Below, piece after piece: positions 1 through 64,000 of a stretch of 64,000 bases of DNA; positions within the stretch are counted from its first letter, which is position 1, and each line of letters starts with the position of its first letter. This DNA is from Polyangiales bacterium (GTDB lineage Bacteria > Myxococcota_A > Polyangia > Polyangiales > Houyiibacteriaceae), in NCBI GenBank assembly GCA_965227405.1, contig OZ245758.1, forward strand, positions 1,641,693 to 1,705,692, written 5' to 3'. The notes beneath the pieces were generated by a model. It worked only from the letters and a program-made list of their open reading frames with translations. It was not told the DNA's origin and searched no databases. Made by a program: the position numbers and the translations under genes.

Positions 1-2
1 CC

Positions 3-698
3 GTGGACGAATTCGTCGCGCAGTTCGCATGTCTCGCGGTGGTTGGCGACTTGGGTGGATGCGGCTTCGAGCAGCCGCTTGTGGCGACGCTCAAGGCGCT
101 GCTTCCTGCCGACGCTCCGTTTCCGTTCGTGACAGGAACTGCACACGGCGACGGAGCCAACGCTGGCTTTGTGCGGGACGACGCGATCCTTGCTGTGATC
201 GTGGTCTCCGACGAGGACGATTGCTCGATCAAAGACGGTGAGTTCTTCGATCCCGAAAGCGTGGCGTACCCATGGGAAGGACTCGGAGCTGGGAACCTTC
301 GTTGCTTTGCGTACCCAGATGCGCGCGTCGAAATCGATTCGATCGTGTCTGCTCTGCGGACCGTCAAACCCAACCCCGACGATCTTCTCCTCGCTGCGAT
401 CACCGGCGTTCCACCCGATCTTGTCGCCGACCCCGAAACCACCGACTACGAGGCGCTCTTGGCCGACTCCCGGATGCAGGAAATCGTCAATCCAGACCGA
501 CCTCGCGGTGCCCTCTTCCCGGCATGCGACCTCGAGGGGACGGGTTTTGCGCTTCCCGCACGCCGAACAGTTGAAGCCGTCGCTGCATTCGGCGACAACG
601 GGGTCGTGCAATCCATTTGCGATCCCACGTTCGGCCAAGCGCTTCGGGGAATCACGTCGCGATTAGGTTCGTTGATTCGTCGGAGGCGTTGTCGATGA
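3..698 (+). CDS. hypothetical protein, 5' partial (C-terminal 231 aa)
   Basis: ORF open from the window edge; 4-bp ATGA overlap with the epimerase start at 695 suggests translational coupling; no recognisable motif. Confidence 0.45.
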   Translation: MDEFVAQFACLAVVGDLGGCGFEQPLVATLKALLPADAPFPFVTGTAHGDGANAGFVRDDAILAVIVVSDEDDCSIKDGEFFDPESVAYPWEGLGAGNLRCFAYPDARVEIDSIVSALRTVKPNPDDLLLAAITGVPPDLVADPETTDYEALLADSRMQEIVNPDRPRGALFPACDLEGTGFALPARRTVEAVAAFGDNGVVQSICDPTFGQALRGITSRLGSLIRRRRCR

Positions 699-1621
699 CG
701 GTGATTGTGACGGGTGGTGCAGGCTTTATCGGTTCGCACGTGGTCGATGCGTTAATCGCCCGTGGTCAGGACGTCATCGTGATCGATGACCTGAGTAGCG
801 GCCGACGCGAGAACCTGGCGCAGCACCCGGACATCGATCTTCGCGTTGCCGACGTGGCCGACGAATGGCCGCTCAACGACGAGTCGATCGAAGGCATCGT
901 TCACTTGGCCGCGCAGGTTTCCGTCGTGCGTTCGATGCAGGCGCCACTCGATGATCTTCGCGCGAACGCCCAAGGCACGGTGCGCGCGTTGGAAGTCGCA
1001 CGGCAGCGCTCGGTTCCCAAAGTGGTGTTTGCGTCGTCCGCGGCAACGTACGGTGACGTCGAGCACGTCCCGACCCCCGAGGACGCACCGAAAGCTCCAC
1101 TCAGCCCCTATGGGGTCAATAAGTTGGCCGGTGAGAACTGGCTCGGCATGTATGGAGCGGTCCACGGAGTGGGCACCTCCGCGCTGCGCTTCTTCAACGT
1201 CTACGGTCCACGCCAAGATCCCTCGAGCCCCTACTCCGGGGTGATCAGCATCTTCTTGGAGCGAAGCGCACGAGGCGACGGACTGACGATTTACGGCGAC
1301 GGACAGCAAACGCGCGATTTCGTGTACGTCGGCGATGTTGTGCGGGCGATTCTGGCGGCGCTCGATCATCCCGGGTCGACCCCACCGATCAACGTTGGCA
1401 CCGGGAGGAGCGTGACCATCGAGACACTCGCGCATGAGGTCTTGGCGGCAAACAAGGCAGACGTGAAAGTCACGCTCGCGGAAGCACGAACCGGAGACAT
1501 CCGGCATTCCTGTGCAGTCGTCGACCGGCTTGCCGATCTCTTGGGCGTGCGAGCCGAAACCTCGCTTGCCGAGGGTCTGGAAGCGACTGGGCGCTGGTAT
1601 CGCGCGCAAGGCGAGGTATAA
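695..1621 (+). CDS. NAD-dependent epimerase/dehydratase (UDP-glucose 4-epimerase family)
   Basis: N-terminal Rossmann motif MTVIVTGGAGFIGSHVV and YxxxK-type SDR features; start taken at ATG 695, not the upstream TTG at 617. Confidence 0.85.
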   Translation: MTVIVTGGAGFIGSHVVDALIARGQDVIVIDDLSSGRRENLAQHPDIDLRVADVADEWPLNDESIEGIVHLAAQVSVVRSMQAPLDDLRANAQGTVRALEVARQRSVPKVVFASSAATYGDVEHVPTPEDAPKAPLSPYGVNKLAGENWLGMYGAVHGVGTSALRFFNVYGPRQDPSSPYSGVISIFLERSARGDGLTIYGDGQQTRDFVYVGDVVRAILAALDHPGSTPPINVGTGRSVTIETLAHEVLAANKADVKVTLAEARTGDIRHSCAVVDRLADLLGVRAETSLAEGLEATGRWYRAQGEV

Positions 1622-1628
1622 GGGCCGC

Positions 1629-2207
1629 GTGAGCACGCTGTTGATCGGCATTGCTGCGCTCTGCTTGGCTGTCCTCGTCATCTTGGATTTGACGGTGATG
1701 CGTGGAGCCGATCGGTTTGACGGATCCACAACCGAAGACGACGAAGCGCTGACGCCCATGTGGAAGGACGACGTTCCTGGCACGGTCAAAGCCGGACGAT
1801 GGGCGGGTTTGGCTCTTGGTGTGATCAGCTTTCCGGCGACGCTCGCACCGGTCGTGATCACCGTGCTTGCGTTTCAGAAGCATCCGGTGCTTTCGCACGG
1901 CTGGATCTCACTGGTGGCCGTGATCGTCGCAGGTGTGTCGATGAGCGCGGCGGTGAAGTACTTGCGAACCGCTCATCTCTTTCGTGGGTTTGCGCAAGAG
2001 ATGAAGAAGCTGCTGAAGCACACCGTGATCTACCAAGGTCTGTGGACGTTCTTTGTGCTGATCATGCTGGTGTTGATGCGCTCACCGGAGTCGGGGCGGC
2101 TCGTGGCGCTGATCTGGGGTTACGTGGCGATTTCGATCGTGGGCTTTGCCCTGACCGCACTCGCAGCGAAGCAGGCGCTCGTTCCCGACGAAGTCAGCTC
2201 GTTCTAG
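1629..2207 (+). CDS. integral membrane protein, hypothetical
   Basis: about five hydrophobic helices; start moved to GTG 1629 because the ORF-track start at 1512 overlaps the epimerase. Confidence 0.45.
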   Translation: MSTLLIGIAALCLAVLVILDLTVMRGADRFDGSTTEDDEALTPMWKDDVPGTVKAGRWAGLALGVISFPATLAPVVITVLAFQKHPVLSHGWISLVAVIVAGVSMSAAVKYLRTAHLFRGFAQEMKKLLKHTVIYQGLWTFFVLIMLVLMRSPESGRLVALIWGYVAISIVGFALTALAAKQALVPDEVSSF

Positions 2208-2312
2208 ACTTTTCGGGCAGCCACTGGGGTCTGAAGTGTAAACTCCAGGTCTACAGCTGACGCGGATCTCCCGAGGATCTCGTCGGCACGACCTTTGCTC
2301 ATTCCCCGTCTC

Positions 2313-3590
2313 ATGCGACTCCTTCCCCGTCTACTCGCCATTGGAGCGCTGCTGGCCTCTCTCATCCCTGAAGCCGCAGCTGCGCAAACCGGTGTCGTTC
2401 TCCGCTTTCGAGGACCCGGTTCCGGCCAAGCTCGAAACGCCGCAGTCCGCGCAGCCCGTCGCCAGATGGATCTGACCCCTCGCGCACGGGTCGAACGACG
2501 TGCACGACAGATGGGTGCACGCTTGGGAACTCGCGCCGGTCGCGCACGCATCGCCGACGACATGGGAATCGATTACTTCGTGCAAGGTCGCGTGACCGGA
2601 CGTGGCGGCTCGGCTCGCACGCGCATCACGATTTACGGTTCGGACGGGCGCCAACTCGCGTCGCGTCGAGCACGCAGGCCCATCGGCGCAGCAGGACGTG
2701 CCGATGTGACACGCGTCACCGCCGCCGCGCTTCAACACGCCATGGACCGTGACGGCAACGGGCCCGACCCTGTGGAAGAAGAGGAAGTCGAAGAAACACC
2801 GCCTCCGGTTGAAGTTGAGGAACCGGAGGAAGAGGTCGAAGACGAAAGCTCGTCCGAGGGCAACACAGGTTTGCTTCCCGTCGCGCGCATTCTTCTCGGG
2901 GTCGATGCACGAACGCGCGACGTGTCCATCCGACTCGCCGATGGAGTCCGTCGTCGCAACTACGAAACGAACCTCTACCCCGAGATCACCGCGACGATCG
3001 AAGCGCATCCCTTTGCCGGTCGAGAGGGCGGTCTGCGCGGCCTGTACGCACAACTCGACTTCGCGTACGCCGTGGCGCTCGACACGGTCGAACGCGACGC
3101 AGCAAACCCCGCGCTTGTCACCGACGTGAACACCACCGCATGGCGCCTGTTCTTGAACGTGGGCTACCTCGCACCCGTTGCCGATGATCGTGTCCGCATC
3201 GGTGTCCTCGCCGGCTTCGGTCACGACCGCGTGGATCTCGCCCCGAACATGACGCTGCCCTCGAGCCGCTACAACCAGTTCCGATTGGGTATCGCAGCGA
3301 GCTTGGCCAGCTACGGGACGCTCATGCAGACTCGACTCGACGCGGGATACCGCTTCGTCCTGGGCGCCGGTGAACTCTCAGATGCATTTGGCGAGACCAT
3401 CAACGGCGGTGCATTTGACGTCGGTCTGTCGATCGGCGGCTTCATCGAAGCCGGCTTCTCGTACAGCCTGCGCTTCGCCTACACCCGCTACGCAATCGAT
3501 TTTGCGGGACCAGCCCTCGACGAACCTGCCGCCGACGGGACAGACTCGAGCGTATCGTTTGGTCTCCAAATCGGCTGGGCTATTCGCTAG
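2313..3590 (+). CDS. secreted protein with acidic linker and C-terminal beta-barrel-like domain, hypothetical
   Basis: signal peptide MRLLPRLLAIGALLASLIPEAAAAQ; Glu/Pro-rich linker (EEEEVEETPPPVEVEEPEEEVEDE); alternating hydrophobic C-terminal pattern; the ORF-track start is 2295. Confidence 0.5.
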   Translation: MRLLPRLLAIGALLASLIPEAAAAQTGVVLRFRGPGSGQARNAAVRAARRQMDLTPRARVERRARQMGARLGTRAGRARIADDMGIDYFVQGRVTGRGGSARTRITIYGSDGRQLASRRARRPIGAAGRADVTRVTAAALQHAMDRDGNGPDPVEEEEVEETPPPVEVEEPEEEVEDESSSEGNTGLLPVARILLGVDARTRDVSIRLADGVRRRNYETNLYPEITATIEAHPFAGREGGLRGLYAQLDFAYAVALDTVERDAANPALVTDVNTTAWRLFLNVGYLAPVADDRVRIGVLAGFGHDRVDLAPNMTLPSSRYNQFRLGIAASLASYGTLMQTRLDAGYRFVLGAGELSDAFGETINGGAFDVGLSIGGFIEAGFSYSLRFAYTRYAIDFAGPALDEPAADGTDSSVSFGLQIGWAIR

Positions 3591-3595
3591 CGCTT

Positions 3596-5344
3596 GTGCT
3601 GGCGTGCGGAGGCACGTCTTCCCCCGATGCGAGCGTTCCGGATGCAACTCCGGATAGCCACGTTCAAGCGACATCGTGGACTTGGGATCCGTGGCCACAA
3701 GGACCGGTGACCTATCGCGTCGCAATCCCGAGCTGCAACGACGACGCGGCAGAACCCGGACGCTGTTCGCGCGGTTTTGCATGTACCGGCAGCGTGGATG
3801 TTGAACTGGTTGCACTCACTCGCGAGGAACGCGTTTGCGTGGCCGATGGTGTCACGACAATCGCCATCGATCGCTTTGAGGCGTATGAACCGAGCGAACC
3901 CGTCGACGTCACGATCCGAGTCACGCACAACGACGCGCCTTTCGAAGGCCGCGGAACGCTACGCCTGATCGACGAACAAGGCGCTGAGGCGTACTCGGGT
4001 CCTCTCGGCGACATGTCACTACGACTTCAACGCGGCAACTTTCGCGCGCTGGTCAACGTCGAGCCCGATACTCAAGTTCCAGCTTGGACACGCGGCGCAG
4101 CGGTCGTCGTTGGCGACGAAGCGGTCGTCATCCCGCTCGAGTCTGGGCGCTTGGTGTTCGAGGGTGAAGGTCGCGCGAATCTGTTAAATCGGGAAACCGG
4201 TGTCGCGATGGAGACCACGCTTCCGGCCGATCTTCCTGCGGTCGCGGGCACGTACGAAGTCACTCTCGTCCGCGATGCCGGTAGTGCACGTCAGGCTCCG
4301 GTCGATGTCACTGTCGGCGAACAAACGCGAGTCTCGCTCGATGCTGAAGAAGCTAGCGCCGTAGGCGAAGTCCGCGTCGATGGGGAGTTGGTCGCTGTGG
4401 GCACCGTGGTGTTCCACGATCCAGAAACAGGTCACGACGTCCGCGTTCCGATTCGCGAGGGCACCTATCGCACAACGCTCGTGAACCGCGCATGGGCGGT
4501 GTTCCTCGACACGCGCGACGTGGAAGGCCCACTGCCTCAGATGCGCGCCCTCACGCACGAGGCTGCAGCACCGGTCGTTGGGCTCGACCTCGATGTGTCC
4601 ACAGTTTCTCTTCGCGGCACATACAGCGTCGACGGTGTCGCGGCGCCTGTGCTCGGCCAGCGCTACGGGTTTGTCCAAGTTGTCGATGCACTAGGAATCG
4701 CCGGCGCCGGTGTTCCCTTGGAGGATGGAACGTTTGAAGGGCGCATTTACGCGACGCGTGCGTCCTTGGATTTCGTCGGCATGCATTCGACCGCACCGCG
4801 ATTGGCCCAACGCGTGGCGGAGTCGCTGGTGTTGGATGATGTTCCGATCGAAGTCGACATCGAAACCGCGCAGCTGGAAGTAGCACTTCGCGTCAACGGC
4901 GGAACGTTTCCCGTTGGCGCCGATATCGTCCCACGTGGACGCGGCGTGCTGATGGTGCGCGATGATTCGCGCAGTCTCGAGGCGCTGTTCCCTCCGCGTG
5001 GTGAAGCGATCGCGACGATGGTTGTTCCGCCCGGACGCTACACGCTCCTCTACGCCAACGACGAACTCGACGACGTTCCGAGGGGGCAAATCGTGTTGGG
5101 CGAAGTCGAGGTTTCGGGCGAAACGCGGGTCGACTACGACCTAACTCTGCACGAGTTCGCGTTGCAGCTTCCACCGGATGCGGGACGTGCGCAGTTCACC
5201 GGGATCGACGAAGGAAGTTTTGTCGACACCAACGTGACGGGCAGTACACCAGGGACAGCGCGGCTCTTTGGTGGGACGTGGCGAATGCACGAGCTGTGCA
5301 CGGTCGGATGCGGTCGACTCGTCATGGGCTGGTTTTCACTCTGA
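3596..5344 (+). CDS. hypothetical protein, possible lipoprotein
   Basis: 582-aa ORF starting GTG 3596 with ..LACGG.. at the N-terminus; a signal-peptide-like coding stretch lies immediately upstream without a canonical start codon. Confidence 0.5.
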   Translation: MLACGGTSSPDASVPDATPDSHVQATSWTWDPWPQGPVTYRVAIPSCNDDAAEPGRCSRGFACTGSVDVELVALTREERVCVADGVTTIAIDRFEAYEPSEPVDVTIRVTHNDAPFEGRGTLRLIDEQGAEAYSGPLGDMSLRLQRGNFRALVNVEPDTQVPAWTRGAAVVVGDEAVVIPLESGRLVFEGEGRANLLNRETGVAMETTLPADLPAVAGTYEVTLVRDAGSARQAPVDVTVGEQTRVSLDAEEASAVGEVRVDGELVAVGTVVFHDPETGHDVRVPIREGTYRTTLVNRAWAVFLDTRDVEGPLPQMRALTHEAAAPVVGLDLDVSTVSLRGTYSVDGVAAPVLGQRYGFVQVVDALGIAGAGVPLEDGTFEGRIYATRASLDFVGMHSTAPRLAQRVAESLVLDDVPIEVDIETAQLEVALRVNGGTFPVGADIVPRGRGVLMVRDDSRSLEALFPPRGEAIATMVVPPGRYTLLYANDELDDVPRGQIVLGEVEVSGETRVDYDLTLHEFALQLPPDAGRAQFTGIDEGSFVDTNVTGSTPGTARLFGGTWRMHELCTVGCGRLVMGWFSL

Positions 5345-5357
5345 CGTTTGGACCACG

Positions 5358-5966
5358 CTAAGCAGCCGGCCGCATCACTCGCCAGCCCAACCCTAGCGAC
5401 GCCAATCCCAGCACACCCAGCATGACCACAATCGGCCAACGCTCACCTTCGCGCTGATCGTGCCACGCGCGAAGCTCGTCGAGTTCGCCCACGTACACAA
5501 CACGTGCCTGGTTGCCCTCAACCTCCAACGCCACCTGATCGCCTGGACGGATCGCTTTGACGATCACGACGTAGGGCGGTTGCATTCGCTCGCGCGCCTC
5601 TTCTTCGATCGCACCGACGACCGGCAAACCGGCCACGGACTGCACTTCCACGGTGTCCGCAGGCACCAACCCTTGCCACCGATCCGGCTGCGGAAAACGG
5701 TAGGTCTCTCCATCGACCACCACTTCCGGATCGCCTTCGGTCGCCGACCAGCTTTGTTCGAACGCTTGCGAGCCCGACCGCGCAAGTCTCACTTCGCCGT
5801 ACAAAAACGGCTCGCCCGCAGGCGACTCGTGCAGCTCGCCTTCGCCCACAGTGCCGACAACATCTCCAGGCACTTCCATTCCAGTTCCAGACACCGCGAG
5901 TTGGATCGACGCGTAGCTAAACCCGACGCCAGCGAGGAGAGCGATGATTCCGGCCAGTTGCTTCAC
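5358..5966 (-). CDS. membrane-anchored hypothetical protein, co-transcribed with ruvB
   Basis: N-terminal and C-terminal hydrophobic helices; start overlaps the ruvB stop by 4 bp. Confidence 0.5.
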
Positions 5967-7012
5967 TCGAAGAGTCCTTGCTGACCGCTTCCCTTCTTGC
6001 CCTTCTTCGTCTTCTTGGCCTTACCAAGATGTTTGAACGCCTTGGGAGTCGCGGTTCGCCCGCGAGGCGTACGCGCAATAAACCCTTGCTGCAACAGATA
6101 CGGTTCGTACACGTCTTCCAACGTATCTCTGGGCTCACTCAGCGCTGCAGCCAAGGTCTCGATCCCCACCGGCCCACCTTCGTAGTGGTCGATGATCACA
6201 CTCAGGTATTTGCGGTCCATCAGATCGAGACCTTCCCGATCCACGTCCAAGCGATCGAGTGCGTCGTCGGCCATCTTCACGTCGAGCGTGCCGTCGCCCA
6301 GCACCTCCGCAAAGTCGCGCGCCCGACGAAGCAGCCGGTTGGCGATACGCGGGGTTCCTCGCGCTCGACGTGCAATCTCCACAGCCGCATCGTCTTCGAT
6401 CGGAACGCCCAGCAACCCAGCGCTTCGCAACACGATCTTCGCCAGGTCTTCGGGCGGGTAGTAGTCGAGTCGCGCGGTATAGCCGAAGCGGGTGCGCATC
6501 GGATTGGTCAGCAACCCCGTTCGCGTCGTGGCACCCACCAACGTAAAGGGATGCAAGGGCAACGAGAGCGTCTGCGCATACGCGCCGTCACCTTGGACGA
6601 TGTCGATGCGAAAGTCCTCAACCGCACTGTAAAGATTCTCTTCGACCACCGGCGGCAAGCGGTGGATCTCGTCGATGAACAAAACGTCGTTGGGATCCAA
6701 CTTCGTCAGCAGCGCCGCCAGTTGTCCTTTGTGTTCGATTGCTGGAGCGGACGCCGCATGAAGAACCACGCCGCGTTCTTGCGCGACGATCGTCGCCAAC
6801 GTGGTCTTGCCCAAACCCGGCGGACCGCAAAACAACACGTGGTCGACCGGGTCGCCGCGTTTCTTCGCCGCTGTGACAAACACGCGCAGGTTATCTTTGA
6901 TCTTCTGCTGTCCAACGAACTCTTCGAACTCCGAAGGCCGTAGCGAAATCTCATACGCCTTTTCGCCCGCAGGCTGCGTCTCCGGATCGAGCGTTTCGTT
7001 GTCGCGCGTCAT
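5963..7012 (-). CDS. ruvB: Holliday junction branch migration ATPase RuvB
   Basis: Walker A motif [11 protein letters not shown] and the RuvB-specific N-terminus ..[18 protein letters not shown]..; overlaps ruvA by 4 bp. Confidence 0.95.
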
Positions 7013-7605
7013 CGAAGCGCTCCCAACGCGTCACGGAGGATCTCTTCGACCGGCTTCTCCGCAAGCTCGATCGACTCGACCGCGCGCTCGGCTTCGAAGC
7101 GCTTGTAGCCCATCTGCATCAGCGCCGCGATCACCGTGGCCGCCGGTCCCTCCGGAGTCGTCGGCTTGGGTCGCTGCACGTTGGGACGCGGCTTACCCGC
7201 TTTCGCGCCCACGAAAAGCTTGTCCCGCAGATCGAGAAAGATCCGCTCGACTGTCTTCTTCCCCACTCCCGGAATGCCTTTGAGCGCCGTTCGATCTTCA
7301 CGTGCGATTGCATCGGCCAACTGATGCGCGTCGAGCGCTCCCAGAATCGCCATCGCCGACTTGGGCCCCACGTTGGACACACCAAGCAGCGCACGAAACG
7401 CGGCACGATCGGTATCGGTCTGAAAGCCGTAGAGCGCCAGCGCTTCAGCACGAACATGCGTGTGGATATGAAGTGTGATGGGGTCGCCCTCGCTCACCGA
7501 TGCACCAAGCGGCACGAATACTTCGTACCCCACCCCTGCGACGTCGACGATCACCGTCCCGTCGAGACCGATTTCCGCGAGCACGCCCGTGAGTCGCCCG
7601 ATCAC
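7009..7605 (-). CDS. ruvA: Holliday junction DNA-binding protein RuvA
   Basis: MIGRLTGVL.. N-terminus, helix-hairpin-helix motifs [11 protein letters not shown] and [13 protein letters not shown]. Confidence 0.9.
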
Positions 7606-7662
7606 CAGGCGAGCCTAGCAGACTTCTATATGGAGTCTTTTGCTCTCGCGGCTGCCTATGCT

Positions 7663-8160
7663 TCAGCGTGCGCGTTGCTGGATGTCTGCCGCACGCAGCG
7701 CTTGCATGTGCGTGATCGCGATCGCCAGCGCGTCGCACGCGTCCTCTGCGGGAAGCGTTCGAATGCCCAGAAGCGCACCGACCAGCGAGGCCACTTGGTC
7801 CTTCTTGGCTGCGCCTCGACCGGTCACCGTCTTCTTCACCACCGCAGGCGGGTAGGCTTCGACGGGAAGGTCCGCACTGGCGGCTGCCAAGAGCGCCACA
7901 CCGCGTGCATGTCCCAACTTGAGCGCAGCGTTCGGATGCTTCGCGAAAAACACGTCCTCCACAGCCACGCTCACCGGCGCGTATTCGGCGATCACCTCGG
8001 CGAGACCGGCATGAATCACTTTCAGCCGAAGCTCGAGAGCTTTTCCCTTCGGCGCACGAATCACACCTGCGGCGATGAGCGTCGCGCGAGGCCCTTTGGT
8101 CTCGATCACGCCCCAACCGGTCTTTAAGGTGCCGGGATCGATACCGAGAACGCGCGCCAC
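7663..8160 (-). CDS. ruvC: crossover junction endodeoxyribonuclease RuvC
   Basis: N-terminus VLGIDPGTLKTGWGV.. carries the catalytic Asp; 165 aa; lies upstream of ruvA-ruvB. Confidence 0.9.
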   Translation of the reverse strand: MARVLGIDPGTLKTGWGVIETKGPRATLIAAGVIRAPKGKALELRLKVIHAGLAEVIAEYAPVSVAVEDVFFAKHPNAALKLGHARGVALLAAASADLPVEAYPPAVVKKTVTGRGAAKKDQVASLVGALLGIRTLPAEDACDALAIAITHMQALRAADIQQRAR

Positions 8161-8176
8161 GCTTTACCCTAGCACC

Positions 8177-10021
8177 GTGGTCGAGACGGGCGACGAGGAG
8201 TTGGCTCGCCTACGCCCGGTGTACGCCGGCGTGGGACTGCTCGTCGCTGTCATCGCGGCTGCGGGTGCGCTTGCCTACTACCTGCAAAGCGAAGTCGACC
8301 CAACGCGCGTGGTGATCGTCGCCACGGGCTGTTCCGACGCGTGTCGTGAGAACCTAGCGCGACGTGCCGAGTTTCTGATGGAGCAACGCGGTTTCGACGT
8401 GCGTGCCCATACCGGTTCACTCGAGCAAGCCATGCGTGAACACGACGCGCTCCACGGTGTGCACATCGAACTGACTCACGAAGCGCGTACACCTTTGGTT
8501 GAAGGTACGCATTCGCTCGAAGTCGTGGTGCAGACGACAAGCACGACACGCAACGAAGCAGAGAGAACATCGAGCTCGCTGACTTTTCTTCGCGAAGCCA
8601 ACACCGCGGACCGAGCGCTCTTGGACGCCGGTCTTGCCGGAGTCGATGCGCTGGTCTCGCAAATGGAAGTCGAGATCCTACGAAGCGCCACGATTGCTCG
8701 CTACGTGGCCGAAGGCGCGAATCCTCACGACCTCGATCGTTTTGAAGCGATCGATCGCGCGCGAAACGGCGTGGCGGACTACGAGCAAGGCCAAGTTCGT
8801 TTTGCCGAGCTATGCGACGAAGTCGCTCAAGAACTCACTGCGGATGGACTGCAGTGTCTCACGCGCAGTTGTGGCAACGAGTACTTGGTGGATGTCGTGG
8901 ATGCCGACACAGCGCTGGTACGTGTCGAAACTGCAGACCCGGTGTTTGTGTTGGGAAGCGCCTCGGACGTCAAACGCGCGGAAGTCCCCGAACGCTACGT
9001 GCTCGCAAAGACCGACGGGACGCGTCAGGACATCCTGGCCACCGGTAACCTCTTTAGCTCGGCGACGCTGTCAAACGACCAGCGCTATCTCGCGTACGTC
9101 GAAATCGCGAGCGAGGGCACCGCTGTGTTGGCGCGACTCGACCTCGAAACCGGCGAACGCAAAGTCGTGCACACGGTTGGTGCACCCGCGCGACTCTTCT
9201 ATCCGGACATTTCACCGAATGGACGTTGGATCGCGTTTGTGCATCGTCCCTTCGCCGGTGCCGATGCCACGATCTACGTCGCGGATACCGAGGGGGAGAC
9301 GTGGGAACCCGCCGAGTTCGCGATCCAAACCCACTGGGTTGAACTCACTTTGTCCGGTGCGTCCGAACCACTCTTGGCGGTGACGATTCCTGCGGAGCGA
9401 GACCAGATCGCACTTGATGCCGATTCCGGGATCGACGAGTCCGAGATCGACGACGACCTCGAAGAAGACGAGCCGGGTGTCAACGTCACTCGCGAACCCG
9501 ACGAAGAGCTACCGCCGTTGACCCACGTGGCGTTGGTTCGGCCCGGCGAAGAGAGTGGCGAAGTCGTCGCGCGAATCGGGGGTGTGCAGCGACACATCGG
9601 AACGGTGGTCGGAACACGCGACAACACGATCGTGCTCACAGGAGCGACACCCTTGATCGGTTGCGAACTCGCGACGTGGACGCCGAGTGAAGAGATGAGC
9701 CTCACCCCGCTACGAACGTGCATCGCGTATCCATCGATTGGGCCCGACGGCGCCTACTACGCCGATGCACCAAGCGAAGATGGAGACGCCGACATTGTGC
9801 GGGTGGATCCGGAAACGGGAACCACCACGCACTTGATGGACAACAACTTGCGCGATCGATGGGCACGCCCTGTTCAGGCCGGTGAGCAGACCCGAGTATT
9901 CTTCGAGCGCATTCCAGAGCGCCGTTACGCACGCCATCCAGTGGCGGGTGTGTGCTGGGTAGACCTGAACACGCCCGCACCCCCATCCGAGGTCACGTCG
10001 GACGTCCGTCCGGGGACGTAG
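8177..10021 (+). CDS. TolB-like beta-propeller (PD40 repeat) protein with N-terminal transmembrane anchor
   Basis: PD40-like repeats (YPDISPNGRWIAFV, DGTRQDILATGNL, RYLAYVEIASEG); the ORF-track start at 8075 overlaps ruvC, so I use GTG 8177. Confidence 0.55.
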   Translation: MVETGDEELARLRPVYAGVGLLVAVIAAAGALAYYLQSEVDPTRVVIVATGCSDACRENLARRAEFLMEQRGFDVRAHTGSLEQAMREHDALHGVHIELTHEARTPLVEGTHSLEVVVQTTSTTRNEAERTSSSLTFLREANTADRALLDAGLAGVDALVSQMEVEILRSATIARYVAEGANPHDLDRFEAIDRARNGVADYEQGQVRFAELCDEVAQELTADGLQCLTRSCGNEYLVDVVDADTALVRVETADPVFVLGSASDVKRAEVPERYVLAKTDGTRQDILATGNLFSSATLSNDQRYLAYVEIASEGTAVLARLDLETGERKVVHTVGAPARLFYPDISPNGRWIAFVHRPFAGADATIYVADTEGETWEPAEFAIQTHWVELTLSGASEPLLAVTIPAERDQIALDADSGIDESEIDDDLEEDEPGVNVTREPDEELPPLTHVALVRPGEESGEVVARIGGVQRHIGTVVGTRDNTIVLTGATPLIGCELATWTPSEEMSLTPLRTCIAYPSIGPDGAYYADAPSEDGDADIVRVDPETGTTTHLMDNNLRDRWARPVQAGEQTRVFFERIPERRYARHPVAGVCWVDLNTPAPPSEVTSDVRPGT

Positions 10022-10155
10022 TCCGTACGGACCCGAACCTGCTTCAAAACGGGCCGTTCCACCGACGTTTTTGGATCCAACGCTTGACACCAAGACGTTT
10101 TGATCGGGAGATCGTCAGCCCTTCCGGCGTAAGAGGATAGTCCAAGGAGGAATGG

Positions 10156-10728
10156 ATGAGCGATCTCGTCGATATCATCGAAGTAGCCAAGTCGGGCCGC
10201 GCCAAGTGCCGCTCCACCGGTGAGAAGATCCCCAAGGGCGAGCTGCGTTTCGGCGAAGCCTTCGTCAACACGTTCAGCAGCAGCGGCAGCATCTCCTACC
10301 GCTGGCACTTCCTCGAAGCCGCAGCGAAGCGCTTCCCGCTCAAGGTGAAGAAGGCGCTCGAGACGTTCGACGGTGACGTGCCCAACCGCGAAGCGATCGA
10401 CAAGATCATCGAAGAGGCCGGCGCCAAGAAGAAGAAGTCCGACGCGAAGAAGCCCGGTGGGTTTCCGTACGCGGACCGTGCACCGACCGGCCGTGCAGCG
10501 TGCATCGTCTGCGGAGAAAAGATCCCCAAGGGCAGCGTGCGGTTTGCCATCGAGCGCGAGATCGACACCGGCTCGTTCGTGCGCAAGGGCCCGGGCTACA
10601 TGATGGGCACCATGGTCAAGCAGTACTGCGAGGACGAAGGCTTGGACTTCGATGACTTCCTCGCATCCGTGAAAGCCAACAGCCGCGTCGTGAACGAAGA
10701 AGAGATCGACGAAGCCATCGCCGGCTAG
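10156..10728 (+). CDS. tandem degenerate PARP-type zinc-finger (zf-PARP-like) protein
   Basis: two ~90-aa internal repeats: AKSGRAKC..KIPKGELRFG..YRWHF and APTGRAACIVCGEKIPKGSVRFA..; strong Shine-Dalgarno AAGGAGG 7 nt upstream of the ATG. Confidence 0.7.
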   Translation: MSDLVDIIEVAKSGRAKCRSTGEKIPKGELRFGEAFVNTFSSSGSISYRWHFLEAAAKRFPLKVKKALETFDGDVPNREAIDKIIEEAGAKKKKSDAKKPGGFPYADRAPTGRAACIVCGEKIPKGSVRFAIEREIDTGSFVRKGPGYMMGTMVKQYCEDEGLDFDDFLASVKANSRVVNEEEIDEAIAG

Positions 10729-10869
10729 GTGTAAATTCTGGGGACAGGTTAATTAATTTACCGACCCTCGATCTCTAAGTACCCGAAAACACACGATCGC
10801 GATGGCTGACGCTCCAACGCGACGAAATGCCACATCCCCGAGGACGCGGTCCCCAGCTAACCCCGAAAG

Positions 10870-11691
10870 GTGCGTTGGGCGGCACTCCTCGGGGTTTTTG
10901 TTTGGGCGATTCCCGCCCCCGTCGACGCATGCTCGACCTGCGCCACGGGCGATCCCACGCTGACCACGCTCGGTTCCGGCGCACCTTATGCAGGTCGCGT
11001 ACGCCTAGGACTCGAGGTTCAGCACCGACGCGAAGACGTTCACGGCATCGAACTTCGCGAAGAGCGCTACGCGTTGGGCATCGCATTAAGCCCACACGAA
11101 CGACTCACGCTCACCGCAACACTCCCCGTCGCCTACCAACGCTTGCGACTGACGAACTTAGCCGAGGTTCGTCGCTGGTCGGTTGGCGACGCAAGCCTTC
11201 GCGCCGGCGTCACCCTCTATCAAGACCGTGCGTTCGACACGCGACACCTCATCGCGTTGATCGGCGGCATCGAAGCCCCGACCGCAACTCGTCCCAACGA
11301 TGTTCCGGTCGACCTGCAACTCGGTTCCCGAAGCTGGGATGCACTGATGGGCGTTCGCTATGCCTGGTTCGCGCAGCCCATCTCCATTCAAATGCACGCG
11401 TTGATCGCCGCCCCCATCGACGAGTCCGAGCGACGCGCGCGACTCCAAGCAACCGGCATCGCGCAATGGCAACCCATCGACAGCGTGGGTATGCGAGGCG
11501 GGATTCGCACCGAAGTTGAAAAGCGCACCGAACAAACCGGCGGTTGGGAAGTCGCTGCACTCGCCGGAGCAATGGTCCGGGTCCGCGAAACAATCGCGTT
11601 CGCTCAACTGGTCGTGCCGCTCGCACAAGACCTCAACGGTGGACACAAACGCGACTGGAGCGTCGAGATGGGAGTGACCGTTGACCTCTAG
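10870..11691 (+). CDS. secreted protein, possibly outer-membrane, hypothetical
   Basis: signal peptide MRWAALLGVFVWAIPAPVDA; beta-rich composition. Confidence 0.5.
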   Translation: MRWAALLGVFVWAIPAPVDACSTCATGDPTLTTLGSGAPYAGRVRLGLEVQHRREDVHGIELREERYALGIALSPHERLTLTATLPVAYQRLRLTNLAEVRRWSVGDASLRAGVTLYQDRAFDTRHLIALIGGIEAPTATRPNDVPVDLQLGSRSWDALMGVRYAWFAQPISIQMHALIAAPIDESERRARLQATGIAQWQPIDSVGMRGGIRTEVEKRTEQTGGWEVAALAGAMVRVRETIAFAQLVVPLAQDLNGGHKRDWSVEMGVTVDL

Positions 11692-12256
11692 GCTCGCTTT
11701 AGGACTCACGCTCGTGAGCATGTTCCGCTGCGTTGGCTATGACTCCGGAATCGAACTTGCGGTCGAATACCAAGCCGACTGGATCGAACGCGAAGGTCTG
11801 GTGCTGGACGAAGCGCGCATTTCAGTTGTCGCGCTCGAGCTGATCGAGTGCCCTCGCATCGCGTGGAACCCGTTTTCGGTGGCACGCGCACACGCACCTA
11901 TCGAAACCGAGCACACGCGAACGTTTGACGTGGTGACCCAAACCGAAGTCGACGGTGGGCTCATGCTTCCCGAACCTGGGTCGTACTGCGGCGTTCGGCT
12001 GCACCTGATGCCGCAACCCAGTCGTGACGCACACACGCTCTTGCTTGCTGGCGAAATGCACGGCGAGCCCTTCGTCGCGTTCAGCGATGACGCCGTCGAC
12101 ATCGACGTTCCCTGCGAATCGGCAGTGTCCCTCGACGAAGCATCGCGCACGCGAGCCGAGATTTTGCTTGAGCCTTCCGCATGGCTTCAGACACGTGACC
12201 TGAGCGTGGACTTCGATCCAAACAGCTTTCGCTGCCGATTCGTTTCGACGCCTTGA
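11681..12256 (+). CDS. hypothetical exported protein
   Basis: N-terminal hydrophobic segment LALGLTLVSMFRC; overlaps the upstream gene by 11 bp; alternative start is ATG 11720. Confidence 0.4.
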   Translation: MTSRLALGLTLVSMFRCVGYDSGIELAVEYQADWIEREGLVLDEARISVVALELIECPRIAWNPFSVARAHAPIETEHTRTFDVVTQTEVDGGLMLPEPGSYCGVRLHLMPQPSRDAHTLLLAGEMHGEPFVAFSDDAVDIDVPCESAVSLDEASRTRAEILLEPSAWLQTRDLSVDFDPNSFRCRFVSTP

Positions 12257-12309
12257 TCCTGCCGGACCAGCACTCCAAAGATCAGGAGGTGAAGGCGAGC
12301 GACGAAGGC

Positions 12310-13458
12310 ATGCGCTGGTTCGTACGGGTCCGTTGGGCGGCCGTACTTGCCGAAGTGCTTGTTGTTGGCGCTGCGACGGCGCTCGACGAAGTACTTCCGC
12401 TTGTACCCATGGGAGCACTCATCGCGGGTCAGGCGATCAGCAACGCGGTGATGCAGCCACATCCGCCGACCACACAGGCGGGTCGCACACTCATCCTCAC
12501 GCTCGATGTTGCGGTGTTGTTTGCGTTGCTTGCGCTGTCGGGAGGCCCCTCCAATCCGTTTTCCGCGCTCTTCTTTGTGCAGGTCACACTGGCCGCGGTG
12601 TTGTTACCGCGCACCGCAACCGCGTTTGTGTGGGCCAGCGCAGTGGTCGCGTACGGTGCGCTCTTCGCGATTCGTCCGGCGACACATCACCATGGCGGCG
12701 GTGATTTCGCGGTTCACCTCTACGGAATGTTTGCAGCGTTCGCGCTGACCTCAGGACTGATCGCGTACTTCGTCCATCGTCTTTCTGTTGCGCTCCGAAA
12801 AACCCGCTTGCGTGAAGCGCATGCACGCCGCGTCGCGAGCTTGACCACTTTTGCGGCAGGCGCTGCCCACGAACTCGGAACGCCGCTTGGCACGATCGCA
12901 CTCATTGCGAGCGAGCTGAGCGACCAAGTCGACGACGCCCACCGCGAAGACCTCGAGGTGATCCGCCAACAAACAGCGCGGTGTCGTCAGATTCTCGACT
13001 CCATTCACCACAAGGCGGGCGGAGTCGCCGGCGAGGGTCTCAGTGAACTCTCGTTCGAAGAACTCGCCGATGAGATCCGCATTCGCATTGGTCCAGACCG
13101 CGCCGCGCGACTTGATGTATCTGGTGAAGGCGATTTCGAAGGACCGAAACTCGCGTTCCTGCAGGTTCTCGAGAACCTGGTGACCAACGCGTTTGATGCC
13201 TCCGATCAAGAGAGTCGAGTCTCGCTCAGCTTCGACGCCGGTTCGTTACGTGTCCGCGATCGGGGAACCGGTATGGATGCCGAGACCCTCGCACGCGTGA
13301 CCGAGCCGTACTTCACAACCAAGCCCGAAGGGCAAGGCACGGGTCTGGGTCTCTTCGTCGCTGCGGAAACCATCAGCGCAGTCGGTGGCACGCTCGAGCT
13401 CGAGTCCACCCCAAACCAAGGCACGACGGTCACCGTGCATCTTCCAGGAGCTGCGTGA
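12310..13458 (+). CDS. sensor histidine kinase (RegB/PrrB/ActS-like)
   Basis: multi-TM N-terminus; H-box AAHELGTPLG; HATPase G-boxes DRGTGMD and GQGTGLGL; ORF-track start is 12253 but the first Met is taken at 12310. Confidence 0.8.
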   Translation: MRWFVRVRWAAVLAEVLVVGAATALDEVLPLVPMGALIAGQAISNAVMQPHPPTTQAGRTLILTLDVAVLFALLALSGGPSNPFSALFFVQVTLAAVLLPRTATAFVWASAVVAYGALFAIRPATHHHGGGDFAVHLYGMFAAFALTSGLIAYFVHRLSVALRKTRLREAHARRVASLTTFAAGAAHELGTPLGTIALIASELSDQVDDAHREDLEVIRQQTARCRQILDSIHHKAGGVAGEGLSELSFEELADEIRIRIGPDRAARLDVSGEGDFEGPKLAFLQVLENLVTNAFDASDQESRVSLSFDAGSLRVRDRGTGMDAETLARVTEPYFTTKPEGQGTGLGLFVAAETISAVGGTLELESTPNQGTTVTVHLPGAA

Positions 13459-14000
13459 TGGATGCGAAGAGCATTCTGATCGTCGACGATGACGATGTGT
13501 TTCGAACGCATATGGTTCGTGCGTTCGAACGACGTGAGTTGGAAGTATGGGCAGCGGAAGGCCCTGAAGACGCGCTCTTGCTTGCGCGTGAACACGTCCC
13601 CGAACTCGCCTTGATCGACCTGCGGATGCCGCAAGGCAACGGGCTCGACTTGATTCGCGATCTTCTCGACGTCGATCCGCACACGAACGTGGTCGTGCTC
13701 ACCGGCTACGGCAGCATTGCGACCGCCCTTGAAGCAGTACGCCGCGGTGCCACGCACTACCTGACCAAGCCCGCAGACCTCGACGAGATTCTGGGAGCGT
13801 TTGCCCGAAAGGGCTTGGAACCGGATGCGGATCCTCCTGAGATTCCGACCACAACGCCTTCGCTTGCGCGCGTGGAGTGGGAGCACATTCAGCGCGTGCT
13901 GACCGATTGTGGCGGCAACATTAGCCAAGCTGCGCGACAGCTCGGCCTTCACCGGCGTTCGCTGCAACGAAAACTCGCGAAGTACCCCGTGAAGCGCTGA
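13455..14000 (+). CDS. response regulator, REC plus Fis-type HTH (RegA/PrrA/ActR-like)
   Basis: receiver motifs ILIVDDDD, DLRMP and LTKP; C-terminal Fis-type [24 protein letters not shown]; ATGA overlap with the kinase gene. Confidence 0.85.
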   Translation: MMDAKSILIVDDDDVFRTHMVRAFERRELEVWAAEGPEDALLLAREHVPELALIDLRMPQGNGLDLIRDLLDVDPHTNVVVLTGYGSIATALEAVRRGATHYLTKPADLDEILGAFARKGLEPDADPPEIPTTTPSLARVEWEHIQRVLTDCGGNISQAARQLGLHRRSLQRKLAKYPVKR

Positions 14001-14021
14001 GCGCGGTATGGTCCGCCGCGG

Positions 14022-15248
14022 ATGAGCGACGAGGACCAGAAACTCACCGGCTATCACTGGAAACTGCTGCTCTTCCTGAGCGTCGCCACGTTTTTCGAGG
14101 GCTACGACTTTCTCGCGCTCACGCAGGTTCTTCCGAACTTGCGCGAAGACCTGAACCTTCCGCCCGAAGCGTCCGGTTATCTGATCGGATTCATCAACAT
14201 CGGCACGGTCGCTGCGTTTTGGATCGTGCGTCGTGCAGATGTGTGGGGACGCAAGAAGGTCCTCACGATCACGATTATTGGCTACACCAGCTTTACGTTT
14301 CTCTCGGGCTTGGCACCCGACGTGTACACGTTCGCGATCGCGCAGTTGCTTGCTCGAATCTTTTTGTTGGGCGAGTGGGCGATCAGCATGGTGATCGCGG
14401 CCGAAGAGTTTCCGTCGAGCAAGCGCGGGATTGCCATGGGCGTGATCCAAGCGTGTTCGTCGCTCGGATCGATTGTGTGCGCAGGCACGGTGCCCTTCTT
14501 GCTCAACACCGAGTACGGCTGGCGCACGGTGTACTTCATCGGAATCCTGCCCTTGGTCATCTTGATGATCGCGCGTCGGGGCATGCGCGAGACGCAGCGC
14601 TTCAAAGAGATCGAGGACGAAGAACCGGTTGGGTTCTTTGAGATCTGGAAGACCCCCTATGTGAAGCGCATGTTGATTCTCGCGCTGATTTGGTTCGTCG
14701 CGTACATCCCTGCGCAAAACGGTGTCGCGTTTTGGAAAGAGTTCGCGGTGGGAGAGCGCAACTTCACCGATGGCGAAGTGGGCGCAGCGATCAGCATTGC
14801 GGCCGTGGGCTCAATGCCCTTCGTGTTCGGTTCCGGCTGGTTGATCGACAAATTCGGCCGCAAGAAAGGCGGTGCGTTCATCTTCCTGGCTGGTGGAGCC
14901 GGAATCGCCGCGGCGTACACGCTGGAAGGATTCTGGCCTCTGACCATCGCGTTGGGCTTTGGAATCTTTGCGGCGAGCGCGTACCTACCCGTGCTCAACG
15001 CGTACAGCACCGAGCTGTTTCCAACGAAGCTGCGCGGTATGGCGTACGCGTGGTGCAACAACCTCTTGGGTCGGTTGGGCTACGTCGGCTCGCCCGTGGT
15101 TGTTGGACTACTGGTGAGCGAGACCGGAGCGTTTGGACCGATCGTCGCGTCGTTGGCGTTGTTCAACGTGGTTGCCGTGGTGTTGATCTTTGCGTTGCTG
15201 CCCGAGACGGGGAGTCGTTCGCTAGAAGATACTGCTGCGGTTCACTAG
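14022..15248 (+). CDS. MFS transporter
   Basis: 12 predicted TM segments and the MFS loop motif G..VWGRKKVL. Confidence 0.85.
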   Translation: MSDEDQKLTGYHWKLLLFLSVATFFEGYDFLALTQVLPNLREDLNLPPEASGYLIGFINIGTVAAFWIVRRADVWGRKKVLTITIIGYTSFTFLSGLAPDVYTFAIAQLLARIFLLGEWAISMVIAAEEFPSSKRGIAMGVIQACSSLGSIVCAGTVPFLLNTEYGWRTVYFIGILPLVILMIARRGMRETQRFKEIEDEEPVGFFEIWKTPYVKRMLILALIWFVAYIPAQNGVAFWKEFAVGERNFTDGEVGAAISIAAVGSMPFVFGSGWLIDKFGRKKGGAFIFLAGGAGIAAAYTLEGFWPLTIALGFGIFAASAYLPVLNAYSTELFPTKLRGMAYAWCNNLLGRLGYVGSPVVVGLLVSETGAFGPIVASLALFNVVAVVLIFALLPETGSRSLEDTAAVH

Positions 15249-15249
15249 C

Positions 15250-15798
15250 TCAGCCTTTCGTGCCGTCGCTGGCACCAAGCGCTCGGAGCATCTCGTCGCG
15301 TGATGCTAGCCAACGCTTGAGCGACTGCCGATTTCGCCAGCTCCCTGCGGCGAAGTAGCACCAGGCGAGCCACGCGGCGAGGCCGGCTGCGAACCGACCT
15401 TCCTCTTCGACGAAGAACGACGCGACGAACAAGCCTGAAGACCCCACCCCGAACAGTAGGGCACAAAGACCGCAAAACCACTCACCGAACGTTCGTATCC
15501 ATCCTTCGCCTAGGCGTCTCCATTTCAGCTCCAGCGCGCCTATCTGCCCACGAACTTCAAGTTCGAGTCCTTCTTCGCCGCGAGCGGGATTGATGACGAT
15601 CATGGTCATCCAGATTGTGTGGTCGTCCTTGAACCCCCATTGAACGTCGTCATCCCAAACCGGTCTGAGTCGTGGCGGGCCTAGCCGAGGAAGTTCTTCG
15701 AAGGTACCAGCGACCTGGGTCGGAGCAGATTCGAGAAACTCTTTCCAGGCTCTGCGGCGTTGGTCGATGAACGTACTGACAAACCAATCGCCGAACAT
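15250..15798 (-). CDS. hypothetical membrane protein
   Basis: protein-like composition with one C-terminal TM helix; convergent with the MFS gene. Confidence 0.4.
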   Translation of the reverse strand: MFGDWFVSTFIDQRRRAWKEFLESAPTQVAGTFEELPRLGPPRLRPVWDDDVQWGFKDDHTIWMTMIVINPARGEEGLELEVRGQIGALELKWRRLGEGWIRTFGEWFCGLCALLFGVGSSGLFVASFFVEEEGRFAAGLAAWLAWCYFAAGSWRNRQSLKRWLASRDEMLRALGASDGTKG

Positions 15799-15815
15799 CC
15801 ACGCACCCTAAGCAC

Positions 15816-16040
15816 TCATGGGGTCTTGGGAAGAATCCTACGTGCACGTTTCTCGAATCGCTCGTTGGGCATGGGCAGCAGGGGCACGCCGTTCCGCCGG
15901 TTCCTGCGCCGACGCGACGCGACCCGTGTACCGTCGTGCCCGTGCCCATGCCCATGCCCATGCCCGTGCCCAACGAGCGTCGGAAAGAGACGCGTGCGCA
16001 GGAACCATCCCATGACCACAGGGTCAAAACCGCGCGACAT
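15816..16040 (-). CDS. small His-Gly repeat protein (speculative)
   Basis: 74-aa ORF containing (HG)6 encoded by a hexanucleotide repeat; lies between two same-strand genes, 18 bp upstream of 15798. Confidence 0.25.
   Translation of the reverse strand: MSRGFDPVVMGWFLRTRLFPTLVGHGHGHGHGHGHDGTRVASRRRRNRRNGVPLLPMPNERFEKRARRILPKTP
15936..15972. repeat. hexanucleotide tandem repeat (CCCRTG)x6
   Basis: gtgcccgtgcccatgcccatgcccatgcccgtgccc read directly from the sequence. Confidence 0.9.
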
Positions 16041-16974
16041 CCAATAGAATATCGACCTCGCAGGTCTTGCTCACCGCACCCTCTGTCGTTCCATCCGCAT
16101 TGACCTGCGCCGAGAAACTAAACCCACGCGGATCCAAACACGCAGGATCGTAACTGCCATCAAGCCCACCGACGGGCGCACTCGCCACGGTTGTCCACGC
16201 GTCGACGAAACCAAAATTGTTCCGCCTCAGGTACGTATGGAACGTCTCATCAAACGCTCCATCCTCGGTGATCAGCTCGACGTACACTTCGATGTCTAGG
16301 GCTGGCTGCGTGGGCGACGGGATCCGACACACCAAAAACCCATCGGTGTAGACAATTCGAACGCGCACGTTGGTATCCGGAAGCGTCTCGGGATACAGCT
16401 CACGATCACGCATGTACGGAAAGGGCGACGTGAAGTCGTCCGTCGGAATTCCCTCCAGTACCGCCACTGGCGTGAAGTCTGCATCATCACCGCACTGCTC
16501 GTTGGCGTCCTCCAATAGAATCGCGCCCTCTTCCGGCAAACCGGAATCGCGTCGCGTGCACGCCAAACCAGACGCCGCACACACGCATTCGTTCACACCG
16601 TCTGTCGCATCAAAGCGCTCGCCGTACTCGTAGTCGGTACCGTCATAGGTGCAGCCCGGACCCATCGACGTGCATTCACGCTCGGTGCATGCGCTGCTCC
16701 CGTCCGCATTGCAGTCACAGAAGTTGCACCCGTCGCCCGCGGGATATCGGTCGCCAGCTTCATGGTCGTCCAGACAACTCGAGCCCGCGTCCACGCCCGC
16801 ATCGGTTCCGGCGTCGACACCTGTATCCAGCTCCGCATCGACACCGTCCGTCGAAGCGTCCGTGCCCACGTCGGTGCCGCTGTCCACGACCGACACGTCC
16901 GTACCCGCGTCGGTCGGAGCACTGTCGTCTCCGCACGCGACCATCAACAAACAAACCAAGGCAAGTGACCGCAT
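16024..16974 (-). CDS. Cys-rich secreted lipoprotein, hypothetical
   Basis: lipoprotein signal MRSLALVCLLMVACGDD; Asp/Thr/Gly-rich linker; multiple Cys pairs. Confidence 0.6.
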   Translation of the reverse strand: MRSLALVCLLMVACGDDSAPTDAGTDVSVVDSGTDVGTDASTDGVDAELDTGVDAGTDAGVDAGSSCLDDHEAGDRYPAGDGCNFCDCNADGSSACTERECTSMGPGCTYDGTDYEYGERFDATDGVNECVCAASGLACTRRDSGLPEEGAILLEDANEQCGDDADFTPVAVLEGIPTDDFTSPFPYMRDRELYPETLPDTNVRVRIVYTDGFLVCRIPSPTQPALDIEVYVELITEDGAFDETFHTYLRRNNFGFVDAWTTVASAPVGGLDGSYDPACLDPRGFSFSAQVNADGTTEGAVSKTCEVDILLDVARF

Positions 16975-17079
16975 GTGACGAGCGTGCCACGTGTTGCGAA
17001 ATCACCACAGCGTTGAACGACAAATACGCGCTGAACGTTAGGGATTCGAAGTGGCATCCCCTTCGCATTGGCGGTGGTT

Positions 17080-17769
17080 ATGCGTATCGCACTGACCATC
17101 ATCGTGCTCGCTGGATGCACGCCGCACGTGTTCTCACCACCGGGTCGTGTCATTCCACTCGAAGCGCCAGCGACCGTGGGCGAAGGCCGAACGGGAATTC
17201 AGATCGAGGGCGGAATGAGTTCGGAGAGCTTTGGCGAACCCATCGGGCACGGCACCGCACGCGTTCGACACGGCCTCACGGAACGACTCGAGATCAACGG
17301 CGAAGCAAGCGCGGTGGTGTTTACGCTTGGCGACGACGCCATGACCGATGCGCATCGCGGAATCTACTCCGCACGCTTTGGCGTCAAAGGCGCGTTCGGA
17401 CGTCACTTCGCGCTCACGAGTGGACTCGCAGGAGGATGGTCGGCAGGTGGTGGTTTTCTCTCGCCGGACATTGGGCTCGTCACGGGGTGGACGAACAACT
17501 TCGTCGTGCCCTTCATCTCGACGCGTGTGTTCTTCAGCCAACCACTGAATGCGACTGCGGTGACGATCACCGACAACGAGGAAACGATCACAGCGGAGCC
17601 TCAACCTTCGTATGGCGTGTCGTTGGCGACGGGAATTCGTGTGCCCTTCGGACCGCGCGGGGATGAACGTGGAGCGTTCACGACCGGGTTCGGGTTTACG
17701 GTCATCAGCGACGGAGACGAGACGAAGGAGTTTTCCGGGTTCAATCTAGGGGTGGAGCTGCGCCTCTGA
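17080..17769 (+). CDS. lipoprotein, hypothetical
   Basis: MRIALTIIVLAGCTPH lipobox; ORF-track start is 17068. Confidence 0.6.
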   Translation: MRIALTIIVLAGCTPHVFSPPGRVIPLEAPATVGEGRTGIQIEGGMSSESFGEPIGHGTARVRHGLTERLEINGEASAVVFTLGDDAMTDAHRGIYSARFGVKGAFGRHFALTSGLAGGWSAGGGFLSPDIGLVTGWTNNFVVPFISTRVFFSQPLNATAVTITDNEETITAEPQPSYGVSLATGIRVPFGPRGDERGAFTTGFGFTVISDGDETKEFSGFNLGVELRL

Positions 17770-17780
17770 GGTCGGAGAGG

Positions 17781-17925
17781 GATGTGCCGCGATATATTTT
17801 TTATCTTGGAAGATTGAGAGATGGAAAGCTGGGAAGAGGAAACCGATTATTTTCTCGGGCCATGCGTTGAGCTTCCGTACTCCCGAGCTTCCAAGCTTCC
17901 GGATCCGCGAAGCGGAATGCTGCCC
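17781..17925 (-). repeat. MITE-like intergenic repeat, copy A
   Basis: reverse complement is ~85% identical over ~140 bp to 28661..28803; carries the core gcttccggatccgcgaagcggaatgc. Confidence 0.8.
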
Positions 17926-17936
17926 ACACGGAGCCG

Positions 17937-19472
17937 CTAAAAACCATCATCGAAGATCGGCACATCGTCGACGACTTGGTCTGACATGCCCATACCCATG
18001 CCCATCCCGCGCATGTTCATTCGTGGACGCATGCCGCGCATGCTCATGCCCATCCGTGAAGCACGGTCGTCTTCTGCCTCGGCTTCGGCTTCGGCTTCGG
18101 CCTCGGCTGCGACGGCGGCTGCGGCCTCGGCTTCGGCGACGGCTTCGGCGACGGCGTCGGCTTCGGCCTCGGCTTCGGCTTCGGCTGCGGCTGCGGCTTC
18201 GGCTGCGGCTTCGGCGGAGGATTCGGCGGAGGATTCGGTTTCAGCTTCGGCCGCGCTCCCAGCCGATTCCACGGGTGGCGCCGCAACGGGCAGAACCGGC
18301 TCGCCACTTCCGCCGCGGACAAGCATCACCGTCAACGCAAACGATGCGATCGCTACCGCAATCCCAGCAACGATGATCCAACCCTTCCGCGACTGCTCTT
18401 GGCGCGGACGCACGCCGCTTCCATCGCGTGTCGGAGCTTCACTTGCCTCAACTCCAGCTGGAACCGGCGCCGCTCCATCCAGACAAGCCGCCAGCATCTC
18501 ACGACGCTCATCCAGCATCTTGCCAAGGCTGCCCTCCAAGAGTGTGGCGATACGCGTCGCATCCACCATCGCCACCTCAGGAACGGCCTGGCCCAACGCA
18601 CGTCGGAACTCCAACGCAGTCTGATAACGATCGTCCGGATTCTGGGCGAGCGCCTTCATCACGACAGCGTCGAGTGCCGGCGACACCCCCGATCCAAACG
18701 CGCTCGGAGGTTTGATATCGGGCGCTGCGATCTGTTGCATCACGGCGAGTTCGTCACGACCGTTGAACAGTCGTCGCAACGCAAGCATCTCCCACAACAC
18801 CACGCCCATCGCATAGACATCGCTACGTCGATCGACGGTATCCCCGCGTGCCTGCTCCGGCGCCATGTAGCGCAACTTGCCTTTGAGCGAACCCGACCCC
18901 GTTTCGGTTTGGTGATGCCGGCCCCGCGCTTTCGCAATTCCGAAGTCGATCACCTTCACGTTGCCGTCCGCAGCCAACAGGATGTTCTGCGGACTGATGT
19001 CGCGGTGAACCAAACCGAGGAAGTTGCCGTCGGCCCCCTTGATATCGTGCGCGGCGTGCAAACCACTGAGCGCCTGCATCGCGATCCAAGCCATCTGTGC
19101 TGGATCCAGCGGCTCTTCGCTCATCGCGCGTGACTTGAGAAGCTGCGAGAGCGAAGCGCCGAGCAAATACTCCATGGCGATAAAGAGCACGCCGTCGCGT
19201 TCGCCCAGTTCTTCGATGTGAATCACGTTGGGGTGTTGGATCTTCGCGGCGAGTTTGGCCTCGTCGATGAACATGTCGACGAACTCGGAACTTTCGGCGA
19301 GATGGGGATGGATCACTTTGATCCCCACGGGTCGCGCAAAGCCCGCAGCACCCTCACGTCGCGCGAGATACACGCTCGCCATACCGCCGCCCGTTAAACG
19401 CGCGAAAATCTGATACGGCCCAAAGACCGAGCCGACGCCGACGTGTGCTGAGGCGCTGGGCTGAACCGCCAC
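17937..19472 (-). CDS. Ser/Thr protein kinase with one TM helix and low-complexity (AE)n / Met-Gly-rich tail
   Basis: Hanks motifs GMASVYLA, VGIKV, HRDISPQNILL, DFGIA, APE; TM GWIIVAGIAVAIASFALTVMLV; C-terminal AEAEAE.. and MGMSMRGMRPRMNMRGMGMGMGM. Confidence 0.9.
   Translation of the reverse strand: MAVQPSASAHVGVGSVFGPYQIFARLTGGGMASVYLARREGAAGFARPVGIKVIHPHLAESSEFVDMFIDEAKLAAKIQHPNVIHIEELGERDGVLFIAMEYLLGASLSQLLKSRAMSEEPLDPAQMAWIAMQALSGLHAAHDIKGADGNFLGLVHRDISPQNILLAADGNVKVIDFGIAKARGRHHQTETGSGSLKGKLRYMAPEQARGDTVDRRSDVYAMGVVLWEMLALRRLFNGRDELAVMQQIAAPDIKPPSAFGSGVSPALDAVVMKALAQNPDDRYQTALEFRRALGQAVPEVAMVDATRIATLLEGSLGKMLDERREMLAACLDGAAPVPAGVEASEAPTRDGSGVRPRQEQSRKGWIIVAGIAVAIASFALTVMLVRGGSGEPVLPVAAPPVESAGSAAEAETESSAESSAEAAAEAAAAAEAEAEAEADAVAEAVAEAEAAAAVAAEAEAEAEAEAEDDRASRMGMSMRGMRPRMNMRGMGMGMGMSDQVVDDVPIFDDGF
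18075..18255. repeat. hexanucleotide tandem repeat (GCYTCG)n, ~28 units, coding (AE)n in the kinase gene
   Basis: cggcttcggcttcggcttcggcctcggctgcg.. read directly. Confidence 0.9.
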
Positions 19473-19492
19473 GTCGCGGAGTGTAACAGCCC

Positions 19493-20299
19493 TCAGTCAG
19501 GAACCGTCAGTCGGCCCGGCGGAACGTTGCCGTTGTACCGAGCGGTCGATCCTGCACGCGCACCGAGAACACCACCCAGCACAGCGCCGACCACAACAAC
19601 ACCGACGATGGTCCAAAGCACCGGCGAACGTCGTAGCGGACGAGGCTCATCGCCTACGACATCGGGTTGTTCGGACAGGACTTCTTGTTGCGCGAGTTCC
19701 GTCGGATCAGGAACCAGTGGAGTCCACTCGAGACCGGCCACATCGATGACGTGCTCGGCGCCTTCTTCCAACGTGAACTCAAGCTCGACTGCCCGGTAGT
19801 CCGCGCGTTCAACGCGTGCCGTGTGCGTGGAGGGATCCAATGGAAAGAGTTCCCCATACGCAGCCGCAGGAACATCCTCGTCGTCGATCGCAACCGTCAC
19901 GTTCCGAAACTCACCCGTCGCCACAATCCGCACGTTCGGAATTGCCGCTTCGAGTTCCTCAAGTGCGGCTTGTGCAACTCGGTTCTGCTGTCGAGCGCGG
20001 CGCCCTCGGGCATCGTTGGAAGAAAGAAAGCGTCGGTAGCTCTCTGCAGCCGCGACCCACATGCCCAGCTGTCGTTGGGTGCCTGCCAAGTTCAACAGTG
20101 TGGTCGAACGAGGCGAGAGTTCGTACGAACGCTCGAACGCATCGTGAGCTTCCTGCCAGTTGCGCTGTCGCGCTTCGCGAATCCCCTCACGAAAGAGGCG
20201 GCGCGCAACCGTGGTGCTACTCGCGCCTTGAGCCTCCACCAAATCCGCCCCCGACGAGAGCAGAACCACCATCGCGAGGAGGTTGGCAGCGACACGCAT
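19493..20299 (-). CDS. signal-peptide protein with TPR-like segment and C-terminal TM helix, hypothetical
   Basis: real gene is the 3' 268 codons of a longer antisense-extended ORF; N-terminus MRVAANLLAMVVLLSSGADLVEAQG; TM VLWTIVGVVVVGAVLGGVLGA. Confidence 0.6.
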   Translation of the reverse strand: MRVAANLLAMVVLLSSGADLVEAQGASSTTVARRLFREGIREARQRNWQEAHDAFERSYELSPRSTTLLNLAGTQRQLGMWVAAAESYRRFLSSNDARGRRARQQNRVAQAALEELEAAIPNVRIVATGEFRNVTVAIDDEDVPAAAYGELFPLDPSTHTARVERADYRAVELEFTLEEGAEHVIDVAGLEWTPLVPDPTELAQQEVLSEQPDVVGDEPRPLRRSPVLWTIVGVVVVGAVLGGVLGARAGSTARYNGNVPPGRLTVPD

Positions 20300-20351
20300 G
20301 CGCAAATCGTATCGAAAACCACGCGCCGCTTCTACTTGGTATCCTCCCCGC

Positions 20352-22073
20352 ATGCTTCGGCGTCTTGGCTTCGCGCTCGCGATCGTCGCACTCGGTGCGT
20401 GTGATGACGAAGCCACGCAGTTGATCGTGGTCGTCGACACAGACCTCGCGATCCCAAGCATGATCGACGGGGTTCGCTTCGACGTTTCGGGACGCGGCGC
20501 AACCGCCACGACAACGGCAGCGTTGACGTCGTCTACGCAACTGCCACTGACGTTGGCGCTTGAACCCGAAGGCGATCCCGGCTCAGTCGAAATCCGAGTC
20601 ACTGGCACAAGCGCTGGAAGCGACGTCGTCGAAGCGCGCGTAGACACCGAGTTTCTCACCGGCCAGCGGCGACTGGTCAACGTGTTCCTTTCCACGTCGT
20701 GCATCAGCGTGGACTGCACTGGATCAAACACCTGCGTGCAGGGCATGTGTCGCCCTTCGTTTGTGGCTCCTGAAGACCTTCCGCGCTTCGACGGAGAGCC
20801 GGGCCGACTCGACGGTGGAGTCGGTGTGGATGCGGATATTGGTGATGCGGACACCCCCGACGCGTTCGATGGTGGACGCGACGCAACTGTCGATGCTCCA
20901 CCCATCGATACCGGTGGTGTCGATGCAGGCTGCGGATGCGACGACGGCGTGACCTGCATCGACGGTGTCTGCGAGAACCGGCTCGCGGTCGACGTGTGGA
21001 TGGGCCAACGCTTTACGTGCATCGAACGCCGCGACGGCACGATCAGTTGCCTAGGCGACAACCGCAGTGGACAGCTCGGCGACGGAACAACCAACGACGC
21101 CCCGGTGTTGGCGCCGGTTGATGTGATCGGTTTTGGACCGGACGGTGATACCGCCACGGACGTTGCGCTCGGTTTCGACTCGGCGTGCGTGGTGACCAGC
21201 GGTCGCGAAGTGTTTTGTTGGGGCGCCAACGAAGCCGGGCAGCTCGGTGACGGAACCCTGGTGATGCGACCCGTTCCACAGCGCGTACCGGGGTTGAACT
21301 CGATCATCGACGTCAGCTCCGGCTCGAACCACACCTGCACCGTGGCTGTGTCCGGCGAGATCCAATGTTTTGGCGGCAATGCCGCGGGGCAACTTGGCGA
21401 CAACACCAACGACGGACGCAACACACCGGCGCCTGTCGTGGACGATCTCGAGGGTGTTCAAGTCAGCTGTGGCAGCGGCTTCACCTGCGCGATTCTCATG
21501 GACAACAACGTCGCGTGTTGGGGCGGTGGACTGAGCGGCGAGAACGGCAACTCGATGTTTATGAACACCGAGCGGCCGGACAACGTTGGAGGAATCAGCG
21601 GGATTCCCTTGGCCCTCACCACTGGAAGCGACAACTCGTGCGTCGCTTTCGCGGATGGCACCGTTCGATGTTGGGGCGCGGCTGACTTCGGTCGGCTCGG
21701 TGACGGAGGCGCTAGTGGTGGCGGCGATCAGTTCATGGCTGTCCCCGTGCCTGCGCTTGCAGGCGTCACGCAAGTCGCGAACGGACCCACTGCCTCCCAC
21801 GCATGTGTGAACGCTGGTGGAGATGTGTTGTGTTGGGGTGGAAACCGCTTTGGCCAGGTCGGCGACGCGAACGTCGGCATTCCGCGGCCGGTGCCCTTTG
21901 AAGTGTCCCTGCCGTCCGCTGCGATTGCGGTAGAGACTGGCGGCGTGTCGTCGTGCGCCGTGTTGGACACCGGACGCGTGTACTGTTGGGGCGAAAACGC
22001 GCGTGGTCAGTTGGGTGACGGAACGACCGACGACCGCGGCATCCCGACGGAAGCCACCGCATTTTTCCCGTAG
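20352..22073 (+). CDS. RCC1-repeat (beta-propeller) lipoprotein
   Basis: lipobox MLRRLGFALAIVALGACDDE; at least six RCC1-like repeats (..CWGANEAGQLGDGT.., ..CFGGNAAGQLGDNT.., ..CWGENARGQLGDGT..). Confidence 0.75.
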   Translation: MLRRLGFALAIVALGACDDEATQLIVVVDTDLAIPSMIDGVRFDVSGRGATATTTAALTSSTQLPLTLALEPEGDPGSVEIRVTGTSAGSDVVEARVDTEFLTGQRRLVNVFLSTSCISVDCTGSNTCVQGMCRPSFVAPEDLPRFDGEPGRLDGGVGVDADIGDADTPDAFDGGRDATVDAPPIDTGGVDAGCGCDDGVTCIDGVCENRLAVDVWMGQRFTCIERRDGTISCLGDNRSGQLGDGTTNDAPVLAPVDVIGFGPDGDTATDVALGFDSACVVTSGREVFCWGANEAGQLGDGTLVMRPVPQRVPGLNSIIDVSSGSNHTCTVAVSGEIQCFGGNAAGQLGDNTNDGRNTPAPVVDDLEGVQVSCGSGFTCAILMDNNVACWGGGLSGENGNSMFMNTERPDNVGGISGIPLALTTGSDNSCVAFADGTVRCWGAADFGRLGDGGASGGGDQFMAVPVPALAGVTQVANGPTASHACVNAGGDVLCWGGNRFGQVGDANVGIPRPVPFEVSLPSAAIAVETGGVSSCAVLDTGRVYCWGENARGQLGDGTTDDRGIPTEATAFFP

Positions 22074-22088
22074 GCGGTACGCTTCGGC

Positions 22089-23648
22089 ATGGCGAAGCGG
22101 CGTTTTGAGTTCAGCAGCGGTTCCTCGAACAAGTTTTGGGAAATCGACGTCAAAGGTTCGTCGCACACGGTGCGCTACGGGCGCATCGGAACGGACGGAC
22201 AAACCAAAACCAAAACACTCGCGTCGCCCGCCAAGGCTCGCGAAGCGGCGGACAAGCTCATCGCGAGCAAGATGAAGAAGGGCTACGTCGAGACCAAGGG
22301 CAAGGCCGCCAAGAAGCCTGCGAAGGCCGCCAAGAAGAAGCCCGCCAAGAAGAAGCCTGCGAAGAAGTCCGCGAAACGGTTCCCATCGACGAAGGCGTCG
22401 GCGAAACGAAAGCCCACCAAGAAGGCGACCAAGCGACCCGCGAAGAAAAAGCTCGCGAAGGGCAAACGCATCGACGCGCGATTGGTGCATGCCGTCGCAC
22501 CGAAGTATCCCGCCGGCTCGTTCGTCGGCGTGTGGGAAAGCGGAGCCGACTTGTGGGTCATCGGCGCAGACGACATCGGCAAAGAGGACGATGTCTCCAC
22601 CGCAGATGTGATCGACAGCGATGGCTTTGTTCAACGCTGGCGCTTCAAGTCGCCCAAAGAAGCCAAAGCCGCAGCGGCAGCGATCAAGAAGCAGAAGAAG
22701 CCCGCGAAAGGTCCCGCACCGGACTGGGTTAAAATCGACTCCGCGCTCAATCCGTTGATGCGCGCCAAGGATCTGCCCACGATTGCGCGTTACGACGTAG
22801 CGAAGAGCGGCCCGCTCACATTGACGCGGTCCACGCCCTTTGACTGGGTCCATCCGCGACCTGCATCACGTTGCTGGTGCGGGCGTGCCCTGATGCCGAC
22901 GTATCAACTCAGTGGCGCGGTCGATCCTCGTTTGGGCAAGAAGATCCGAATGCACATCTCGTTTTGCCCAGGCTCACTGCAGTCTCCGCACTGCGAAGGC
23001 ACGATCGAGGTGATCGTCGAGCACGAAGGTGCGAAATCCAGCGACGTCGTCGCCTACGAACTCATTGGCTACGGACGCAACAAGAGTTACGGGGTGCTGT
23101 CGCGAAGCGTGTTTTGGGATCCGATCGGGTCGGGTTTCCGGCATGCAGTGACGACGCACTATGGCGAGATGGGCACACCCGGGACAGTTCGTACCGAAAC
23201 GTTTCGGACGCGCAAAGAGGCCGACGAGTACTTCAAAAAGCGAAAGCCTCACCGCCCGGCAAAGCGAAGTCAGTTTGGGAAGTGGTACGCCGACGTACTC
23301 AAGGAGCGCGCCCACTTCCACCGCGTCCCAGGTTCGAAGCCACAAACGCTGCGCCTCAAGCCTCTGATGGCGCCGGCCAAAGTCAGCGGCAGCCCCTACG
23401 CACGCGTCGCGGACCTCTTCGACAATCGAGATGGAGTGGGTGGACAACCGAACTACACGCAGAGCGACTGGAGCGACACGTTTGACTGCGCCGCGTGTGG
23501 CAAGGTGATGCTCTTTGTGTTTCAGACGGGCTACGGCGCGCCGTGGTGGTGCGAACAACTCAACGACGGGGATGCAGGATCGTTTCAGTTCTTTGCGTGT
23601 CCGCACTGCAAGGGCCCACACGGTCGCGCGCTCTTTGAGTGCCACTAG
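22089..23648 (+). CDS. WGR-domain protein with histone-H1-like Lys/Ala/Pro linker and Cys-motif C-terminal domain
   Basis: WGR signature RRFEFSSGSSNKFWEIDVKGSSHTVRYGRIGTDGQTKTKTL..KKGY; linker AKKPAKAAKKKPAKKKPAKK; C-terminal CAACGK..FFACPHCKGPHG. Confidence 0.75.
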   Translation: MAKRRFEFSSGSSNKFWEIDVKGSSHTVRYGRIGTDGQTKTKTLASPAKAREAADKLIASKMKKGYVETKGKAAKKPAKAAKKKPAKKKPAKKSAKRFPSTKASAKRKPTKKATKRPAKKKLAKGKRIDARLVHAVAPKYPAGSFVGVWESGADLWVIGADDIGKEDDVSTADVIDSDGFVQRWRFKSPKEAKAAAAAIKKQKKPAKGPAPDWVKIDSALNPLMRAKDLPTIARYDVAKSGPLTLTRSTPFDWVHPRPASRCWCGRALMPTYQLSGAVDPRLGKKIRMHISFCPGSLQSPHCEGTIEVIVEHEGAKSSDVVAYELIGYGRNKSYGVLSRSVFWDPIGSGFRHAVTTHYGEMGTPGTVRTETFRTRKEADEYFKKRKPHRPAKRSQFGKWYADVLKERAHFHRVPGSKPQTLRLKPLMAPAKVSGSPYARVADLFDNRDGVGGQPNYTQSDWSDTFDCAACGKVMLFVFQTGYGAPWWCEQLNDGDAGSFQFFACPHCKGPHGRALFECH

Positions 23649-24594
23649 CGCGCGTCCACATCGCAACAAGCGCACCCACGATTCCGGGACGGACGGTGCT
23701 TCGATACGACGCAGACTCGGGAAGCTGCTCCATTAAACGCTGATGTACCAAGGGAAAGTGGTGGTAGGCCAACCGCGGAAACTGGTGGTGCAACGCGTGA
23801 TGCGCCGTGCCGACAGGGTTCACCAGCCAGGTCAGCCAACCTCCTTCGAGGGTGCTCGAGTCTGCGACTTGAGCATCGAAGCTCATTGGGTCGCCGTGGC
23901 TTTCGTACGCGTGCGACACGTTTGTGCGCAACTGATTGAGCGCAAGCGCAGTTCCCGTGACCGCCCACCACAGAAGCGCCCAATGCCAGTGCAGCCATCC
24001 TTGGATCAGAGCGACGCTCATCGTGGTCCACCACAGCCACGCAAGCACTTCGTACCGAACAAAACGCACGTCTACGCATTCGCGTCGAAACGACATGTTG
24101 GTCACAAGCGAACTCGCACGCGCGACCACAATCCGACGAATGGGAGGCACGACACTAAGCGGTGCCACCAAGACCCAACGAAGCGCAAGCAAGGGCGGCA
24201 ACACAAAGCTGACCAGGACCGAGGAGATGTGTTGCAGCCGGCCCCAGGTCGCGACCTGTTCGTATTCGGGATCGCCTAGCGTGCCGTAGACCCGGGTTCG
24301 ATGATGATCGGTGTGCGTGTCGACCATAGGGCTGATCAATCCCAATGGGACGCCGACGAGCAGGTTCCAGATCGGCTCAAACCCAGGCAGCTCACCTGCG
24401 CGCCGATGGTTGATCTCGTGGACGAAGTACGCCGCCCGCCACAGCGCAAAGACGCTGATCATCGCCGCTAGAGGCCAGGACAGCGCCAACACAAACGCAC
24501 CCCAGCCCACCAGCGCACTGGCGCCAAAATCCGCCCAATAGATGCTTCGATTGGGCTTCAGGGTCCGTACCCACGCACGAAACTCGCGATTCAT
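23560..24594 (-). CDS. membrane fatty-acid desaturase
   Basis: three His boxes HEINHR, HTDHHRT and HHALHHQF; start set at MNREFRAW (24594), the ORF-track start is 24834; 3' end overlaps the WGR gene by 89 bp. Confidence 0.75.
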   Translation of the reverse strand: MNREFRAWVRTLKPNRSIYWADFGASALVGWGAFVLALSWPLAAMISVFALWRAAYFVHEINHRRAGELPGFEPIWNLLVGVPLGLISPMVDTHTDHHRTRVYGTLGDPEYEQVATWGRLQHISSVLVSFVLPPLLALRWVLVAPLSVVPPIRRIVVARASSLVTNMSFRRECVDVRFVRYEVLAWLWWTTMSVALIQGWLHWHWALLWWAVTGTALALNQLRTNVSHAYESHGDPMSFDAQVADSSTLEGGWLTWLVNPVGTAHHALHHQFPRLAYHHFPLVHQRLMEQLPESASYRSTVRPGIVGALVAMWTRASGTQRARDRVGPCSADTQRTETILHPRR

Positions 24595-24675
24595 GCGGCT
24601 AGCGTCGCGAATCACTGAGTTTCTGGCATTGGTCGACTGCGCCGTTTCATTGACCGAACGCGCTATCGTGGGTGG

Positions 24676-25607
24676 GTGATAGCGCGGAGCGTCACCGAAC
24701 ACGTCATCGCCGTGGCCAAGGCTCATGGGGCCGGTGGCATGATCCAGCCCACCGGCGACCAGGTGGATGATGCCACCCACCTCAAGATCTGGGAGCAAGC
24801 CATTGCTCAAACCTCCCGCGACTTGCCGGTCCACTACGCGCGTGCGTGTGATGTGGATGGCTATGGCTTGCTCGGTCTAGCGTGCAAGACAGCACCTGAT
24901 CTGCGAACGGCCATCGAGCGCATGCTCACCTTCGTGCACATCGTGGCCTCGAGTGTGCAGGCTCGGTTGGATGGCCACACGCTGGTCGTCCAACGCGACG
25001 GCAACCCCGGACTGGGTCGAATGGCAGCCATCGAGTCCACGCTGGGCGAGATCTGGGTGACCATCGGCCAGATGACCGTCGAACCGGTTGCTCTGACGCG
25101 CGTTGAACTCGCCCACCCACCCTACGTGCAGCTGAACTCGCTCTTCGGATGTCCGGTCGAGCAGACCGATCGCAATGCTCTGGTGTTTGCTGACGATGCA
25201 CTCCGCACGCCCTGAAGCAGGCTGATTCTGCGATTTCTGCCTATTTTCTCGAGCAATTGCGTCCCTTGGCGAAACCTGAGACGTGGACCGAGCGAGTCGC
25301 ACAACAGCTCGAAACCGCATTTGCGCAGTCTGGAGGAGCATCCAGACCTGGGGTCGAGGATGTCGCTCGAGCGTTGGCCGTTTCACCGCGCACGTTGCAG
25401 CGTCATCTCCAAGAAGAGTCCTCTTCGTTTCGCACCGTCCTCGAACACACGCGTCTCACCATCGCCAAACGACTTCTGATCACACACGCCATCGGCGAGG
25501 TCGCATTCGCGCTCGGGTTCTCCGAAAGCAGCGCCTTTCATCGTTGGTTTCGAAAGTCGACAGGGATGACGCCGGGTGCGTTTCGCGATTCCTCCACGCT
25601 GGGATGA
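24676..25607 (+). pseudogene. AraC-family transcriptional regulator split by a frameshift (ligand-binding domain 24676..25215, HTH domain 25257..25607)
   Basis: the upstream ORF is an AraC-type N-domain; the downstream ORF has the AraC HTH (..GFSESSAFHRWFRKSTGMTPGAF); the reading frame changes by 1 nt between about 25194 and 25213. Confidence 0.5.
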
Positions 25608-25636
25608 TTTGTTCGAGCACAGCGCGTTGACTCTTC

Positions 25637-26206
25637 GTGCCGCGCGTTTGGAGTCATAACCACCACTACTACTCGCGAGTCCTGCTCGCCTGCCCTTCAC
25701 GATGCCGAGTCGCACTGGATGTTGGATGCGGCGAAGGTGACCTCAGTATCGAGCTGCTTCGAGTGGCGGACCACGTCATCGGACTCGACTCGGACCCGGT
25801 GGTGATCGAACGCGCACGCGAACGCTCGCGTGATGCAGAATGGCGGTGCGAGAGCTTCCTCGAGTCCGAACTACCGCGTGCCGACTTCATTACGTTCGTC
25901 GCATCTCTCCATCACATGGACATGCGCCCGACGCTCGATCGGGCACTCTCGCTCTTACAGCCTGGGGGAGTGCTCTGCGTCATCGGCATGGCGCGTTCGA
26001 CCGAACCGCGAGACTGGCTTGCCGATGTGGGGGGCTTTGTGGCGTCCCGAACACTGAAACTGTTTCGCCCAACCGCACGTTCGCAGATGCGCTTGAAGCA
26101 CCCACAGGTTTCGTACCGCGACGTTCGAACCCTCGCGCATTCGCTACCCGGCGCGCACTACGAACGGTTGTGGCTCTTTCGCTACCTCTTGGAGGTGAAC
26201 ACCTAA
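25637..26206 (+). CDS. class I SAM-dependent methyltransferase
   Basis: motif I VALDVGCGEGDL, motif II-like LLQPGGVL. Confidence 0.7.
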   Translation: MPRVWSHNHHYYSRVLLACPSRCRVALDVGCGEGDLSIELLRVADHVIGLDSDPVVIERARERSRDAEWRCESFLESELPRADFITFVASLHHMDMRPTLDRALSLLQPGGVLCVIGMARSTEPRDWLADVGGFVASRTLKLFRPTARSQMRLKHPQVSYRDVRTLAHSLPGAHYERLWLFRYLLEVNT

Positions 26207-27552
26207 CAGCACCAACGCGTCACGATGTCTGCCAACACGTCGGTTCCCCACGCGTAGCCGTCGAGAGGGATTCGTTCGTCGTGCGCATGGAAGAGATCGG
26301 CATAGCGCAACCCTTTCGGCAACTTGAGTGGGGCAAAGCCGATCCACTTCACGCCGATTCGATCGAAGCCCTTCGCATCGGTGAATCCCGGAAGCATGTA
26401 CGGAACCACCGGACAGCCCGGCGCGTGATCCTTCATCACGCTCTCAATGGTCTGGTAGAGCGGCCCCTTCCAAGGACGCGTCTCGACGGCATCCATGGCA
26501 TGTGTGACTTCGATCTCGACGTCGTCACCCATGATCTCTTTCACTTCGCGAAGGAACGACTGTTGGGTTTGTCCCGGCAACACGCGTCCATCGATCTCGA
26601 TCGATGCTGAACCTGGGATCACGTTCACGCTTTGTCCGGAACGAAACACCGTCGGACTCGCGGTGTTCGCCAGCATCGCCAACATGCCCATGCGAACCGT
26701 GGGATCTGGGACACGACGCACGATCTCCCGCAGCGCACCGGGCTGCTTGGCAAGCTGCCCCGTTGTCGCACGAAACCCCGGTACTTGCGGGGCAATCGCA
26801 TCGACCAGGTGTTCCAAAAACGCTTCGACGATCGGAGTGCGATGCGGCGGAAGCGACGTGGGTGTGAGTCGCGCAACCTTCTCCGCGAGACGCAACACAG
26901 CCGAGTCTGCGCGTGGCATCGACCCGTGTCCTGGAGGTCCGTGGATGGTGGCCTTCATCCAGCACACGCCCTTCTCGGCAACCTGCACGGGATAGAAACA
27001 CTTGCCACCGAGATGCAGCGAGAACCCACCGCCCTCGCCCAGCGCGTACTCGGCACGAACCAAGTCTGGATGGTTGTCGCAGAGCCACAGTGAACCTGCA
27101 CGACAACCCTGCTCCTCGTCCGCCACTGCGGCAAAGATCAGATCGCGTTTGAGTTGGACCCCTTCTTTGGCCAATCGACAGATCACCGCGAGCGACATCG
27201 CCACGTGGTTTTTCATGTCGACCGCGCCTCGCCCGTAGAGACAACCGTCGTCGCCCACGACACCCGCGAAGGGCGGATGCGTCCAATGTTCGGGTTCGAC
27301 AGGAACGACGTCGAGATGACCCGTCAGCAACAAGGGCGGTTTCTCGCCGGTTCCCTTAATCCGTGCGACGACGTTTGTGCGCTTGTCGCTTGAGGTGAGA
27401 ATCGTCGGCTCAAGACCTGCTTCGCGAAGTGCGCCGACCACGTAGGCTGCAGCTTCGGTTTCGTCTCCGGGCGGGTTAATGCTCGGGATTTTCAGCAGGC
27501 CTTCGAGAAGAACCCGGGAATGTTCGCGGAGGGCGCCGTCAGCGACGTTCAT
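26203..27552 (-). CDS. M20 family metallopeptidase (ArgE/DapE/CPG2-like)
   Basis: metal-binding GHLDVVP..., DMKN, EEQG motifs; dimerisation domain; 4-bp overlap with the methyltransferase stop. Confidence 0.85.
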   Translation of the reverse strand: MNVADGALREHSRVLLEGLLKIPSINPPGDETEAAAYVVGALREAGLEPTILTSSDKRTNVVARIKGTGEKPPLLLTGHLDVVPVEPEHWTHPPFAGVVGDDGCLYGRGAVDMKNHVAMSLAVICRLAKEGVQLKRDLIFAAVADEEQGCRAGSLWLCDNHPDLVRAEYALGEGGGFSLHLGGKCFYPVQVAEKGVCWMKATIHGPPGHGSMPRADSAVLRLAEKVARLTPTSLPPHRTPIVEAFLEHLVDAIAPQVPGFRATTGQLAKQPGALREIVRRVPDPTVRMGMLAMLANTASPTVFRSGQSVNVIPGSASIEIDGRVLPGQTQQSFLREVKEIMGDDVEIEVTHAMDAVETRPWKGPLYQTIESVMKDHAPGCPVVPYMLPGFTDAKGFDRIGVKWIGFAPLKLPKGLRYADLFHAHDERIPLDGYAWGTDVLADIVTRWCC

Positions 27553-27641
27553 GGCGCGAGCATACCGAGGATTTCAAGAAGAGAACCTTTGGGCTGGGCG
27601 TACGTCTATCATAGGTACCGGCGAAGTAGGGTTGAAGACGA

Positions 27642-28613
27642 ATGCGAGCTGAGGCACCGGAAGGAGGACGCGACAACGAGCTTCGACTCGTCTTGTGGGC
27701 GGCCTTGGTTCTCTCGCTCGGAGGTCACTTGGTGATCTACTTCAGCCTCAACCCGTGGTGGCCAGGTCCTGTCGGTTCACCGAGTGAACCGAATTGGATG
27801 ACCATGGTTGAAGGACCTGGCGACGGGATGGGTGAGGAAGTCACGCCCGAAGAATCGGGTGAAGCTGGAAGCGATCTGCTTGAGAGTGAGCCGATCGCAC
27901 CGCAGGAGCGCGTGCCTGAAGACATTCGCGTGCAGCGCGAAACCGAACCGGAGCCGGTCGAAGAGCAGATCACGGTGGTGGACGAAGCCGAAGAACCGGA
28001 CGTCGCGGTTGAGGACCCGATCGAGCGTATCGAGAACACGCAAGCACCCAGCAACGAAGTTCGCGACATTCCGAGCCCAGAAGAGACCGCCAACCGACTC
28101 TTTGTCGACGCACTCATCAATCGAGGCAACAACGGCCAAGGGAACGTTGGCGCGGGCACAGGTTCCGGTGGTGGCGGTGAAGCCGGTGGTGGCGGTGAGT
28201 GTGGGGATCCGATCCTGGGAACCTGGCGCGCGCGTCGGTACGACCGACTACATCAACGGCACGCCACGTTCACCATTCGAATCACACACCGCGAGGGTGA
28301 TCGTCTCGAAGGCACGATCATCAACCGCGCATGGAGTGGCGGACCGCTACAAACGTCTCCGCCGCGCTGCACACCTGGAGTCTTTGATCATACGGTTCGC
28401 ATGCCCGCGCATGGTCGTTTCAATGGGCGCGAGTTTCGGATGGATGCAGAGTCGCATCGTCGAACGGTGCACTGCATCGACACGGGGATCTGGATGTACA
28501 ACCTGGATCACTTTACCGGGCGAATGCAGGGCGATGTGCTGGTGACCGTGAACAACGATGGTGGGGTGGAAGTGAACTCGCCGTATCGTTTTCGGCGGGT
28601 CAGTTGTCTCTAA
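27642..28613 (+). CDS. membrane-anchored protein with acidic Pro/Glu-rich linker, hypothetical
   Basis: TM LRLVLWAALVLSLGGHLVIYF; acidic linker; Gly-rich stretch; no catalytic motif. Confidence 0.5.
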   Translation: MRAEAPEGGRDNELRLVLWAALVLSLGGHLVIYFSLNPWWPGPVGSPSEPNWMTMVEGPGDGMGEEVTPEESGEAGSDLLESEPIAPQERVPEDIRVQRETEPEPVEEQITVVDEAEEPDVAVEDPIERIENTQAPSNEVRDIPSPEETANRLFVDALINRGNNGQGNVGAGTGSGGGGEAGGGGECGDPILGTWRARRYDRLHQRHATFTIRITHREGDRLEGTIINRAWSGGPLQTSPPRCTPGVFDHTVRMPAHGRFNGREFRMDAESHRRTVHCIDTGIWMYNLDHFTGRMQGDVLVTVNNDGGVEVNSPYRFRRVSCL

Positions 28614-28660
28614 CTTGGCACGCTCCGCTCGCAGAAACTTAGGCAGGGAAACCCGGGTTT

Positions 28661-28803
28661 GATGTGCATTCCGCTTCGCGGATCCGGAAGGATGGAAGCT
28701 CGGGAGTACGGAAGCTCAACGCATGGGCCGAGAAAAGAGTCTGTTTCTCTTCCCGGCTTACCCTCTTTCGATCTTCCCGGATAAAAATGAATCGCGGCAC
28801 ATC
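28661..28803 (+). repeat. MITE-like intergenic repeat, copy B
   Basis: bounded by the terminal inverted repeat GATGTGC..GCACATC; ~85% identical to the reverse complement of 17781..17925. Confidence 0.8.
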
Positions 28804-28824
28804 CAAGTCGCGAAGCGGACCTGG

Positions 28825-29700
28825 TCACTCGGAAGCAGAGTTTAGCGCCCAGTCGTACTCAAAATGCGTAATCCGCGTTCGGTCGCGCCGCACAAACTCC
28901 GCGTCTTCGCCCTCAAGCTGCGACGCAATGAACTCACGTACATCGCCAAAGTCATCCGCAAACCACTCGAACAACTTCGTGGCCGAGATTCGATTGCGCC
29001 GACGATCCAACTGCGTTGTACCGCGCACAAACGCTTGCGTTGCTGAGGCCAACAGGGCTTCGAGGTTTTCGGGAGTAAACGCCTCACGCTGAAGCGGAGG
29101 ACAACCCACCGATGCACAGTTCACGGCAAAGTGAATTCGCGGCTCACCAAAGCGCTCCTTGTCGCGGATAATCTCGTTCTCCAACGCGTTGAGCGTCATA
29201 TCCGCGCCTGCAACGCGATGGGTTCGCGCGTCGAAGAACCCGTCTTCCTGCATCACGCTTTCGACGGGCCACAACTCCAACACGGAGTTCACGGTCAGCA
29301 CGTTGTAGGCGTTGATGTAAAACGCCAACGCACGGTCGCGCTCCATCCCGGAGGTATCGATCGATCCAACTCGTTCGACGATCATCGCCAAGCGAGCGAC
29401 GTGTTCTTCGTTGGCGCGAAGCGCTTCGTAGCGAAAGCCTGCGTCGTTGACGTATGCCGCGAGCAGGTTCGTCCAATCGGCGGTGGGAAACGAGTCGACT
29501 GCAGGTGCTTCGCGGGTCCCGGGAACTTCGGTGTTCCGCGCTTGCGGCTCTTCCTGTTCGGGTTCGGCCTCAGCAACCGGCTCGGGTTCGGGAGCAGGTG
29601 TTTGCGGCGGAGGTGACTCAGTGTTGTCAGCACCACATGCGAGCGCAAAGACCAGAGGAAGCCAAAGTTTTCCAGAAGCCATGCAGGACGTACGAACCAT
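28825..29700 (-). CDS. DUF547-domain lipoprotein
   Basis: lipobox LVFALACGAD; DUF547-like core AFYINAYNVLTV..HFAVNCASVGCPPL. Confidence 0.7.
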   Translation of the reverse strand: MVRTSCMASGKLWLPLVFALACGADNTESPPPQTPAPEPEPVAEAEPEQEEPQARNTEVPGTREAPAVDSFPTADWTNLLAAYVNDAGFRYEALRANEEHVARLAMIVERVGSIDTSGMERDRALAFYINAYNVLTVNSVLELWPVESVMQEDGFFDARTHRVAGADMTLNALENEIIRDKERFGEPRIHFAVNCASVGCPPLQREAFTPENLEALLASATQAFVRGTTQLDRRRNRISATKLFEWFADDFGDVREFIASQLEGEDAEFVRRDRTRITHFEYDWALNSASE

Positions 29701-30179
29701 AGCGGCGGACGTTAGCAGCTTCGCGAACGGGCGCGTCGGGAGCCGGGAAACCCTTTAACTTTTTCGAAGACTCCAAGACCTGCAAAGACGCCAAGTCGTG
29801 GGTTGGGCGAGTATTTTTTCCCGGAAGAGGGGAAGGCGGGAAGACGGGAAGAGTTTTTTTTTTTTCTCTTGCCGGTCAGCGTCGTTCCTTTTGAGCGCTC
29901 GTTCGCTCCTAGCTCCGGGGCGTTTTGCGCTGCTCACCGCTTCGGATGTCTCGCTCGTGCTTCCTTCCTCCGAGCAACACGCATGAAATCAAAACGCAAA
30001 CCCATCGCCGGCCTCATGCAGCGTGTCCTCGCTCTTCGTGCGTTTTGACCTCGTCGCCGCAACGCGAAGTTGGGATACATGCGCGACGTGTGAGAAGTGA
30101 AAAACGCCTCGAAGATGGGTGCGCACGAGATCCGGTGGAACATCCGCAGGTGTCGGGAAAAAATCAGTCCTTCCCATCT

Positions 30180-30345
30180 TCCGGCTAAAAATACTGGCGC
30201 TACTCGACGACCGTCTTCGCAGGGTCTTGAAGTCTTGACTGGTTTGGTCGCTTGACCGACTTCGAGAAAATGATCGGTATCCCAGTCTTCCTGCTTCCGA
30301 GCTTTCGAACTTCCGAGCTTCCGGATCCGCGAAGCGGAATGCAGA
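30180..30345 (-). repeat. diverged copy of the intergenic repeat family, copy C
   Basis: contains gagcttccggatccgcgaagcggaatgc plus ttttctcgaag and ggtcttgaagtcttg motifs shared with the other copies. Confidence 0.6.
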
Positions 30346-30362
30346 CCAAGCCTTCCAGAACG

Positions 30363-30394
30363 AAAAAAGGGACACCCCGAAGGGCGTCCCTTTT
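30363..30394 (-). terminator. intrinsic terminator of the cysteine-protease gene
   Basis: minus-strand RNA GGGACGCCC-UUCG-GGGUGUCCC (9-bp stem, one G-U pair, UUCG loop) followed by UUUUUU, 20 nt after the stop codon. Confidence 0.7.
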
Positions 30395-30414
30395 CCAGTC
30401 TTCGCAGACCTGGA

Positions 30415-32301
30415 TTACTCCGTAAGAATCTCGATGCTCCAGGAGTTCAGCGTTCCTTGGTCCACTTCGGCCAAGTCCGCCACGTTCAACGTGTAGGTTC
30501 CCGCTGCGTCGCCGCTCAGACCTTCCACGGTGAACGTGCGCATCAGGCGGTCGCCCTCAACCAGGTCTTCACGCATCAGCTCGATGGCCGAACCACCGTC
30601 CTTCGAGATGCTCACGACGAGGTCGCCGATGAACGAGTGGGTCACGTCGATGGTCACGCGCACGGTCGAGATGGTCCCGCTCTCGGTGATGACAATGTCC
30701 GAGTCCACGCCCGCCATGTCGTTGTCCGGAATGACACCCAGCGTGTCGTTCATGCCGTTGATGGTGCTGGGCATCGAGCCGCAGTCGCCACCCGCACACG
30801 TGGTCAGGTGAAGGGTCCACGAGTTGAGCGTTCCCTCGTCGGCGTTCGCGTTGTCGATGACCGTCAGGATCCAGTCGCCAGCGGCGTCTTCACCATCGAA
30901 GTCCGACACGTCGTAGGTCGCGACAAGATCGTCGGCGCCTGCACCCTCGCGCTCGAAGAGCGTCACGGTGCGGTCGTCCTTGGTCAGCGTGACCGTCAGG
31001 TCGCCACGGTAGGTGTGGGTGATGTCCACGTCGACGCTCACGCCGCTAAGCGTGCCGCTGTCCGCCACGGTGATGGTGCTGGTCGCGCCCATCGCGTCGT
31101 TGTCGGGAATCGCCACCGGCGCTTCACTCGTGTACGAGCCGGCCGGGTCGACGCACGCGCGGTCCATCGAGCATGCCGCGTCTGCGCAGTCGATCGCACC
31201 GTTGAAGTCGTCGTCCTCGCCGTTGCCGCAAATCTCGTCGATCGCGAGCTCGGGCTTGTCGGCGATGTAGGCCGAAAGGTAGCGCTGAACGTACTCGTAC
31301 GAGATCCAGCCGTAGCCTGCGCCGAACGGGTTCTCCGTGGCCCAGCCGTCACCCCAGCTGTTCTTGAAGAGGAAAAAGCCGCGCTGCATGATCGGGTCGC
31401 CGTTTTCGTCCTCGGCCAGGTTGCCCTCGGCGTCGATGGCCTGAACCTCGAGCTCGTCGCTCCATCCCACGAGAAGGAACGAGTGACCCGCGCGGTGCGT
31501 GTTCGACGAACGAACATCTTCCGCGTTGGGCGTCACGACGTAACCGAACTGGCGGTAATCGCCATACGTCGGGATCTCCGATCCGCCGTGGCCCCATGCC
31601 TGGTAGTAGAAGTCGCCGCCGGCCTGAACGGCGGTACCCGTGTTGAACATGTGCGACTTGATCGACTCGGGACGGGTGCTGATCCAGCGACCACTTGAAC
31701 CAAGGAACCAACGCTGTGCCATCAACGCGGCCTCGGGCGGCTCTCCGTTGGTGTGGCAGCGCGTAGGCTGATCGCTCTCTTCGCCGTCGCACTCGGGATC
31801 ATTCGTAGCGGTCCAACCGCTGGCCTCGTACGGCCAGTCCGACTCGAGCACCGAACCGTAGCGGGCGAGTGCGCGCAAGTTCGTCGAGGCGTTGCTGCCC
31901 GACGTGTTGCGGAACGCACCCACCTCAAACTTGGTCGACCACTGAAGGAACTGCTCCGAGAAGTCGGGCATCGTCAGCGTGCCTTCGACGATGTAGAGGT
32001 GCTCCTGGTACGCGGTCGTTCCGAAAATCGAGCACACGCCGCGACGGCCCTGGCTCTTGATCGGTGACTGCGTGGCAACCAAATCAAACGTTGCGGGAAG
32101 CACCTCGTCGAACTTGCCTTCGCTGGGCAAGTCGCCGTCGCAGGCTTCTTCAACGCTCGGGTCGCATCGCAGTGCGTCCGGGTTGCTTTCGAGTCCAAAC
32201 AGGACGTCGTCATCGGTGAGGGGCGGTTCGCCGCCATCGCCGCACGCGAAGGATCCGGCAGCGAGGGCACCCGCAAGAAGAAGGCGGAAAGCTCGATTCA
32301 T
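30415..32301 (-). CDS. secreted papain-like (C1) cysteine peptidase with two C-terminal proprotein-convertase P-domains, lipoprotein
   Basis: lipobox MNRAFRLLLAGALAAGSFACGDGG; C1 catalytic residues QGRRGVCSIFG (Cys), GHSFLLVGW (His), FKNSWGDGW (Asn); two P-domains with GDLTVTLT.. and GDLVVSIS..; alternative start ATG 32325. Confidence 0.8.
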   Translation of the reverse strand: MNRAFRLLLAGALAAGSFACGDGGEPPLTDDDVLFGLESNPDALRCDPSVEEACDGDLPSEGKFDEVLPATFDLVATQSPIKSQGRRGVCSIFGTTAYQEHLYIVEGTLTMPDFSEQFLQWSTKFEVGAFRNTSGSNASTNLRALARYGSVLESDWPYEASGWTATNDPECDGEESDQPTRCHTNGEPPEAALMAQRWFLGSSGRWISTRPESIKSHMFNTGTAVQAGGDFYYQAWGHGGSEIPTYGDYRQFGYVVTPNAEDVRSSNTHRAGHSFLLVGWSDELEVQAIDAEGNLAEDENGDPIMQRGFFLFKNSWGDGWATENPFGAGYGWISYEYVQRYLSAYIADKPELAIDEICGNGEDDDFNGAIDCADAACSMDRACVDPAGSYTSEAPVAIPDNDAMGATSTITVADSGTLSGVSVDVDITHTYRGDLTVTLTKDDRTVTLFEREGAGADDLVATYDVSDFDGEDAAGDWILTVIDNANADEGTLNSWTLHLTTCAGGDCGSMPSTINGMNDTLGVIPDNDMAGVDSDIVITESGTISTVRVTIDVTHSFIGDLVVSISKDGGSAIELMREDLVEGDRLMRTFTVEGLSGDAAGTYTLNVADLAEVDQGTLNSWSIEILTE

Positions 32302-32458
32302 GCGCAGGAGTAAAGCACGCCGCATGCCACAAAGGTAGGAAGCCACTGGTTGGAAAGATCGAGGAAAACGGACCCGTTGGTTGGGGATCCTCACGCGATC
32401 GGTGGCGACCCCAGTTGCCAGAGGAGCCCTTCGAGTCGCCAGCAAGTAGGGTCCGGCG

Positions 32459-33625
32459 GTGCGCAGTGAATGGACACTCGAGCCGGACCTCGCCTTTCTC
32501 AACCATGGATCGTTTGGCGCGTGTCCGCGTGAGGTGCTCGATCGTCAGACGGCGATTCGGGCGCAGATGGAGGTCTCGCCCGTTCGCTTCTTCGTGCGCG
32601 AACTCGAGCCCATGCTCGCCGAAGTTCGCGACCAAGTCGCTCGTTTCGTCGGCGCCGAGCCCACGAACATCGCGCTGATCCGAAACGCCACCGAAGGCGT
32701 CAACGCTGTACTTCGCTCGCACACGTTTGCAGCGGGGGACGAGATCCTCGTCACGAACCACGGATACAACGCGGTCGCCAACTGCGCGCGTTGGGTCTGC
32801 GAGCGCTTTGGCGCGGAACTGAAGGTCGCCGATGTGCCCTTCCCGATCGCCGACGAAGACCAAGTGGTGGAGGCCGTACTCGCGGGCGTCACCAACAAGA
32901 CAGCGCTCGTCATCGTGGATCACGTCACGAGTCCGACCGGCGTTGTGATGCCGGTGAAGCGCTTGGTCGACGAACTCACACAACGCGGGATCCACACGTT
33001 AGTCGACGGTGCGCACGGCCCTGGCATGTTGCCCTTGCAGCTCGAGTCACTCGGCGCGGCGTACTACACTGGCAACTTCCACAAGTGGGTGTGCGCGCCC
33101 AAAGGCGCAGCGTTTCTCTACGTCCGCGAAGACCGGCAAACCGGTTTGGTTCCGCCGGTGATCAGTCACGGCTACAACTCGCCACGAGATCGTTCTCCGT
33201 TTTTGGAGATGTTCGACTGGACCGGCACGGGCGATCCCAGCGCGATGCTCTCTGTGCCCGCTGCGTTGCGCTTCATGGAACGCTTTGGAACCTGGGAGTC
33301 GATTCGCGAACGGAACCGCGCCGTGCTTTTGGAAGCGCGCGACTTGCTCTGCGACGCCCTCGACGTTGCACCACCGGTACCCGACTCGATGCTGGGGTTC
33401 CTCGCTGCTCTGCCGATTCCCGATGGTGATGCAGGCCCACCCAAGAGTTCTCTCTACATGGATGCGCTGCAGATCGTGCTCTATGAGAAGCACCGCGTGG
33501 AAGTCCCGATCGTGCCCTGGCCTGCGCCACCCAAGCGGCTCGTGCGGATCAGCGCGCAGGTCTACAACGAACGAAGCGACTACGAACGACTCGTCCAAGG
33601 ATTGAAGGCAGAGCTATGGAGCTGA
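32459..33625 (+). CDS. class V aminotransferase (isopenicillin N epimerase / cysteine desulfurase-like)
   Basis: fold type I PLP motifs; PLP lysine context ..YYTGNFHKWVCAPKGAAFLY. Confidence 0.8.
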   Translation: MRSEWTLEPDLAFLNHGSFGACPREVLDRQTAIRAQMEVSPVRFFVRELEPMLAEVRDQVARFVGAEPTNIALIRNATEGVNAVLRSHTFAAGDEILVTNHGYNAVANCARWVCERFGAELKVADVPFPIADEDQVVEAVLAGVTNKTALVIVDHVTSPTGVVMPVKRLVDELTQRGIHTLVDGAHGPGMLPLQLESLGAAYYTGNFHKWVCAPKGAAFLYVREDRQTGLVPPVISHGYNSPRDRSPFLEMFDWTGTGDPSAMLSVPAALRFMERFGTWESIRERNRAVLLEARDLLCDALDVAPPVPDSMLGFLAALPIPDGDAGPPKSSLYMDALQIVLYEKHRVEVPIVPWPAPPKRLVRISAQVYNERSDYERLVQGLKAELWS

Positions 33626-35058
33626 TTCGCAACTGTGCGTACATCAACGGTGAGTGGACCGACACGAGTGCGGGCCGTTTCCCGGTGACCGACCCTGCGA
33701 CCGGTGACGTCATCACCGAGGTCTCACGTTGCGGGACCAACGACGTGCAACGCGCAATTCGATCGGCCGAACGCGCACTCCCGGCATGGCGAGCACTTCC
33801 GGCGGCCCATCGGGCTGCTGTGTTGCGTCGGTTCACCATGCTGATGGGCAAGCACGAGGATGAACTGGCTCAGCTGCTCACGCGCGAACAAGGCAAGCCG
33901 CTGAACGAAGCACGTGGAGAGATTCGCTACGCGGCATCGTTCACGGATTTCTACGCAGAAGAAGCCCGTCGCATCCACGGCGAGACGATCCCTTCGCCGG
34001 ATCCGCACTCCCGCATCGTGGTGTTGCGTCAGCCGATCGGAATCGGTGCAGGCATCACCCCGTGGAACTTCCCCTCGGCGATGATCACCCGAAAGCTTGC
34101 ACCTGCATTGGCTGCAGGGTGCACGTTCGTCCTCAAACCCGCTGAAGGCACGCCACTGAGTGCGCTAATTCTCGCGGGGCTACTTGAACTCGCTGGTGCA
34201 CCTCCCGGTGTGTTCAACGTTGTTCCCGGTGCTGCCGAAGATGCGGCCCCCATCGGCAAAGTCTTGTGCGACGACCCGCGTGTTCGCGCACTGAGTTTCA
34301 CCGGATCGACCGCGGTCGGAAAGCTGCTGCTCGGCCAATGTGCGTCGACCATCAAGAAGGTGAGCTTGGAGCTCGGCGGCAACGCTCCCTTCATCGTGTT
34401 CGAAGATGCGGACATCGAAGAAGCCGTGAAGGGCTGCATGGTCGCCAAGTTTCGAAATGCGGGGCAGACCTGCGTGGCAGCGAACCGCATCCTGGTGCAC
34501 GACAAGGTCTACGACGCGTTTCGCGATGAGCTCGCATCGCGAATCGGGCATCTCCAGGTCGGCAACGGCTTGGAAAGTGGCGTTACGATCGGACCGCTGA
34601 TCGATAGCGATGCGGTGGAGAAAGTCGAAGAGCACCTGCAGGACGCGCGCGACAAAGGCGGTTCGATCAAAGTGGGTGGCAACCGTCACGCGCTGGGTGG
34701 AACGTTCTTCGAACCCACGTTGGTCGAGAACGCGAGTGCCGACATGCTCATGGCTCGCGAAGAAACGTTTGGTCCGGTTGCGGCGCTTACGCGTTTCGAG
34801 AGCGAAGAGGATGCGATTCGCGTGGCGAACGACACGCCGATGGGACTGGCTGCGTATTTCTACTCACGCGACGTGGGTCGGGTGTGGCGCGTGAGCGAAG
34901 CCCTCGACTACGGCATGGTCGGTGTGAACACCGGCATGATGTCGACCGTGTTGGCACCCTTTGGTGGCGTGAAGGAAAGCGGCTTGGGGCGCGAGGGTTC
35001 GCGACACGGAATCGACGAGTGGACCGAGCTGAAGTACGTCCGAATGGCCGGGCTTTAG
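33616..35058 (+). CDS. gabD: NAD(P)-dependent succinate-semialdehyde dehydrogenase
   Basis: ALDH motifs GITPWNFP, LELGGNAP, catalytic Cys in GQTCVAANR, EETFGPV; overlaps the aminotransferase gene by 10 bp. Confidence 0.9.
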   Translation: MELIRNCAYINGEWTDTSAGRFPVTDPATGDVITEVSRCGTNDVQRAIRSAERALPAWRALPAAHRAAVLRRFTMLMGKHEDELAQLLTREQGKPLNEARGEIRYAASFTDFYAEEARRIHGETIPSPDPHSRIVVLRQPIGIGAGITPWNFPSAMITRKLAPALAAGCTFVLKPAEGTPLSALILAGLLELAGAPPGVFNVVPGAAEDAAPIGKVLCDDPRVRALSFTGSTAVGKLLLGQCASTIKKVSLELGGNAPFIVFEDADIEEAVKGCMVAKFRNAGQTCVAANRILVHDKVYDAFRDELASRIGHLQVGNGLESGVTIGPLIDSDAVEKVEEHLQDARDKGGSIKVGGNRHALGGTFFEPTLVENASADMLMAREETFGPVAALTRFESEEDAIRVANDTPMGLAAYFYSRDVGRVWRVSEALDYGMVGVNTGMMSTVLAPFGGVKESGLGREGSRHGIDEWTELKYVRMAGL

Positions 35059-35069
35059 AGTGGCAAGTG

Positions 35070-37274
35070 CTAGTAGATGGGGTCTGGTTCGGGTGGCTCA
35101 CCGAGCGTCACCCAAAAACCAACGCGTTGGTCTGCCAGTTCGTGAATCGTCCATTGACGAACCGCTTCGGACAAACATGCGCGCAACGCGCGAAACTCCA
35201 CAGATCCTCCCATCGTCCGCGCGATCATGACTTCGCCGGCTTGGTCCACACGAAAGCTGATGTGCAGATCCGCGGCCGCTTGTGGGTCGGCGGTCAACAT
35301 CCGTCGAGCACATGCGTCGAGCGATTCGCGGTGCTCTGCCAAATATGGTTCAAGTGCGGGTTCCTCAAAAGCGAACGCGAAACTCAAGGGTTCTTCGGCA
35401 ACAGACTCGCCGATTTCCATCGGCAGCGGGGTCCACTCGCGCTCGGGCAACTCATCGACAACGACGAGCTGGTATCGATAGGTCCGGCCGAGCACGACCA
35501 TCGCGAGATCGGCAAGGTGTTGCACCGTCACGCCTTCGTGTGGCTTGACGAGCACCACGTAGTTCGTGACGTCGTGAACGCGTTGCTCCTCAATGCCCTC
35601 GGGAAACGGAAGGACTTCACCGGTCTCGAAATCTCGCACCTCGCGAACAGGTTCGGTTCCAAGCTCGACCGTGAGAAGGACGCTAAACAGCGCGTTGGGA
35701 TTGCAGGCGCCACGTGGCCACCACACTGAAAACGCACCAAGCGAGTCACGCAAGGCAATGTTCGAGAGTACCGGCAAGGGCTCTGATTGCGGCGGAGCGG
35801 GGGCGTCCATCCGTCGACCGACGAGAGTCACCGAACCGAACTGATGTAAGGCCCGAAGCAACGGACGGGCCTGGGTTCGAGCGTCGGCGATCGCGGTCAG
35901 AGGCCGGCCGCCACCGATCGCACAACCATCGATATACCCGCTCGGAGTGGCGAACCTGGCGGCCGTTCTGCGCGCTCGCCGTCGGAGTTCGGCAACCTCC
36001 TCGTCGCTGATGTCCTGAGACGGCCCGTATCGATTGGACGGCCTCTTTGTCGGCGGTGGCGTGCCCCTCGATCGCATTCCGTGTCCTGGCGATTCTTCAA
36101 CCTCGTGAAGCCAAGCCGGTTCATCTTCGACGATCTCTTCAAGGTACCGAGCGTGTTCCTCCTCTCGTCTTTGCTGCTCTGCTTCGACCGCGGCGAGAAC
36201 ATCGTCGACGGGCTCGCCACCGAGGGAAGCTGTGGCGTCCGCGTCAATAACAACCCAGGGTTCTCGACCGTAGTCGTCAGTGCGCACGAGCTGGAGGTCA
36301 TCGGTCCACGGCACTTCCGTCCACCGCTCGATCGTGTCCATGGTGGCGTTCGTCGTGACGCGATGGAGTACCAACGTCATGAGCAGCACCACGACAAGGC
36401 TGACCGTTTGGGCGACTCCCGTGCGACGAAGCGACTCTGCAGCAATCACGAGTGCACCGACGCCCGCCGCAGCCACTGCGATCAGACTCGCTTCGGCAAG
36501 GGCAGTCTCCCCCTGTGCCACGGTCTCGTAGATCTCGATTCTCGCGCGCGTGCTCACCTGAAGCGCCATCAAGAACCCTTCAGTTCGATTCTTCAGCAAC
36601 ACGACGGCGCAGGCTCCGATCATCGCCAGCACACCAGAGGTTGCCGCGCCGAACGCAGCTTCACGTCCCGCAGCAAAACCGAGTGACGCCGCAACAACCA
36701 CGGCGGCGAGTGCCACGAGACTTACGATTGGCGCCTCGGTAACGACCAGCGCCGGTCCAGCACATGCCAGCAGCCCACATGCAACGCCAAGAGCTGCGAG
36801 TGCCCGCTTGCGTTCGCCCTGCGAACGCACTGCGAGAACGACGGCAATCGCTCCAAGCAACCCCATCGATAGGAGCACCCCCAACCAAGCGATGTCGGCC
36901 GCGGACGCGTACCCGCGCAATGCCATTTCACCGTGCGACGACCAGTCTGCCTGCTCCAGTGCTTTCTCGGCGGCGCGCATGCGATACCGCATGCCTCCCA
37001 AGCCCGACAGCCATGGGAGAGTGCCTGTGAACACAATCAATGCTGCTGGGATGCGCCGTCCGTGACGCCTCAACCACAACAATACGCACGCGCCTGCCAA
37101 ACCAACTACACCTGCCGCGGCGATGACAACTCGCCATTCCGTGTAGACAATGCGCGAGCCGATATCGCTCAGAAGCGCGGTGAAGGCAGCAACGAGTGCG
37201 ACGGACAGAATCGGGAGCCCGACCTCAAGCCACGCGCTCTTGCGTTCGTGTTTGCGCTCTTCCCCCCGAGGCAT
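35070..37274 (-). CDS. polytopic membrane protein of unknown function, paralog A
   Basis: N-terminal ~330 aa with ~8 TM helices plus a ~400-aa acidic soluble domain; starts MPRGEERKHERK; collinear homology to the adjacent paralog. Confidence 0.65.
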   Translation of the reverse strand: MPRGEERKHERKSAWLEVGLPILSVALVAAFTALLSDIGSRIVYTEWRVVIAAAGVVGLAGACVLLWLRRHGRRIPAALIVFTGTLPWLSGLGGMRYRMRAAEKALEQADWSSHGEMALRGYASAADIAWLGVLLSMGLLGAIAVVLAVRSQGERKRALAALGVACGLLACAGPALVVTEAPIVSLVALAAVVVAASLGFAAGREAAFGAATSGVLAMIGACAVVLLKNRTEGFLMALQVSTRARIEIYETVAQGETALAEASLIAVAAAGVGALVIAAESLRRTGVAQTVSLVVVLLMTLVLHRVTTNATMDTIERWTEVPWTDDLQLVRTDDYGREPWVVIDADATASLGGEPVDDVLAAVEAEQQRREEEHARYLEEIVEDEPAWLHEVEESPGHGMRSRGTPPPTKRPSNRYGPSQDISDEEVAELRRRARRTAARFATPSGYIDGCAIGGGRPLTAIADARTQARPLLRALHQFGSVTLVGRRMDAPAPPQSEPLPVLSNIALRDSLGAFSVWWPRGACNPNALFSVLLTVELGTEPVREVRDFETGEVLPFPEGIEEQRVHDVTNYVVLVKPHEGVTVQHLADLAMVVLGRTYRYQLVVVDELPEREWTPLPMEIGESVAEEPLSFAFAFEEPALEPYLAEHRESLDACARRMLTADPQAAADLHISFRVDQAGEVMIARTMGGSVEFRALRACLSEAVRQWTIHELADQRVGFWVTLGEPPEPDPIY

Positions 37275-37302
37275 CCTGCGAGTCTACATGCCGACCCCGA
37301 AA

Positions 37303-39462
37303 CTACTCGCGGGGGGATTCCCCGAGTCGGACCCAAAAACTGAACCGCTGTTCGTGGTCGTTGGGACGAAATCGCCACTGCTTAACCGCGTCTGCCAAAC
37401 ACCCACGCAACGCACGGAGTTCCACCGCGCCACCGATTGTACGTGCCGATGACACCTCGCCGCTCGGCGCCACGCGAAAATAGATCGACATGGTACCTGC
37501 CAGTTCGCGGTCGAGTGACAGAGCGCGTCGTGCACATTGATCGAGCAGTTCGCGACTATCGGACATCCGATGGCGGAGTTCCGCACGCTCGCGTGGAGGA
37601 CCAAAGGTCAGCTGTTGTTCAGCCACGGACTCGTCGATGTCCGTAGGTAACGGAACAACGACTCGCTCGGGCAACTCGTCGACGAGCACGAGGCGATACT
37701 TGCCCGTTAGCGCCTGCAGGGGTGCAGCTAAATCGGCAAGATCCTGAATACTCGCGTCACCAGTCGACTCCACGAACATGATGAAGTAGGCGTTCGGCTG
37801 ATCGTCGCGCCGTTGTTCCAACCCATCTGGAAACGCCAACGTTTCGCCCGTCTCAAAGTCACGTACTTCACGAACCCGATCCGCGCCGAGTTGCACCGTG
37901 AGCAAGACATCATGCAGCGCGTTGGGTTCGCATTGGGTCCGTGGCCACCACACTGAGAACTGAGTCAACGAGTCGCGAAGGGCGATGTTCGACAAGATCG
38001 TGAGCGGTTCCGTATCTGGAAGAGGACGTGCCTCTCGGTAGCGACCCACCAACTCCACAGTCGCAAGTTCACCAAAGAGTTCGGGCAACGCGCGAGCCTT
38101 CGTTCGTGCGTCAACCACTGCAGCAACTCGTTCTCCCCCACCGATCGGACAGCCTTCGATTTCTTCCATAGGCCGCATTGAGGCTTGCTGAAGGCGGCGC
38201 GTCATCTCGCTCTCCTCATCGGGAGGCCGACCGATGGCGTGGCGGTTCGTGTTGTCTTCTGGTTCGAGCCACTCTGGCTCTTCCTCGTGAATGTACCCGG
38301 GTGGGTAGCCGTACTCCTCAAACTCGCGAGCACGGTCTTCGTGTCTTCGGCGTTGCTCCGCCCTCACCCTCGCAACGACATCATCGACCGGCTCGCCCTG
38401 AAACCAGACTTCTTCATTCTCCAGCACCACCAGCCATGGCTCCGATGCGTACTCGTCAGGAGTACGAGCGAATTCGAGAGTCTCCGGCCACGCATGGTTG
38501 GTCCAACCTTCGATCATCGACATGCTTGCGGCTGTGGAAACCCGATGCAGCGCCAACGTGATCAGGACGACGACAACAACGCTCACCGCACGCAACACCG
38601 GCGTTCGTCGAAGCGACTCTCCGCACAACACCAGCGCACCTACGCCCACCGCCGCGATCGCGATCCAGCTCGCCTGCAGTAGCGCTGTTTCGATCTCTGC
38701 AATCGTCTCGAAAATCTGCATCCTCGACTCCGCATCCACGCTGGCGACAACGCCAAATCCAGGGATACGACCTTCGAGTTGAGCAACGCCGCACGCCGCT
38801 GTTGTCGCAAGAAACCCCGCGGCCGCAGAACCAAACGCACTGGGTCGGCCTGCGCTGAGCCCGAATGACACCGCCGCAACGACAGATGCAAGCGCGACCA
38901 ACGCTGCGATCGGTGCTGTTGCAACTGCCAGTGCAGGCCCGACACATGCGATGACGCCACAGCCCACACCGAGCGCTACGAGAGTCTGGCCGCGATCGCC
39001 ATGTGCGCGAACCGCGATCACAACCGCGATGGATACCAACAGACCGCAAGAGAACAGCAGACCAAACCACGCGCTGCTACTCGCTTCGGCGTAACCGCAC
39101 AGCGCCATGATGCCGTGCATCGACCAGTCTGCGTGTTGCAACGCGCGGTCGACCATGCGCATGCCGAAGCGCATCCCGCCAAGCCCCGTAATCCAAGGAA
39201 GCGTGGCAACAAAGATCGTCAGCGCGACCGGAACGTTTCGTCCCTGGCGAGCCAGCCAAAGCAGAACACAAACGCCAGCGAGCCCACTGATCCCCGCAGC
39301 AGAGACGGCGTAAAACCACCAGCCCATGCTAGGAATGCGGTCGCGAAGTTCGTTTCCGAGCAGCAGCGCGAGTGCGAACACAACCGAGACCGACACCATC
39401 GGCAGAGCGATCTCGATCAGCGCGGCCTTTCGTTCGCGCGATTGCTTTTCCCCCCGCGGCAT
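37303..39462 (-). CDS. polytopic membrane protein of unknown function, paralog B
   Basis: same architecture as paralog A (MPRGEKQSRERK..; ..LSNIALRDSL..FSVWWPR..NPNAL..VREVRDFETGE..); 28-bp spacer to paralog A. Confidence 0.65.
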   Translation of the reverse strand: MPRGEKQSRERKAALIEIALPMVSVSVVFALALLLGNELRDRIPSMGWWFYAVSAAGISGLAGVCVLLWLARQGRNVPVALTIFVATLPWITGLGGMRFGMRMVDRALQHADWSMHGIMALCGYAEASSSAWFGLLFSCGLLVSIAVVIAVRAHGDRGQTLVALGVGCGVIACVGPALAVATAPIAALVALASVVAAVSFGLSAGRPSAFGSAAAGFLATTAACGVAQLEGRIPGFGVVASVDAESRMQIFETIAEIETALLQASWIAIAAVGVGALVLCGESLRRTPVLRAVSVVVVVLITLALHRVSTAASMSMIEGWTNHAWPETLEFARTPDEYASEPWLVVLENEEVWFQGEPVDDVVARVRAEQRRRHEDRAREFEEYGYPPGYIHEEEPEWLEPEDNTNRHAIGRPPDEESEMTRRLQQASMRPMEEIEGCPIGGGERVAAVVDARTKARALPELFGELATVELVGRYREARPLPDTEPLTILSNIALRDSLTQFSVWWPRTQCEPNALHDVLLTVQLGADRVREVRDFETGETLAFPDGLEQRRDDQPNAYFIMFVESTGDASIQDLADLAAPLQALTGKYRLVLVDELPERVVVPLPTDIDESVAEQQLTFGPPRERAELRHRMSDSRELLDQCARRALSLDRELAGTMSIYFRVAPSGEVSSARTIGGAVELRALRGCLADAVKQWRFRPNDHEQRFSFWVRLGESPRE

Positions 39463-39479
39463 TCCGCGAGTTTATACAG

Positions 39480-40211
39480 CTACACGCGTATTTCGGGAAT
39501 CGCTACGTTTGCAGGGCGAATCTGTAGGCGACGTCGAACATCGTCCAAATCGTCTTCCCACATGTCCTCAAAGCGAACGACCGGAAGAAACGCTGCTTCT
39601 GCACCTCGCTGAAACCCTTCCCACGCCGCAGCCACAACTTTGCGCGCATGTGGGGCCAAGCGAACGGTTCCGATCAACGTGAGCAAAGCAGAACTCGGCA
39701 TGCGCATTTGCGCGTAGCTAAACGCTTGGAGTGCGACCTCTCCCGCGACGTCGGTTTTGTATCCGGTGAGCACGTGCCAGATGTCGTGCGTCTGCCGAAC
39801 ACGCTGCGCGAGATACGCCGGAACCTCAGGCAGTCCGGGTGGTGCTTGAAAGAGATCGGGGTCCAGGTTCTCCGCATCAAGATAGCGAACATACGCACCA
39901 CCCAAGGTCGATGCCGGTAGTGCACGCAACGCATCGAAGTCGATGTGCTTGGAATCGATTGCGGGACGATCAACGAGCAGCTTGGAGCCTTCGGCGTCGC
40001 CTGCCATGCGTGCGAGGAAACGCTTCAAGTGCGGCGCGTTGAGAATGATGCCGAGTAGAAAAACTTGCTCGGTGTCGTTCGGATCTTGATGCAGCGCGCG
40101 CATTGCTCGGGTTGCGACCTGCACCTTCTCCCGCGGCGTCCCGTTGAGCGCAGTCCGAACAGCGTGGAGCTCGGGATTTTCGGTCGCTTCGAAATTCGCA
40201 TTCATTTCCAT
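39480..40211 (-). CDS. Coq4-family (ubiquinone biosynthesis protein COQ4-like) protein
   Basis: HDxxH-x11-E zinc-site motif THDIWHVLTGYKTDVAGE; 243 aa; 18 bp upstream of membrane paralog B. Confidence 0.6.
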   Translation of the reverse strand: MEMNANFEATENPELHAVRTALNGTPREKVQVATRAMRALHQDPNDTEQVFLLGIILNAPHLKRFLARMAGDAEGSKLLVDRPAIDSKHIDFDALRALPASTLGGAYVRYLDAENLDPDLFQAPPGLPEVPAYLAQRVRQTHDIWHVLTGYKTDVAGEVALQAFSYAQMRMPSSALLTLIGTVRLAPHARKVVAAAWEGFQRGAEAAFLPVVRFEDMWEDDLDDVRRRLQIRPANVAIPEIRV

Positions 40212-40219
40212 GGCTTCCT

Positions 40220-40274
40220 CTATTGTCAGAACTGATAATAACTCTGCTCAAGTTATTGTCAAGTCTGACAATAG
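40220..40274. promoter_or_regulatory. 55-bp imperfect palindrome, candidate TetR operator in the divergent promoter region
   Basis: perfect 11-bp inverted repeat CTATTGTCAGA (40220-40230) / TCTGACAATAG (40264-40274) with nested GATAATAAC / GTTATTGTC. Confidence 0.6.
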
Positions 40275-40289
40275 TGTTAGGTTCGACCC

Positions 40290-40910
40290 ATGGCGCGAGT
40301 CCGACGCACACCCGAGGAAGCGCGAGCTCTCATCCTGAAAGCGGCGCGCGAGATCCTCCTGCGCGAAGGACCTGCTCGTGTGCGCTTGAAGCAAGTCGCG
40401 AAACGCGCAGGCATCAGCCACGGGTTGATCACGCATTACTTCGGAACGATCGAAGGCTTGGTCGAAGAAACGTTCTCAACGTTCGTTCTCGAGATGCGAC
40501 GAGAGTGGATTCGTCGCTTCACGCAAGACGGACTCAACCTTCGAACGGGTGTCGAAGCGTTCTTCGAATCCCTCAGTCATCCGTTGTATGGGCGGTTGGT
40601 TGCGTGGGGGTTGCTAACGGGTCGTTTCGAAAAACCGGATGCGCCCTTGATGAACGATCAGGGCATTCGGCTGAGTGTCGATGCGGTGGAGGCACGTGTT
40701 CGCGAACGTGGTGGAGAGGTGAGCCGCGAGGATCTCGAGTACATGTTCCTGATCGTGATGACGAGCGCGGTGGGGTATCGGCTAGGACGCGTGCTGATGT
40801 GGAAGGGGCTCGGGCGCGAGCCGAGCGAAGAGCGGGATGCGGAGTTTCGGCGGCGGATCACGAAGATGATTCAGGCGTACTTGGATCTACCGGACGAGTT
40901 GGTGCGCTGA
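40290..40910 (+). CDS. TetR-family transcriptional regulator
   Basis: N-terminal TetR HTH ..ILKAAREILLREGPARVRLKQVAKRAGISHGLITHYF. Confidence 0.85.
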   Translation: MARVRRTPEEARALILKAAREILLREGPARVRLKQVAKRAGISHGLITHYFGTIEGLVEETFSTFVLEMRREWIRRFTQDGLNLRTGVEAFFESLSHPLYGRLVAWGLLTGRFEKPDAPLMNDQGIRLSVDAVEARVRERGGEVSREDLEYMFLIVMTSAVGYRLGRVLMWKGLGREPSEERDAEFRRRITKMIQAYLDLPDELVR

Positions 40911-40914
40911 GAAT

Positions 40915-41090
40915 CGAGGCGCTTCGCGGATCCGCAGGGAAGAATCGTCACAATTTGTTAGTGGGAGACGCGAGGCTAGGAGACCGGAGAGATAGATTTT
41001 CTCTGCGGACTCCGAGCCTCGCGTCTCCCACTAAATTAAGATCCCTCCCTCTGCGCCTCATAAAGATCTCCCTCTGCGTGTCCCTCAAAC
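40915..41090. repeat. intergenic repeat with a 20-bp perfect inverted repeat (hairpin element)
   Basis: TTAGTGGGAGACGCGAGGCT (from about 40961) pairs with AGCCTCGCGTCTCCCACTAA about 38 bp away; flanked by the partial core cgcttcgcggatccg. Confidence 0.7.
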
Positions 41091-41750
41091 TTTTGGCCAC
41101 GGTCTCCCCTCGAGTTGCTTCACCCGCTCGGCCGCTGCGTTCCACGCTTTGAAGGCGGCTTCTGCGGCGTCTCCTTCGAGCCGCATCGCCTGGTGTTCCA
41201 AGCGCGTTGCCTCTGCTGTCGCAGCTTGCCGCGCGGAGTCACGCTCTGTCGTTAGCGCCTTGAGGTAACGCGCGAAGCGGTCGGCGTCGGTGGGGAGAGG
41301 TCGGAACATCGCCGCATCGGGGTCGAAGTCTTCGCTCGTGAACCACACCCAATCACGAAGCAGGTTGTCGCACCACCGCTCCAGCTTGCCCTCGCCCCGC
41401 GACGAACCATCCGAGTCGTCAAACCAATGCACGGTGGGTTCCCGGTCTAACGCGTCGACGAGGTATCCCATCGAGTGCCGGTCTTCGACCAACACGAAAA
41501 CATGTGCATCGCCGTAGGGCTTTTCTGCCCCAAGTACGAACGCAGCCTCCAGATTGGGATGAACAAAGTACGACGAGTACTTCGCGACTGAACACGCCTG
41601 CGCCAACGCTCGCACGCCTTCGTATGCATCCGGAAACGGATCCTTCGGCTCCCCTTCGAGCTCGAAGGCAATCGCACCAGCAAGTACGCGCGCAGCCCAC
41701 GGCGTGTTGTAGGACACGCACGCGATGCTCTCGACGCTCAGCAAGCTCAT
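41085..41750 (-). CDS. hypothetical protein
   Basis: 221-aa ORF with balanced composition; no motif recognised. Confidence 0.45.
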   Translation of the reverse strand: MSLLSVESIACVSYNTPWAARVLAGAIAFELEGEPKDPFPDAYEGVRALAQACSVAKYSSYFVHPNLEAAFVLGAEKPYGDAHVFVLVEDRHSMGYLVDALDREPTVHWFDDSDGSSRGEGKLERWCDNLLRDWVWFTSEDFDPDAAMFRPLPTDADRFARYLKALTTERDSARQAATAEATRLEHQAMRLEGDAAEAAFKAWNAAAERVKQLEGRPWPKV

Positions 41751-41769
41751 GGTCCGAGCTTACTGGATG

Positions 41770-42144
41770 TCAGATGACGGGGAGTCCGCGCGCTTCGCAG
41801 TCGTGCTTCAGGATCACGCTCTTGGGTACGTCGCCCAATCCCAACTTGCTCGAAAGATGACGCGCGGCAGCACGCACCTCGAGTTTGGTGGGAACGTGGG
41901 TGGACGTCTCACGGCTACGACAGCGCGCTTCCGCGAGTTTCCATGCAGCAGGTGCGAGTCCGCCAGAGTCCTCGAGGAGACGGGCATACCCGCCATCTTC
42001 GGAAACCAACTTCAGCAGCCATTCGATGGGTCGCATCTCATACCTCCATACGACCGGTTGTGGCGCGACCTTTAGGGATTGGTGGGCGCGCTCATTACTA
42101 AGACGTGCAAAGCGCGCTTCAAAGTCAAAGAAACGGACGAACAC
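41770..42144 (-). CDS. hypothetical small protein (uncertain)
   Basis: 124-aa ORF directly upstream of and on the same strand as 41085..41750. Confidence 0.3.
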   Translation of the reverse strand: MFVRFFDFEARFARLSNERAHQSLKVAPQPVVWRYEMRPIEWLLKLVSEDGGYARLLEDSGGLAPAAWKLAEARCRSRETSTHVPTKLEVRAAARHLSSKLGLGDVPKSVILKHDCEARGLPVI

Positions 42145-42278
42145 TCGAGAAATACCCGGTTTTGTCGAGGGATCGCGAATGCCTCCTCGCCAACCAGGGA
42201 CGTTTCACGCACGTCACATCGGTATCGCCTCAGGTACTTACTGGCCCTGCGGCGCGATGGCGTTAAGGTGCTCGGTCC

Positions 42279-45200
42279 GTGCTTCCCCTCGAGAAGGTCC
42301 GCGAGAAGCTCTCCCCCGCCGATCGAGCGATGACGATCGAGGACGTGTCCGCTTCGTTGATGGACGAAGAGGTGGCGTACGCGCTCGCATACTTGGCCAA
42401 CTACGTCGAAGCGAAAACCCTCGGCGACTTGTTGTCGAGTGAACGCGCGCTGCATGTGTTTGGGCAGGCGCTTCGTCGGGATACGCAACAACGCGTGCTC
42501 CATGCACTCGACGAGTGGGCGCTAAGTGAAACACGTGTCCGCTGGCGTTGGCCGATCCAACCCTCGCCGATGGTGCCTGCTCCGCCCGAGAGTTTGAGTG
42601 CGCTGCGCAAGTGGGTGAAGAAGCACGACATCGAAGCGTTCCTCGGCGCGTTCGGGCAGAAGGTTCGTCCTTTTGCGCCTTCGGGCTACTTCATCGACAC
42701 CAACGAGTTGGTGACCGTCGAAGACATCTTGTGGCGACGCGGACCGGTCTCGACGCTCTCGCGCGCCGTCGCAGATCGTTATGCCATCGCTGCGCGCTCG
42801 TTTCTGCACTACCGAGCACGGCGACATGCGTTGGTCGTCAAACGTCGCGAGCTCTGGCAAAGCCGCCCGCATTCTCGTGCACTTCGCTTGTTTGCGAGTC
42901 GGATGCGCGAAGCCTTCGATCTCCTGGATCCGAGTTCGGACGACCCGGTCTTTCTGAGCGGCGATGAGCATCTCGTCCTGAACGACGCACCTCCCTCCAT
43001 CTCCGTGCGCATGCGCGGTGCACCCAGCACTACCGTTCGCATCGAGTTCATGGGTTTCGAAACGGCGCCGGTTCGTCTTACAACCGCGCGCGCGATGCCG
43101 ATCGAGCGCGCTCCAGAAGTTCGCGCCTTGGTCGAATGGACGCGCGACATCGTCCACGACATCCAGCATCCGCTCCACGAGACGCTCGAACGCGTGTTGT
43201 CCAAGCCCACGTGGATGTTCGTGGTGGACGCGTTGGCCAAAGGCCTCGAAGAATCCGAGGACAAGCCCTCCCGTGAGCAACGGTTGCTTTGGCGAATCGA
43301 AGAGACGAGTTCCGATCGCAAGTTTCGCGTGGATGCGATTGTTCAAAAGCGTCTCAAGTCTGGAAAGTGGAGCAAGGGTGCTCGCACAGCGGTCAACAAG
43401 ATTCCGGTCGAAGCACTGGGACCGGCTGACCACCTCATCTACGACGAGGCATCCAAAGCCGAAGATCGCTTTCCCGTGAACTACGACTCGGTATTGCTGG
43501 CGTTGGTGGGCCATCCGCGCGTGGAGCACGAAGGTCGGCGCATTTCGATCCACCAAAGTCAGCCCACGCTGGCGCTCACGCCAGCCGACGGTGGCGTGCA
43601 CGTGGAACTGCGCCTGCTCAACACCGTGTTTGATCCCGACGACATGGACGAGCGTGTCCACACGGCATGGGACGACGATCGACTGCACCTCACCGTCCTG
43701 GATCAACGCACGCTCGGGGTGATGCGAACGCTCGCTGGTTTTGGTGGTGTCCTTCCGCCCGAAAGCTACGACCGCATTCTTGAACTGCTGGCCCGGCTCC
43801 AACCGAACATCCAACTTCAGCTTCCGACGGCGTTGCGGGGCGATGCGAAAGCGGGGCCAAGCCCACTGGTTGTTCGCTTGGATCCGGATGACCGCGCGCT
43901 TGCGCTGAGCCTTCGCTTTCGACCCTTTGGTGCGAACGGTGGTTCGTGGCCGGCGGGTTCAGGACCGCGCATCGTGTACGGCACCAAGAAGGGCAAGCGC
44001 ATGCACGTGCAGCGCGATCTGCTGGACGAACAAAAGCAGGTACGCGCACTTCAAGACGCGTTGGGGCTCGATCAACTCGACACACGCATCACCGACTTGC
44101 CGCGTGCACTGGGGATCTTGGATCAGCTGGAGCAACGCGCGGCCCGCAAAGAGCTGATCACCGAGTGGCCGCGCGGTCGAAAGTGGAAGCTGCTTGGTAC
44201 GGCAACGAGCAGCGCGCTCAAAGTACAGGTCCAACGCGCGGGGGATTGGTTTGGCGTGGAAGGCTACGCCGAACTGGATGGCGTGAAGGTCCCTCTTTCG
44301 TCGTTGCTCAAGGCGGTTCGTCGAAACGAAGAGTGGGTGCAAGTCGCGCCCGGTCGGTTTGCCAAGATCGCCGACGGCCTGCGTGATCGACTGGGCAGTG
44401 CAGACGACGTGTTGGTCGAACACAAAGGCGAAATCGTCACCGGTGTTGCTGCGGTCTCCGAAGTCAAAGCGTTGGTCGACGAGGGCAACCTCGAAGCAGA
44501 CGACGGATGGCTCGACGTGTTGGATCGGATGGAACGCGCCAGCGAACTCGACCCCGAGTTGCCCGACGAACTCGATGCCGAACTTCGCGAGTACCAAACC
44601 GAAGGGTTTGTGTGGCTTGCGCGTTTGGCTGAGTGGGGCGCCGGCGCGTGTCTCGCCGACGAGATGGGCTTGGGCAAAACGGTGCAAGCCTTAGCGATGT
44701 TGTTGCGTCGAAGCGAGCTTGGACCCGCGCTTGTGGTCGCGCCGACGTCCGTCGGTGCAACGTGGCGTTCGGAAGCCAAGCGTTTCGCGCCCGAACTCAA
44801 CATCCGCAACTACCGCGGGCCGAAGCGAGCATCGCAACTCACCAAGCTCGGAAAACGCGATGTTGTCGTGACGAGTTACGACATTCTCGCGCGCGATGGC
44901 GAGGTGCTGGCTAACCAGGACTTCGCGACGTTCATTCTTGATGAAGCGCAAGCGATCAAAAACGCACGCACCAAGCGAGCGAAAGCAGCACGCGGAATCC
45001 AAGCACAGTGGCGATTGGCGCTGACCGGCACGCCACTGGAAAACCACCTTGGCGAGCTATGGAGTTTGTTCCGCGTGGTGTCCCCAGGATTGCTGGGCAC
45101 GTGGCCACACTTTCGCGAGCGCTTTGCGAGTCCGATCGAGCGCGATGGCATCGAAGAGCGGCAGCAAGCGCTCGCCCAGAAACTTCATCCCTTCTTGCTG

Positions 45201-45953
45201 CGACGAACAAAATCCGCGGTTGCACAAGAGCTTCCGCCTCGAACCGAGGTACTGCGCCCGGTCGAGTTTTCTGAGCACGAACTGGCGATCTACAACGCGG
45301 CTCGACAGGAAGCACTGGACGGTTTGGTCGCGTCCAAGCTCGAGAAGAAGCGCTTTGAGGTTCTTGCTGCGCTAACGCGTTTGCGTTTGTTGGCTTGTCA
45401 TCCGCGTTTGGTCGATCCGACGTCGACGCTCAAGTCGTCCAAGGTGAGCAGCCTGTTGGAGTTGATCGACGATCTTCGTCGCGAAGGTCACCGCACGTTG
45501 GTGTTCAGCCAGTTTGTGTCGTTGCTGGATATTGTGCGCGAGGAACTCGACGCAAAGGGAATCGACCCACTCTACTTGGTGGGTTCAACACCGGCAGAGC
45601 AACGCGAGCGTTTGGTGGACCAGTGGCAAGAGGGTGAAGACCCCGTGTTCCTCATCTCGCTCAAGGCCGGAGGAACGGGACTGACGCTGACCGGTGCGGA
45701 TACCGTGATTCATCTGGATCCCTGGTGGAACCCAGCGGTGGAAGACCAAGCGTCAGACCGTGCGCACCGCATCGGGCAAGAGAAGCCGGTCACGGTGGTG
45801 CGACTGGTCACGCAGGGAACGATCGAAGAGTCTGTGCTGCGTTTGCACGATGAGAAGCGTGCGTTGGTGGATGGCGTCCTGGAGGGAAGCGGTGCTGCAG
45901 GGTCACTGAGTGCGGAGGAGCTGGTGGCGCTAATCCGGGGGGAAAGCGACTAG
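42279..45953 (+). CDS. SNF2-family helicase with long N-terminal SNF2-associated region
   Basis: SNF2_N motifs ..LREYQTEGFVWL.., DEMGLGKTVQALA, ILDEAQAIKN; helicase-C motifs LISLKAGGTGLTLTGADTVIHLDPWWNPAVEDQASDRAHRIGQ. Confidence 0.85.
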   Translation: MLPLEKVREKLSPADRAMTIEDVSASLMDEEVAYALAYLANYVEAKTLGDLLSSERALHVFGQALRRDTQQRVLHALDEWALSETRVRWRWPIQPSPMVPAPPESLSALRKWVKKHDIEAFLGAFGQKVRPFAPSGYFIDTNELVTVEDILWRRGPVSTLSRAVADRYAIAARSFLHYRARRHALVVKRRELWQSRPHSRALRLFASRMREAFDLLDPSSDDPVFLSGDEHLVLNDAPPSISVRMRGAPSTTVRIEFMGFETAPVRLTTARAMPIERAPEVRALVEWTRDIVHDIQHPLHETLERVLSKPTWMFVVDALAKGLEESEDKPSREQRLLWRIEETSSDRKFRVDAIVQKRLKSGKWSKGARTAVNKIPVEALGPADHLIYDEASKAEDRFPVNYDSVLLALVGHPRVEHEGRRISIHQSQPTLALTPADGGVHVELRLLNTVFDPDDMDERVHTAWDDDRLHLTVLDQRTLGVMRTLAGFGGVLPPESYDRILELLARLQPNIQLQLPTALRGDAKAGPSPLVVRLDPDDRALALSLRFRPFGANGGSWPAGSGPRIVYGTKKGKRMHVQRDLLDEQKQVRALQDALGLDQLDTRITDLPRALGILDQLEQRAARKELITEWPRGRKWKLLGTATSSALKVQVQRAGDWFGVEGYAELDGVKVPLSSLLKAVRRNEEWVQVAPGRFAKIADGLRDRLGSADDVLVEHKGEIVTGVAAVSEVKALVDEGNLEADDGWLDVLDRMERASELDPELPDELDAELREYQTEGFVWLARLAEWGAGACLADEMGLGKTVQALAMLLRRSELGPALVVAPTSVGATWRSEAKRFAPELNIRNYRGPKRASQLTKLGKRDVVVTSYDILARDGEVLANQDFATFILDEAQAIKNARTKRAKAARGIQAQWRLALTGTPLENHLGELWSLFRVVSPGLLGTWPHFRERFASPIERDGIEERQQALAQKLHPFLLRRTKSAVAQELPPRTEVLRPVEFSEHELAIYNAARQEALDGLVASKLEKKRFEVLAALTRLRLLACHPRLVDPTSTLKSSKVSSLLELIDDLRREGHRTLVFSQFVSLLDIVREELDAKGIDPLYLVGSTPAEQRERLVDQWQEGEDPVFLISLKAGGTGLTLTGADTVIHLDPWWNPAVEDQASDRAHRIGQEKPVTVVRLVTQGTIEESVLRLHDEKRALVDGVLEGSGAAGSLSAEELVALIRGESD

Positions 45954-45959
45954 GTTCCT

Positions 45960-46190
45960 GGGTTGTGGCTCCGGTCTATTCACTAATTTAGTGGAAGATT
46001 CGAAGACGAAAGACGAAAGAGCGCGAGCTCGAGCGCGAGGGTGACCGATAAATTTTTCGGGTATCGTCGCTCCGAGGCACCCACAAAAAGACAGCTCCCC
46101 TTGAGTCTTGCGCCTTCGATCTTCCACTAAGAATATCGACCAAAAGGCGCGCCACCAAAGTGACGCGCCCCAAGTTCGAGACAAGCTCGC
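45960..46190. repeat. intergenic repeat element with TTAGTGGAAG terminal inverted repeats
   Basis: CTAATTTAGTGGAAGAT (~45978) pairs with ATCTTCCACTAAG (~46121); shares ttcgaagacgaaagacgaaagagcg-type motifs with 54535..54610 and 29760..29790. Confidence 0.6.
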
Positions 46191-46196
46191 AAGATC

Positions 46197-46964
46197 TTAC
46201 AAGCCGAACTCGGCCAGACACTCCCTCAGCTGCGGCGTGTCTTCCCAACCGCAACCGTCTTCCCCACCACCGCACACACCGTAGCGCTGGTAGCAGACAA
46301 ACTCCGGTCGCACTTCGCACGTAGTCGCAAGATCATCGGCTGCGCAGATCTCTCCCGAGCAACCCGTTCGACGACACTCGCCGGGATCCGGTTCGGGATC
46401 GGGCTCGGGATCCGCAAGACACGCTTCGAGTTCCGCGGTCTCCATCCAACCGCACTCGCCATCATCCTGACGTCCGCAGATTCCGTGGTCGGCGTAGCAC
46501 GCATCTCCGGGAAGCACTTCACACGTGGTCGCGATGTCTTCGTCCGCGCAGATCTGACCGGAGCAACCGGTTCGACGACACTCGCCCGGTTCCGGTGAAG
46601 GATCGTCCAAGCACGCACTCAACTCTGGCGTCTCGGTCCACCCGCACAGTCCATCAGCCTGACGCTCGCAGGCTCCGTGCGTGTCGTAACAAGCATACTC
46701 TGGTCGTGCTTCGCACGTACTCGTGAGTGGCTCGTCGTTACAGAGTTCACCCGAACAGCCGGTACGAATACAGCCGCCACAATCGGGGTCAGCATCGAGA
46801 CAGAACGAGTCGCACTCGCCGTCTCCGTACCAGCCAAACTCTTCGCAGTAATCGACTTCGGTCTCGCCGATGTCGCGTACCTCTTGTTTCGTAAACCCAG
46901 CGTTTTCCGACGTACAGCCGGCAACGGCGAGGCACGCGAAAGCCCAAGATGCGATTCGATTCAT
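46197..46964 (-). CDS. Cys-rich lipoprotein with three tandem ~65-aa repeats
   Basis: lipobox MNRIASWAFACLAVAGCTSE; three repeats of C(I/R)RTGCSG(E/Q)(L/I)C..ATTCE..P..CY..G.C.RQ.DG.CGW.ET.EL..CL. Confidence 0.65.
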   Translation of the reverse strand: MNRIASWAFACLAVAGCTSENAGFTKQEVRDIGETEVDYCEEFGWYGDGECDSFCLDADPDCGGCIRTGCSGELCNDEPLTSTCEARPEYACYDTHGACERQADGLCGWTETPELSACLDDPSPEPGECRRTGCSGQICADEDIATTCEVLPGDACYADHGICGRQDDGECGWMETAELEACLADPEPDPEPDPGECRRTGCSGEICAADDLATTCEVRPEFVCYQRYGVCGGGEDGCGWEDTPQLRECLAEFGL

Positions 46965-47055
46965 GATGTTTCCTTTCTGAAGCAAGACAGACAACGGCCT
47001 GCCAACGCCGGAGTCGGCGCGGTGGTGCAGGCAGAAATGAGGGAGCTAGCGAGCG

Positions 47056-47709
47056 CTAGAGGGGACAGCCTCCGGCACACGCCTCGGCGACCAGAGTGAT
47101 GAACACGGCGTCTTCACTGCCGCGCACTTCCAAGAGATCTTCGACTTCCCCGTCACGGCCATCGAACGTGACGATCACATCAAGACCACCATCACCGGCG
47201 CTCATCCCGGTTACCGACAAGCCTTGGTCGCCGCGTACAAGCGCAGGTGCCATCAGCATCTCCGCGCACACCGGCTGAGCAGGAAAACGGATTGCGGTTT
47301 CTTCACCCGGCTCGCCTTCGATGCGCATGAACGTTTCGGGCACCGTGGGTCGGCACACCCCCGAAAGTGCGCCGACAACCACGCTGAAGTCGAACACGTC
47401 GGAACGAAGTCGCTCGTTGATCGCTTGCAAGCGAACCGTCAACGCGCCCGGCAACTCAAAACGAAAGCTGCCATCCTCGTTCGTCGGAATACGAACCGGT
47501 GCATCCGTGCTGCCGAAGATGGTGGTTTGGATGTCCACACCACCCGGATCAACCGCGCCTGCGCTGCCCTGCACGATGAGCAAACCCGCACCGCCTTCGA
47601 TCAACTCCACGCGTTCCGGATCCAGGTCGGGCTGCAGCGGAGGGTTGCCAGTTTCGGTGCCCACACAGGCCAGCGAGACCACGAAAAGCATGCAAAGTAA
47701 GGGTTTCAT
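47056..47709 (-). CDS. lipoprotein, hypothetical
   Basis: lipobox MKPLLCMLFVVSLACVG; 4-bp overlap with the upstream gene. Confidence 0.55.
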   Translation of the reverse strand: MKPLLCMLFVVSLACVGTETGNPPLQPDLDPERVELIEGGAGLLIVQGSAGAVDPGGVDIQTTIFGSTDAPVRIPTNEDGSFRFELPGALTVRLQAINERLRSDVFDFSVVVGALSGVCRPTVPETFMRIEGEPGEETAIRFPAQPVCAEMLMAPALVRGDQGLSVTGMSAGDGGLDVIVTFDGRDGEVEDLLEVRGSEDAVFITLVAEACAGGCPL

Positions 47710-48539
47710 GACGTCTCATCGCCTTTAGAGAGAGGGAAGAGCTGAAAGTTAATCTGGATGACCTGGGTCGGATTTTCAGAGTCTTCTTCGAGAGCAAGAA
47801 GCGACCCGCGCAGGTCGCGAAGCTGGCTTTTGATCTCTTGGAGACGACCCGGATCCACGCAAAGCGTCAAAGATGAGATGTCGCGTTCTGCCGCGGGCAC
47901 GAGATCGATCGCTTCGGCAGCACGGCGCATCATTACGCGGTGGTACTCGCCGATGTGCACCCACTTGGTTTGCGGCCCCGTCGACACGATCGAATCGCTG
48001 GGTCGAATCTGGCCATCGACTTCTTTCAGCATGCCGAGTTCTTCGAGAATGCGAAGCGCACGAGCGGCATCGCTCTTGGAGATCGCCGGAACCATCTGAC
48101 CCGCGATCCAAGCTGCGTCGGCGCGAAAGTCTTTGCGTCGCGCCAACTCACGCACCGCGGGAATGAACCACTCGCTGTGGTATGCGGCATGTGCGAGATC
48201 GAGTTTTTGAGCTTTGCGAAAGCTGCGGTGACTCGACAGGTCGCGATAGCGTTGTGCGCGCTCTGACGAAGTCTTGGCTTGGTTGAACGCCACCAGGTGC
48301 TCAAAGAAACGCAGCCCTTCCCCGTCCAAGCCGCATGCCTTTCCAAAGCGCTGCGCCATTGCCGGGGTGAGGTTGCGGTCGCCATCGATGACCAGCTTCA
48401 AGTAGTTGGGCGACTTGAGTCCGGCGCGACGAGCGAACGCGCGATACGAAAACCGACCGCCCGCTTTCTTGAGGTCGTAATACGCGCGAAGAAACTCGCG
48501 GTAGTCGAGGAACTCAAAGACTTCGAGCGGCGCGCCCAT
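47706..48539 (-). CDS. TIGR02147-like (Fibrobacter/myxobacterial paralogous family) putative DNA-binding protein
   Basis: N-terminus ..FLDYREFLRAYYDLKKAGGRFSYRAFARRAGLKSPNYLKLVIDGDRNLT resembles that family as I recall it. Confidence 0.6.
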   Translation of the reverse strand: MGAPLEVFEFLDYREFLRAYYDLKKAGGRFSYRAFARRAGLKSPNYLKLVIDGDRNLTPAMAQRFGKACGLDGEGLRFFEHLVAFNQAKTSSERAQRYRDLSSHRSFRKAQKLDLAHAAYHSEWFIPAVRELARRKDFRADAAWIAGQMVPAISKSDAARALRILEELGMLKEVDGQIRPSDSIVSTGPQTKWVHIGEYHRVMMRRAAEAIDLVPAAERDISSLTLCVDPGRLQEIKSQLRDLRGSLLALEEDSENPTQVIQINFQLFPLSKGDETS

Positions 48540-48756
48540 GACTACTCAATACGTCGCCTCGCGTGTTCGCGCACCCTGCGGAACAGAGATATCGTATACG
48601 CTTAGTATACAAAAATTGATGAGTTTCACAAATAATCCAATAATATCAAGCAGCCTAGTTCGTCTTGGCACATGCAGCGGACTCAATCTGTATACAAGCT
48701 CAATCGACTGCTCGCTGTTCGTGCGCCTCGAACACGGCAATGGCTAGACTGCGCGC
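48540..48756. promoter_or_regulatory. AT-rich divergent promoter region with three GTATAC palindromes
   Basis: tcgtatacgcttagtatacaaaaattgatgag...aatctgtatacaagc; local GC is far below the window average. Confidence 0.5.
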
Positions 48757-49161
48757 ATGGCCTCGACGACCAAGATTTCCAAGTGGATTCGCGCAACGCT
48801 CATCGGGCCTTTTGCCACGTGTTGGGGTGTCGTCACGGCGGCCTCGGTACTCCTTCCGAGCGAAACGTTCTCGCGCATCTTCTTTGATGTGGATTCGTGG
48901 GCGCTGGGGATGTGGCTCGTCAGCTTGTTCGCGTCTGCGGTGGCTGTCTGTCTGATCGCCACCGATGTGCTCTTCCTGAAGTGGAAGTTCCGCCAACTGC
49001 CCACAAGCTTGTTCAGTTCCATGCTGGCCCCGATTGCAGTTTGGATCGTGTGGTTTGTGATGCCTTCGTTCGAAACGATCCCGCTCTTGGTCGCGTCATT
49101 GGCTGCGGGATTGTGGATTGGCGCGGCGTCGGTGCGCTTGGTGTTTGGCAAGCGTCCCTAG
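48757..49161 (+). CDS. small integral membrane protein (4 TM), hypothetical
   Basis: four hydrophobic helices; 134 aa. Confidence 0.5.
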   Translation: MASTTKISKWIRATLIGPFATCWGVVTAASVLLPSETFSRIFFDVDSWALGMWLVSLFASAVAVCLIATDVLFLKWKFRQLPTSLFSSMLAPIAVWIVWFVMPSFETIPLLVASLAAGLWIGAASVRLVFGKRP

Positions 49162-49222
49162 TTCCTGAGTCCGCCACAAACCTGTAACCGAGCCGGCCCC
49201 CAAGTGGAGGTATAGACCTCGG

Positions 49223-49936
49223 ATGTCTGCTTCCAACCTTGCACGTCGCTGCTTCGCCGAAGCGATCGGCACGTTCGCACTCGTGTTTGCGGGGTGCGGC
49301 GCCATCATGGTGGATGCACAAACCCAGGCGCTCGGGCATCTCGGTGTTGCCACCGTCTTCGGTGCGGTGATCGCGGTCATGATCTACGCCGTTGGACACA
49401 TTTCGGGTGCCCACTTCAATCCGGCCGTCACCGTCGCCTTCGCCACCATCGGTAAGTTTCCGTGGCGTGAAACGCCGGCCTACATCGCCAGCCAAATCGG
49501 CGCAGCAACGCTTGGCGCACTGGCGCTGCGCGGCATGCTCGGCTTCGTCGCAGACGTGGGCGCCACCACACCAAGTGTTTCCGTCGGCGTTGCCTTCGGA
49601 ATCGAAGTCGTCACCACGTTCTTCTTGATGTTCGTGATCGCAGCTGTGGCCACTGACAAACGCGCCGCGCAAGCGATGTCAGGTGTTGCGATTGGCGGAA
49701 CCGTCTTGCTGGTCGCGTTGTTTGCAGGACCGCTCAGTGGAGGGTCGATGAACCCCGCGCGCAGCCTTGGACCCGCCATGGTAATCGGCCAAACGACGGA
49801 TGTTTGGCTGTACGTGGTCGCCCCCACGATCGGTGCCGTGCTCGGCGCGATGAGCTATCGCTTCGTGTCTGGGCAACCCGTGCATGCGCACGAAACGTCG
49901 AAATCGACGATCACATCGACAACAGCCACGACCTAA
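49223..49936 (+). CDS. aqpZ: aquaporin (MIP family water channel)
   Basis: two NPA boxes HFNPAVT and SMNPARS; six TM helices. Confidence 0.85.
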   Translation: MSASNLARRCFAEAIGTFALVFAGCGAIMVDAQTQALGHLGVATVFGAVIAVMIYAVGHISGAHFNPAVTVAFATIGKFPWRETPAYIASQIGAATLGALALRGMLGFVADVGATTPSVSVGVAFGIEVVTTFFLMFVIAAVATDKRAAQAMSGVAIGGTVLLVALFAGPLSGGSMNPARSLGPAMVIGQTTDVWLYVVAPTIGAVLGAMSYRFVSGQPVHAHETSKSTITSTTATT

Positions 49937-51684
49937 GCCGCGCGAACCAAGCGTCCCGGACGAGCTCCCGTCAGCTTGCCCTGCTTCGCGATTGCGATTC
50001 CGTTGATCAGCGTCGCGATGTAACCCGTCGCACCCTGCATCAAACGCTGACCGCCTGCCGGCAGGTCCGCCTGCATCTCCGGGTGGTTCAACTGCAGCTG
50101 GTCGAAGTCGATGATGTTGATGTCGGCCTTCTGACCCACGGCCAAGAGCCCGCGATCCTTGAGACCCATGTAGCGTGCTGTGTCGTGCGCCTGCATCTGC
50201 ACGATGCGCTCAAGCGGGATCTGATCACCATCACGGTCGCGACCCCAGTGGGTGAGCATGAACGTCGGGAAACTCGCATCACACACAGTTCCGACGTGCG
50301 CGCCACCATCGCTTAGACCCGGCAGCGCCAAGGGATGCGTGAGCATCTTGTGCAGGTTGTTCAGGTTCATCGACGTGTAGTTGTAGAGCGGGAAGTAGAG
50401 CAACGCCTTGCCCTCTTGCTCGAGCAGCGCGTCGTAAATCGCACCCAGCACCGGCTCCTTCTTCTTGAGCGCCTCGTTGTAGAGACACGTGCTGATGTGC
50501 GGCTCGTAGTTGGGCTTCTCGCCCAAGCGGTACAGACGCATTGCCACCATGTCCAAGTTGGCCAACAACTGATCGGCCAAAGGCGGAATGCTGCTGCCGT
50601 CGCCAGCAAGCGGCTCACTCTTTTCCTTGAGCATCTGCGTACGCAGCTCGGGATTGCGCATCGCCTTGACGCGTTCGGCCAAGGGCAAGTGCGAGATCTT
50701 CTTGTAGCTCGGGAATCCCATGAAGGGATGGAAGGTCGCGTTGAGACCCAGCATGATGCCGATGCCTCGCGCGCCCACCTGACAACGAATGTCGAGACCC
50801 TTTTGCTGGGCGGCCTGCGCACGCTCGAAAATCCACTGCCACTGGTTCGGTGACTGGTCGCGCTGCATCGTCGACACCGACATGGGTCGACCACCACTGG
50901 CAGCGATCATGGCTTCGAGCTTGTCGAACTCCGCGTGGAAGTGTTCGTCGCCACGCATCATGTCGAAGTCGCTCACCGCTTGAAGCACGCCGTGACTCAA
51001 CCCCTTGAACGCTTCGGCAATTCCGGCGAGTTCACGCGCACTGGCTTCGGATGCGGGCGTCGCATCGCCTTCCGCCGAACGGTGATTGTCCGTTTGGCCC
51101 GTGGAAAACCCGCACGCGCCCTCTTCCAACGCGGCACGGACCACGCGACGCATCGCCGCAATGTCGTCTTCGGTTGCAACCTCGTCGGCGATCGCGCGCT
51201 CGCCCATCACGTACACGCGCAACGCGTCGTGTGGAACCTGGGCCAAGAAGTCAATCGCGTGTGGCATGTCGTCGATGGCCTGCATGTACTGCGGGAAGGT
51301 CTCCCAGTTCCACGTCAGTCCCTCGGCCAACGCCGTTCCCGGAATGTCCTCCACGCCTTCCATCAACATGATGAGTTTTTCGTGGTCGGTCGGCTTCACC
51401 GGTGCGAACCCCACACCACAACTTCCCATCACACAGGTGGTCACGCCGTGGATCGACGAAGGCGCCATCTCTTCGTCCCACGAGATCTGCCCGTCGTAGT
51501 GCGTGTGAATGTCGGTGAACCCCGGCGTGACGATCGCACCTTGTGCATCGATGGTTTCGTGCGCGCCTTCGTCGCACTTTCCGACCGCAACGATCTTGCC
51601 GTCCTTGATGCCGATGTCGCCGCTGTAGCGCTCGTTGCCACTTCCGTCGACAAGCGTCCCGCCCTTGATCTTCACGTCATACAT
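49933..51684 (-). CDS. N-acyl-D-amino-acid deacylase (D-aminoacylase) family amidohydrolase
   Basis: N-terminus MYDVKIKGGTLVDGSG..; metal site TPGFTDIHTHYD; ~580 aa. Confidence 0.85.
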   Translation of the reverse strand: MYDVKIKGGTLVDGSGNERYSGDIGIKDGKIVAVGKCDEGAHETIDAQGAIVTPGFTDIHTHYDGQISWDEEMAPSSIHGVTTCVMGSCGVGFAPVKPTDHEKLIMLMEGVEDIPGTALAEGLTWNWETFPQYMQAIDDMPHAIDFLAQVPHDALRVYVMGERAIADEVATEDDIAAMRRVVRAALEEGACGFSTGQTDNHRSAEGDATPASEASARELAGIAEAFKGLSHGVLQAVSDFDMMRGDEHFHAEFDKLEAMIAASGGRPMSVSTMQRDQSPNQWQWIFERAQAAQQKGLDIRCQVGARGIGIMLGLNATFHPFMGFPSYKKISHLPLAERVKAMRNPELRTQMLKEKSEPLAGDGSSIPPLADQLLANLDMVAMRLYRLGEKPNYEPHISTCLYNEALKKKEPVLGAIYDALLEQEGKALLYFPLYNYTSMNLNNLHKMLTHPLALPGLSDGGAHVGTVCDASFPTFMLTHWGRDRDGDQIPLERIVQMQAHDTARYMGLKDRGLLAVGQKADINIIDFDQLQLNHPEMQADLPAGGQRLMQGATGYIATLINGIAIAKQGKLTGARPGRLVRAA

Positions 51685-52534
51685 TCGACTGGTTCTCCTT
51701 CTTCACACCAATAGCCAGCACGGCGACATCTTTTTCGCCTTCCCCCTGATCGATCAGCGCGTCCATTCGCGCGCCCAATCCGGGAAGGACTCCGAGCGAC
51801 CGACCCTCGGCCGCATCCACCATTAACCCCAAGTCTTTACGGGCCATTCGCAGAGACCACATCGTGTCCCAATCGGCGCTGGCCATCTTGGGACCCCGTC
51901 GCGAAAGAGCCATGCGCAGGTCGAAGTGCTCGAACAATCCAAGAACTTCCTGGGCCTGCAATCCTTGTTGGTCGGCCAGGGTCATCACGTCGGCGAGCCC
52001 ACCAAGAATCGCCAAGAGCATGCCGTTGCCACTCAACTTGAACGCCGCAGCCCGACCTGGCTCTTCACCCAAGAAGAGCACTTTGCCCGTCATCATTTCG
52101 AGCTCGCTACTCACTTCCCCGAAGAGTCCTTCAGGGCCGGCGACAAGCATGATCCCTGCAGCATCGCGACAAGCTTGCGGCGACATGAACACCGGCACGT
52201 GCAGGTAGCGCACCTTGCCGGCCAAACGCTGTGCGCGTGCACGCGTCTTCACCGGTGAGTTGGTGCTGTGGTCGATCACAATTGCATCGGGCTCCAGCGC
52301 ATCGACGATGCTGTCGATCACTTCGTCGACCGCCGGGTCCGAGGTGAGCGCGATGTGCACCCGGTCCGATCCGCGGACTGCACCGGCCGCGCTCTTGGCC
52401 ACGCGTGCACCGTGTTCGCTCAACGCCTCGGCTTTAGAGAGCGTGCGGTTCCAAACCACCACCTCATCGCCTCGTTTGCAGGCCGCTTCCGCCAACCCTG
52501 CGCCGATCCATCCTGTGCCCAAGAACGTTCTCAT
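51677..52534 (-). CDS. NAD(P)-dependent oxidoreductase, 3-hydroxyisobutyrate dehydrogenase family
   Basis: Rossmann N-terminus MRTFLGTGWIGAGLAEA; HIBADH-like length; overlaps the downstream gene by 8 bp. Confidence 0.8.
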   Translation of the reverse strand: MRTFLGTGWIGAGLAEAACKRGDEVVVWNRTLSKAEALSEHGARVAKSAAGAVRGSDRVHIALTSDPAVDEVIDSIVDALEPDAIVIDHSTNSPVKTRARAQRLAGKVRYLHVPVFMSPQACRDAAGIMLVAGPEGLFGEVSSELEMMTGKVLFLGEEPGRAAAFKLSGNGMLLAILGGLADVMTLADQQGLQAQEVLGLFEHFDLRMALSRRGPKMASADWDTMWSLRMARKDLGLMVDAAEGRSLGVLPGLGARMDALIDQGEGEKDVAVLAIGVKKENQSNV

Positions 52535-52566
52535 TGCTTGACCTCGATGACCCAGTGGTACATCAT

Positions 52567-52597
52567 CTTAACCGGTCGGTCAAACCGCTCGGTTAAG
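52567..52597. promoter_or_regulatory. inverted repeat CTTAACCG-N14-CGGTTAAG, candidate TetR operator
   Basis: lies between TTGACC (52538) and the TetR start at 52602. Confidence 0.5.
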
Positions 52598-52601
52598 AAT
52601 T

Positions 52602-53228
52602 ATGCAAACTGCCAAAACTACTAAGAAAACCAAGAAGGTCCTGATTCTCGAAGCGGCCGAAGCGTTGCTCCACGAAGAGGGCTACGAGGCGTTGAGTGCG
52701 CGAGCTGTCGCGGAACGTGCGGGCGTGAACAAAGCGTTGGTGTTCTATCACTGGGGCAGCACGACTGCGCTCTTTGAAGCCGTGTTGGTGCGCTACTACG
52801 AGCGGCACAAAGCTGCGTTGGAAGACGCGTACGCTCAGCCAGGAACGACGCGTGAACGGATGCATCGTGTCGTGGATGACTTTCTGGATTTCATGGAGAG
52901 CGAACGCGCGTATGCGCGGATCGTGCAGCAGCAGGTGTCGAGTGGAGGCGAGCACGTTCCCTTGGTGCGCGCGCATCTGAGCTCGGTGTTGGATATTACG
53001 ACGCGCATGTTGGAAGGCGTGACACCCGCAAAGGGGCCGCTGAGCGCGCGGCATTTTCATCTCTCGTTGTCCGCGTTGGTGATCAACTACTTCACGTACT
53101 CGCCCATGCTCGTGCCGGAGGGTTCGACGTACGATCCCTTTACCGAGGAAGCGTTGGCGGAGCGTCGCTCACATGTGCATTGGGTCGTCGATACGTGGAT
53201 GGACGCCTTGGAGAAGCAAGGGACTTAG
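52602..53228 (+). CDS. TetR-family transcriptional regulator
   Basis: HTH ..ILEAAEALLHEEGYEALSARAVAERAGVNKALVFYHW. Confidence 0.85.
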   Translation: MQTAKTTKKTKKVLILEAAEALLHEEGYEALSARAVAERAGVNKALVFYHWGSTTALFEAVLVRYYERHKAALEDAYAQPGTTRERMHRVVDDFLDFMESERAYARIVQQQVSSGGEHVPLVRAHLSSVLDITTRMLEGVTPAKGPLSARHFHLSLSALVINYFTYSPMLVPEGSTYDPFTEEALAERRSHVHWVVDTWMDALEKQGT

Positions 53229-53289
53229 GCTGGGCGGGACATTGGGCGCGAAGGTATTGGGGGTGGGGTTCCCTCAGTTTCGTTGACAC

Positions 53290-54162
53290 CTATGCGACGA
53301 ACGCCGCGTGGTTTACTTCGAACTGCTCTGGGGAGACGTACCCAAGCGTCGAGTGACGTCGTTCCCGGTTGTAAAAGACTTCGATGTACTCGAAGAGCGC
53401 ACTCCGGACATCCTGCTCGTCTCGCCAAGTGCGACGCGAGATGAGTTCTTGTTTGAGCGTGCTGAAGAACGACTCCGCGACCGCGTTGTCCCAGCAGTTG
53501 CCTTTGCGACTCATGCTCAGACGTACTCCCGCTTGAGTGGCCGCAAGTTCGAATGCATAGCTTGTGTACTGCCTGCCTCGATCGGAGTGGTGAACGAGCT
53601 CTTCCTCTGGCGCGCGAGAAATCAGCGCCGCATTGAAAGCGCTGAGCACCAGCTCGGTTGTGAGGTCGCTACGCAATGACCAGCCAACGACTTTGCGTGA
53701 GAACAGATCCAGGATCACTGCGAGGTACGACCAGCCTTTTGCGGTCTGAATGTACGTGATGTCGCTGACCCATTTTTCGTTCGGTCGTGACGCCGCAAAG
53801 TCGCGGTCGAGTATGTTTGCTACAACAGGTCGCGTCTCATCGCGTTCTGTGGTGTTTCGAAAACTCTTTCGCTTCCGCGCTTGGATCCCCAGTGTTTTCA
53901 TGGCGTTTTCAACGGTGCGTTTGGAGACTCGTATCCCATGCGTCTCGCGCAACTCCGCCAACACGCGTGGACTGCCGTACGTTTGGTAGCTCGCGAGGAA
54001 GATGAGTTGAACAAGTTCTTCGACGTGTCGTCGACGCGTTTCAGTCCGACTCGGTCCTCGATCTCTCCACGCGTAGTACCCGGCACGCGTGACCTGAAGG
54101 ACGCGACAGAGACGAGCGATTGAGTGGTTTGCCTTCTCTGCGTGAATGAAAGCAAATCTCAT
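53290..54162 (-). CDS. IS3-family transposase OrfB (integrase core, DDE)
   Basis: HSDRGRQYTS motif and rve-type catalytic core. Confidence 0.85.
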   Translation of the reverse strand: MRFAFIHAEKANHSIARLCRVLQVTRAGYYAWRDRGPSRTETRRRHVEELVQLIFLASYQTYGSPRVLAELRETHGIRVSKRTVENAMKTLGIQARKRKSFRNTTERDETRPVVANILDRDFAASRPNEKWVSDITYIQTAKGWSYLAVILDLFSRKVVGWSLRSDLTTELVLSAFNAALISRAPEEELVHHSDRGRQYTSYAFELAATQAGVRLSMSRKGNCWDNAVAESFFSTLKQELISRRTWRDEQDVRSALFEYIEVFYNRERRHSTLGYVSPEQFEVNHAAFVA

Positions 54163-54494
54163 TCGCTTTCGCGCGCAAAGAAGGCCGCGGCTTTTTTTAG
54201 GATGACCTTGTCCTCTTCCGCGGAGTCGAGTTTCCGTTGCAGACGCTTCACCTCACGCCGCAACCGTTGCAACTCCTCCTCGGGCGTCTCCTCTTTCCTC
54301 GTCGCCGTCCGCTTCTTTTTCGGTTTCTTCCGAGCCATCTCATCACGGTACCAGCTGTAGAGCGTGCCTCGATTCACGCCGAGGCGTTCCGCCAGAACAG
54401 CAAACGTGTCGTCGCTTCGCAGGACGAGTTTCACCGCTTCAGCGCGAAACTCAGCCGAGTAGCGACTATTCCTTCTCGATCTTCTTGAGCCCAT
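54159..54494 (-). CDS. IS3-family transposase OrfA (HTH)
   Basis: Myb/HTH N-terminus RRNSRYSAEFRAEAVKLV and leucine zipper; slippery AAAAAAG at minus strand 54199..54192. Confidence 0.85.
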   Translation of the reverse strand: MGSRRSRRNSRYSAEFRAEAVKLVLRSDDTFAVLAERLGVNRGTLYSWYRDEMARKKPKKKRTATRKEETPEEELQRLRREVKRLQRKLDSAEEDKVILKKAAAFFARESE

Positions 54495-54645
54495 GACACC
54501 TCCAAGGCGGTGTCAACGAAAGCGAGGGAGGCCCAGGGGTCTATTCCATTTAATTTTTTCGAAGATTTGAAGAGCGAAGACTCAAGATTTTTCTCGGTTT
54601 CTACCGCCAGCGCGTCGGCGAATACACTCTCCGCAGGAGGTCTCC

Positions 54646-54894
54646 ATGAAGGGTTTTGCTCTCGGATTGTCACTGTCGATCGCGTTTGTTTTAGGGTGCG
54701 TTTCAAGTCCGCTCGTCACACGCGATGCCCGCGCTCAAGAGGACGGCGGGGAAGTCGTGCCAGCACACGTCCCACGTTGGCAGCACTTCTACTACCTCGA
54801 CCAACCGCCGCGGTACGACCTGGACCGTTTGAACGACCTGGGCGGACGCGGCTGGCAGATGGTCGGACCGCGTGATGAGTACGATCGAGTCTGA
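54646..54894 (+). CDS. small lipoprotein, hypothetical
   Basis: MKGFALGLSLSIAFVLGCVSSP lipobox; 82 aa. Confidence 0.45.
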   Translation: MKGFALGLSLSIAFVLGCVSSPLVTRDARAQEDGGEVVPAHVPRWQHFYYLDQPPRYDLDRLNDLGGRGWQMVGPRDEYDRV

Positions 54895-55000
54895 AGCGTC
54901 AACTGTGATCAGATCTGCGAAGCCACAGCACCCTAGAAAAGGAAATCGGTCTCCTCTTTGCACTCTTGGAATCTTCTGATCTTCCAAAAAATAAAATAGG

Positions 55001-55031
55001 TATCCCCGTATCCCCGTATGCCCGTATCCCG
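55001..55031. repeat. octanucleotide tandem repeat (TATCCCCG)x4
   Basis: tatccccgtatccccgtatgcccgtatcccg in a convergent intergenic region next to an A/T-rich run. Confidence 0.85.
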
Positions 55032-55055
55032 ACCGCAACCAACCAAACCCACCGA

Positions 55056-56153
55056 TCACTCAGGCGTCGGCAGTTCCTCCAACGAGCTGATGTACGCCCA
55101 CAATGCTTCCAGTTCCACGTCGGTCATTCGCTCTGCGTACGGCTTCATCAGCGTCATCGGCTCACGCACATCGGAGCCATCCGGTCGCTTCATCTCGCGC
55201 ATCGAACGCACAAAGTCTTCGTAGCTCCACTCGTTCAACGCAGTCAGGTTTGCCGCTGGGAGCCAATCCGGATCGCCACCCAAGATTGGACCTCCCTGAA
55301 GCTGCTCTCGATGACAACCCACGCACGGTCCCGCGAGGTGCTCGCCGAATTCCAACGTCGGCGCGGCTTCTGGAGGCGTCGACGGATACGTTTGCTCGTG
55401 GTCGATCTCATCCGCAGCTAACGGGATCTCCCCAAACGCGAGCAACACGGTTCCGAGCGGACCCATCTGCACCGCTGGCGTGTCATCTGAATCAACGGGA
55501 TCCAACGAACGCACGTACGCGATGATGTCGGAGAGTTCGCGGTCGCTCATGCGCTGATGATCTTGAGCAGGCATGACGGAGGGACGTCCGTCAGACATGA
55601 CTCCGTGTCGAACGATGCGATCCCAATCCGCGACGGAGTAGCTTTCATCGAGCCCGCCGTTGCCTGAAGTCAGGTTGGGTCCGAGGAACGTACCGAGCGC
55701 AGGGTCGTCCACCATGACGCCACCACCGAAGTTCGCGCCGTGACATTCGGTGCAGCCATATCGTGCTTCGACGAGGTGCTGTCCGCGTTCGATGGCGCGT
55801 TCCAAAGCGAGTGCGTCAAGATCGACCCCTTCGAGAGGATCGACTTCAACAACATCGGCGGCATCGGCATCGACATCCGCATCGGGATCGGCATCCGCAT
55901 CGGCATCCGCATCGTCGTCGGTTTCGGATTCAGAGGAAGCAAGTTGCGCAGACCGCTCCTCGCGCAGCTGATCAAGCTCCGCCTCGCTCAACGGAAACGG
56001 AACCGGAACATCCACCACGCTCACGTCGAACGAGCGGTTGACCAACGAATCCGCTTTGACCGAAGCCCATGCGTAAAGGACGCCAACTCCGACGAGCAGG
56101 ACTCCCAGAAAGACAGCAAGCCCCTTAAAGAACTTCTTCACCCCACCTCCCAA
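55056..56153 (-). CDS. membrane-anchored diheme c-type cytochrome
   Basis: two CxxCH motifs (CTECH, CVGCH); N-terminal TM; (DA)n low-complexity linker. Confidence 0.75.
   Translation of the reverse strand: MGGGVKKFFKGLAVFLGVLLVGVGVLYAWASVKADSLVNRSFDVSVVDVPVPFPLSEAELDQLREERSAQLASSESETDDDADADADADPDADVDADAADVVEVDPLEGVDLDALALERAIERGQHLVEARYGCTECHGANFGGGVMVDDPALGTFLGPNLTSGNGGLDESYSVADWDRIVRHGVMSDGRPSVMPAQDHQRMSDRELSDIIAYVRSLDPVDSDDTPAVQMGPLGTVLLAFGEIPLAADEIDHEQTYPSTPPEAAPTLEFGEHLAGPCVGCHREQLQGGPILGGDPDWLPAANLTALNEWSYEDFVRSMREMKRPDGSDVREPMTLMKPYAERMTDVELEALWAYISSLEELPTPE
55852..55917. repeat. hexanucleotide tandem repeat (GCATCG/GCATCC)n coding (DA)n
   Basis: catcggcggcatcggcatcgacatccgcatcgggatcggcatccgcatcggcatccgcatcg. 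Confidence 0.85.
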
Positions 56154-56278
56154 GCCGGATTGTATACGGTCATCACAACGAACTGGAGAACGACATCGAC
56201 TCGGTCGTCACGTCATTTGTCACAGCAGGATACGGTTCGATTCGAATCGAGATCTCACTCGACTCGAGACGCATCCAC

Positions 56279-56563
56279 GTGCGGCGTTGGGGTCACAAAC
56301 TCGACGAAGAAGCTGAGTACACGTTGCCGAAAGCAAAAGTCGCGAGGCTCCGGCGACTCGCCTCACGAGTCCAACAAGACGAACAAGAATCCGTCGTCGG
56401 GTCGTTTCACGAAACCGGTCGTGAAACCTTGGACATCTCCATCAACGGTCAGTGGATACGACTCGAGCATCCCACCGACCGCCTGACAACGCCCGCAGCA
56501 AGTGCAGTGACCACCTACTGTCACCAACTCGCCGACGAGTACTGCCCGCGAAAAGCAACATGA
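56279..56563 (+). CDS. hypothetical small protein (uncertain)
   Basis: 94-aa ORF with protein-like composition in a 540-bp divergent intergenic region. Confidence 0.25.
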   Translation: MRRWGHKLDEEAEYTLPKAKVARLRRLASRVQQDEQESVVGSFHETGRETLDISINGQWIRLEHPTDRLTTPAASAVTTYCHQLADEYCPRKAT

Positions 56564-56690
56564 GGTTTGGGTCACTCGGCGGCTGAGGCTCCGTCGCCTC
56601 AGGCTGGCCGCACTCAACCCGAATTCGCCTTGATTTCCGGGACTTGGATCGCGCAATCGGGGCGGCACGATGCTTGTAATAGGGAGCTGC

Positions 56691-57383
56691 ATGAACTTGC
56701 TCTCTCGTTGGTTGATGCTCGCTTCAATCCTCGCATTGGTCGGTTGCGGTGACGACGATGGTCCCGCCGATCCAGTCGACGGAGGCAACGGTGACGCTCC
56801 CGTTTTCATGCCTCCCGACACGGGGCTCATGCTTCGCGATTCGGGCAACGTCGACAGCTCGGTCTCCGAGTGCATGCGACCTCGGCTCGACCCACCGCCG
56901 GCTGAAAGTCTTCCACTGTGTAGCGCCGAAACGCGTGACTGCGTACAGCGTTGTCCCGAAGACGAAGAGGACTGCGCCGATGAGTGCTGGGCTGCGGATG
57001 AAACTCCGGCGGACCCGGACATCGGAGGATGCGGCGAGTGCGTGATCTTCGACCTGCTCGCGTGCTTCGACGCAAACGGATGTCAGCAACAAGTCGCCGA
57101 GATCTTCTGTTGCGGTGAACGCGAGTGCCCACCGGGCAGCGCCGAAGACTGCTTTGATGTGATGTGCCAACCGGAGCTGCAAACGTTGTTCTCGTGTGGC
57201 GTGTCGATGGCACCCACCTGTTTGGATGAACTCAACGGCACGGGCGCTTGCTACGACGACACACCGCTGACTGATGCCGGTCCGATGGACGACGCAGGTC
57301 CCATGGATGACGCGGGTCCCGGCGACGCGGGCGACATGGATGCAGGCGTTGCGGACGCCGGTACCGACGCAGGAGAAGTTTGA
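56691..57383 (+). CDS. Cys-rich secreted lipoprotein, hypothetical
   Basis: lipobox MNLLSRWLMLASILALVGCGDD; about 20 Cys; C-terminal DAGPMDDAGPMDDAGP repeat; ATGA overlap with the next gene. Confidence 0.6.
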   Translation: MNLLSRWLMLASILALVGCGDDDGPADPVDGGNGDAPVFMPPDTGLMLRDSGNVDSSVSECMRPRLDPPPAESLPLCSAETRDCVQRCPEDEEDCADECWAADETPADPDIGGCGECVIFDLLACFDANGCQQQVAEIFCCGERECPPGSAEDCFDVMCQPELQTLFSCGVSMAPTCLDELNGTGACYDDTPLTDAGPMDDAGPMDDAGPGDAGDMDAGVADAGTDAGEV

Positions 57384-59068
57384 TGCGAACGTTCTGTTTA
57401 GTCGCGCTACTGGCGCTTGGTTGCAGCGATGAGGGACCCGAACCGGTACCCGCCGAAGTGGTCGAACGACTCTCGCCCACCGAACACTTGGTCCGCGCCA
57501 GCATGGCGATTCGTGGTGTGCGACCGGGCATTGCGGAGATCGAAGCGGTGGAAGCGGACCCTGGCGCACTGCCATCCATCGTCGACTACTACCTGACCAC
57601 CGACGAGTTCGGCGCCACGGTTCGTGACGTCTGGGCCGAAGGTCTCTTGCTGGGGATCGCCGCCGACTCCTTCCCGGCTGGTTTTGCCGCTGTGGGTGAG
57701 CTCGCTGACCGAACCACCCATGAGATCAACACCTCAATCATCGAGGCGCCCCTTCGTTTGATCGAACACGTCGTCGTCAACGACCGGCCCTTCCACGAAA
57801 TCGTCACAGCCGACTACACTCTTGCTGACGAGATCGTCGCCACCGTCTGGGGCTTGCCCTATGACAACGAAGCCGGTGGATGGCAGGTCACCACTTACGA
57901 AGACGGTCGCGACGTCGCGGGCATCCTGTCTGATGGCTTCATCTTCACGCGTCACTCCAGCACGTTCTCCAACAAGAACCGCGGACGCGCTTCACAGATT
58001 TCGCGCGGACTTCTTTGCTACGACTTCCTCGATCGTCACGTCGAGATCGACACCGGCATCGACTTGGCGGATGCCGAAGCCGTGGCCAACGCGATTCGTC
58101 GCAACGACGCCTGTGTCTCGTGCCACCAGACGCTCGATCCCCTGGCTGCATACTTCGCGAATCACTTTCCGATCCGGGTTCCCAGCGACATCACCGAGTA
58201 CCCCGTTCAACAGTACGCTCCCGAACTCGCGTTCCTGAACACCTCAAGTCCACACACCGCGTACTTTGGTCAAAGCGGCAACGGCCTGCACGACTTGGGT
58301 GTCCGGATGGCCACCGACACGCGGTTTGAGATGTGCGCAACGCGTCGTTTCTACTCGCACCTCACGCAAGTCGAGGTCGACAACATTCCACTCGAAACAG
58401 TCAGCCGATTCCGCGATGTACTCGTCAACGAAGGGCAGAACGTCAAAGCGATGGTTCGCGCCATCGTCCTCAGTGATGAGTTTGCATCCCGTCGCGTCAA
58501 CGCCGATGCCACCGACGACGAAGCCGCGCGTCTGGTGGGTATGCAGTTCGCGTCGCCGGAACAACTCGCGCGCATGATGGAGGACTTCGCCGGCTACCGC
58601 TGGGAGACCGACTTCAACTTCGACTTTGGCTTCGGAACGATTGGCCGCATCGACCTAATGCGTGACCCTTTCTTCGGCTACAGCGTGCTGGGCGGTGGCA
58701 CCGACTCGATCAGCGTCACGCGACCCACGCGCACCGTCAGTGCCAGCACCAACTTGGTCTTAACTGGATTGGCCGGGCGCACCGCCATTGCGCTGGTTCG
58801 CTACGACCTCAACGAGCCTGACCCCGCCTACCGTCGTTTGCTCACGAAGGTCGACGACACCACACAAGACGAAGCAACCATCCGCGATCAACTCATCGAC
58901 GTGCACCTGCGCTTCTACGGACAGCGCGTCACCGCGGACTCCCCCGAGATCGACGCCTTGTGGACACTCTGGTCCGGCGCACTCGCCGACCCCGAAGCCG
59001 ACCCGTGGAGAGCGTGGCAGTTCACGATCTTCGCCATGCTCCAAGACATTCGCATCGCCTACTACTGA
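57380..59068 (+). CDS. DUF1800-like lipoprotein with a CxxCH motif
   Basis: lipobox MMRTFCLVALLALGCSDE; CVSCH; sits upstream of a DUF1501-like gene, which is the usual DUF1800-DUF1501 pairing. Confidence 0.55.
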   Translation: MMRTFCLVALLALGCSDEGPEPVPAEVVERLSPTEHLVRASMAIRGVRPGIAEIEAVEADPGALPSIVDYYLTTDEFGATVRDVWAEGLLLGIAADSFPAGFAAVGELADRTTHEINTSIIEAPLRLIEHVVVNDRPFHEIVTADYTLADEIVATVWGLPYDNEAGGWQVTTYEDGRDVAGILSDGFIFTRHSSTFSNKNRGRASQISRGLLCYDFLDRHVEIDTGIDLADAEAVANAIRRNDACVSCHQTLDPLAAYFANHFPIRVPSDITEYPVQQYAPELAFLNTSSPHTAYFGQSGNGLHDLGVRMATDTRFEMCATRRFYSHLTQVEVDNIPLETVSRFRDVLVNEGQNVKAMVRAIVLSDEFASRRVNADATDDEAARLVGMQFASPEQLARMMEDFAGYRWETDFNFDFGFGTIGRIDLMRDPFFGYSVLGGGTDSISVTRPTRTVSASTNLVLTGLAGRTAIALVRYDLNEPDPAYRRLLTKVDDTTQDEATIRDQLIDVHLRFYGQRVTADSPEIDALWTLWSGALADPEADPWRAWQFTIFAMLQDIRIAYY

Positions 59069-59079
59069 GGAACTGACTG

Positions 59080-60330
59080 ATGAAAAGAAGAACACTTCTC
59101 TCTGGTGGTGCTGCGATGGCAGCGCTTGGTGGCCTGGGTGGCCTGCTCCGTGCTCGCGCATCGGGTTCGGGTGCGTGCAAGAACCTTGTCGTCGTCTTGA
59201 ACTTCGGTGGTTGGGACACGACCTACACGATCGATCCCAAACCCGGACGGGAGCGCATCGACGCCCCCGAAGGCGACGTGCGCATGTTTGGTGGTCTGCC
59301 GATCTACGACAGCGAAACACGTCCACAGGTCACTGAGTTCTTTCAGACCTGGGGAAGCGAGTGCGCGGTCGTCAACGGCGTTCAGGTTCGCTCGTTTGTG
59401 CACAGCGACTGCGTGAAACGCATCCTCACGGGCGGTCCGTCTGAGGTCACGCCCGACCTTGCGGCGATCAGTGCGTACGAACTGGGTCGCGAGCGTCCGG
59501 TGCCCTACTTGGCCTTTGGTAGTCAGGCGCGCAGTGGTCCCTTTGCATCGCTCACGGGACGGACGGGAACGCTCAATCAGCTGACGACGTTGGCGAATCC
59601 TGAGCGGGCGTATCCGCGGCCGGGCGCGTTTGGTCCCGACCAAGGCTTCCAGCCGACCGCAGCCGAATCGGAGTTGTTACGTGCGTACCTCGAGGGTCAG
59701 GCAACCGCACTTGAAACGCGGTTCGGAACGCGCGGCTACAACGGCGATCGCATCGACGACTATCGCGGCTCACTCACGCGTGCGGACTTGTTGCGACAGT
59801 TTTCGCTCGACAACGACTTGGGTGAACTGGACTACACGCCCGATTTGGCGGTTCAGGTACCGATGGCGATCAACGCGATGCGCGATGGTCTCGCTCAAAC
59901 GATCATGATGGAGACCGGCGGTTGGGACACGCACACCTACAACGCCATGCAGGGCGAGCTGCACAACAACCTGTTCGGCGCACTCAACCAGTTGGTGCAA
60001 GGCCTCAACGAAGAGAACCTCTTGAGCGACACAATGGTTGTCGTGCTCTCGGAGATGGGTCGTACGCCGCTGCTCAACGCCGACATGGGCAAAGACCATT
60101 GGCCTGTCACCAGCGCGATGCTCTTGGGCGGCGACGTACGTGGCGGTCGTGCTCTGGGTGGAACCAACGACGAACTCGGAGCGCTCTCGATGGATCTGCA
60201 AACCGGCGACGTTCGCGAAGACGGCAAGCAGCTACAGACCTCAAACTTGGTTGCTGGAATCTTGGAATCGGTCGGCGTGGATCCGGAGCCCTACTTCCCG
60301 GGTGTGGAGGCGTTCCGTGCGTTTCTGTAG
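59080..60330 (+). CDS. DUF1501-family Tat-secreted protein (sulfatase/phosphatase-like fold)
   Basis: Tat signal MKRRTLLSGGAAMAALGG; C-terminal GKDHWP..GGDVRGGRALGGTNDELGA resembles DUF1501 proteins. Confidence 0.7.
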   Translation: MKRRTLLSGGAAMAALGGLGGLLRARASGSGACKNLVVVLNFGGWDTTYTIDPKPGRERIDAPEGDVRMFGGLPIYDSETRPQVTEFFQTWGSECAVVNGVQVRSFVHSDCVKRILTGGPSEVTPDLAAISAYELGRERPVPYLAFGSQARSGPFASLTGRTGTLNQLTTLANPERAYPRPGAFGPDQGFQPTAAESELLRAYLEGQATALETRFGTRGYNGDRIDDYRGSLTRADLLRQFSLDNDLGELDYTPDLAVQVPMAINAMRDGLAQTIMMETGGWDTHTYNAMQGELHNNLFGALNQLVQGLNEENLLSDTMVVVLSEMGRTPLLNADMGKDHWPVTSAMLLGGDVRGGRALGGTNDELGALSMDLQTGDVREDGKQLQTSNLVAGILESVGVDPEPYFPGVEAFRAFL

Positions 60331-60700
60331 TGCACTGCTCTTGATTGCGGTGATGGGTTGTGCCGATGACACACCACCGCGAATCGACAACCAACTTCCC
60401 GAATGTCCAGAAGATAGCGTTCTTACGTACGAGAACTTCGGCCGGCCTTTTCTCTTGGATTGGTGCACTGGCTGTCACTCGAGCGAACTCGCCAACAACA
60501 TTCGCGGCAACGCGCCCGAGGACTTGAACTTCGACGACCCGAACTTGTTCCGGCCCTATTTGTTGGAGATGTACGACGTGGCCGCCGACGAAAACATCGA
60601 GATGCCACCTGTTGGAGGGCCTGGTTCTGCGGAGCGTCACCTCTTCGGGGAGTGGATCGCCTGTGGAGCGCCGTCGGACTACGACGTCATCTCCGAATGA
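60317..60700 (+). CDS. small c-type-cytochrome-like lipoprotein
   Basis: GTG start; lipobox LLLIAVMGCADD; CTGCH heme-binding motif; 127 aa. Confidence 0.5.
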   Translation: MRFCSALLLIAVMGCADDTPPRIDNQLPECPEDSVLTYENFGRPFLLDWCTGCHSSELANNIRGNAPEDLNFDDPNLFRPYLLEMYDVAADENIEMPPVGGPGSAERHLFGEWIACGAPSDYDVISE

Positions 60701-60722
60701 CGATTGCGCTACGCTTGGCTCG

Positions 60723-62222
60723 ATGTCGACGGAGCGATATCGAGACTTGGAACCGATCGCCCAAGGGGGGATGGGCGAGGTGTTCCGCGCAACGATGATT
60801 TCGGATGCAGGTGTCGAGAAACGCGTCGCGTTGAAGCTCCTGCACGATGCCGACGGCAGTGATGGGTTTCTCGAAGAAGCGAAGATCGCGATGGCGATGT
60901 CGCACGGCAACATCGTGCAGACCTTCGACGCCGGGCATCGTGAGGGGCGTCCCTTTTTGGCCATGGAGCTCGTCGAGGGGACGGATCTCAGTGCACTGAT
61001 CGCCCGCGGTCCCATTCCGGTCGCACACGCACTGACGATTGCGGCCGAAGCGTTGCGTGGTTTGGACTACGCGCATCGGCTTCGTTCTCCAACCGGTGCG
61101 CGTTTGGACGTCGTGCACCGTGACATCTCGCCGGCGAATTTGTTGGTGAGCCACGATGGTGAAGTGAAGGTTGCCGACTTTGGGATTGCGCGCGGTGCGG
61201 CGCATCGACAACAAGAGCGCGGGGTTCGTGGAAAGCTCGCGTACATGGCGCCGGAGCAGCTTTCGGGCAGTGCGATCGACGCGCGCGCTGATCTCTACGC
61301 CATGGGCGTGGTGTTGTTTGAGATGTTGACCGGTGAACGCCCCTTCCAAGCCGCCGACGCCGATGGACTCCGTGCAGCGATTCTTCAGGGCGGCGTCGAC
61401 GCGTCGAGCGTTCCTGCACGTGGGGTGATCGAACGCGCCATGTCTCTCGACGCTGGAGATCGGTTCGAAAACGCAGCTCAGATGCGCGAAGCGATCGAAG
61501 ACGCAGCCCGTGAAGCAGGGGAGCGTGTTTCGACACGAGCACTCCGTGACTGGATGGGCGCCACGCCTGCGCCTGCGAGTGATGGCTTCGATGCACGGCT
61601 CGGTGCGCTCTTGGGCGGTTCGCGTACGGGCACGGTGGAAGTGGAAGCCGCGGTGACCCCCCAAGCTGCAGAGCCGGACGCGTCGGACTCAGAGACTGCA
61701 ACGAGCACTCGTTCGTACACGGGATTGGTCGTGTTGGCGTTGGTGGTGTCTGCGGCGATGCCCTTTATCGGGTTCGCTTTTGATGACGACGAACCACGTC
61801 GCACATACACACCTCCACGGCCTGCGAGCATGAGGGCGATGGCGGAGAGCATGACGCCCGTGCAGGAGCCGGTTGCAGAAATGGCTGTTGCTCCGACCGT
61901 CGTGACGATGGAGCCAACGAAGAGGACGCGCCCACGCATGCGCATGTCGATGCTTGAGTCCATGCGCGTGGAACCCGAACCTGAGATGACGTCGGAAGTT
62001 GTTGGGGTGCAGCCTGGTGAGCTTTGGATTGCGAGTGAACCTTGGGCGTACGTGTCCATTGATGGGCAACGGATTGGTCGCACGACGCTTCGTGGACACA
62101 CCGTCGAACCAGGGCGGCACGTGATCGTTTTGTCCAACCCGGATGCGCAGCTGCAGCGTCGGATTCAAGTCGAGATCGAACCCGGTGAACGCAAACGACT
62201 CTCGGTAAACCTAAACGAATGA
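60723..62222 (+). CDS. Ser/Thr protein kinase with TM helix and C-terminal PEGA domain
   Basis: Hanks motifs GGMGEVF, VALKL, HRDISPANLLV, DFGIA, APE; TM LVVLALVVSAAMPFIGFAF; PEGA-like ..GELWIASEPWAYVSIDGQRIGRTT..; ORF-track start is 60612. Confidence 0.85.
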   Translation: MSTERYRDLEPIAQGGMGEVFRATMISDAGVEKRVALKLLHDADGSDGFLEEAKIAMAMSHGNIVQTFDAGHREGRPFLAMELVEGTDLSALIARGPIPVAHALTIAAEALRGLDYAHRLRSPTGARLDVVHRDISPANLLVSHDGEVKVADFGIARGAAHRQQERGVRGKLAYMAPEQLSGSAIDARADLYAMGVVLFEMLTGERPFQAADADGLRAAILQGGVDASSVPARGVIERAMSLDAGDRFENAAQMREAIEDAAREAGERVSTRALRDWMGATPAPASDGFDARLGALLGGSRTGTVEVEAAVTPQAAEPDASDSETATSTRSYTGLVVLALVVSAAMPFIGFAFDDDEPRRTYTPPRPASMRAMAESMTPVQEPVAEMAVAPTVVTMEPTKRTRPRMRMSMLESMRVEPEPEMTSEVVGVQPGELWIASEPWAYVSIDGQRIGRTTLRGHTVEPGRHVIVLSNPDAQLQRRIQVEIEPGERKRLSVNLNE

Positions 62223-63553
62223 GCGACTGGGCAACTCGGACGCTCATTCAAGATGGGCACGTTGTTTCGCAAAGCGTGCGGTGCATTCGCTTGCGTGTTC
62301 GACACGACGGAAACGAAGACGTTGTGGAACTGCGTACGCCGCGAATCCGAGTCGGTTCGCGCCCCGGACTCGAGCTAACGCTGAACGACGACGCCGTGAG
62401 TCGTACGCACTTTGAGCTGCTCGCGACCGAACGAGGCTTCCGACTGCGAGACCTGGGAAGCCGCAACGGGACAACCGTGGATGGCTATCGAACGCGCGAC
62501 ATCGAACTCAAGCGCGGTTCGGTGATTCGTGTTGGGCGCACCGAGTTGGTGTTTGAGCCCACCGAAAAAGAAGCGCCGGTGGCGCTGTACGAGTCGGATC
62601 GCTTTGGTGAGTCGGTGGGTGGCTCTGCGCGCATGCGTGAAATCTTCGCGTTGGTCGACAAGGCTGCACCCACAAGCGTGACCGTGTTGCTGCAAGGCGA
62701 GAGCGGAACCGGTAAAGAAGCGATGGCGCGTTCAATTCACCAGGCGAGTCCACGACGTGATCGTCCGTTTGTCGTGGTCGATTGCAGTGCCCTTCCGGCG
62801 AGCCTGTTGGAAAGCGAGCTTTTTGGTCATGAAAAAGGGGCATTTACTGGAGCGTCGACGCGACGACTCGGTCTGATGGAGGAAGCGCAAGGGGGAACGC
62901 TCTTCTTCGACGAAATCGGTGAGCTCCCGGTGGACATGCAGCCCAAGCTCTTGCGCGCGTTGGAATCGCGAAGCGTCCGACGCGTGGGCGGGCGCGAAAC
63001 GATCAACCTGGATGTTCGCGTGATTGCGGCGACGAACCGGGACCTTGCGGTGGAAGTGAACCGAGGTTCGTTTCGTGAAGATCTCTACTACCGGATCGCC
63101 GTGTTGGAAGTGACCTTGCCACCCTTGCGTGAGCGACCTGAGGATGTGCAGCTCTTGGTCGCGCACTTTGTGCGTGACGCATTGCGGGATGATCCGGGAC
63201 AAGCCGAGCGACTGCTTGCGAGTATTACGCGTGAGAACTGGGAGAAGCTTCGTTCGAGACCATGGCCTGGAAACGTGCGTGAGCTACGCAACGTGATCGA
63301 AGTATCGTTGGCATTGAAGGGCGACGATCCGCACTTGCAGCTGCACGGACAAAGCGTGTCTGCGCCCAGTAGTTCCGTGGATCTTGATCGTCCGTACAGC
63401 GCGCAGAAGCAGGAGTGGATCCAGCGTTTCGAGAAAGCGTACGTGTTAGGACAGCTCGAGCGACACGACGGCAACATTAGCCAAGCCGCGCGCGCGAGCG
63501 GTCTGGAGCGAATGCACTTCAAGCGAATCCTGAAGAAGCACACCGACGGCTAA
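62219..63553 (+). CDS. sigma-54-dependent transcriptional activator with N-terminal FHA domain
   Basis: FHA ..[24 protein letters not shown]..; Walker A GESGTGKE; GAFTGA motif; C-terminal Fis [24 protein letters not shown]; ATGA overlap with the kinase. Confidence 0.9.
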
Positions 63554-63654
63554 TCTTCTGCGGGTGAATTCTGGGGACGCGTTTACTGGTTACCCGGACC
63601 TGCCCTGAAACAGCTCGATCTGCCGGCATTTTTGCAAAACCAACGCAAAACGAC

Positions 63655-63954
63655 TCAACGCCGCGCGAGTGCCTCGGCGGCAATCAACGCTGTGGGCGCG
63701 CCCTTCTTCCGAACCAACACGAGTTGGTAACGACCCGTTTCGTAGACAGGTTCACCCTGTGGACTGGTCCCAACTTGCTCGAGGTGTGTGGGCGTCGCGT
63801 CCCAAATCACTTCCGCAGGCAACGACTCCTTAAAGCTCCTTCGGTCGAACTCCACTGTGCTGACGAAGCCGGTCACGATCTCCAACCGGAAGCCGCGCTT
63901 GCTCTCTGCAAAGCCGTCGTCATCCTCGATCTCGACCGCGGAGCACAACTTCAA
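63655..63954 (-). CDS. hypothetical protein
   Basis: 99-aa ORF near the window edge; no motif recognised. Confidence 0.3.
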   Translation of the reverse strand: MKLCSAVEIEDDDGFAESKRGFRLEIVTGFVSTVEFDRRSFKESLPAEVIWDATPTHLEQVGTSPQGEPVYETGRYQLVLVRKKGAPTALIAAEALARR

Positions 63955-64000
63955 CGCGCGCTTGACCTCGGGAGACTCGTAGTAACTACCCAGCAGAGCA

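Follow-up and report, generated by a model that had tools for sequence, protein, structure and literature searches.

The window, by which we mean the whole 64-kb stretch of DNA analyzed, from the genome of a myxobacterium, contains two hairpin-forming intergenic elements, here termed E1 and E2 (table 1). E1 follows a TetR gene (stop at 40910) and is faced by a minus-strand ORF ending at 41085, and E2 follows an SNF2 gene (stop at 45953) and is faced by a minus-strand ORF ending at 46197. Both gaps are thus convergent, and the placement of the two hairpins just past gene 3′ ends in the first-pass annotation is borne out. E1 measures 77 nt (∼126 nt when extended) and E2 143–168 nt, and the only ORFs inside them are spurious overlapping ones.

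Table 1. Repeat elements and associated features in the window (strand "." for features assigned to neither strand)
Feature	Coordinates	Strand	Description
E1 core hairpin	40958..41034	.	35-nt arms, 7-nt loop, ends TTAGTGGGAGA / TCTCCCACTAA
E1 extended imperfect palindrome	40931..41056	.	outer arms CGCAGGGAAGAATCG and GATCCCTCCCTCTGCG weakly complementary
F-repeat core fragment CGCTTCGCGGATCCG	40920..40934	+	abuts E1
Two tandem degenerate leader-module copies	41037..41083	.	AAGATCCCTCCCTCTGCG / AAGATCTCCCTCTGCG, right of E1
E2 hairpin	45988..46130	.	12-bp perfect ends TTAGTGGAAGAT / ATCTTCCACTAA; imperfect inward pairing of ∼30 bp
E2 with outer leader pairing	45974..46141	.	GGTCTATTC / GAATATCGACC, weaker than core
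7-nt tandem repeat AAGACGA ×2.6	46003..46020	+	within E2 left arm
F1	17780..17925	+	full-length F-type element; gap apparently convergent
F2	28660..28806	-	88% identical to F1 over 141 nt; convergent gap
F3 mosaic	30200..30352	+	reversed S-type arm, F pyrimidine arm and core
Solo arm S54546	54541..54600	+	homologous to both E2 arms
S29751 composite	29745..29875	+	arms a and b, then T12 run and truncated partner
Solo arm S54971	54945..55001	-	found by arm HMM only (E 0.03); adjoins GTATCCCC ×3.9 tandem repeat

E1 is the highest-scoring gapless local inverted repeat of the window. Its perfect 20-bp inverted repeat (TTAGTGGGAGACGCGAGGCT / AGCCTCGCGTCTCCCACTAA, 40958–40977 and 41015–41034) had been recognized in the first-pass annotation, 3 nt to the right of its actual start. 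The repeat does enclose a spacer as described there, although this measures 37 nt instead of 38 bp and is itself paired, extending the arms to the length given in table 1 with 3 mismatches. The predicted RNA fold has a dG of −63.5 kcal/mol in a 121-nt context (z −7.4), the minus-strand RNA of the 77-mer one of −60.4 (z −12.6) and the element folded as DNA one of −38.9 (z −12.2). The extended palindrome is tentative, as it was read from the sequence and the minimum free energy fold has no strong pairing in the outer arms. On its left E1 is abutted by what had been called a partial copy of the repeat core, correctly so, as this is an exact 15-mer of the core of the F-type elements described below. 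The leader-module stretch on its right is missing from a 95%-identical relative (L014).

E2 is closed by a perfect 12-bp pair (45988–45999 and 46119–46130) around an interior of 119 nt, shorter than the ∼130 bp previously given. These paired ends stand, whereas the CTAAT and G flanks once quoted as part of the arms are noncomplementary. The left leader is common to E2 and the solo arm S54546. The interior sequence gaagacgaaagacgaaagagcg, earlier said to recur elsewhere in the window, is found verbatim only at 46003–46024, but homologous arms do lie at 54551–54587 and 29751–29790. The fold of E2 has a z of −4.2 to −5.6, and RNA structure prediction, proposed earlier as a check, places both E1 and E2 well beyond shuffled sequences (0 of 200 shuffles as good).

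The decamer TTAGTGGRAG has four exact matches in the window against 0.03 expected, all of them at the arms of E1 and E2, which also have the 15-mer TCTYCCACTAAATTA in common (shuffle z 4.0). The probability that the two are chance palindromes sharing a 10-mer by coincidence is practically negligible: the presence of the motif at two loci only would suit such a coincidence, but it is refuted by the number of matches, the shuffled folds, and the significant homology to other repeats. The first-pass annotation took TTAGTGGRAG for the terminal inverted repeat that defines the family. Sister elements differ at this position (TTTTCGAAG, TTATCCGGGAAG, TTATCTTGGAAG, TTTTCGGAGG, TTAACCGGAAG), and the motif is the variable junction within a single subtype with two known copies and does not define the family. 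It was also argued at that stage that arms unique to two loci and free of flanking duplications would have to be chance palindromes or ordinary terminators. In the searched data the motif arms are indeed confined to two loci and lack such duplications, but this consequence does not follow: other repeats of the window and of relatives show homology to these arms, and no terminator U-tract is present. The underlying view of E1 and E2 as more than chance palindromes holds, since they belong to a repeated, noncoding, hairpin-forming family.

An arm module is found at eight loci of the window, comprising E1, E2, F1–F3, and three solo arms. It consists of an AT-rich leader (TAATTT or TTTTTT), 3–5 variable bases, GGRAG and three or four purine-rich repeats of 7–8 nt, and often terminates in a TTTTCTCGG-like apex, a motif chosen by eye and not enriched window-wide (10 observed vs. 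10.0 expected). Two inverted arms make a long hairpin in E1, E2, F1, and F2 and in two elements of related Myxococcota contigs (L002 and L015), and single arms and mosaics also occur. The F core has four exact copies in the window, at 17901, 28672, and 30323 and as the 15-mer abutting E1. Within the S29751 composite, arm a (29745–29790) is like S54546 and F3, and arm b (29807–29853) is like the end of F2. S54546 starts right where an IS3-family element ends and precedes a lipoprotein-like ORF by ∼46 nt.

Against dinucleotide shuffles, similarity is significant between E2 and S54546 (z 6.3, 31/38 identical, both arms), between S54546 and S29751 (z 6.0), and between S29751 and both F2 (z 8.7) and F3 (z 7.1). 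Direct alignment of E to F elements is not significant (z 1.5–1.9), and kinship of the two types is a chain via purine-rich low-complexity arms for which background identity is already ∼55–65%. The shared layout is seen in a MAFFT alignment of 11 arms, and an HMM built from it found one extra arm (55001–54971), otherwise recovering essentially its own training set. Arms are 80–91% identical within an element and ∼40–77% between elements. The folds of F1 and F2 are weak (z −1 to −2). E1 and E2 belong to a locally dense, modular repeat family.

Single elements are not conserved at orthologous positions of related genomes, and this holds for a relative as close as 95% identity. L014 is 95.3% identical across 41082–45746, homology ending 17 nt beyond the stop of ORF222; past this point it has a different family arm (GATCATTTTTCGAAGACTCAAAG...) and then the contig ends. 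In 78%-identical relatives the genes abut at the E1 site, and in one of these (L001) 8–13 bp stand in place of E1 with ORF222 and of E2 with three genes. Both elements are absent from L001, L002, L008, and L010. At 78% identity the divergence is too great for a clean empty-site comparison, nonhomologous windows also hold genes, and none of the relatives compared yielded a clean empty site. Hairpins with the family layout but different sequence and ends are present in L002 (6584–6691, fold z −12.5) and L015 (722–812, fold z −9.9). In front of the latter lies an S-type arm that shares 75% identity with positions 29775–29856 of the window; L015 is apparently a chimeric contig and was used for its hairpin alone. 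At the more distant SNF2 orthologue loci L008–L010 (59–60% amino-acid identity) the gaps are short and ordinary and contain no member of the family, and the arm HMM had no match on L001 and L008–L013. No copy of the F core occurs in 13 loci scanned for it (∼160 kb), in JGI metagenomes, or in viral contigs.

Further copies of TTAGTGGRAGA-type hairpins, expected under the first-pass annotation, did not come to light: no collection contained one from a related organism. Those scanned were 185,579 reference genomes, JGI metagenomes, viral contigs (IMG/VR), plasmids, and phages. The two-arm E pattern was applied to GTDB representatives with an inner gap of 30–90 and to metagenomes with one of 61–121, no single two-arm pattern covering both E1 and E2. 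The five matches among GTDB representatives (Eubacteriales, Pedobacter, Andreprevotia, Phormidium, and Bacillota) are unrelated hairpins at chance level, and the 14 in metagenomes all lie in contigs of 33–50% GC and have no arm similarity. The F-core 25-mer had no hit in metagenomes, three scans of viral contigs returned nothing, and neither plasmids nor phages matched E1 or E2 in blastn. The two E-type copies known are both within the 64-kb window. Literature searches on MITE or REP families of myxobacteria brought up no relevant work, and neither the literature nor Rfam yielded an account of a comparable family in the Myxococcota. The family is previously undescribed and restricted to one myxobacterial lineage.

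Several traits are those of MITEs, namely small size (below ∼500 bp), no coding capacity, inverted-repeat ends (20 bp in E1 and 12 bp in E2), and presence/absence variation among relatives, E1 being missing from related genomes. The elements could accordingly be classical MITEs, deletion derivatives of an insertion sequence with a DDE transposase (e.g., IS630/Tc1-like), with TTAGTGGRAGA as the terminal inverted repeat and TA as the duplicated target. All four E arms have the same ends, TTA...TAA fits a TA duplication around GTGG...CCAC, and the end hexamer TAGTGG also begins the terminal inverted repeat of the Neisseria Correia elements (TATAGTGGATTAA; PMC5039591). Because TA is self-complementary, however, its duplication is indistinguishable from the inverted repeat, and a terminal inverted repeat is trivially present because the entire element is a hairpin instead of having inverted repeats that enclose unique DNA. 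The check for flanking direct duplications found none beyond the self-complementary TA, and no direct repeats flank the core or extended ends of E1, E2, F1, or F2. Sister elements vary at terminal bases, which a sequence-specific transposase would not tolerate; the only insertion sequence of the window (IS3 family, 53264–54535, terminal inverted repeat TGGGGTTCCC...) has unrelated ends; and the reference genomes and metagenomes held only chance-level unrelated matches. Apart from this IS3 element, a scan of ∼45 window proteins found no partner transposase, RAYT, or integrase. We consider a classical MITE origin unlikely, and the MITE insertion put forward in the first-pass annotation is not upheld given the lack of both a target-site duplication and an insertion sequence with matching ends in the window.

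All four complete hairpins of the window (E1, E2, F1, and F2) lie between convergent genes. Each convergent gap >100 nt in the window contains such an element or another motif, canonical terminators were not found in those gaps, and the hairpins are extremely stable on either strand. These observations would suit locally evolved, nonmobile bidirectional terminators or 3′-end stabilizers that resemble one another through shared functional design and not through copying. A Rho-independent terminator is a GC-rich stem of ∼5–20 bp followed by a U-tract, and "I-shaped" hairpins without the U-tract have been proposed as terminators in high-GC bacteria. The likeness to both kinds is a stable stem-loop just past stop codons in convergent gaps. 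The elements differ in having no U-tract, stems of 27–41 bp that are far above the usual, and AT-rich bases inside the stem base with reversed polarity. Their 3′ flanks are A-rich or mixed (for E1 AAUUAAGAUCC on the plus and CAAAUUGUGACG on the minus strand, for E2 GAAUAUCGACC), and the order T-tract, stem, A-tract is the opposite of that in a bidirectional terminator. Scans for terminator and promoter consensus sequences made no call at the elements, whereas a canonical terminator does exist in the same genome (30364–30397) and is conserved in L001. The hairpins of L002 and L015, like the solo arms, precede genes and occupy gaps that are co-directional or divergent, and the orthologous site in the 95%-identical L014 holds a different arm. 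The identity between F1 and F2 (88% over 141 nt) takes in nonstem parts, an indication of copying and not convergence. Independent origin as terminators or stabilizers thus seems a rather weak prospect, if the most serious competitor.

Known structured RNAs were also considered. A search of the window against Rfam 15 at gathering thresholds gave 0 matches, E1 being hit only by miRNA-precursor models at 25–36 bits (thresholds 60–120), and the window contains no tRNA or tmRNA. A retron msd was rejected, the neighboring ORFs having no RVT domain.

The position of the elements relative to inserted genes raises the possibility that they are recombination or integration sites marking or mediating the capture of lineage-specific gene cassettes where conserved genes end (3′) in the manner of attC, or drivers of rearrangement. 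Compared with L001, both elements border insertions, E1 one of 869 bp with a single ORF and E2 one of 2.8 kb with three ORFs, each element 50–66 nt beyond the 3′ end of an inserted minus-strand ORF. Another hairpin occupies the same SNF2 3′ site in L002, and the DUF547 segment between the inverted F2 and F3 is itself inverted relative to two relatives. Integron attC sites likewise are imperfect hairpins of 57–141 nt, variable in sequence and constant in structure, located 3′ of inserted ORFs, but they need RYYYAAC/GTTRRRY cores, extrahelical bases, cassette arrays, and IntI, none of which is found here. Neither attC R″/R′ cores at both ends nor extrahelical bases are present, and E1 is near-perfect; assignment to attC was rejected, as GTT occurs only at the left end of E1 with no AAC partner and there is no integrase beyond the IS3 rve domain. 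No integrase or recombinase is nearby, the right-hand borders of the islands have no element, and nonconserved intergenic DNA is always scored as "island," making the association partly automatic. Gene and hairpin also do not travel together, because ORF222 is common to L014 while the hairpin differs. Cassette-capture or rearrangement sites of this kind are extremely improbable. Highly improbable too is that the hairpins might be more than passive repeats and form a structure-recognized recombination hotspot at which genes are gained, swapped, or inverted at conserved-gene 3′ ends, a functional analogue of attC or of REP-targeted integration without a known integrase; such a hotspot, if true, would explain E1 and E2 exactly at the borders of lineage-specific insertions, the L002 hairpin, and the inverted gene flanked by inverted F elements.

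E1 and E2 are instead probably two copies of one subtype in a lineage-restricted family of small noncoding hairpin-forming intergenic repeats, a judgment that takes in their spread, the repair of their arms, and a role in 3′-UTRs. The family is best read as mosaic and MITE/REP/BIME-like, with rapid turnover and transcription into 3′-UTR hairpins, and for it we infer both the copying mechanism and the function. Copies would spread or be replaced through copying at the DNA level, either by mobilization in trans or by gene conversion between dispersed copies. The arms of one element may stay complementary through intramolecular templated repair (quasi-palindrome correction) and may diversify by short-repeat slippage, in favor of which the AAGACGA tandem repeat in the E2 arm can be counted. 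Elements would survive chiefly at gene 3′ ends, where insertions are presumably tolerated, and those retained there may be transcribed to give very stable 3′-UTR hairpins. At the RNA level we purely infer a role for these hairpins, which could serve to block exonucleases, as targets of RNase III, or as leaky roadblocks in both directions, and not as canonical terminators.

Extrapolated genome-wide, eight loci per 64 kb would amount to the order of a thousand loci in the 9-Mb genome. At such a density, if true, the family would be a major cause of assembly breaks, as at the L014 end, and would drive both the turnover of intergenic DNA among close relatives and inversions mediated by the repeats. 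REP, BIME, Correia, and ERIC elements affect mRNA stability, promoter supply, and genome rearrangement where studied. In practice the family offers an annotation class and a strain-typing marker for the lineage; alone it raises no new mechanistic question.

Among known repeat systems, the REP, BIME, and REPIN elements of Enterobacteria and Pseudomonas are similar in being extragenic palindromes at 3′ ends and between convergent genes, in the mosaic combination of modules (BIMEs), and in forming long hairpins from inverted doublets (REPINs). REP-type elements have been proposed as mRNA 3′-end stabilizers and as substrates for rearrangement. REP units, however, are GC-rich imperfect palindromes of 20–40 nt with conserved GTAG/CTAC, mobilized by RAYT (Y1 HUH) proteins. 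Membership was rejected, as the single arms here are purine-rich and not self-complementary and have no GTAG, and Y1_Tnp (RAYT) had no match among the ∼45 window proteins scanned.

The Correia elements (CREE/NEMIS) of Neisseria are also noncoding, ∼100–150 bp long, abundant in intergenic regions, divided into subtypes, sometimes nested, and form long hairpins once transcribed. RNase III cleaves the RNAs transcribed from them, and promoters can be provided by these elements (PMC10969869). They differ in a fixed 26-bp terminal inverted repeat (TATAGTGGATTAA...), a TA duplication, an IHF site, and confinement to Neisseria, whereas in the present family terminal bases vary by copy with no demonstrable duplication, the arms are purine-rich 7–8-nt repeats, and the host is a myxobacterium of 61% GC. 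Correia membership was likewise rejected, the hexamer TAGTGG being the only sequence in common and too short for homology, and the host belonging to the Myxococcota.

The pneumococcal BOX, RUP, and SPRITE repeats and minisatellite-containing MITEs such as BrickBuilt of Porphyromonas are comparable in being small and modular and in forming clusters and inserting into each other, and some repeats of these types hold internal short tandem repeats or terminator-like hairpins (PMC10969869; PMC4596501). Sequences and hosts are unrelated, and SPRITE has a true Rho-independent terminator shape, unlike the window elements. In kind, the family is an ordinary bacterial "junk/regulatory" repeat and not a new type of system.

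The two hairpins of the first-pass annotation, E1 and E2, are confirmed by their inverted repeats and folds. E1 has the perfect 20-bp inverted repeat originally noted, but its spacer is 37 nt long and is not the 38-nt open loop proposed, since it itself pairs, giving 35-nt arms that mismatch at three positions around a loop of 7 nt. It is the top gapless local inverted repeat of the whole 64 kb. RNA structure prediction, a check proposed with the annotation, bore the hairpins out, with dG of -63.5 kcal/mol (z -7.4) for E1 in a 121-nt context, -60.4 kcal/mol (z -12.6) for its minus-strand 77-mer and z of -4.2 to -5.6 for E2; the E1 77-mer folded as DNA has a dG of -38.9 kcal/mol (z -12.2). E2 ends in a perfect 12-bp pair, with imperfect pairing ~30 bp inward and outward as far as 45974-46141, and contains a slippage-type tandem repeat of AAGACGA (x2.6, TRF). 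The terminal sequence TTAGTGGRAG has four exact matches in the window versus 0.03 expected, found only at the E1 and E2 arms. The partial repeat-core copy seen beside E1 is an exact 15-mer of the F core, the core sequence shared by the F-type repeats.

As annotated, both hairpins lie just past gene 3' ends, E1 47 nt from the TetR stop and E2 34 nt from the SNF2 stop. E1 is also 50 nt past the stop of a minus-strand ORF (ORF222) and E2 66 nt past that of a minus-strand Cys-rich ORF, both gaps being convergent. The Cys-rich ORF contains tandem coding repeats with 63-72% mutual identity and has no Pfam match. Window genes include Ser/Thr kinases, FHA-sigma54 activators, RCC1 and DUF4423, a content that fits Myxococcota, and homologues of the M20 peptidase are labelled Myxococcota, Myxococcales or Polyangiales MAGs. 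A bacterial homologue of Coq4 (ubiquinone biosynthesis) neighbors the TetR gene here and in the syntenic relative L001; the divergent gap between the two genes holds an imperfect 24-nt palindrome that overlaps a sigma70-like promoter match (11/12) and looks like a TetR operator. Separately, the GTRAATTCTGGGGAC motif is common to two sites (71% identity over 38 nt) that start 3-10 nt past the stops of two unrelated plus-strand genes.

Coordinates of features in the window
Feature	Position	Strand	Details
E1	40958-41034		halves 40958-40977, 41015-41034
F-core 15-mer	40920-40934		precedes E1
E2	45988-46130		TTAGTGGAAGAT (45988-45999) with ATCTTCCACTAA (46119-46130)
F1	17780-17925		
F2	28660-28806		
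F3 (part)	30293-30352		
S54546 arm	54551-54587		
S29751 arm	29751-29790		
S54971 arm	55001-54971		
8-nt tandem repeat	55000-55030		GTATCCCC x3.9 (TRF)
T12 run	29854-29865		between GGGAAGAG and CTCTTGCC
IS3-family element	53264-54535		27-nt terminal inverted repeats TGGGGTTCCC... / ...GGGAGGCCCA, flanks GGG(G)
IS3 orfA	54159-54494	minus	HTH_Tnp_1
IS3 orfB	53290-54162	minus	rve
Intrinsic terminator	30364-30397		AAAAAAGGGAC...GTCCCTTTTCC
Island 1	40903-41771		E1, ORF222
Island 2	45944-48741		E2, three genes
Island 3	53207-56743		
TetR stop	40910		
ORF222 stop	41085	minus	
SNF2 stop	45953		
Cys-rich ORF	46197-46994	minus	three 147-nt repeats, 46255-46797
Coq4 homologue	39480-40211		PF05019, E 6e-43
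Palindrome	40220-40274		CTATTGTCAGAACTGATAATAACT / AGTTATTGTCAAGTCTGACAATAG
GTRAATTCTGGGGAC sites	10731-10768, 63564-63601		
DUF547 gene	28825-29700		
Methyltransferase gene	25637-26206		

Canonical terminators were considered and rejected for E1 and E2: both lack a U-tract, their T-rich/A-rich flank polarity is the reverse of that of a bidirectional terminator, and a terminator scan of the window called neither. The lineage does use ordinary terminators, as a canonical bidirectional intrinsic terminator, unlike E1 and E2, is conserved in L001 (92-129).

Alignment of 11 arms taken from the window and from L002, a relative as divergent as L001, gives a common modular order of GC-rich flank, AT-rich leader, 3-5 variable bases, GGRAG and purine-rich units with a period of 7-8 nt. 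The bases between leader end and GGRAG are AGT in E1 and E2, TTC in the solo arms S54546 and S29751, ATCTT and ATCCG in F1 and F2, TTC and TTG in the L002 hairpin, and AACC in the hairpin of L015, a 1.1-kb metagenome contig. Judged from these sequences, TTAGTGGRAG is the mark of the E subtype, not the signature of the whole family. An E2 interior string thought to recur at two other sites is exact only in E2, and those sites hold homologous arms (S54546 and S29751). Local alignments controlled by shuffles link E1 to E2 (z 4.0), E2 to S54546 (6.3), S54546 to S29751 (6.0), S29751 to F2 (8.7) and F3 (7.1), and F1 to F2 (64). Direct alignment of E2 with F is not significant (z 1.5-1.9), so the family network depends partly on low-complexity arms. 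An arm HMM recovers the training members and one new solo arm, S54971 (E 0.03), with no match in the loci of other relatives.

Family loci number eight in 64 kb and include mosaics: F3 and S29751 are composite, and E1 directly adjoins an F core. Arms are 80-91% identical within an element versus ~40-77% between elements. Most elements end in an apex that, by eye and post hoc, resembles TTTTCTCGG; such motifs are not enriched across the window (10 observed, 10.0 expected), and six of the 10 matches are at element apexes. A truncated family hairpin has a T12 run as its apex (genome GC 61%), an 8-nt tandem repeat directly adjoins S54971, and a complete IS3-family insertion sequence immediately adjoins S54546.

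L001 aligns with the window over 30.4-61.4 kb at ~78% identity, and has 8 bp in place of E1 and ORF222 and 13 bp in place of E2 and three genes. These are two of three lineage-specific islands relative to L001, each beginning a few bases from a conserved gene's stop codon (TetR, SNF2 and a second TetR, respectively). SNF2 C-terminal codons are unlike among the window, L001 and L002. Directly after SNF2, L002 carries a different 108-nt hairpin (TTTAATTTTCGGAGG...CTCCCAAAATTAAA; fold z -12.5). The L015 hairpin (TTTAACCGGAAG...CTTCCGGTTAAA; fold z -9.9) follows an S-type arm that matches window 29775-29856 at 75% identity. Positions 501-578 of L015 (78 nt) are 97% identical to the ORF222 interior inside an unrelated gene, and the contig was probably assembled as a chimera. 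No such hairpin element is present at the more distant orthologous loci.

The most informative relative is L014 (sample SRR23272279), with 95.3% identity to window 41082-45746. It shares ORF222 (97% amino-acid identity), its homology ends 17 nt beyond the ORF222 stop, and at the E1 site it has a different family arm (GATCATTTTTCGAAGACTCAAAGTCGTGCCAAGAG) followed by the contig end. This comparison indicates that the E1 hairpin arose much later than the genes on either side, or was replaced. The contig break would also fit a multi-copy repeat, though the contig has low coverage and its opposite end breaks inside SNF2.

F1 and F2 run in opposite orientations and share 88% identity across 141 nt. 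The F-core 25-mer GCATTCCGCTTCGCGGATCCGGAAG, which includes a GCGAAGC mini-hairpin motif, has three exact copies in the window and no matches in JGI metagenomes; its 20-mer has none in IMG/VR viral contigs, and the core was not found in 13 loci compared from relatives. Compared with the gene order common to the relatives L011 and L012, both the DUF547 gene and the methyltransferase gene are inverted. Inverted F2 and F3 copies bracket the DUF547 segment, which suggests that its inversion was repeat-mediated. L012, a related MAG, has a long compound microsatellite, (GGTTT)n / (GGTTC)n, at 11360-11450, intergenic, after its M20 peptidase gene; intergenic short-repeat expansion seems common in this clade.

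A gene inverted relative to two relatives between inverted F copies, together with the position of E1 and E2 each at the border of a lineage-specific gene insertion, could mean that the hairpins act as recombination hotspots. We consider this very improbable given that L014 has ORF222 but not the E1 hairpin, the right-hand island borders are without elements and no recombinase is close by. The family fits modular, lineage-restricted hairpin repeats of intergenic DNA, of the same kind as MITE/REP/BIME elements. The two-arm E pattern with a gap of 30-90 found five unrelated hairpins from other phyla in 185,579 reference genomes (the source genome not among them), and with a gap of 61-121 found 14 hairpins in JGI metagenomes, on contigs of 33-50% GC and with no arm similarity; neither gap range had a match in IMG/VR viral contigs. 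Blastn of E1 and E2 against plasmids and phages gave no match.

The two arms of an element may be homogenised by intramolecular template switching; mutation by quasi-palindrome correction is well established. Copies of these lineage-restricted repeats would spread by trans-mobilisation or gene conversion. By analogy with REP and Correia elements (PMC10969869), they may serve at the RNA level as 3'-UTR hairpins, forming either an exonuclease barrier or a substrate of RNase III.

Compared with known systems, the MITE-like reading of the annotation is partly supported: inverted ends, small size and presence/absence between relatives agree with it, but TTAGTGGRAG is a subtype mark only and E1 and E2 have no target-site duplication. 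No Rfam family matches E1 or E2, and a retron is ruled out as no neighboring ORF has a reverse transcriptase domain. In contrast to REP/REPINs, the arms have no GTAG, nor is a single arm palindromic; unlike attC sites, E1 and E2 have no core sites, and an integrase was not found; and likeness to Correia elements is limited to TAGTGG. Given these mixed outcomes, we describe the family as working like a REP/MITE-type repeat and assign it to no named family.

Follow-up and report, generated by a model that had tools for sequence, protein, structure and literature searches.

A probable sigma-54-dependent envelope operon in Polyangia, followed in one lineage by its own kinase and FHA-type activator

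Introduction

When genes for secreted proteins stand directly before genes for a membrane kinase and a transcriptional activator, do they form one functional unit, and which part acts on which? We address this question for six plus-strand genes, here g1 to g6, in a 64,000-nucleotide stretch of DNA from a Polyangiales bacterium (GCA_965227405.1 OZ245758.1:1641693-1705692; hereafter the window). A sequence-only reading had described them, together with a divergently transcribed diheme cytochrome gene, as an envelope redox or metal-related module that signals directly to a sigma-54 regulator. The 81 related loci with which we compared the window all belong to Myxococcota, and nearly all to the class Polyangia. 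Most likely, the kinase and the FHA-type activator drive sigma-54 transcription of an extracytoplasmic module of heme proteins and an enzyme of alkaline-phosphatase fold. We give a probability of roughly 0.6 to the reading that this is a Polyangia-typical, sigma-54-dependent envelope operon for four exported proteins, whose dedicated regulators, in this lineage, follow in the same transcription unit.

Results

The six co-oriented open reading frames extend over 56691-63553 with no gap larger than 22 bp, which bears out the tight packing described earlier. The ATGA overlap of g5 and g6 is present at 62219-62222, whereas the one placed at 57380 is not: the sequence at this g1/g2 junction is TTGATG, with the g1 stop codon TGA at 57381-57383 and the g2 ATG at 57383, so that the genes overlap by 1 nt (4 nt if g2 starts at TTG 57380). 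Spacers of 11 to 23 bp had also been proposed, and we find 11 bp between g2 and g3 and 22 bp before the kinase ATG at 60723, but no spacer between g3 and g4, because the signal peptide of g4 requires a GTG start at 60317 (or 60302) and the two genes consequently overlap by 14 (or 29) nt. This start is backed by the alignment of homologues and by an independent gene call in related locus L084. No terminator-like sites were found in the cluster, and sigma-70-like promoters within it showed no excess over chance. Co-transcription of g1 to g6 is probable.

Three of the exported proteins form a core that is essentially invariant across the 81 loci, namely the CxxCH lipoprotein g2, the Tat-DUF1501 protein g3 and the small cytochrome-like lipoprotein g4; 79 of 81 loci have g3 adjoining g2, and 72 of 81 encode g4. 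The lipoprotein g2 (57383..59068, plus strand, 561 aa) carries the CVSCH motif reported for it, but not the DUF1800 domain: PF08811 did not match the window protein at E values up to 0.01 and was weakly matched by just 3 of 20 relatives (best E 1.8e-4). The window protein instead approaches PSCyt3/DUF1588 (PF07627; 25.0 bits, below the cut-off of 27) and PSD2/DUF1585 (PF07624; 22.2 bits, below the cut-off of 25.8), and at E values up to 0.01 its relatives match PSCyt3 in 20 of 20 cases and PSD2 in 14 of 20. Judged by these profile matches, g2 is probably a divergent member of the PSCyt3/PSD2 superfamily; weak matches of its relatives to PSCyt2, PSD1, PSD4 and DUF1800 link these families. It is a large helical protein with one CxxCH, whose C244, C247 and H248 do not vary among 20 sequences, and we found no solved structural relative.

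The small lipoprotein g4 (60317..60700, plus strand, 127 aa) has the CTGCH motif noted earlier, and all 23 homologues share its CxxCH and a Met-Pro pair. Seventeen of these 23 matched the Pfam model Cytochrome_CBB3 (best E 5e-5), while the window protein itself had no Pfam match even at E values up to 1; a g4 profile searched against the PDB reached CcoP and small cytochromes c at E values of only 0.005-1. We consider g4 a candidate monoheme class-I c-type cytochrome. The window proteins g2 and g4 both lie under Pfam thresholds, and both combine a conserved CxxCH with a lipoprotein signal peptide; each may carry covalently bound heme.

The third core protein, g3 (59080..60330, plus strand, 416 aa), was correctly called DUF1501-like, since PF07394 scored 98.5 bits (cut-off 27), with the alignment restricted to profile positions 244-370 of 390, and was found in all 120 g3 homologues listed. 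Its predicted Tat signal also stands: the N-terminus, MKRRTLLSGGAAMAALGG, contains KRRTLL, 24 homologues share R3 and R4 without exception, and many homologues match PF10518. The fold is that of the alkaline-phosphatase superfamily, nearest to NPP, PhoK, PafA and sulfatases, at an identity of only 8-14% to members of the superfamily (NPP/ENPP, PhoK/PafA, S1 sulfatases and LtaS/EptA transferases); a sequence search of the PDB found no relative. The CxPxR motif of sulfatases is absent from g3. It retains conserved metal-ligand-like residues and, by its length, fold and these residues, looks like an enzyme rather than a sensor. We know of no characterised member of the superfamily that works with heme lipoprotein partners.

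The first gene, g1 (56691..57383, plus strand), encodes a Cys-rich lipoprotein, as the sequence-only reading had it; the protein is acidic, 230 aa long, and has a lipobox and 19 Cys. It matched nothing in Pfam or NCBIfam, and among 1.84 billion proteins only 76 cluster representatives matched it; homologues of its domain fall into two length classes. It lies 5' of g2 in 7 related loci, and in 8 Polyangiaceae loci it is positioned after g4 and fused to it. We conclude that g1 is an accessory partner of the module.

The divergent diheme cytochrome gene is outside the module. It exists as described (55056-56153, minus strand; two CxxCH motifs and two Cytochrom_C stretches), but none of the 81 related loci, including the closest syntenic relative, has a homologue of it, and it adjoins an IS3-family element. 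A search for a sigma-54 promoter before it, which had been suggested, yielded no credible site.

The regulators g5 and g6 largely match their earlier description. In g5 (60723..62222, plus strand, 499 aa), a cytoplasmic kinase domain (PF00069, 135 bits, E 4e-39; motifs VALK, VHRD, ADFG and MAPE) is followed by one hydrophobic, membrane-spanning segment at about residues 331-355 and an extracytoplasmic, C-terminal PEGA-like region. The transmembrane Ser/Thr kinase is therefore confirmed, whereas its PEGA domain (PF08308) scored 19.7 bits, below the Pfam cut-off of 20.8, and 20.0 bits in the orthologue of locus L001. Conservation of this C-terminal domain is limited to L002, L004 and L005, and the domain differs between clades. 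These genomes are rich in kinases, and the window encodes a second one at 17937-19472. The protein g6 (62219..63553, plus strand, 444 aa) is an enhancer-binding protein with an FHA domain (PF00498, 49.2 bits against a cut-off of 20.7, E 7e-13; motifs GSR, SRTH and NGT), an AAA+ sigma-54 activator domain with Walker A GESGTGKE and the GAFTGA motif (PF00158, 232 bits, E 4e-69) and an HTH_8 domain (E 8e-6); the FHA domain, the sigma-54 activator type and GAFTGA had already been read from the sequence. In L002, the FHA domain is on the kinase itself, adjoining an activator without one. Coupling of g5 to g6 through phospho-Thr and the FHA domain is plausible.

A promoter-like element, CGGCACGATGCTTGTA (56663..56678, plus strand), lies 28 bp 5' of the g1 ATG at 56691. 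Compared with TGGCAC-N5-TTGCW it has two mismatches, with a good -24 and a defective -12 (TTGTA; consensus TTGCA). Because its -12 reads GT instead of GC, the strict GG-N10-GC test that had been suggested for this position fails at the locus itself. The element is identical in L084, where the local DNA is 94.9% identical, and the closest relative, L004, carries TGGCGCACCCCTTGAA at the equivalent position and likewise misses the conserved -12 C (TTGAA). Transcription is predicted to start at about 56688, within the apparent ribosome-binding site GGGAG and some 3 nt 5' of the ATG, which implies that the mRNA is almost leaderless, that translation begins at ATG 56715, or that CGGCACGATGCTTGTA is not the promoter. 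Defining a canonical promoter as a score of at least 9/12 with GG-N10-GC, 10-110 nt 5' of the first gene, we found that 37 of 80 loci have one ahead of the operon, where about 2 were expected by chance (controls: opposite strand, 4; shuffled sequences, mean 2.4 and maximum 8; background windows, 2.3%), and these sites occupy the same position as CGGCACGATGCTTGTA in the window.

The palindrome TGAGGC-N6-GCCTCA (56584..56601), 79 bp 5' of CGGCACGATGCTTGTA, is a candidate enhancer (UAS) for the FHA-type activator and has no other exact copy in the 64-kb window. When the 547-bp intergenic region is compared with that of L004, the sole conserved stretch is 23 bp (95.7%) that hold this palindrome. 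In six loci of the window's clade it stands 59-93 bp 5' of the promoter, often in tandem. Allowing up to 2 mismatches, L002 (two copies), L004 (two), L005, L018 (two) and L027 have it at this distance from the promoter-like site, against a background of 40 such matches in 1.22 Mb. Eight Polyangiaceae loci have a different palindrome, GTCGC-N6-GCGAC, 67-109 bp 5' of the promoter, and hold 11 of its 25 occurrences in 1.23 Mb. Such 5-N6-5 palindromes, 60-110 bp upstream of the sigma-54 promoter, are clade-specific candidate enhancers, to which the activator would bind.

Activator, kinase and promoter also occur together. Of 80 loci, 22 encode a full-length FHA-type enhancer-binding protein no more than 3 kb from the trio. 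A canonical promoter is found in 19 of these 22 and in 18 of the 58 others (Fisher p = 1e-5), and a kinase within 6 kb in 19 of 22 and 16 of 58 (p = 2.4e-6), the three activator loci without a nearby kinase being those with cut flanks. No activator lies within 3 kb in 58 of 80 loci and no canonical site in 43 of 80, including cultured Nannocystis and Paraliomyxa genomes. Where present, the activator takes three positions (downstream in the operon, upstream on the same strand, or divergent upstream), which points to selection rather than inheritance of one arrangement. Synteny, proposed earlier as a check, recurs in distant relatives for the trio and for its linkage to the kinase and activator, though not for the divergent cytochrome, and the view that the exported proteins and the regulators are a functional unit is supported.

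Discussion

The regulatory circuit appears to be legible from the DNA. We propose that the PEGA-like domain of the membrane kinase g5 would sense an extracytoplasmic cue and that the kinase would autophosphorylate on Thr. Docking of the g6 FHA domain on this phospho-Thr would license g6 for assembly on the palindrome (56584-56601), and g6 would then use ATP to remodel sigma-54 RNA polymerase at 56663-56678. Transcription of g1 to g4 would follow, and read-through into g5 and g6 would provide positive autoregulation. The products may form a lipid-anchored extracytoplasmic complex, in which two hemes would serve or gate g3 acting as a metal-dependent phospho- or sulfo-ester hydrolase or transferase on an envelope or external substrate. 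The direction that can be read runs from the activator to the operon, through the palindrome and the sigma-54 promoter 5' of g1, and not demonstrably from the module to the sigma-54 regulator, as had been suggested; feedback from the exported module to the kinase is possible. Of the label "redox or metal-related", the redox part rests solely on the invariant CxxCH motifs, and the metal part found no specific support.

The opposite direction, in which g1 to g4 are an extracytoplasmic redox- or metal-sensing apparatus that feeds the kinase while the regulatory pair controls sigma-54 promoters elsewhere in the genome, strikes us as unlikely. Hemes and a Cys-rich protein could plausibly sense redox state or metals, the six genes are closely spaced on one strand, and the kinase has a small, little-conserved ectodomain that could therefore need partner proteins. 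However, the sigma-54 promoter and the clade-specific palindromes lie immediately 5' of the g1/g2 operon, most loci have the trio without any nearby kinase or activator, and g3 looks enzymatic; as feedback, sensing and regulated output can be compatible. The regulators might also owe their place beside the trio to chance or common ancestry, in a genome rich in kinases, and regulate unrelated genes. Myxococcota do have many kinases and activators, and the 58 loci without an adjacent activator, the clade differences in the C-terminal regions of the kinase and the defective -12 of the window fit this reading, but the association among activator, kinase and promoter (p of about 1e-5 to 2e-6), the three activator positions around the trio and the very existence of a palindrome-plus-promoter architecture make it very unlikely.

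A further alternative concerns what the module does, rather than how it is regulated. If the CxxCH motifs bind no heme, or heme with a purely structural role, g1, g2 and g4 would be scaffolds or substrate-binding subunits of a phospho- or sulfo-esterase, employed for example in nutrient scavenging from prey or polymers. Folds like that of g3 (NPP, PhoK, PafA, sulfatases) need no redox partner, g2 has a single CxxCH and lacks a solved structural relative, and the window copies of g2 and g4 fall under the Pfam cytochrome thresholds. Yet neither family shows any variation in CxxCH across 39-65% identity, g4 retains the Met-Pro pair characteristic of an axial ligand, and most g4 relatives match a cytochrome c model, which leaves a non-redox hydrolase quite unlikely.

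The nearest known systems are the gene modules of Planctomycetes and Verrucomicrobia that combine DUF1501 with PSCyt1, PSCyt2 and PSD1 (Kamneva et al. 2012, PMC3542564), whose domains were first defined in Rhodopirellula baltica and for which electron transfer and an enzymatic role were proposed (PMC3542564). As in those modules, a twin-arginine DUF1501 protein here adjoins a large exported protein with the CxxCH signature of cytochrome c. Identity with them was considered and rejected, since this adjacency holds but the PSCyt1/PSCyt2/PSD1 architecture is absent: the partner g2 is a PSCyt3/PSD2-like (DUF1588/DUF1585) lipoprotein, the cytochrome-c-like domain stands on its own in a small lipoprotein, g4, and the narrow-family Cys-rich protein g1 is added. 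The module is moreover confined to Polyangia in the data examined and has one or two copies per genome, against dozens, and its sigma-54 promoter and kinase/FHA-activator pair have no counterpart in the published description (PMC3542564). The literature consulted still assigns no function to DUF1501/PSCyt-type pairs; the sequence-only reading had made this remark of DUF1800/DUF1501 pairs. For sigma-54 itself, a role in controlling the bacterial exterior has been proposed (PMC3162934).

The regulatory pair has its own precedent, with a Hanks-type kinase encoded nearby and an FHA domain that replaces the receiver domain before AAA+ (GAFTGA) and HTH domains, in Myxococcus xanthus. There, FHA-type sigma-54 enhancer-binding proteins reportedly form a recognised class, proposed by Jelsbak, Givskov and Kaiser in 2005, in a study that PMC11980068 cites as ref. 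53, to be driven by Ser/Thr kinases, and they are tied to fruiting-body development. The locus studied here differs from them in that target operon, promoter and candidate enhancer can be read beside the regulator, and in that its output would be an envelope enzyme module.

Gene organisation and encoded proteins

We found six plus-strand genes at 56691-63553, and both the ORF table and the junction sequences uphold their description in the sequence-only reading as co-oriented and tightly packed: g1 (56691-57383, 230 aa), g2 (57383-59068, 561 aa), g3 (59080-60330, 416 aa), g4 (60317-60700, 127 aa), g5 (60723-62222, 499 aa) and g6 (62219-63553, 444 aa). The ATGA overlap proposed at 62219 is correct, and the one proposed at 57380 is a TTGATG junction (stop TGA 57381-83, ATG 57383). 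Spacers of 11 to 23 bp had also been proposed; they exist between g2 and g3 (11 bp) and before g5 (22 bp, start codon ATG 60723), but g4 overlaps g3, since its signal peptide requires the start GTG 60317 (or 60302). In the close relative L084, with 94.9% DNA identity over the region compared and a g2 that is 99% identical, the gene caller placed the boundaries of g1, g2, g3, g4 and g6 identically. The exact g2 sequence of the window has no database record; a 99% identical protein is present on a Logan contig. No terminator-like or sigma-70-like sites above chance were seen in 54500-64000. A 94-aa intergenic ORF (56279-56563) has a called counterpart of equal length in the near-identical L084, but is probably spurious because it is not conserved in more distant related loci.

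The products of g1-g4 are predicted to be three lipoproteins and one Tat substrate. The identification of g3 as a DUF1501-like protein is confirmed by Pfam (98.5 bits), and its predicted Tat export agrees with an arginine pair that is invariant in 24 homologues (KRRTLL near the N-terminus). Residues D46, T48, D283, T284, H285, D339 and H340 of g3 are also invariant, and we infer that they resemble a metal site. For g2 (lipobox LALGC), the proposed lipoprotein with CVSCH stands, as the lipobox cysteine and C244-x-x-C247-H248 are invariant. Its assignment to DUF1800 does not: Pfam instead gives sub-threshold matches to PSCyt3/DUF1588 and PSD2/DUF1585. Among 20 g2 relatives, 20 match PSCyt3, 14 PSD2, 12 PSCyt2 and 3 DUF1800, and g2 is thus a divergent member of the PSCyt3/PSD2 superfamily. 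The small lipoprotein g4 carries a lipobox and CTGCH as described, with CxxCH and Met-Pro both invariant; the Cytochrome_CBB3 model matches 17 of 23 g4 homologues, and g4 is best read as a predicted small class-I c-type cytochrome lipoprotein. The very acidic g1 (lipobox ...LALVGC, 19 Cys) has no family match, NCBIfam gave no specific family for any of g1-g4, and a search of 1.84 billion proteins with the Cys-rich domain of g1 found only 76 representatives. g5 is a transmembrane kinase, as had been claimed, of the Hanks Ser/Thr type with intact catalytic motifs and one transmembrane segment, but its PEGA-like C-terminal domain falls just under the Pfam cut-off, likewise in the L001 orthologue. 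g6 has the expected architecture, FHA - AAA+ (GAFTGA) - HTH_8.

Conservation of the module in Myxococcota

There are hundreds of g2 and g3 homologues, and all of those with a taxon name belong to Myxococcota. For comparison, 80 loci were fetched from species-representative genomes; every locus of this set with a classification is from Myxococcota, and most belong to class Polyangia (Polyangiaceae, Nannocystaceae, Kofleriaceae, Haliangiales and Sandaracinaceae). Cultured members of the set include Nannocystis punicea, N. radixulma and Paraliomyxa miuraensis. Synteny is retained in relatives: g3 follows g2 in 79 of 81 loci, and g4 comes next in 72 of 81, most of the others being cut contigs and three lacking g4 despite enough flank. 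g1 lies upstream in seven loci of the window's clade. In eight Polyangiaceae loci (L009, L012, L017, L021, L022, L023, L029 and L031) it instead comes after g4 and is joined to it as a single ORF, about 1.3-2.6 kb downstream of g2. The g1-domain proteins fall into two length classes that agree with this fusion, which speaks for joint action of g1 and g4. The Polyangia module is single-copy and strongly conserved, with two copies in five MAGs. There, the two g2-g3 copies are on different contigs (L020/L037, L059/L065, L064/L072, L050/L070 and L078/L079); detectable g4 differs between copies in L059/L065, L050/L070 and L078/L079, and the adjacent activator also differs in L059/L065 and L050/L070, while L064 is too short to tell.

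The sequence-only reading had added a divergently transcribed cytochrome to this module. The product of the minus-strand gene at 55056-56153 is a diheme cytochrome c anchored in the membrane, and its linker is an unusual acidic Asp/Ala repeat (DDDADADADADPDADVDADAAD). The gene is found in L084, but has no counterpart in any of the 81 loci that are more distantly related. In L001/L004, the closest relative by synteny (g2 65% identical to the window's), the same SNF2, amidohydrolase, NAD-binding and TetR genes lie upstream as in the window, but both the diheme cytochrome and the adjoining IS3-family element are missing. This element (53290-54494, minus strand; orfA HTH_Tnp_1, 111 aa; orfB rve integrase core, 290 aa) is positioned between the TetR gene and the cytochrome, and the lack of both in L001 suggests a local rearrangement or insertion. 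Given its absence from related loci, we regard the cytochrome as a lineage-specific neighbour outside the system. Two sigma-54 sites considered for it on the minus strand (56497-56512 and 56652-56667) were rejected for having no GG or the wrong spacing.

Association with a kinase, an FHA activator and a sigma-54 promoter

We looked for the motif TGGCACG-N4-TTGCW in the 100 nt before the first gene, and counted a site only if it had GG-N10-GC and matched 9 or more of the 12 positions. A sigma-54-type site was found on the coding strand in 37 of 80 loci, compared with 4 of 80 on the opposite strand, a mean of 2.4 (maximum 8) in shuffled sequence and 2.3% of background windows. The consensus of the sites found is yGGCnC-N5-TTGCT. 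A scan of the whole window for TGGCAC-N5-TTGCW with three mismatches allowed gave fewer sites than chance and is therefore uninformative by itself.

Full-length relatives of g6, an FHA-type sigma-54 enhancer-binding protein (FHA-EBP), occur within 3 kb of the g2-g3-g4 trio in 22 of 80 loci. They lie downstream in the operon (window, L004), upstream on the same strand (L005) or, most commonly, divergently upstream across a 200-430 bp intergenic region. The promoter is present in 19 of 22 loci with an activator and in 18 of 58 without (p = 1e-5). A kinase within 6 kb follows the same pattern (19/22 versus 16/58, p = 2.4e-6), and the three activator loci without one have cut flanks. At L002 (12137-14937, minus strand) the parts are split differently: the kinase itself carries the FHA domain (653 aa, Pkinase + FHA), and the adjacent sigma-54 AAA+ protein (279 aa) is without FHA. 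This split is a second architectural link of kinase and activator. The kinase ectodomain differs by clade. The window's clade has the PEGA-like form; in Polyangiaceae, where transmembrane kinases directly follow g4 (L011 11361-12908, L028 11404-12810, L038 11327-12979 and L054 5116-6696), it is replaced by a long, low-complexity Ala/Pro/Ser-rich tail that ends in a conserved KGQPF(R)xW motif. Clades may therefore respond to different signals, or sensing may proceed via partner proteins. In Kofleriaceae/Haliangiales loci (L061, L062, L066-L068, L071, L074, L076 and L082), two kinase genes in tandem, together with a conserved gene of some 570 aa, lie on the far side of the divergent FHA activator, 3.5-5.4 kb upstream of g2.

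Upstream of the promoters, we observed clade-specific palindromes with a common 5-N6-5 layout. GTCGC-N6-GCGAC is found 67-109 bp upstream of the promoter in eight Polyangiaceae loci, and these upstream sites make up 11 of its 25 occurrences in 1.23 Mb. In six loci of the window's clade, TGAGGC-N6-GCCTCA is found 59-93 bp upstream, often paired in tandem 23-25 bp apart. Its sole exact copy in the 64 kb of the window, at 56584-56601, falls within the only L004-conserved part of the 547-bp intergenic region. A degenerate copy with four mismatches (TGAGGTTTGGGTCACTCG, 56561-56578) lies 23 bp upstream, a spacing that matches the tandem pairs in L002, L004 and L018. A Kofleriaceae palindrome (CGTCG-N7-CGACG) was set aside as evidence, with 120 background occurrences.

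The sequence-only reading had suggested looking for a sigma-54 promoter upstream of 56691. Such sites are present in the 37 related loci, but the window fails the strict GG-N10-GC consensus because its -12 element lacks the C. We consider 56663-56678 (CGGCACGATGCTTGTA), 79 bp downstream of the exact palindrome, the best promoter candidate by position, palindrome spacing and conservation. The equivalent position in L004 reads TGGCGCACCCCTTGAA, and both elements have a good -24 and a -12 GC without its C. The pspA promoter of E. coli carries a comparable TTGTA. A difficulty for this candidate remains, as the implied transcription start (~56688) would fall inside the apparent ribosome-binding site GGGAG, immediately ahead of ATG 56691.

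Proposed mechanism and relation to known systems

The best-supported reading of these statistics and motifs is a relay from kinase to FHA domain to sigma-54. An extracytoplasmic cue would be sensed by g5, the FHA domain of g6 would read the resulting phospho-Thr, and g6 would assemble at the palindrome and then activate the sigma-54 polymerase. This would lead to expression of g1-g4 and probably also of g5 and g6, given that no terminator intervenes and that g5 follows after a 22-bp spacer and g6 through an ATGA overlap; this would provide positive feedback. The biochemical half of the mechanism is drawn from motifs and folds. Here, g1-g4 would form an extracytoplasmic complex with two c-type hemes beside a metal-dependent phospho- or sulfo-esterase-like enzyme. 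A more far-reaching reading is that g1-g4 are an undescribed complex in which lipoprotein c-type hemes gate or drive an alkaline-phosphatase-superfamily subunit, making a redox-coupled phospho-/sulfo-ester enzyme induced by the dedicated relay. We hold this tentatively, at a probability of roughly one in five.

Other explanations have to be weighed against the relay reading. The kinase and activator might be incidental neighbours of the module: the window has a second Ser/Thr kinase (17937-19472, minus strand), and about one kinase per 32 kb is the baseline for chance adjacency, against which stands the joint occurrence of activator, kinase and promoter. The g1-g4 module might itself be a sensor, in line with the sequence-only claim that it signals to the regulator; the readable direction of control is the reverse, from regulator to operon. 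What survives of that earlier picture is an envelope functional unit with a sigma-54 link, without the divergent cytochrome. The module might also be a non-redox hydrolase, against which speak the invariant CxxCH motifs of g2 and g4. With the kinase-FHA-sigma-54 relay as the preferred reading, the module consists of known kinds of parts, newly combined with an explicit control circuit.

In Myxococcus xanthus, an FHA-type sigma-54 activator with a kinase nearby is reportedly a recognised architecture, described by Jelsbak et al. in 2005, a study cited in PMC11980068. To our knowledge, Ser/Thr-kinase/FHA-EBP pairs in myxobacteria are mostly known only as gene architectures. The operon is a concrete, sequence-defined candidate target for such a pair, and it fits the proposed theme of sigma-54 governing envelope functions (PMC3162934). 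Among described systems, the DUF1501 + PSCyt1/PSCyt2/PSD1 module of PVC bacteria (PMC3542564) comes nearest. Both have a Tat-signal DUF1501 protein adjoining a CxxCH protein, with function unassigned. The Polyangia version differs in partner architecture, its split-off cytochrome, its Cys-rich partner, copy number, taxon and regulatory circuit; the kinase, FHA activator, candidate enhancer and sigma-54 promoter are not described for the PVC modules in that source. In the literature found, DUF1501 with PSCyt/PSD/DUF1800 partners is a large gene pair noted mainly in PVC bacteria and assigned no function, as the sequence-only reading had stated for DUF1800/DUF1501 pairs, and our full-text search found no functional study of DUF1501, DUF1588, DUF1553, DUF1549, DUF1800, PSCyt1, DUF1585 or DUF1592. 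We regard the finding as moderately interesting, since an explicit, testable control circuit is attached to a long-standing orphan gene pair. This circuit is an experimental handle through which the inducing signal, and from it the substrate, could be found. Should the redox-coupled enzyme prove true, the DUF1501/PSCyt/DUF1800 superfamily, abundant in Planctomycetes and Verrucomicrobia, would gain its first assigned function.

Elsewhere in the window, six large putative ORFs (431-734 aa; 2295-5344, 8075-10021, 19493-21424 and 35070-39462) have no Pfam match at E <=1e-5. In a 695-aa ORF at 30415-32502 (minus strand), two proprotein-convertase P-domains occur alongside a weak match to the papain family (Peptidase_C1).
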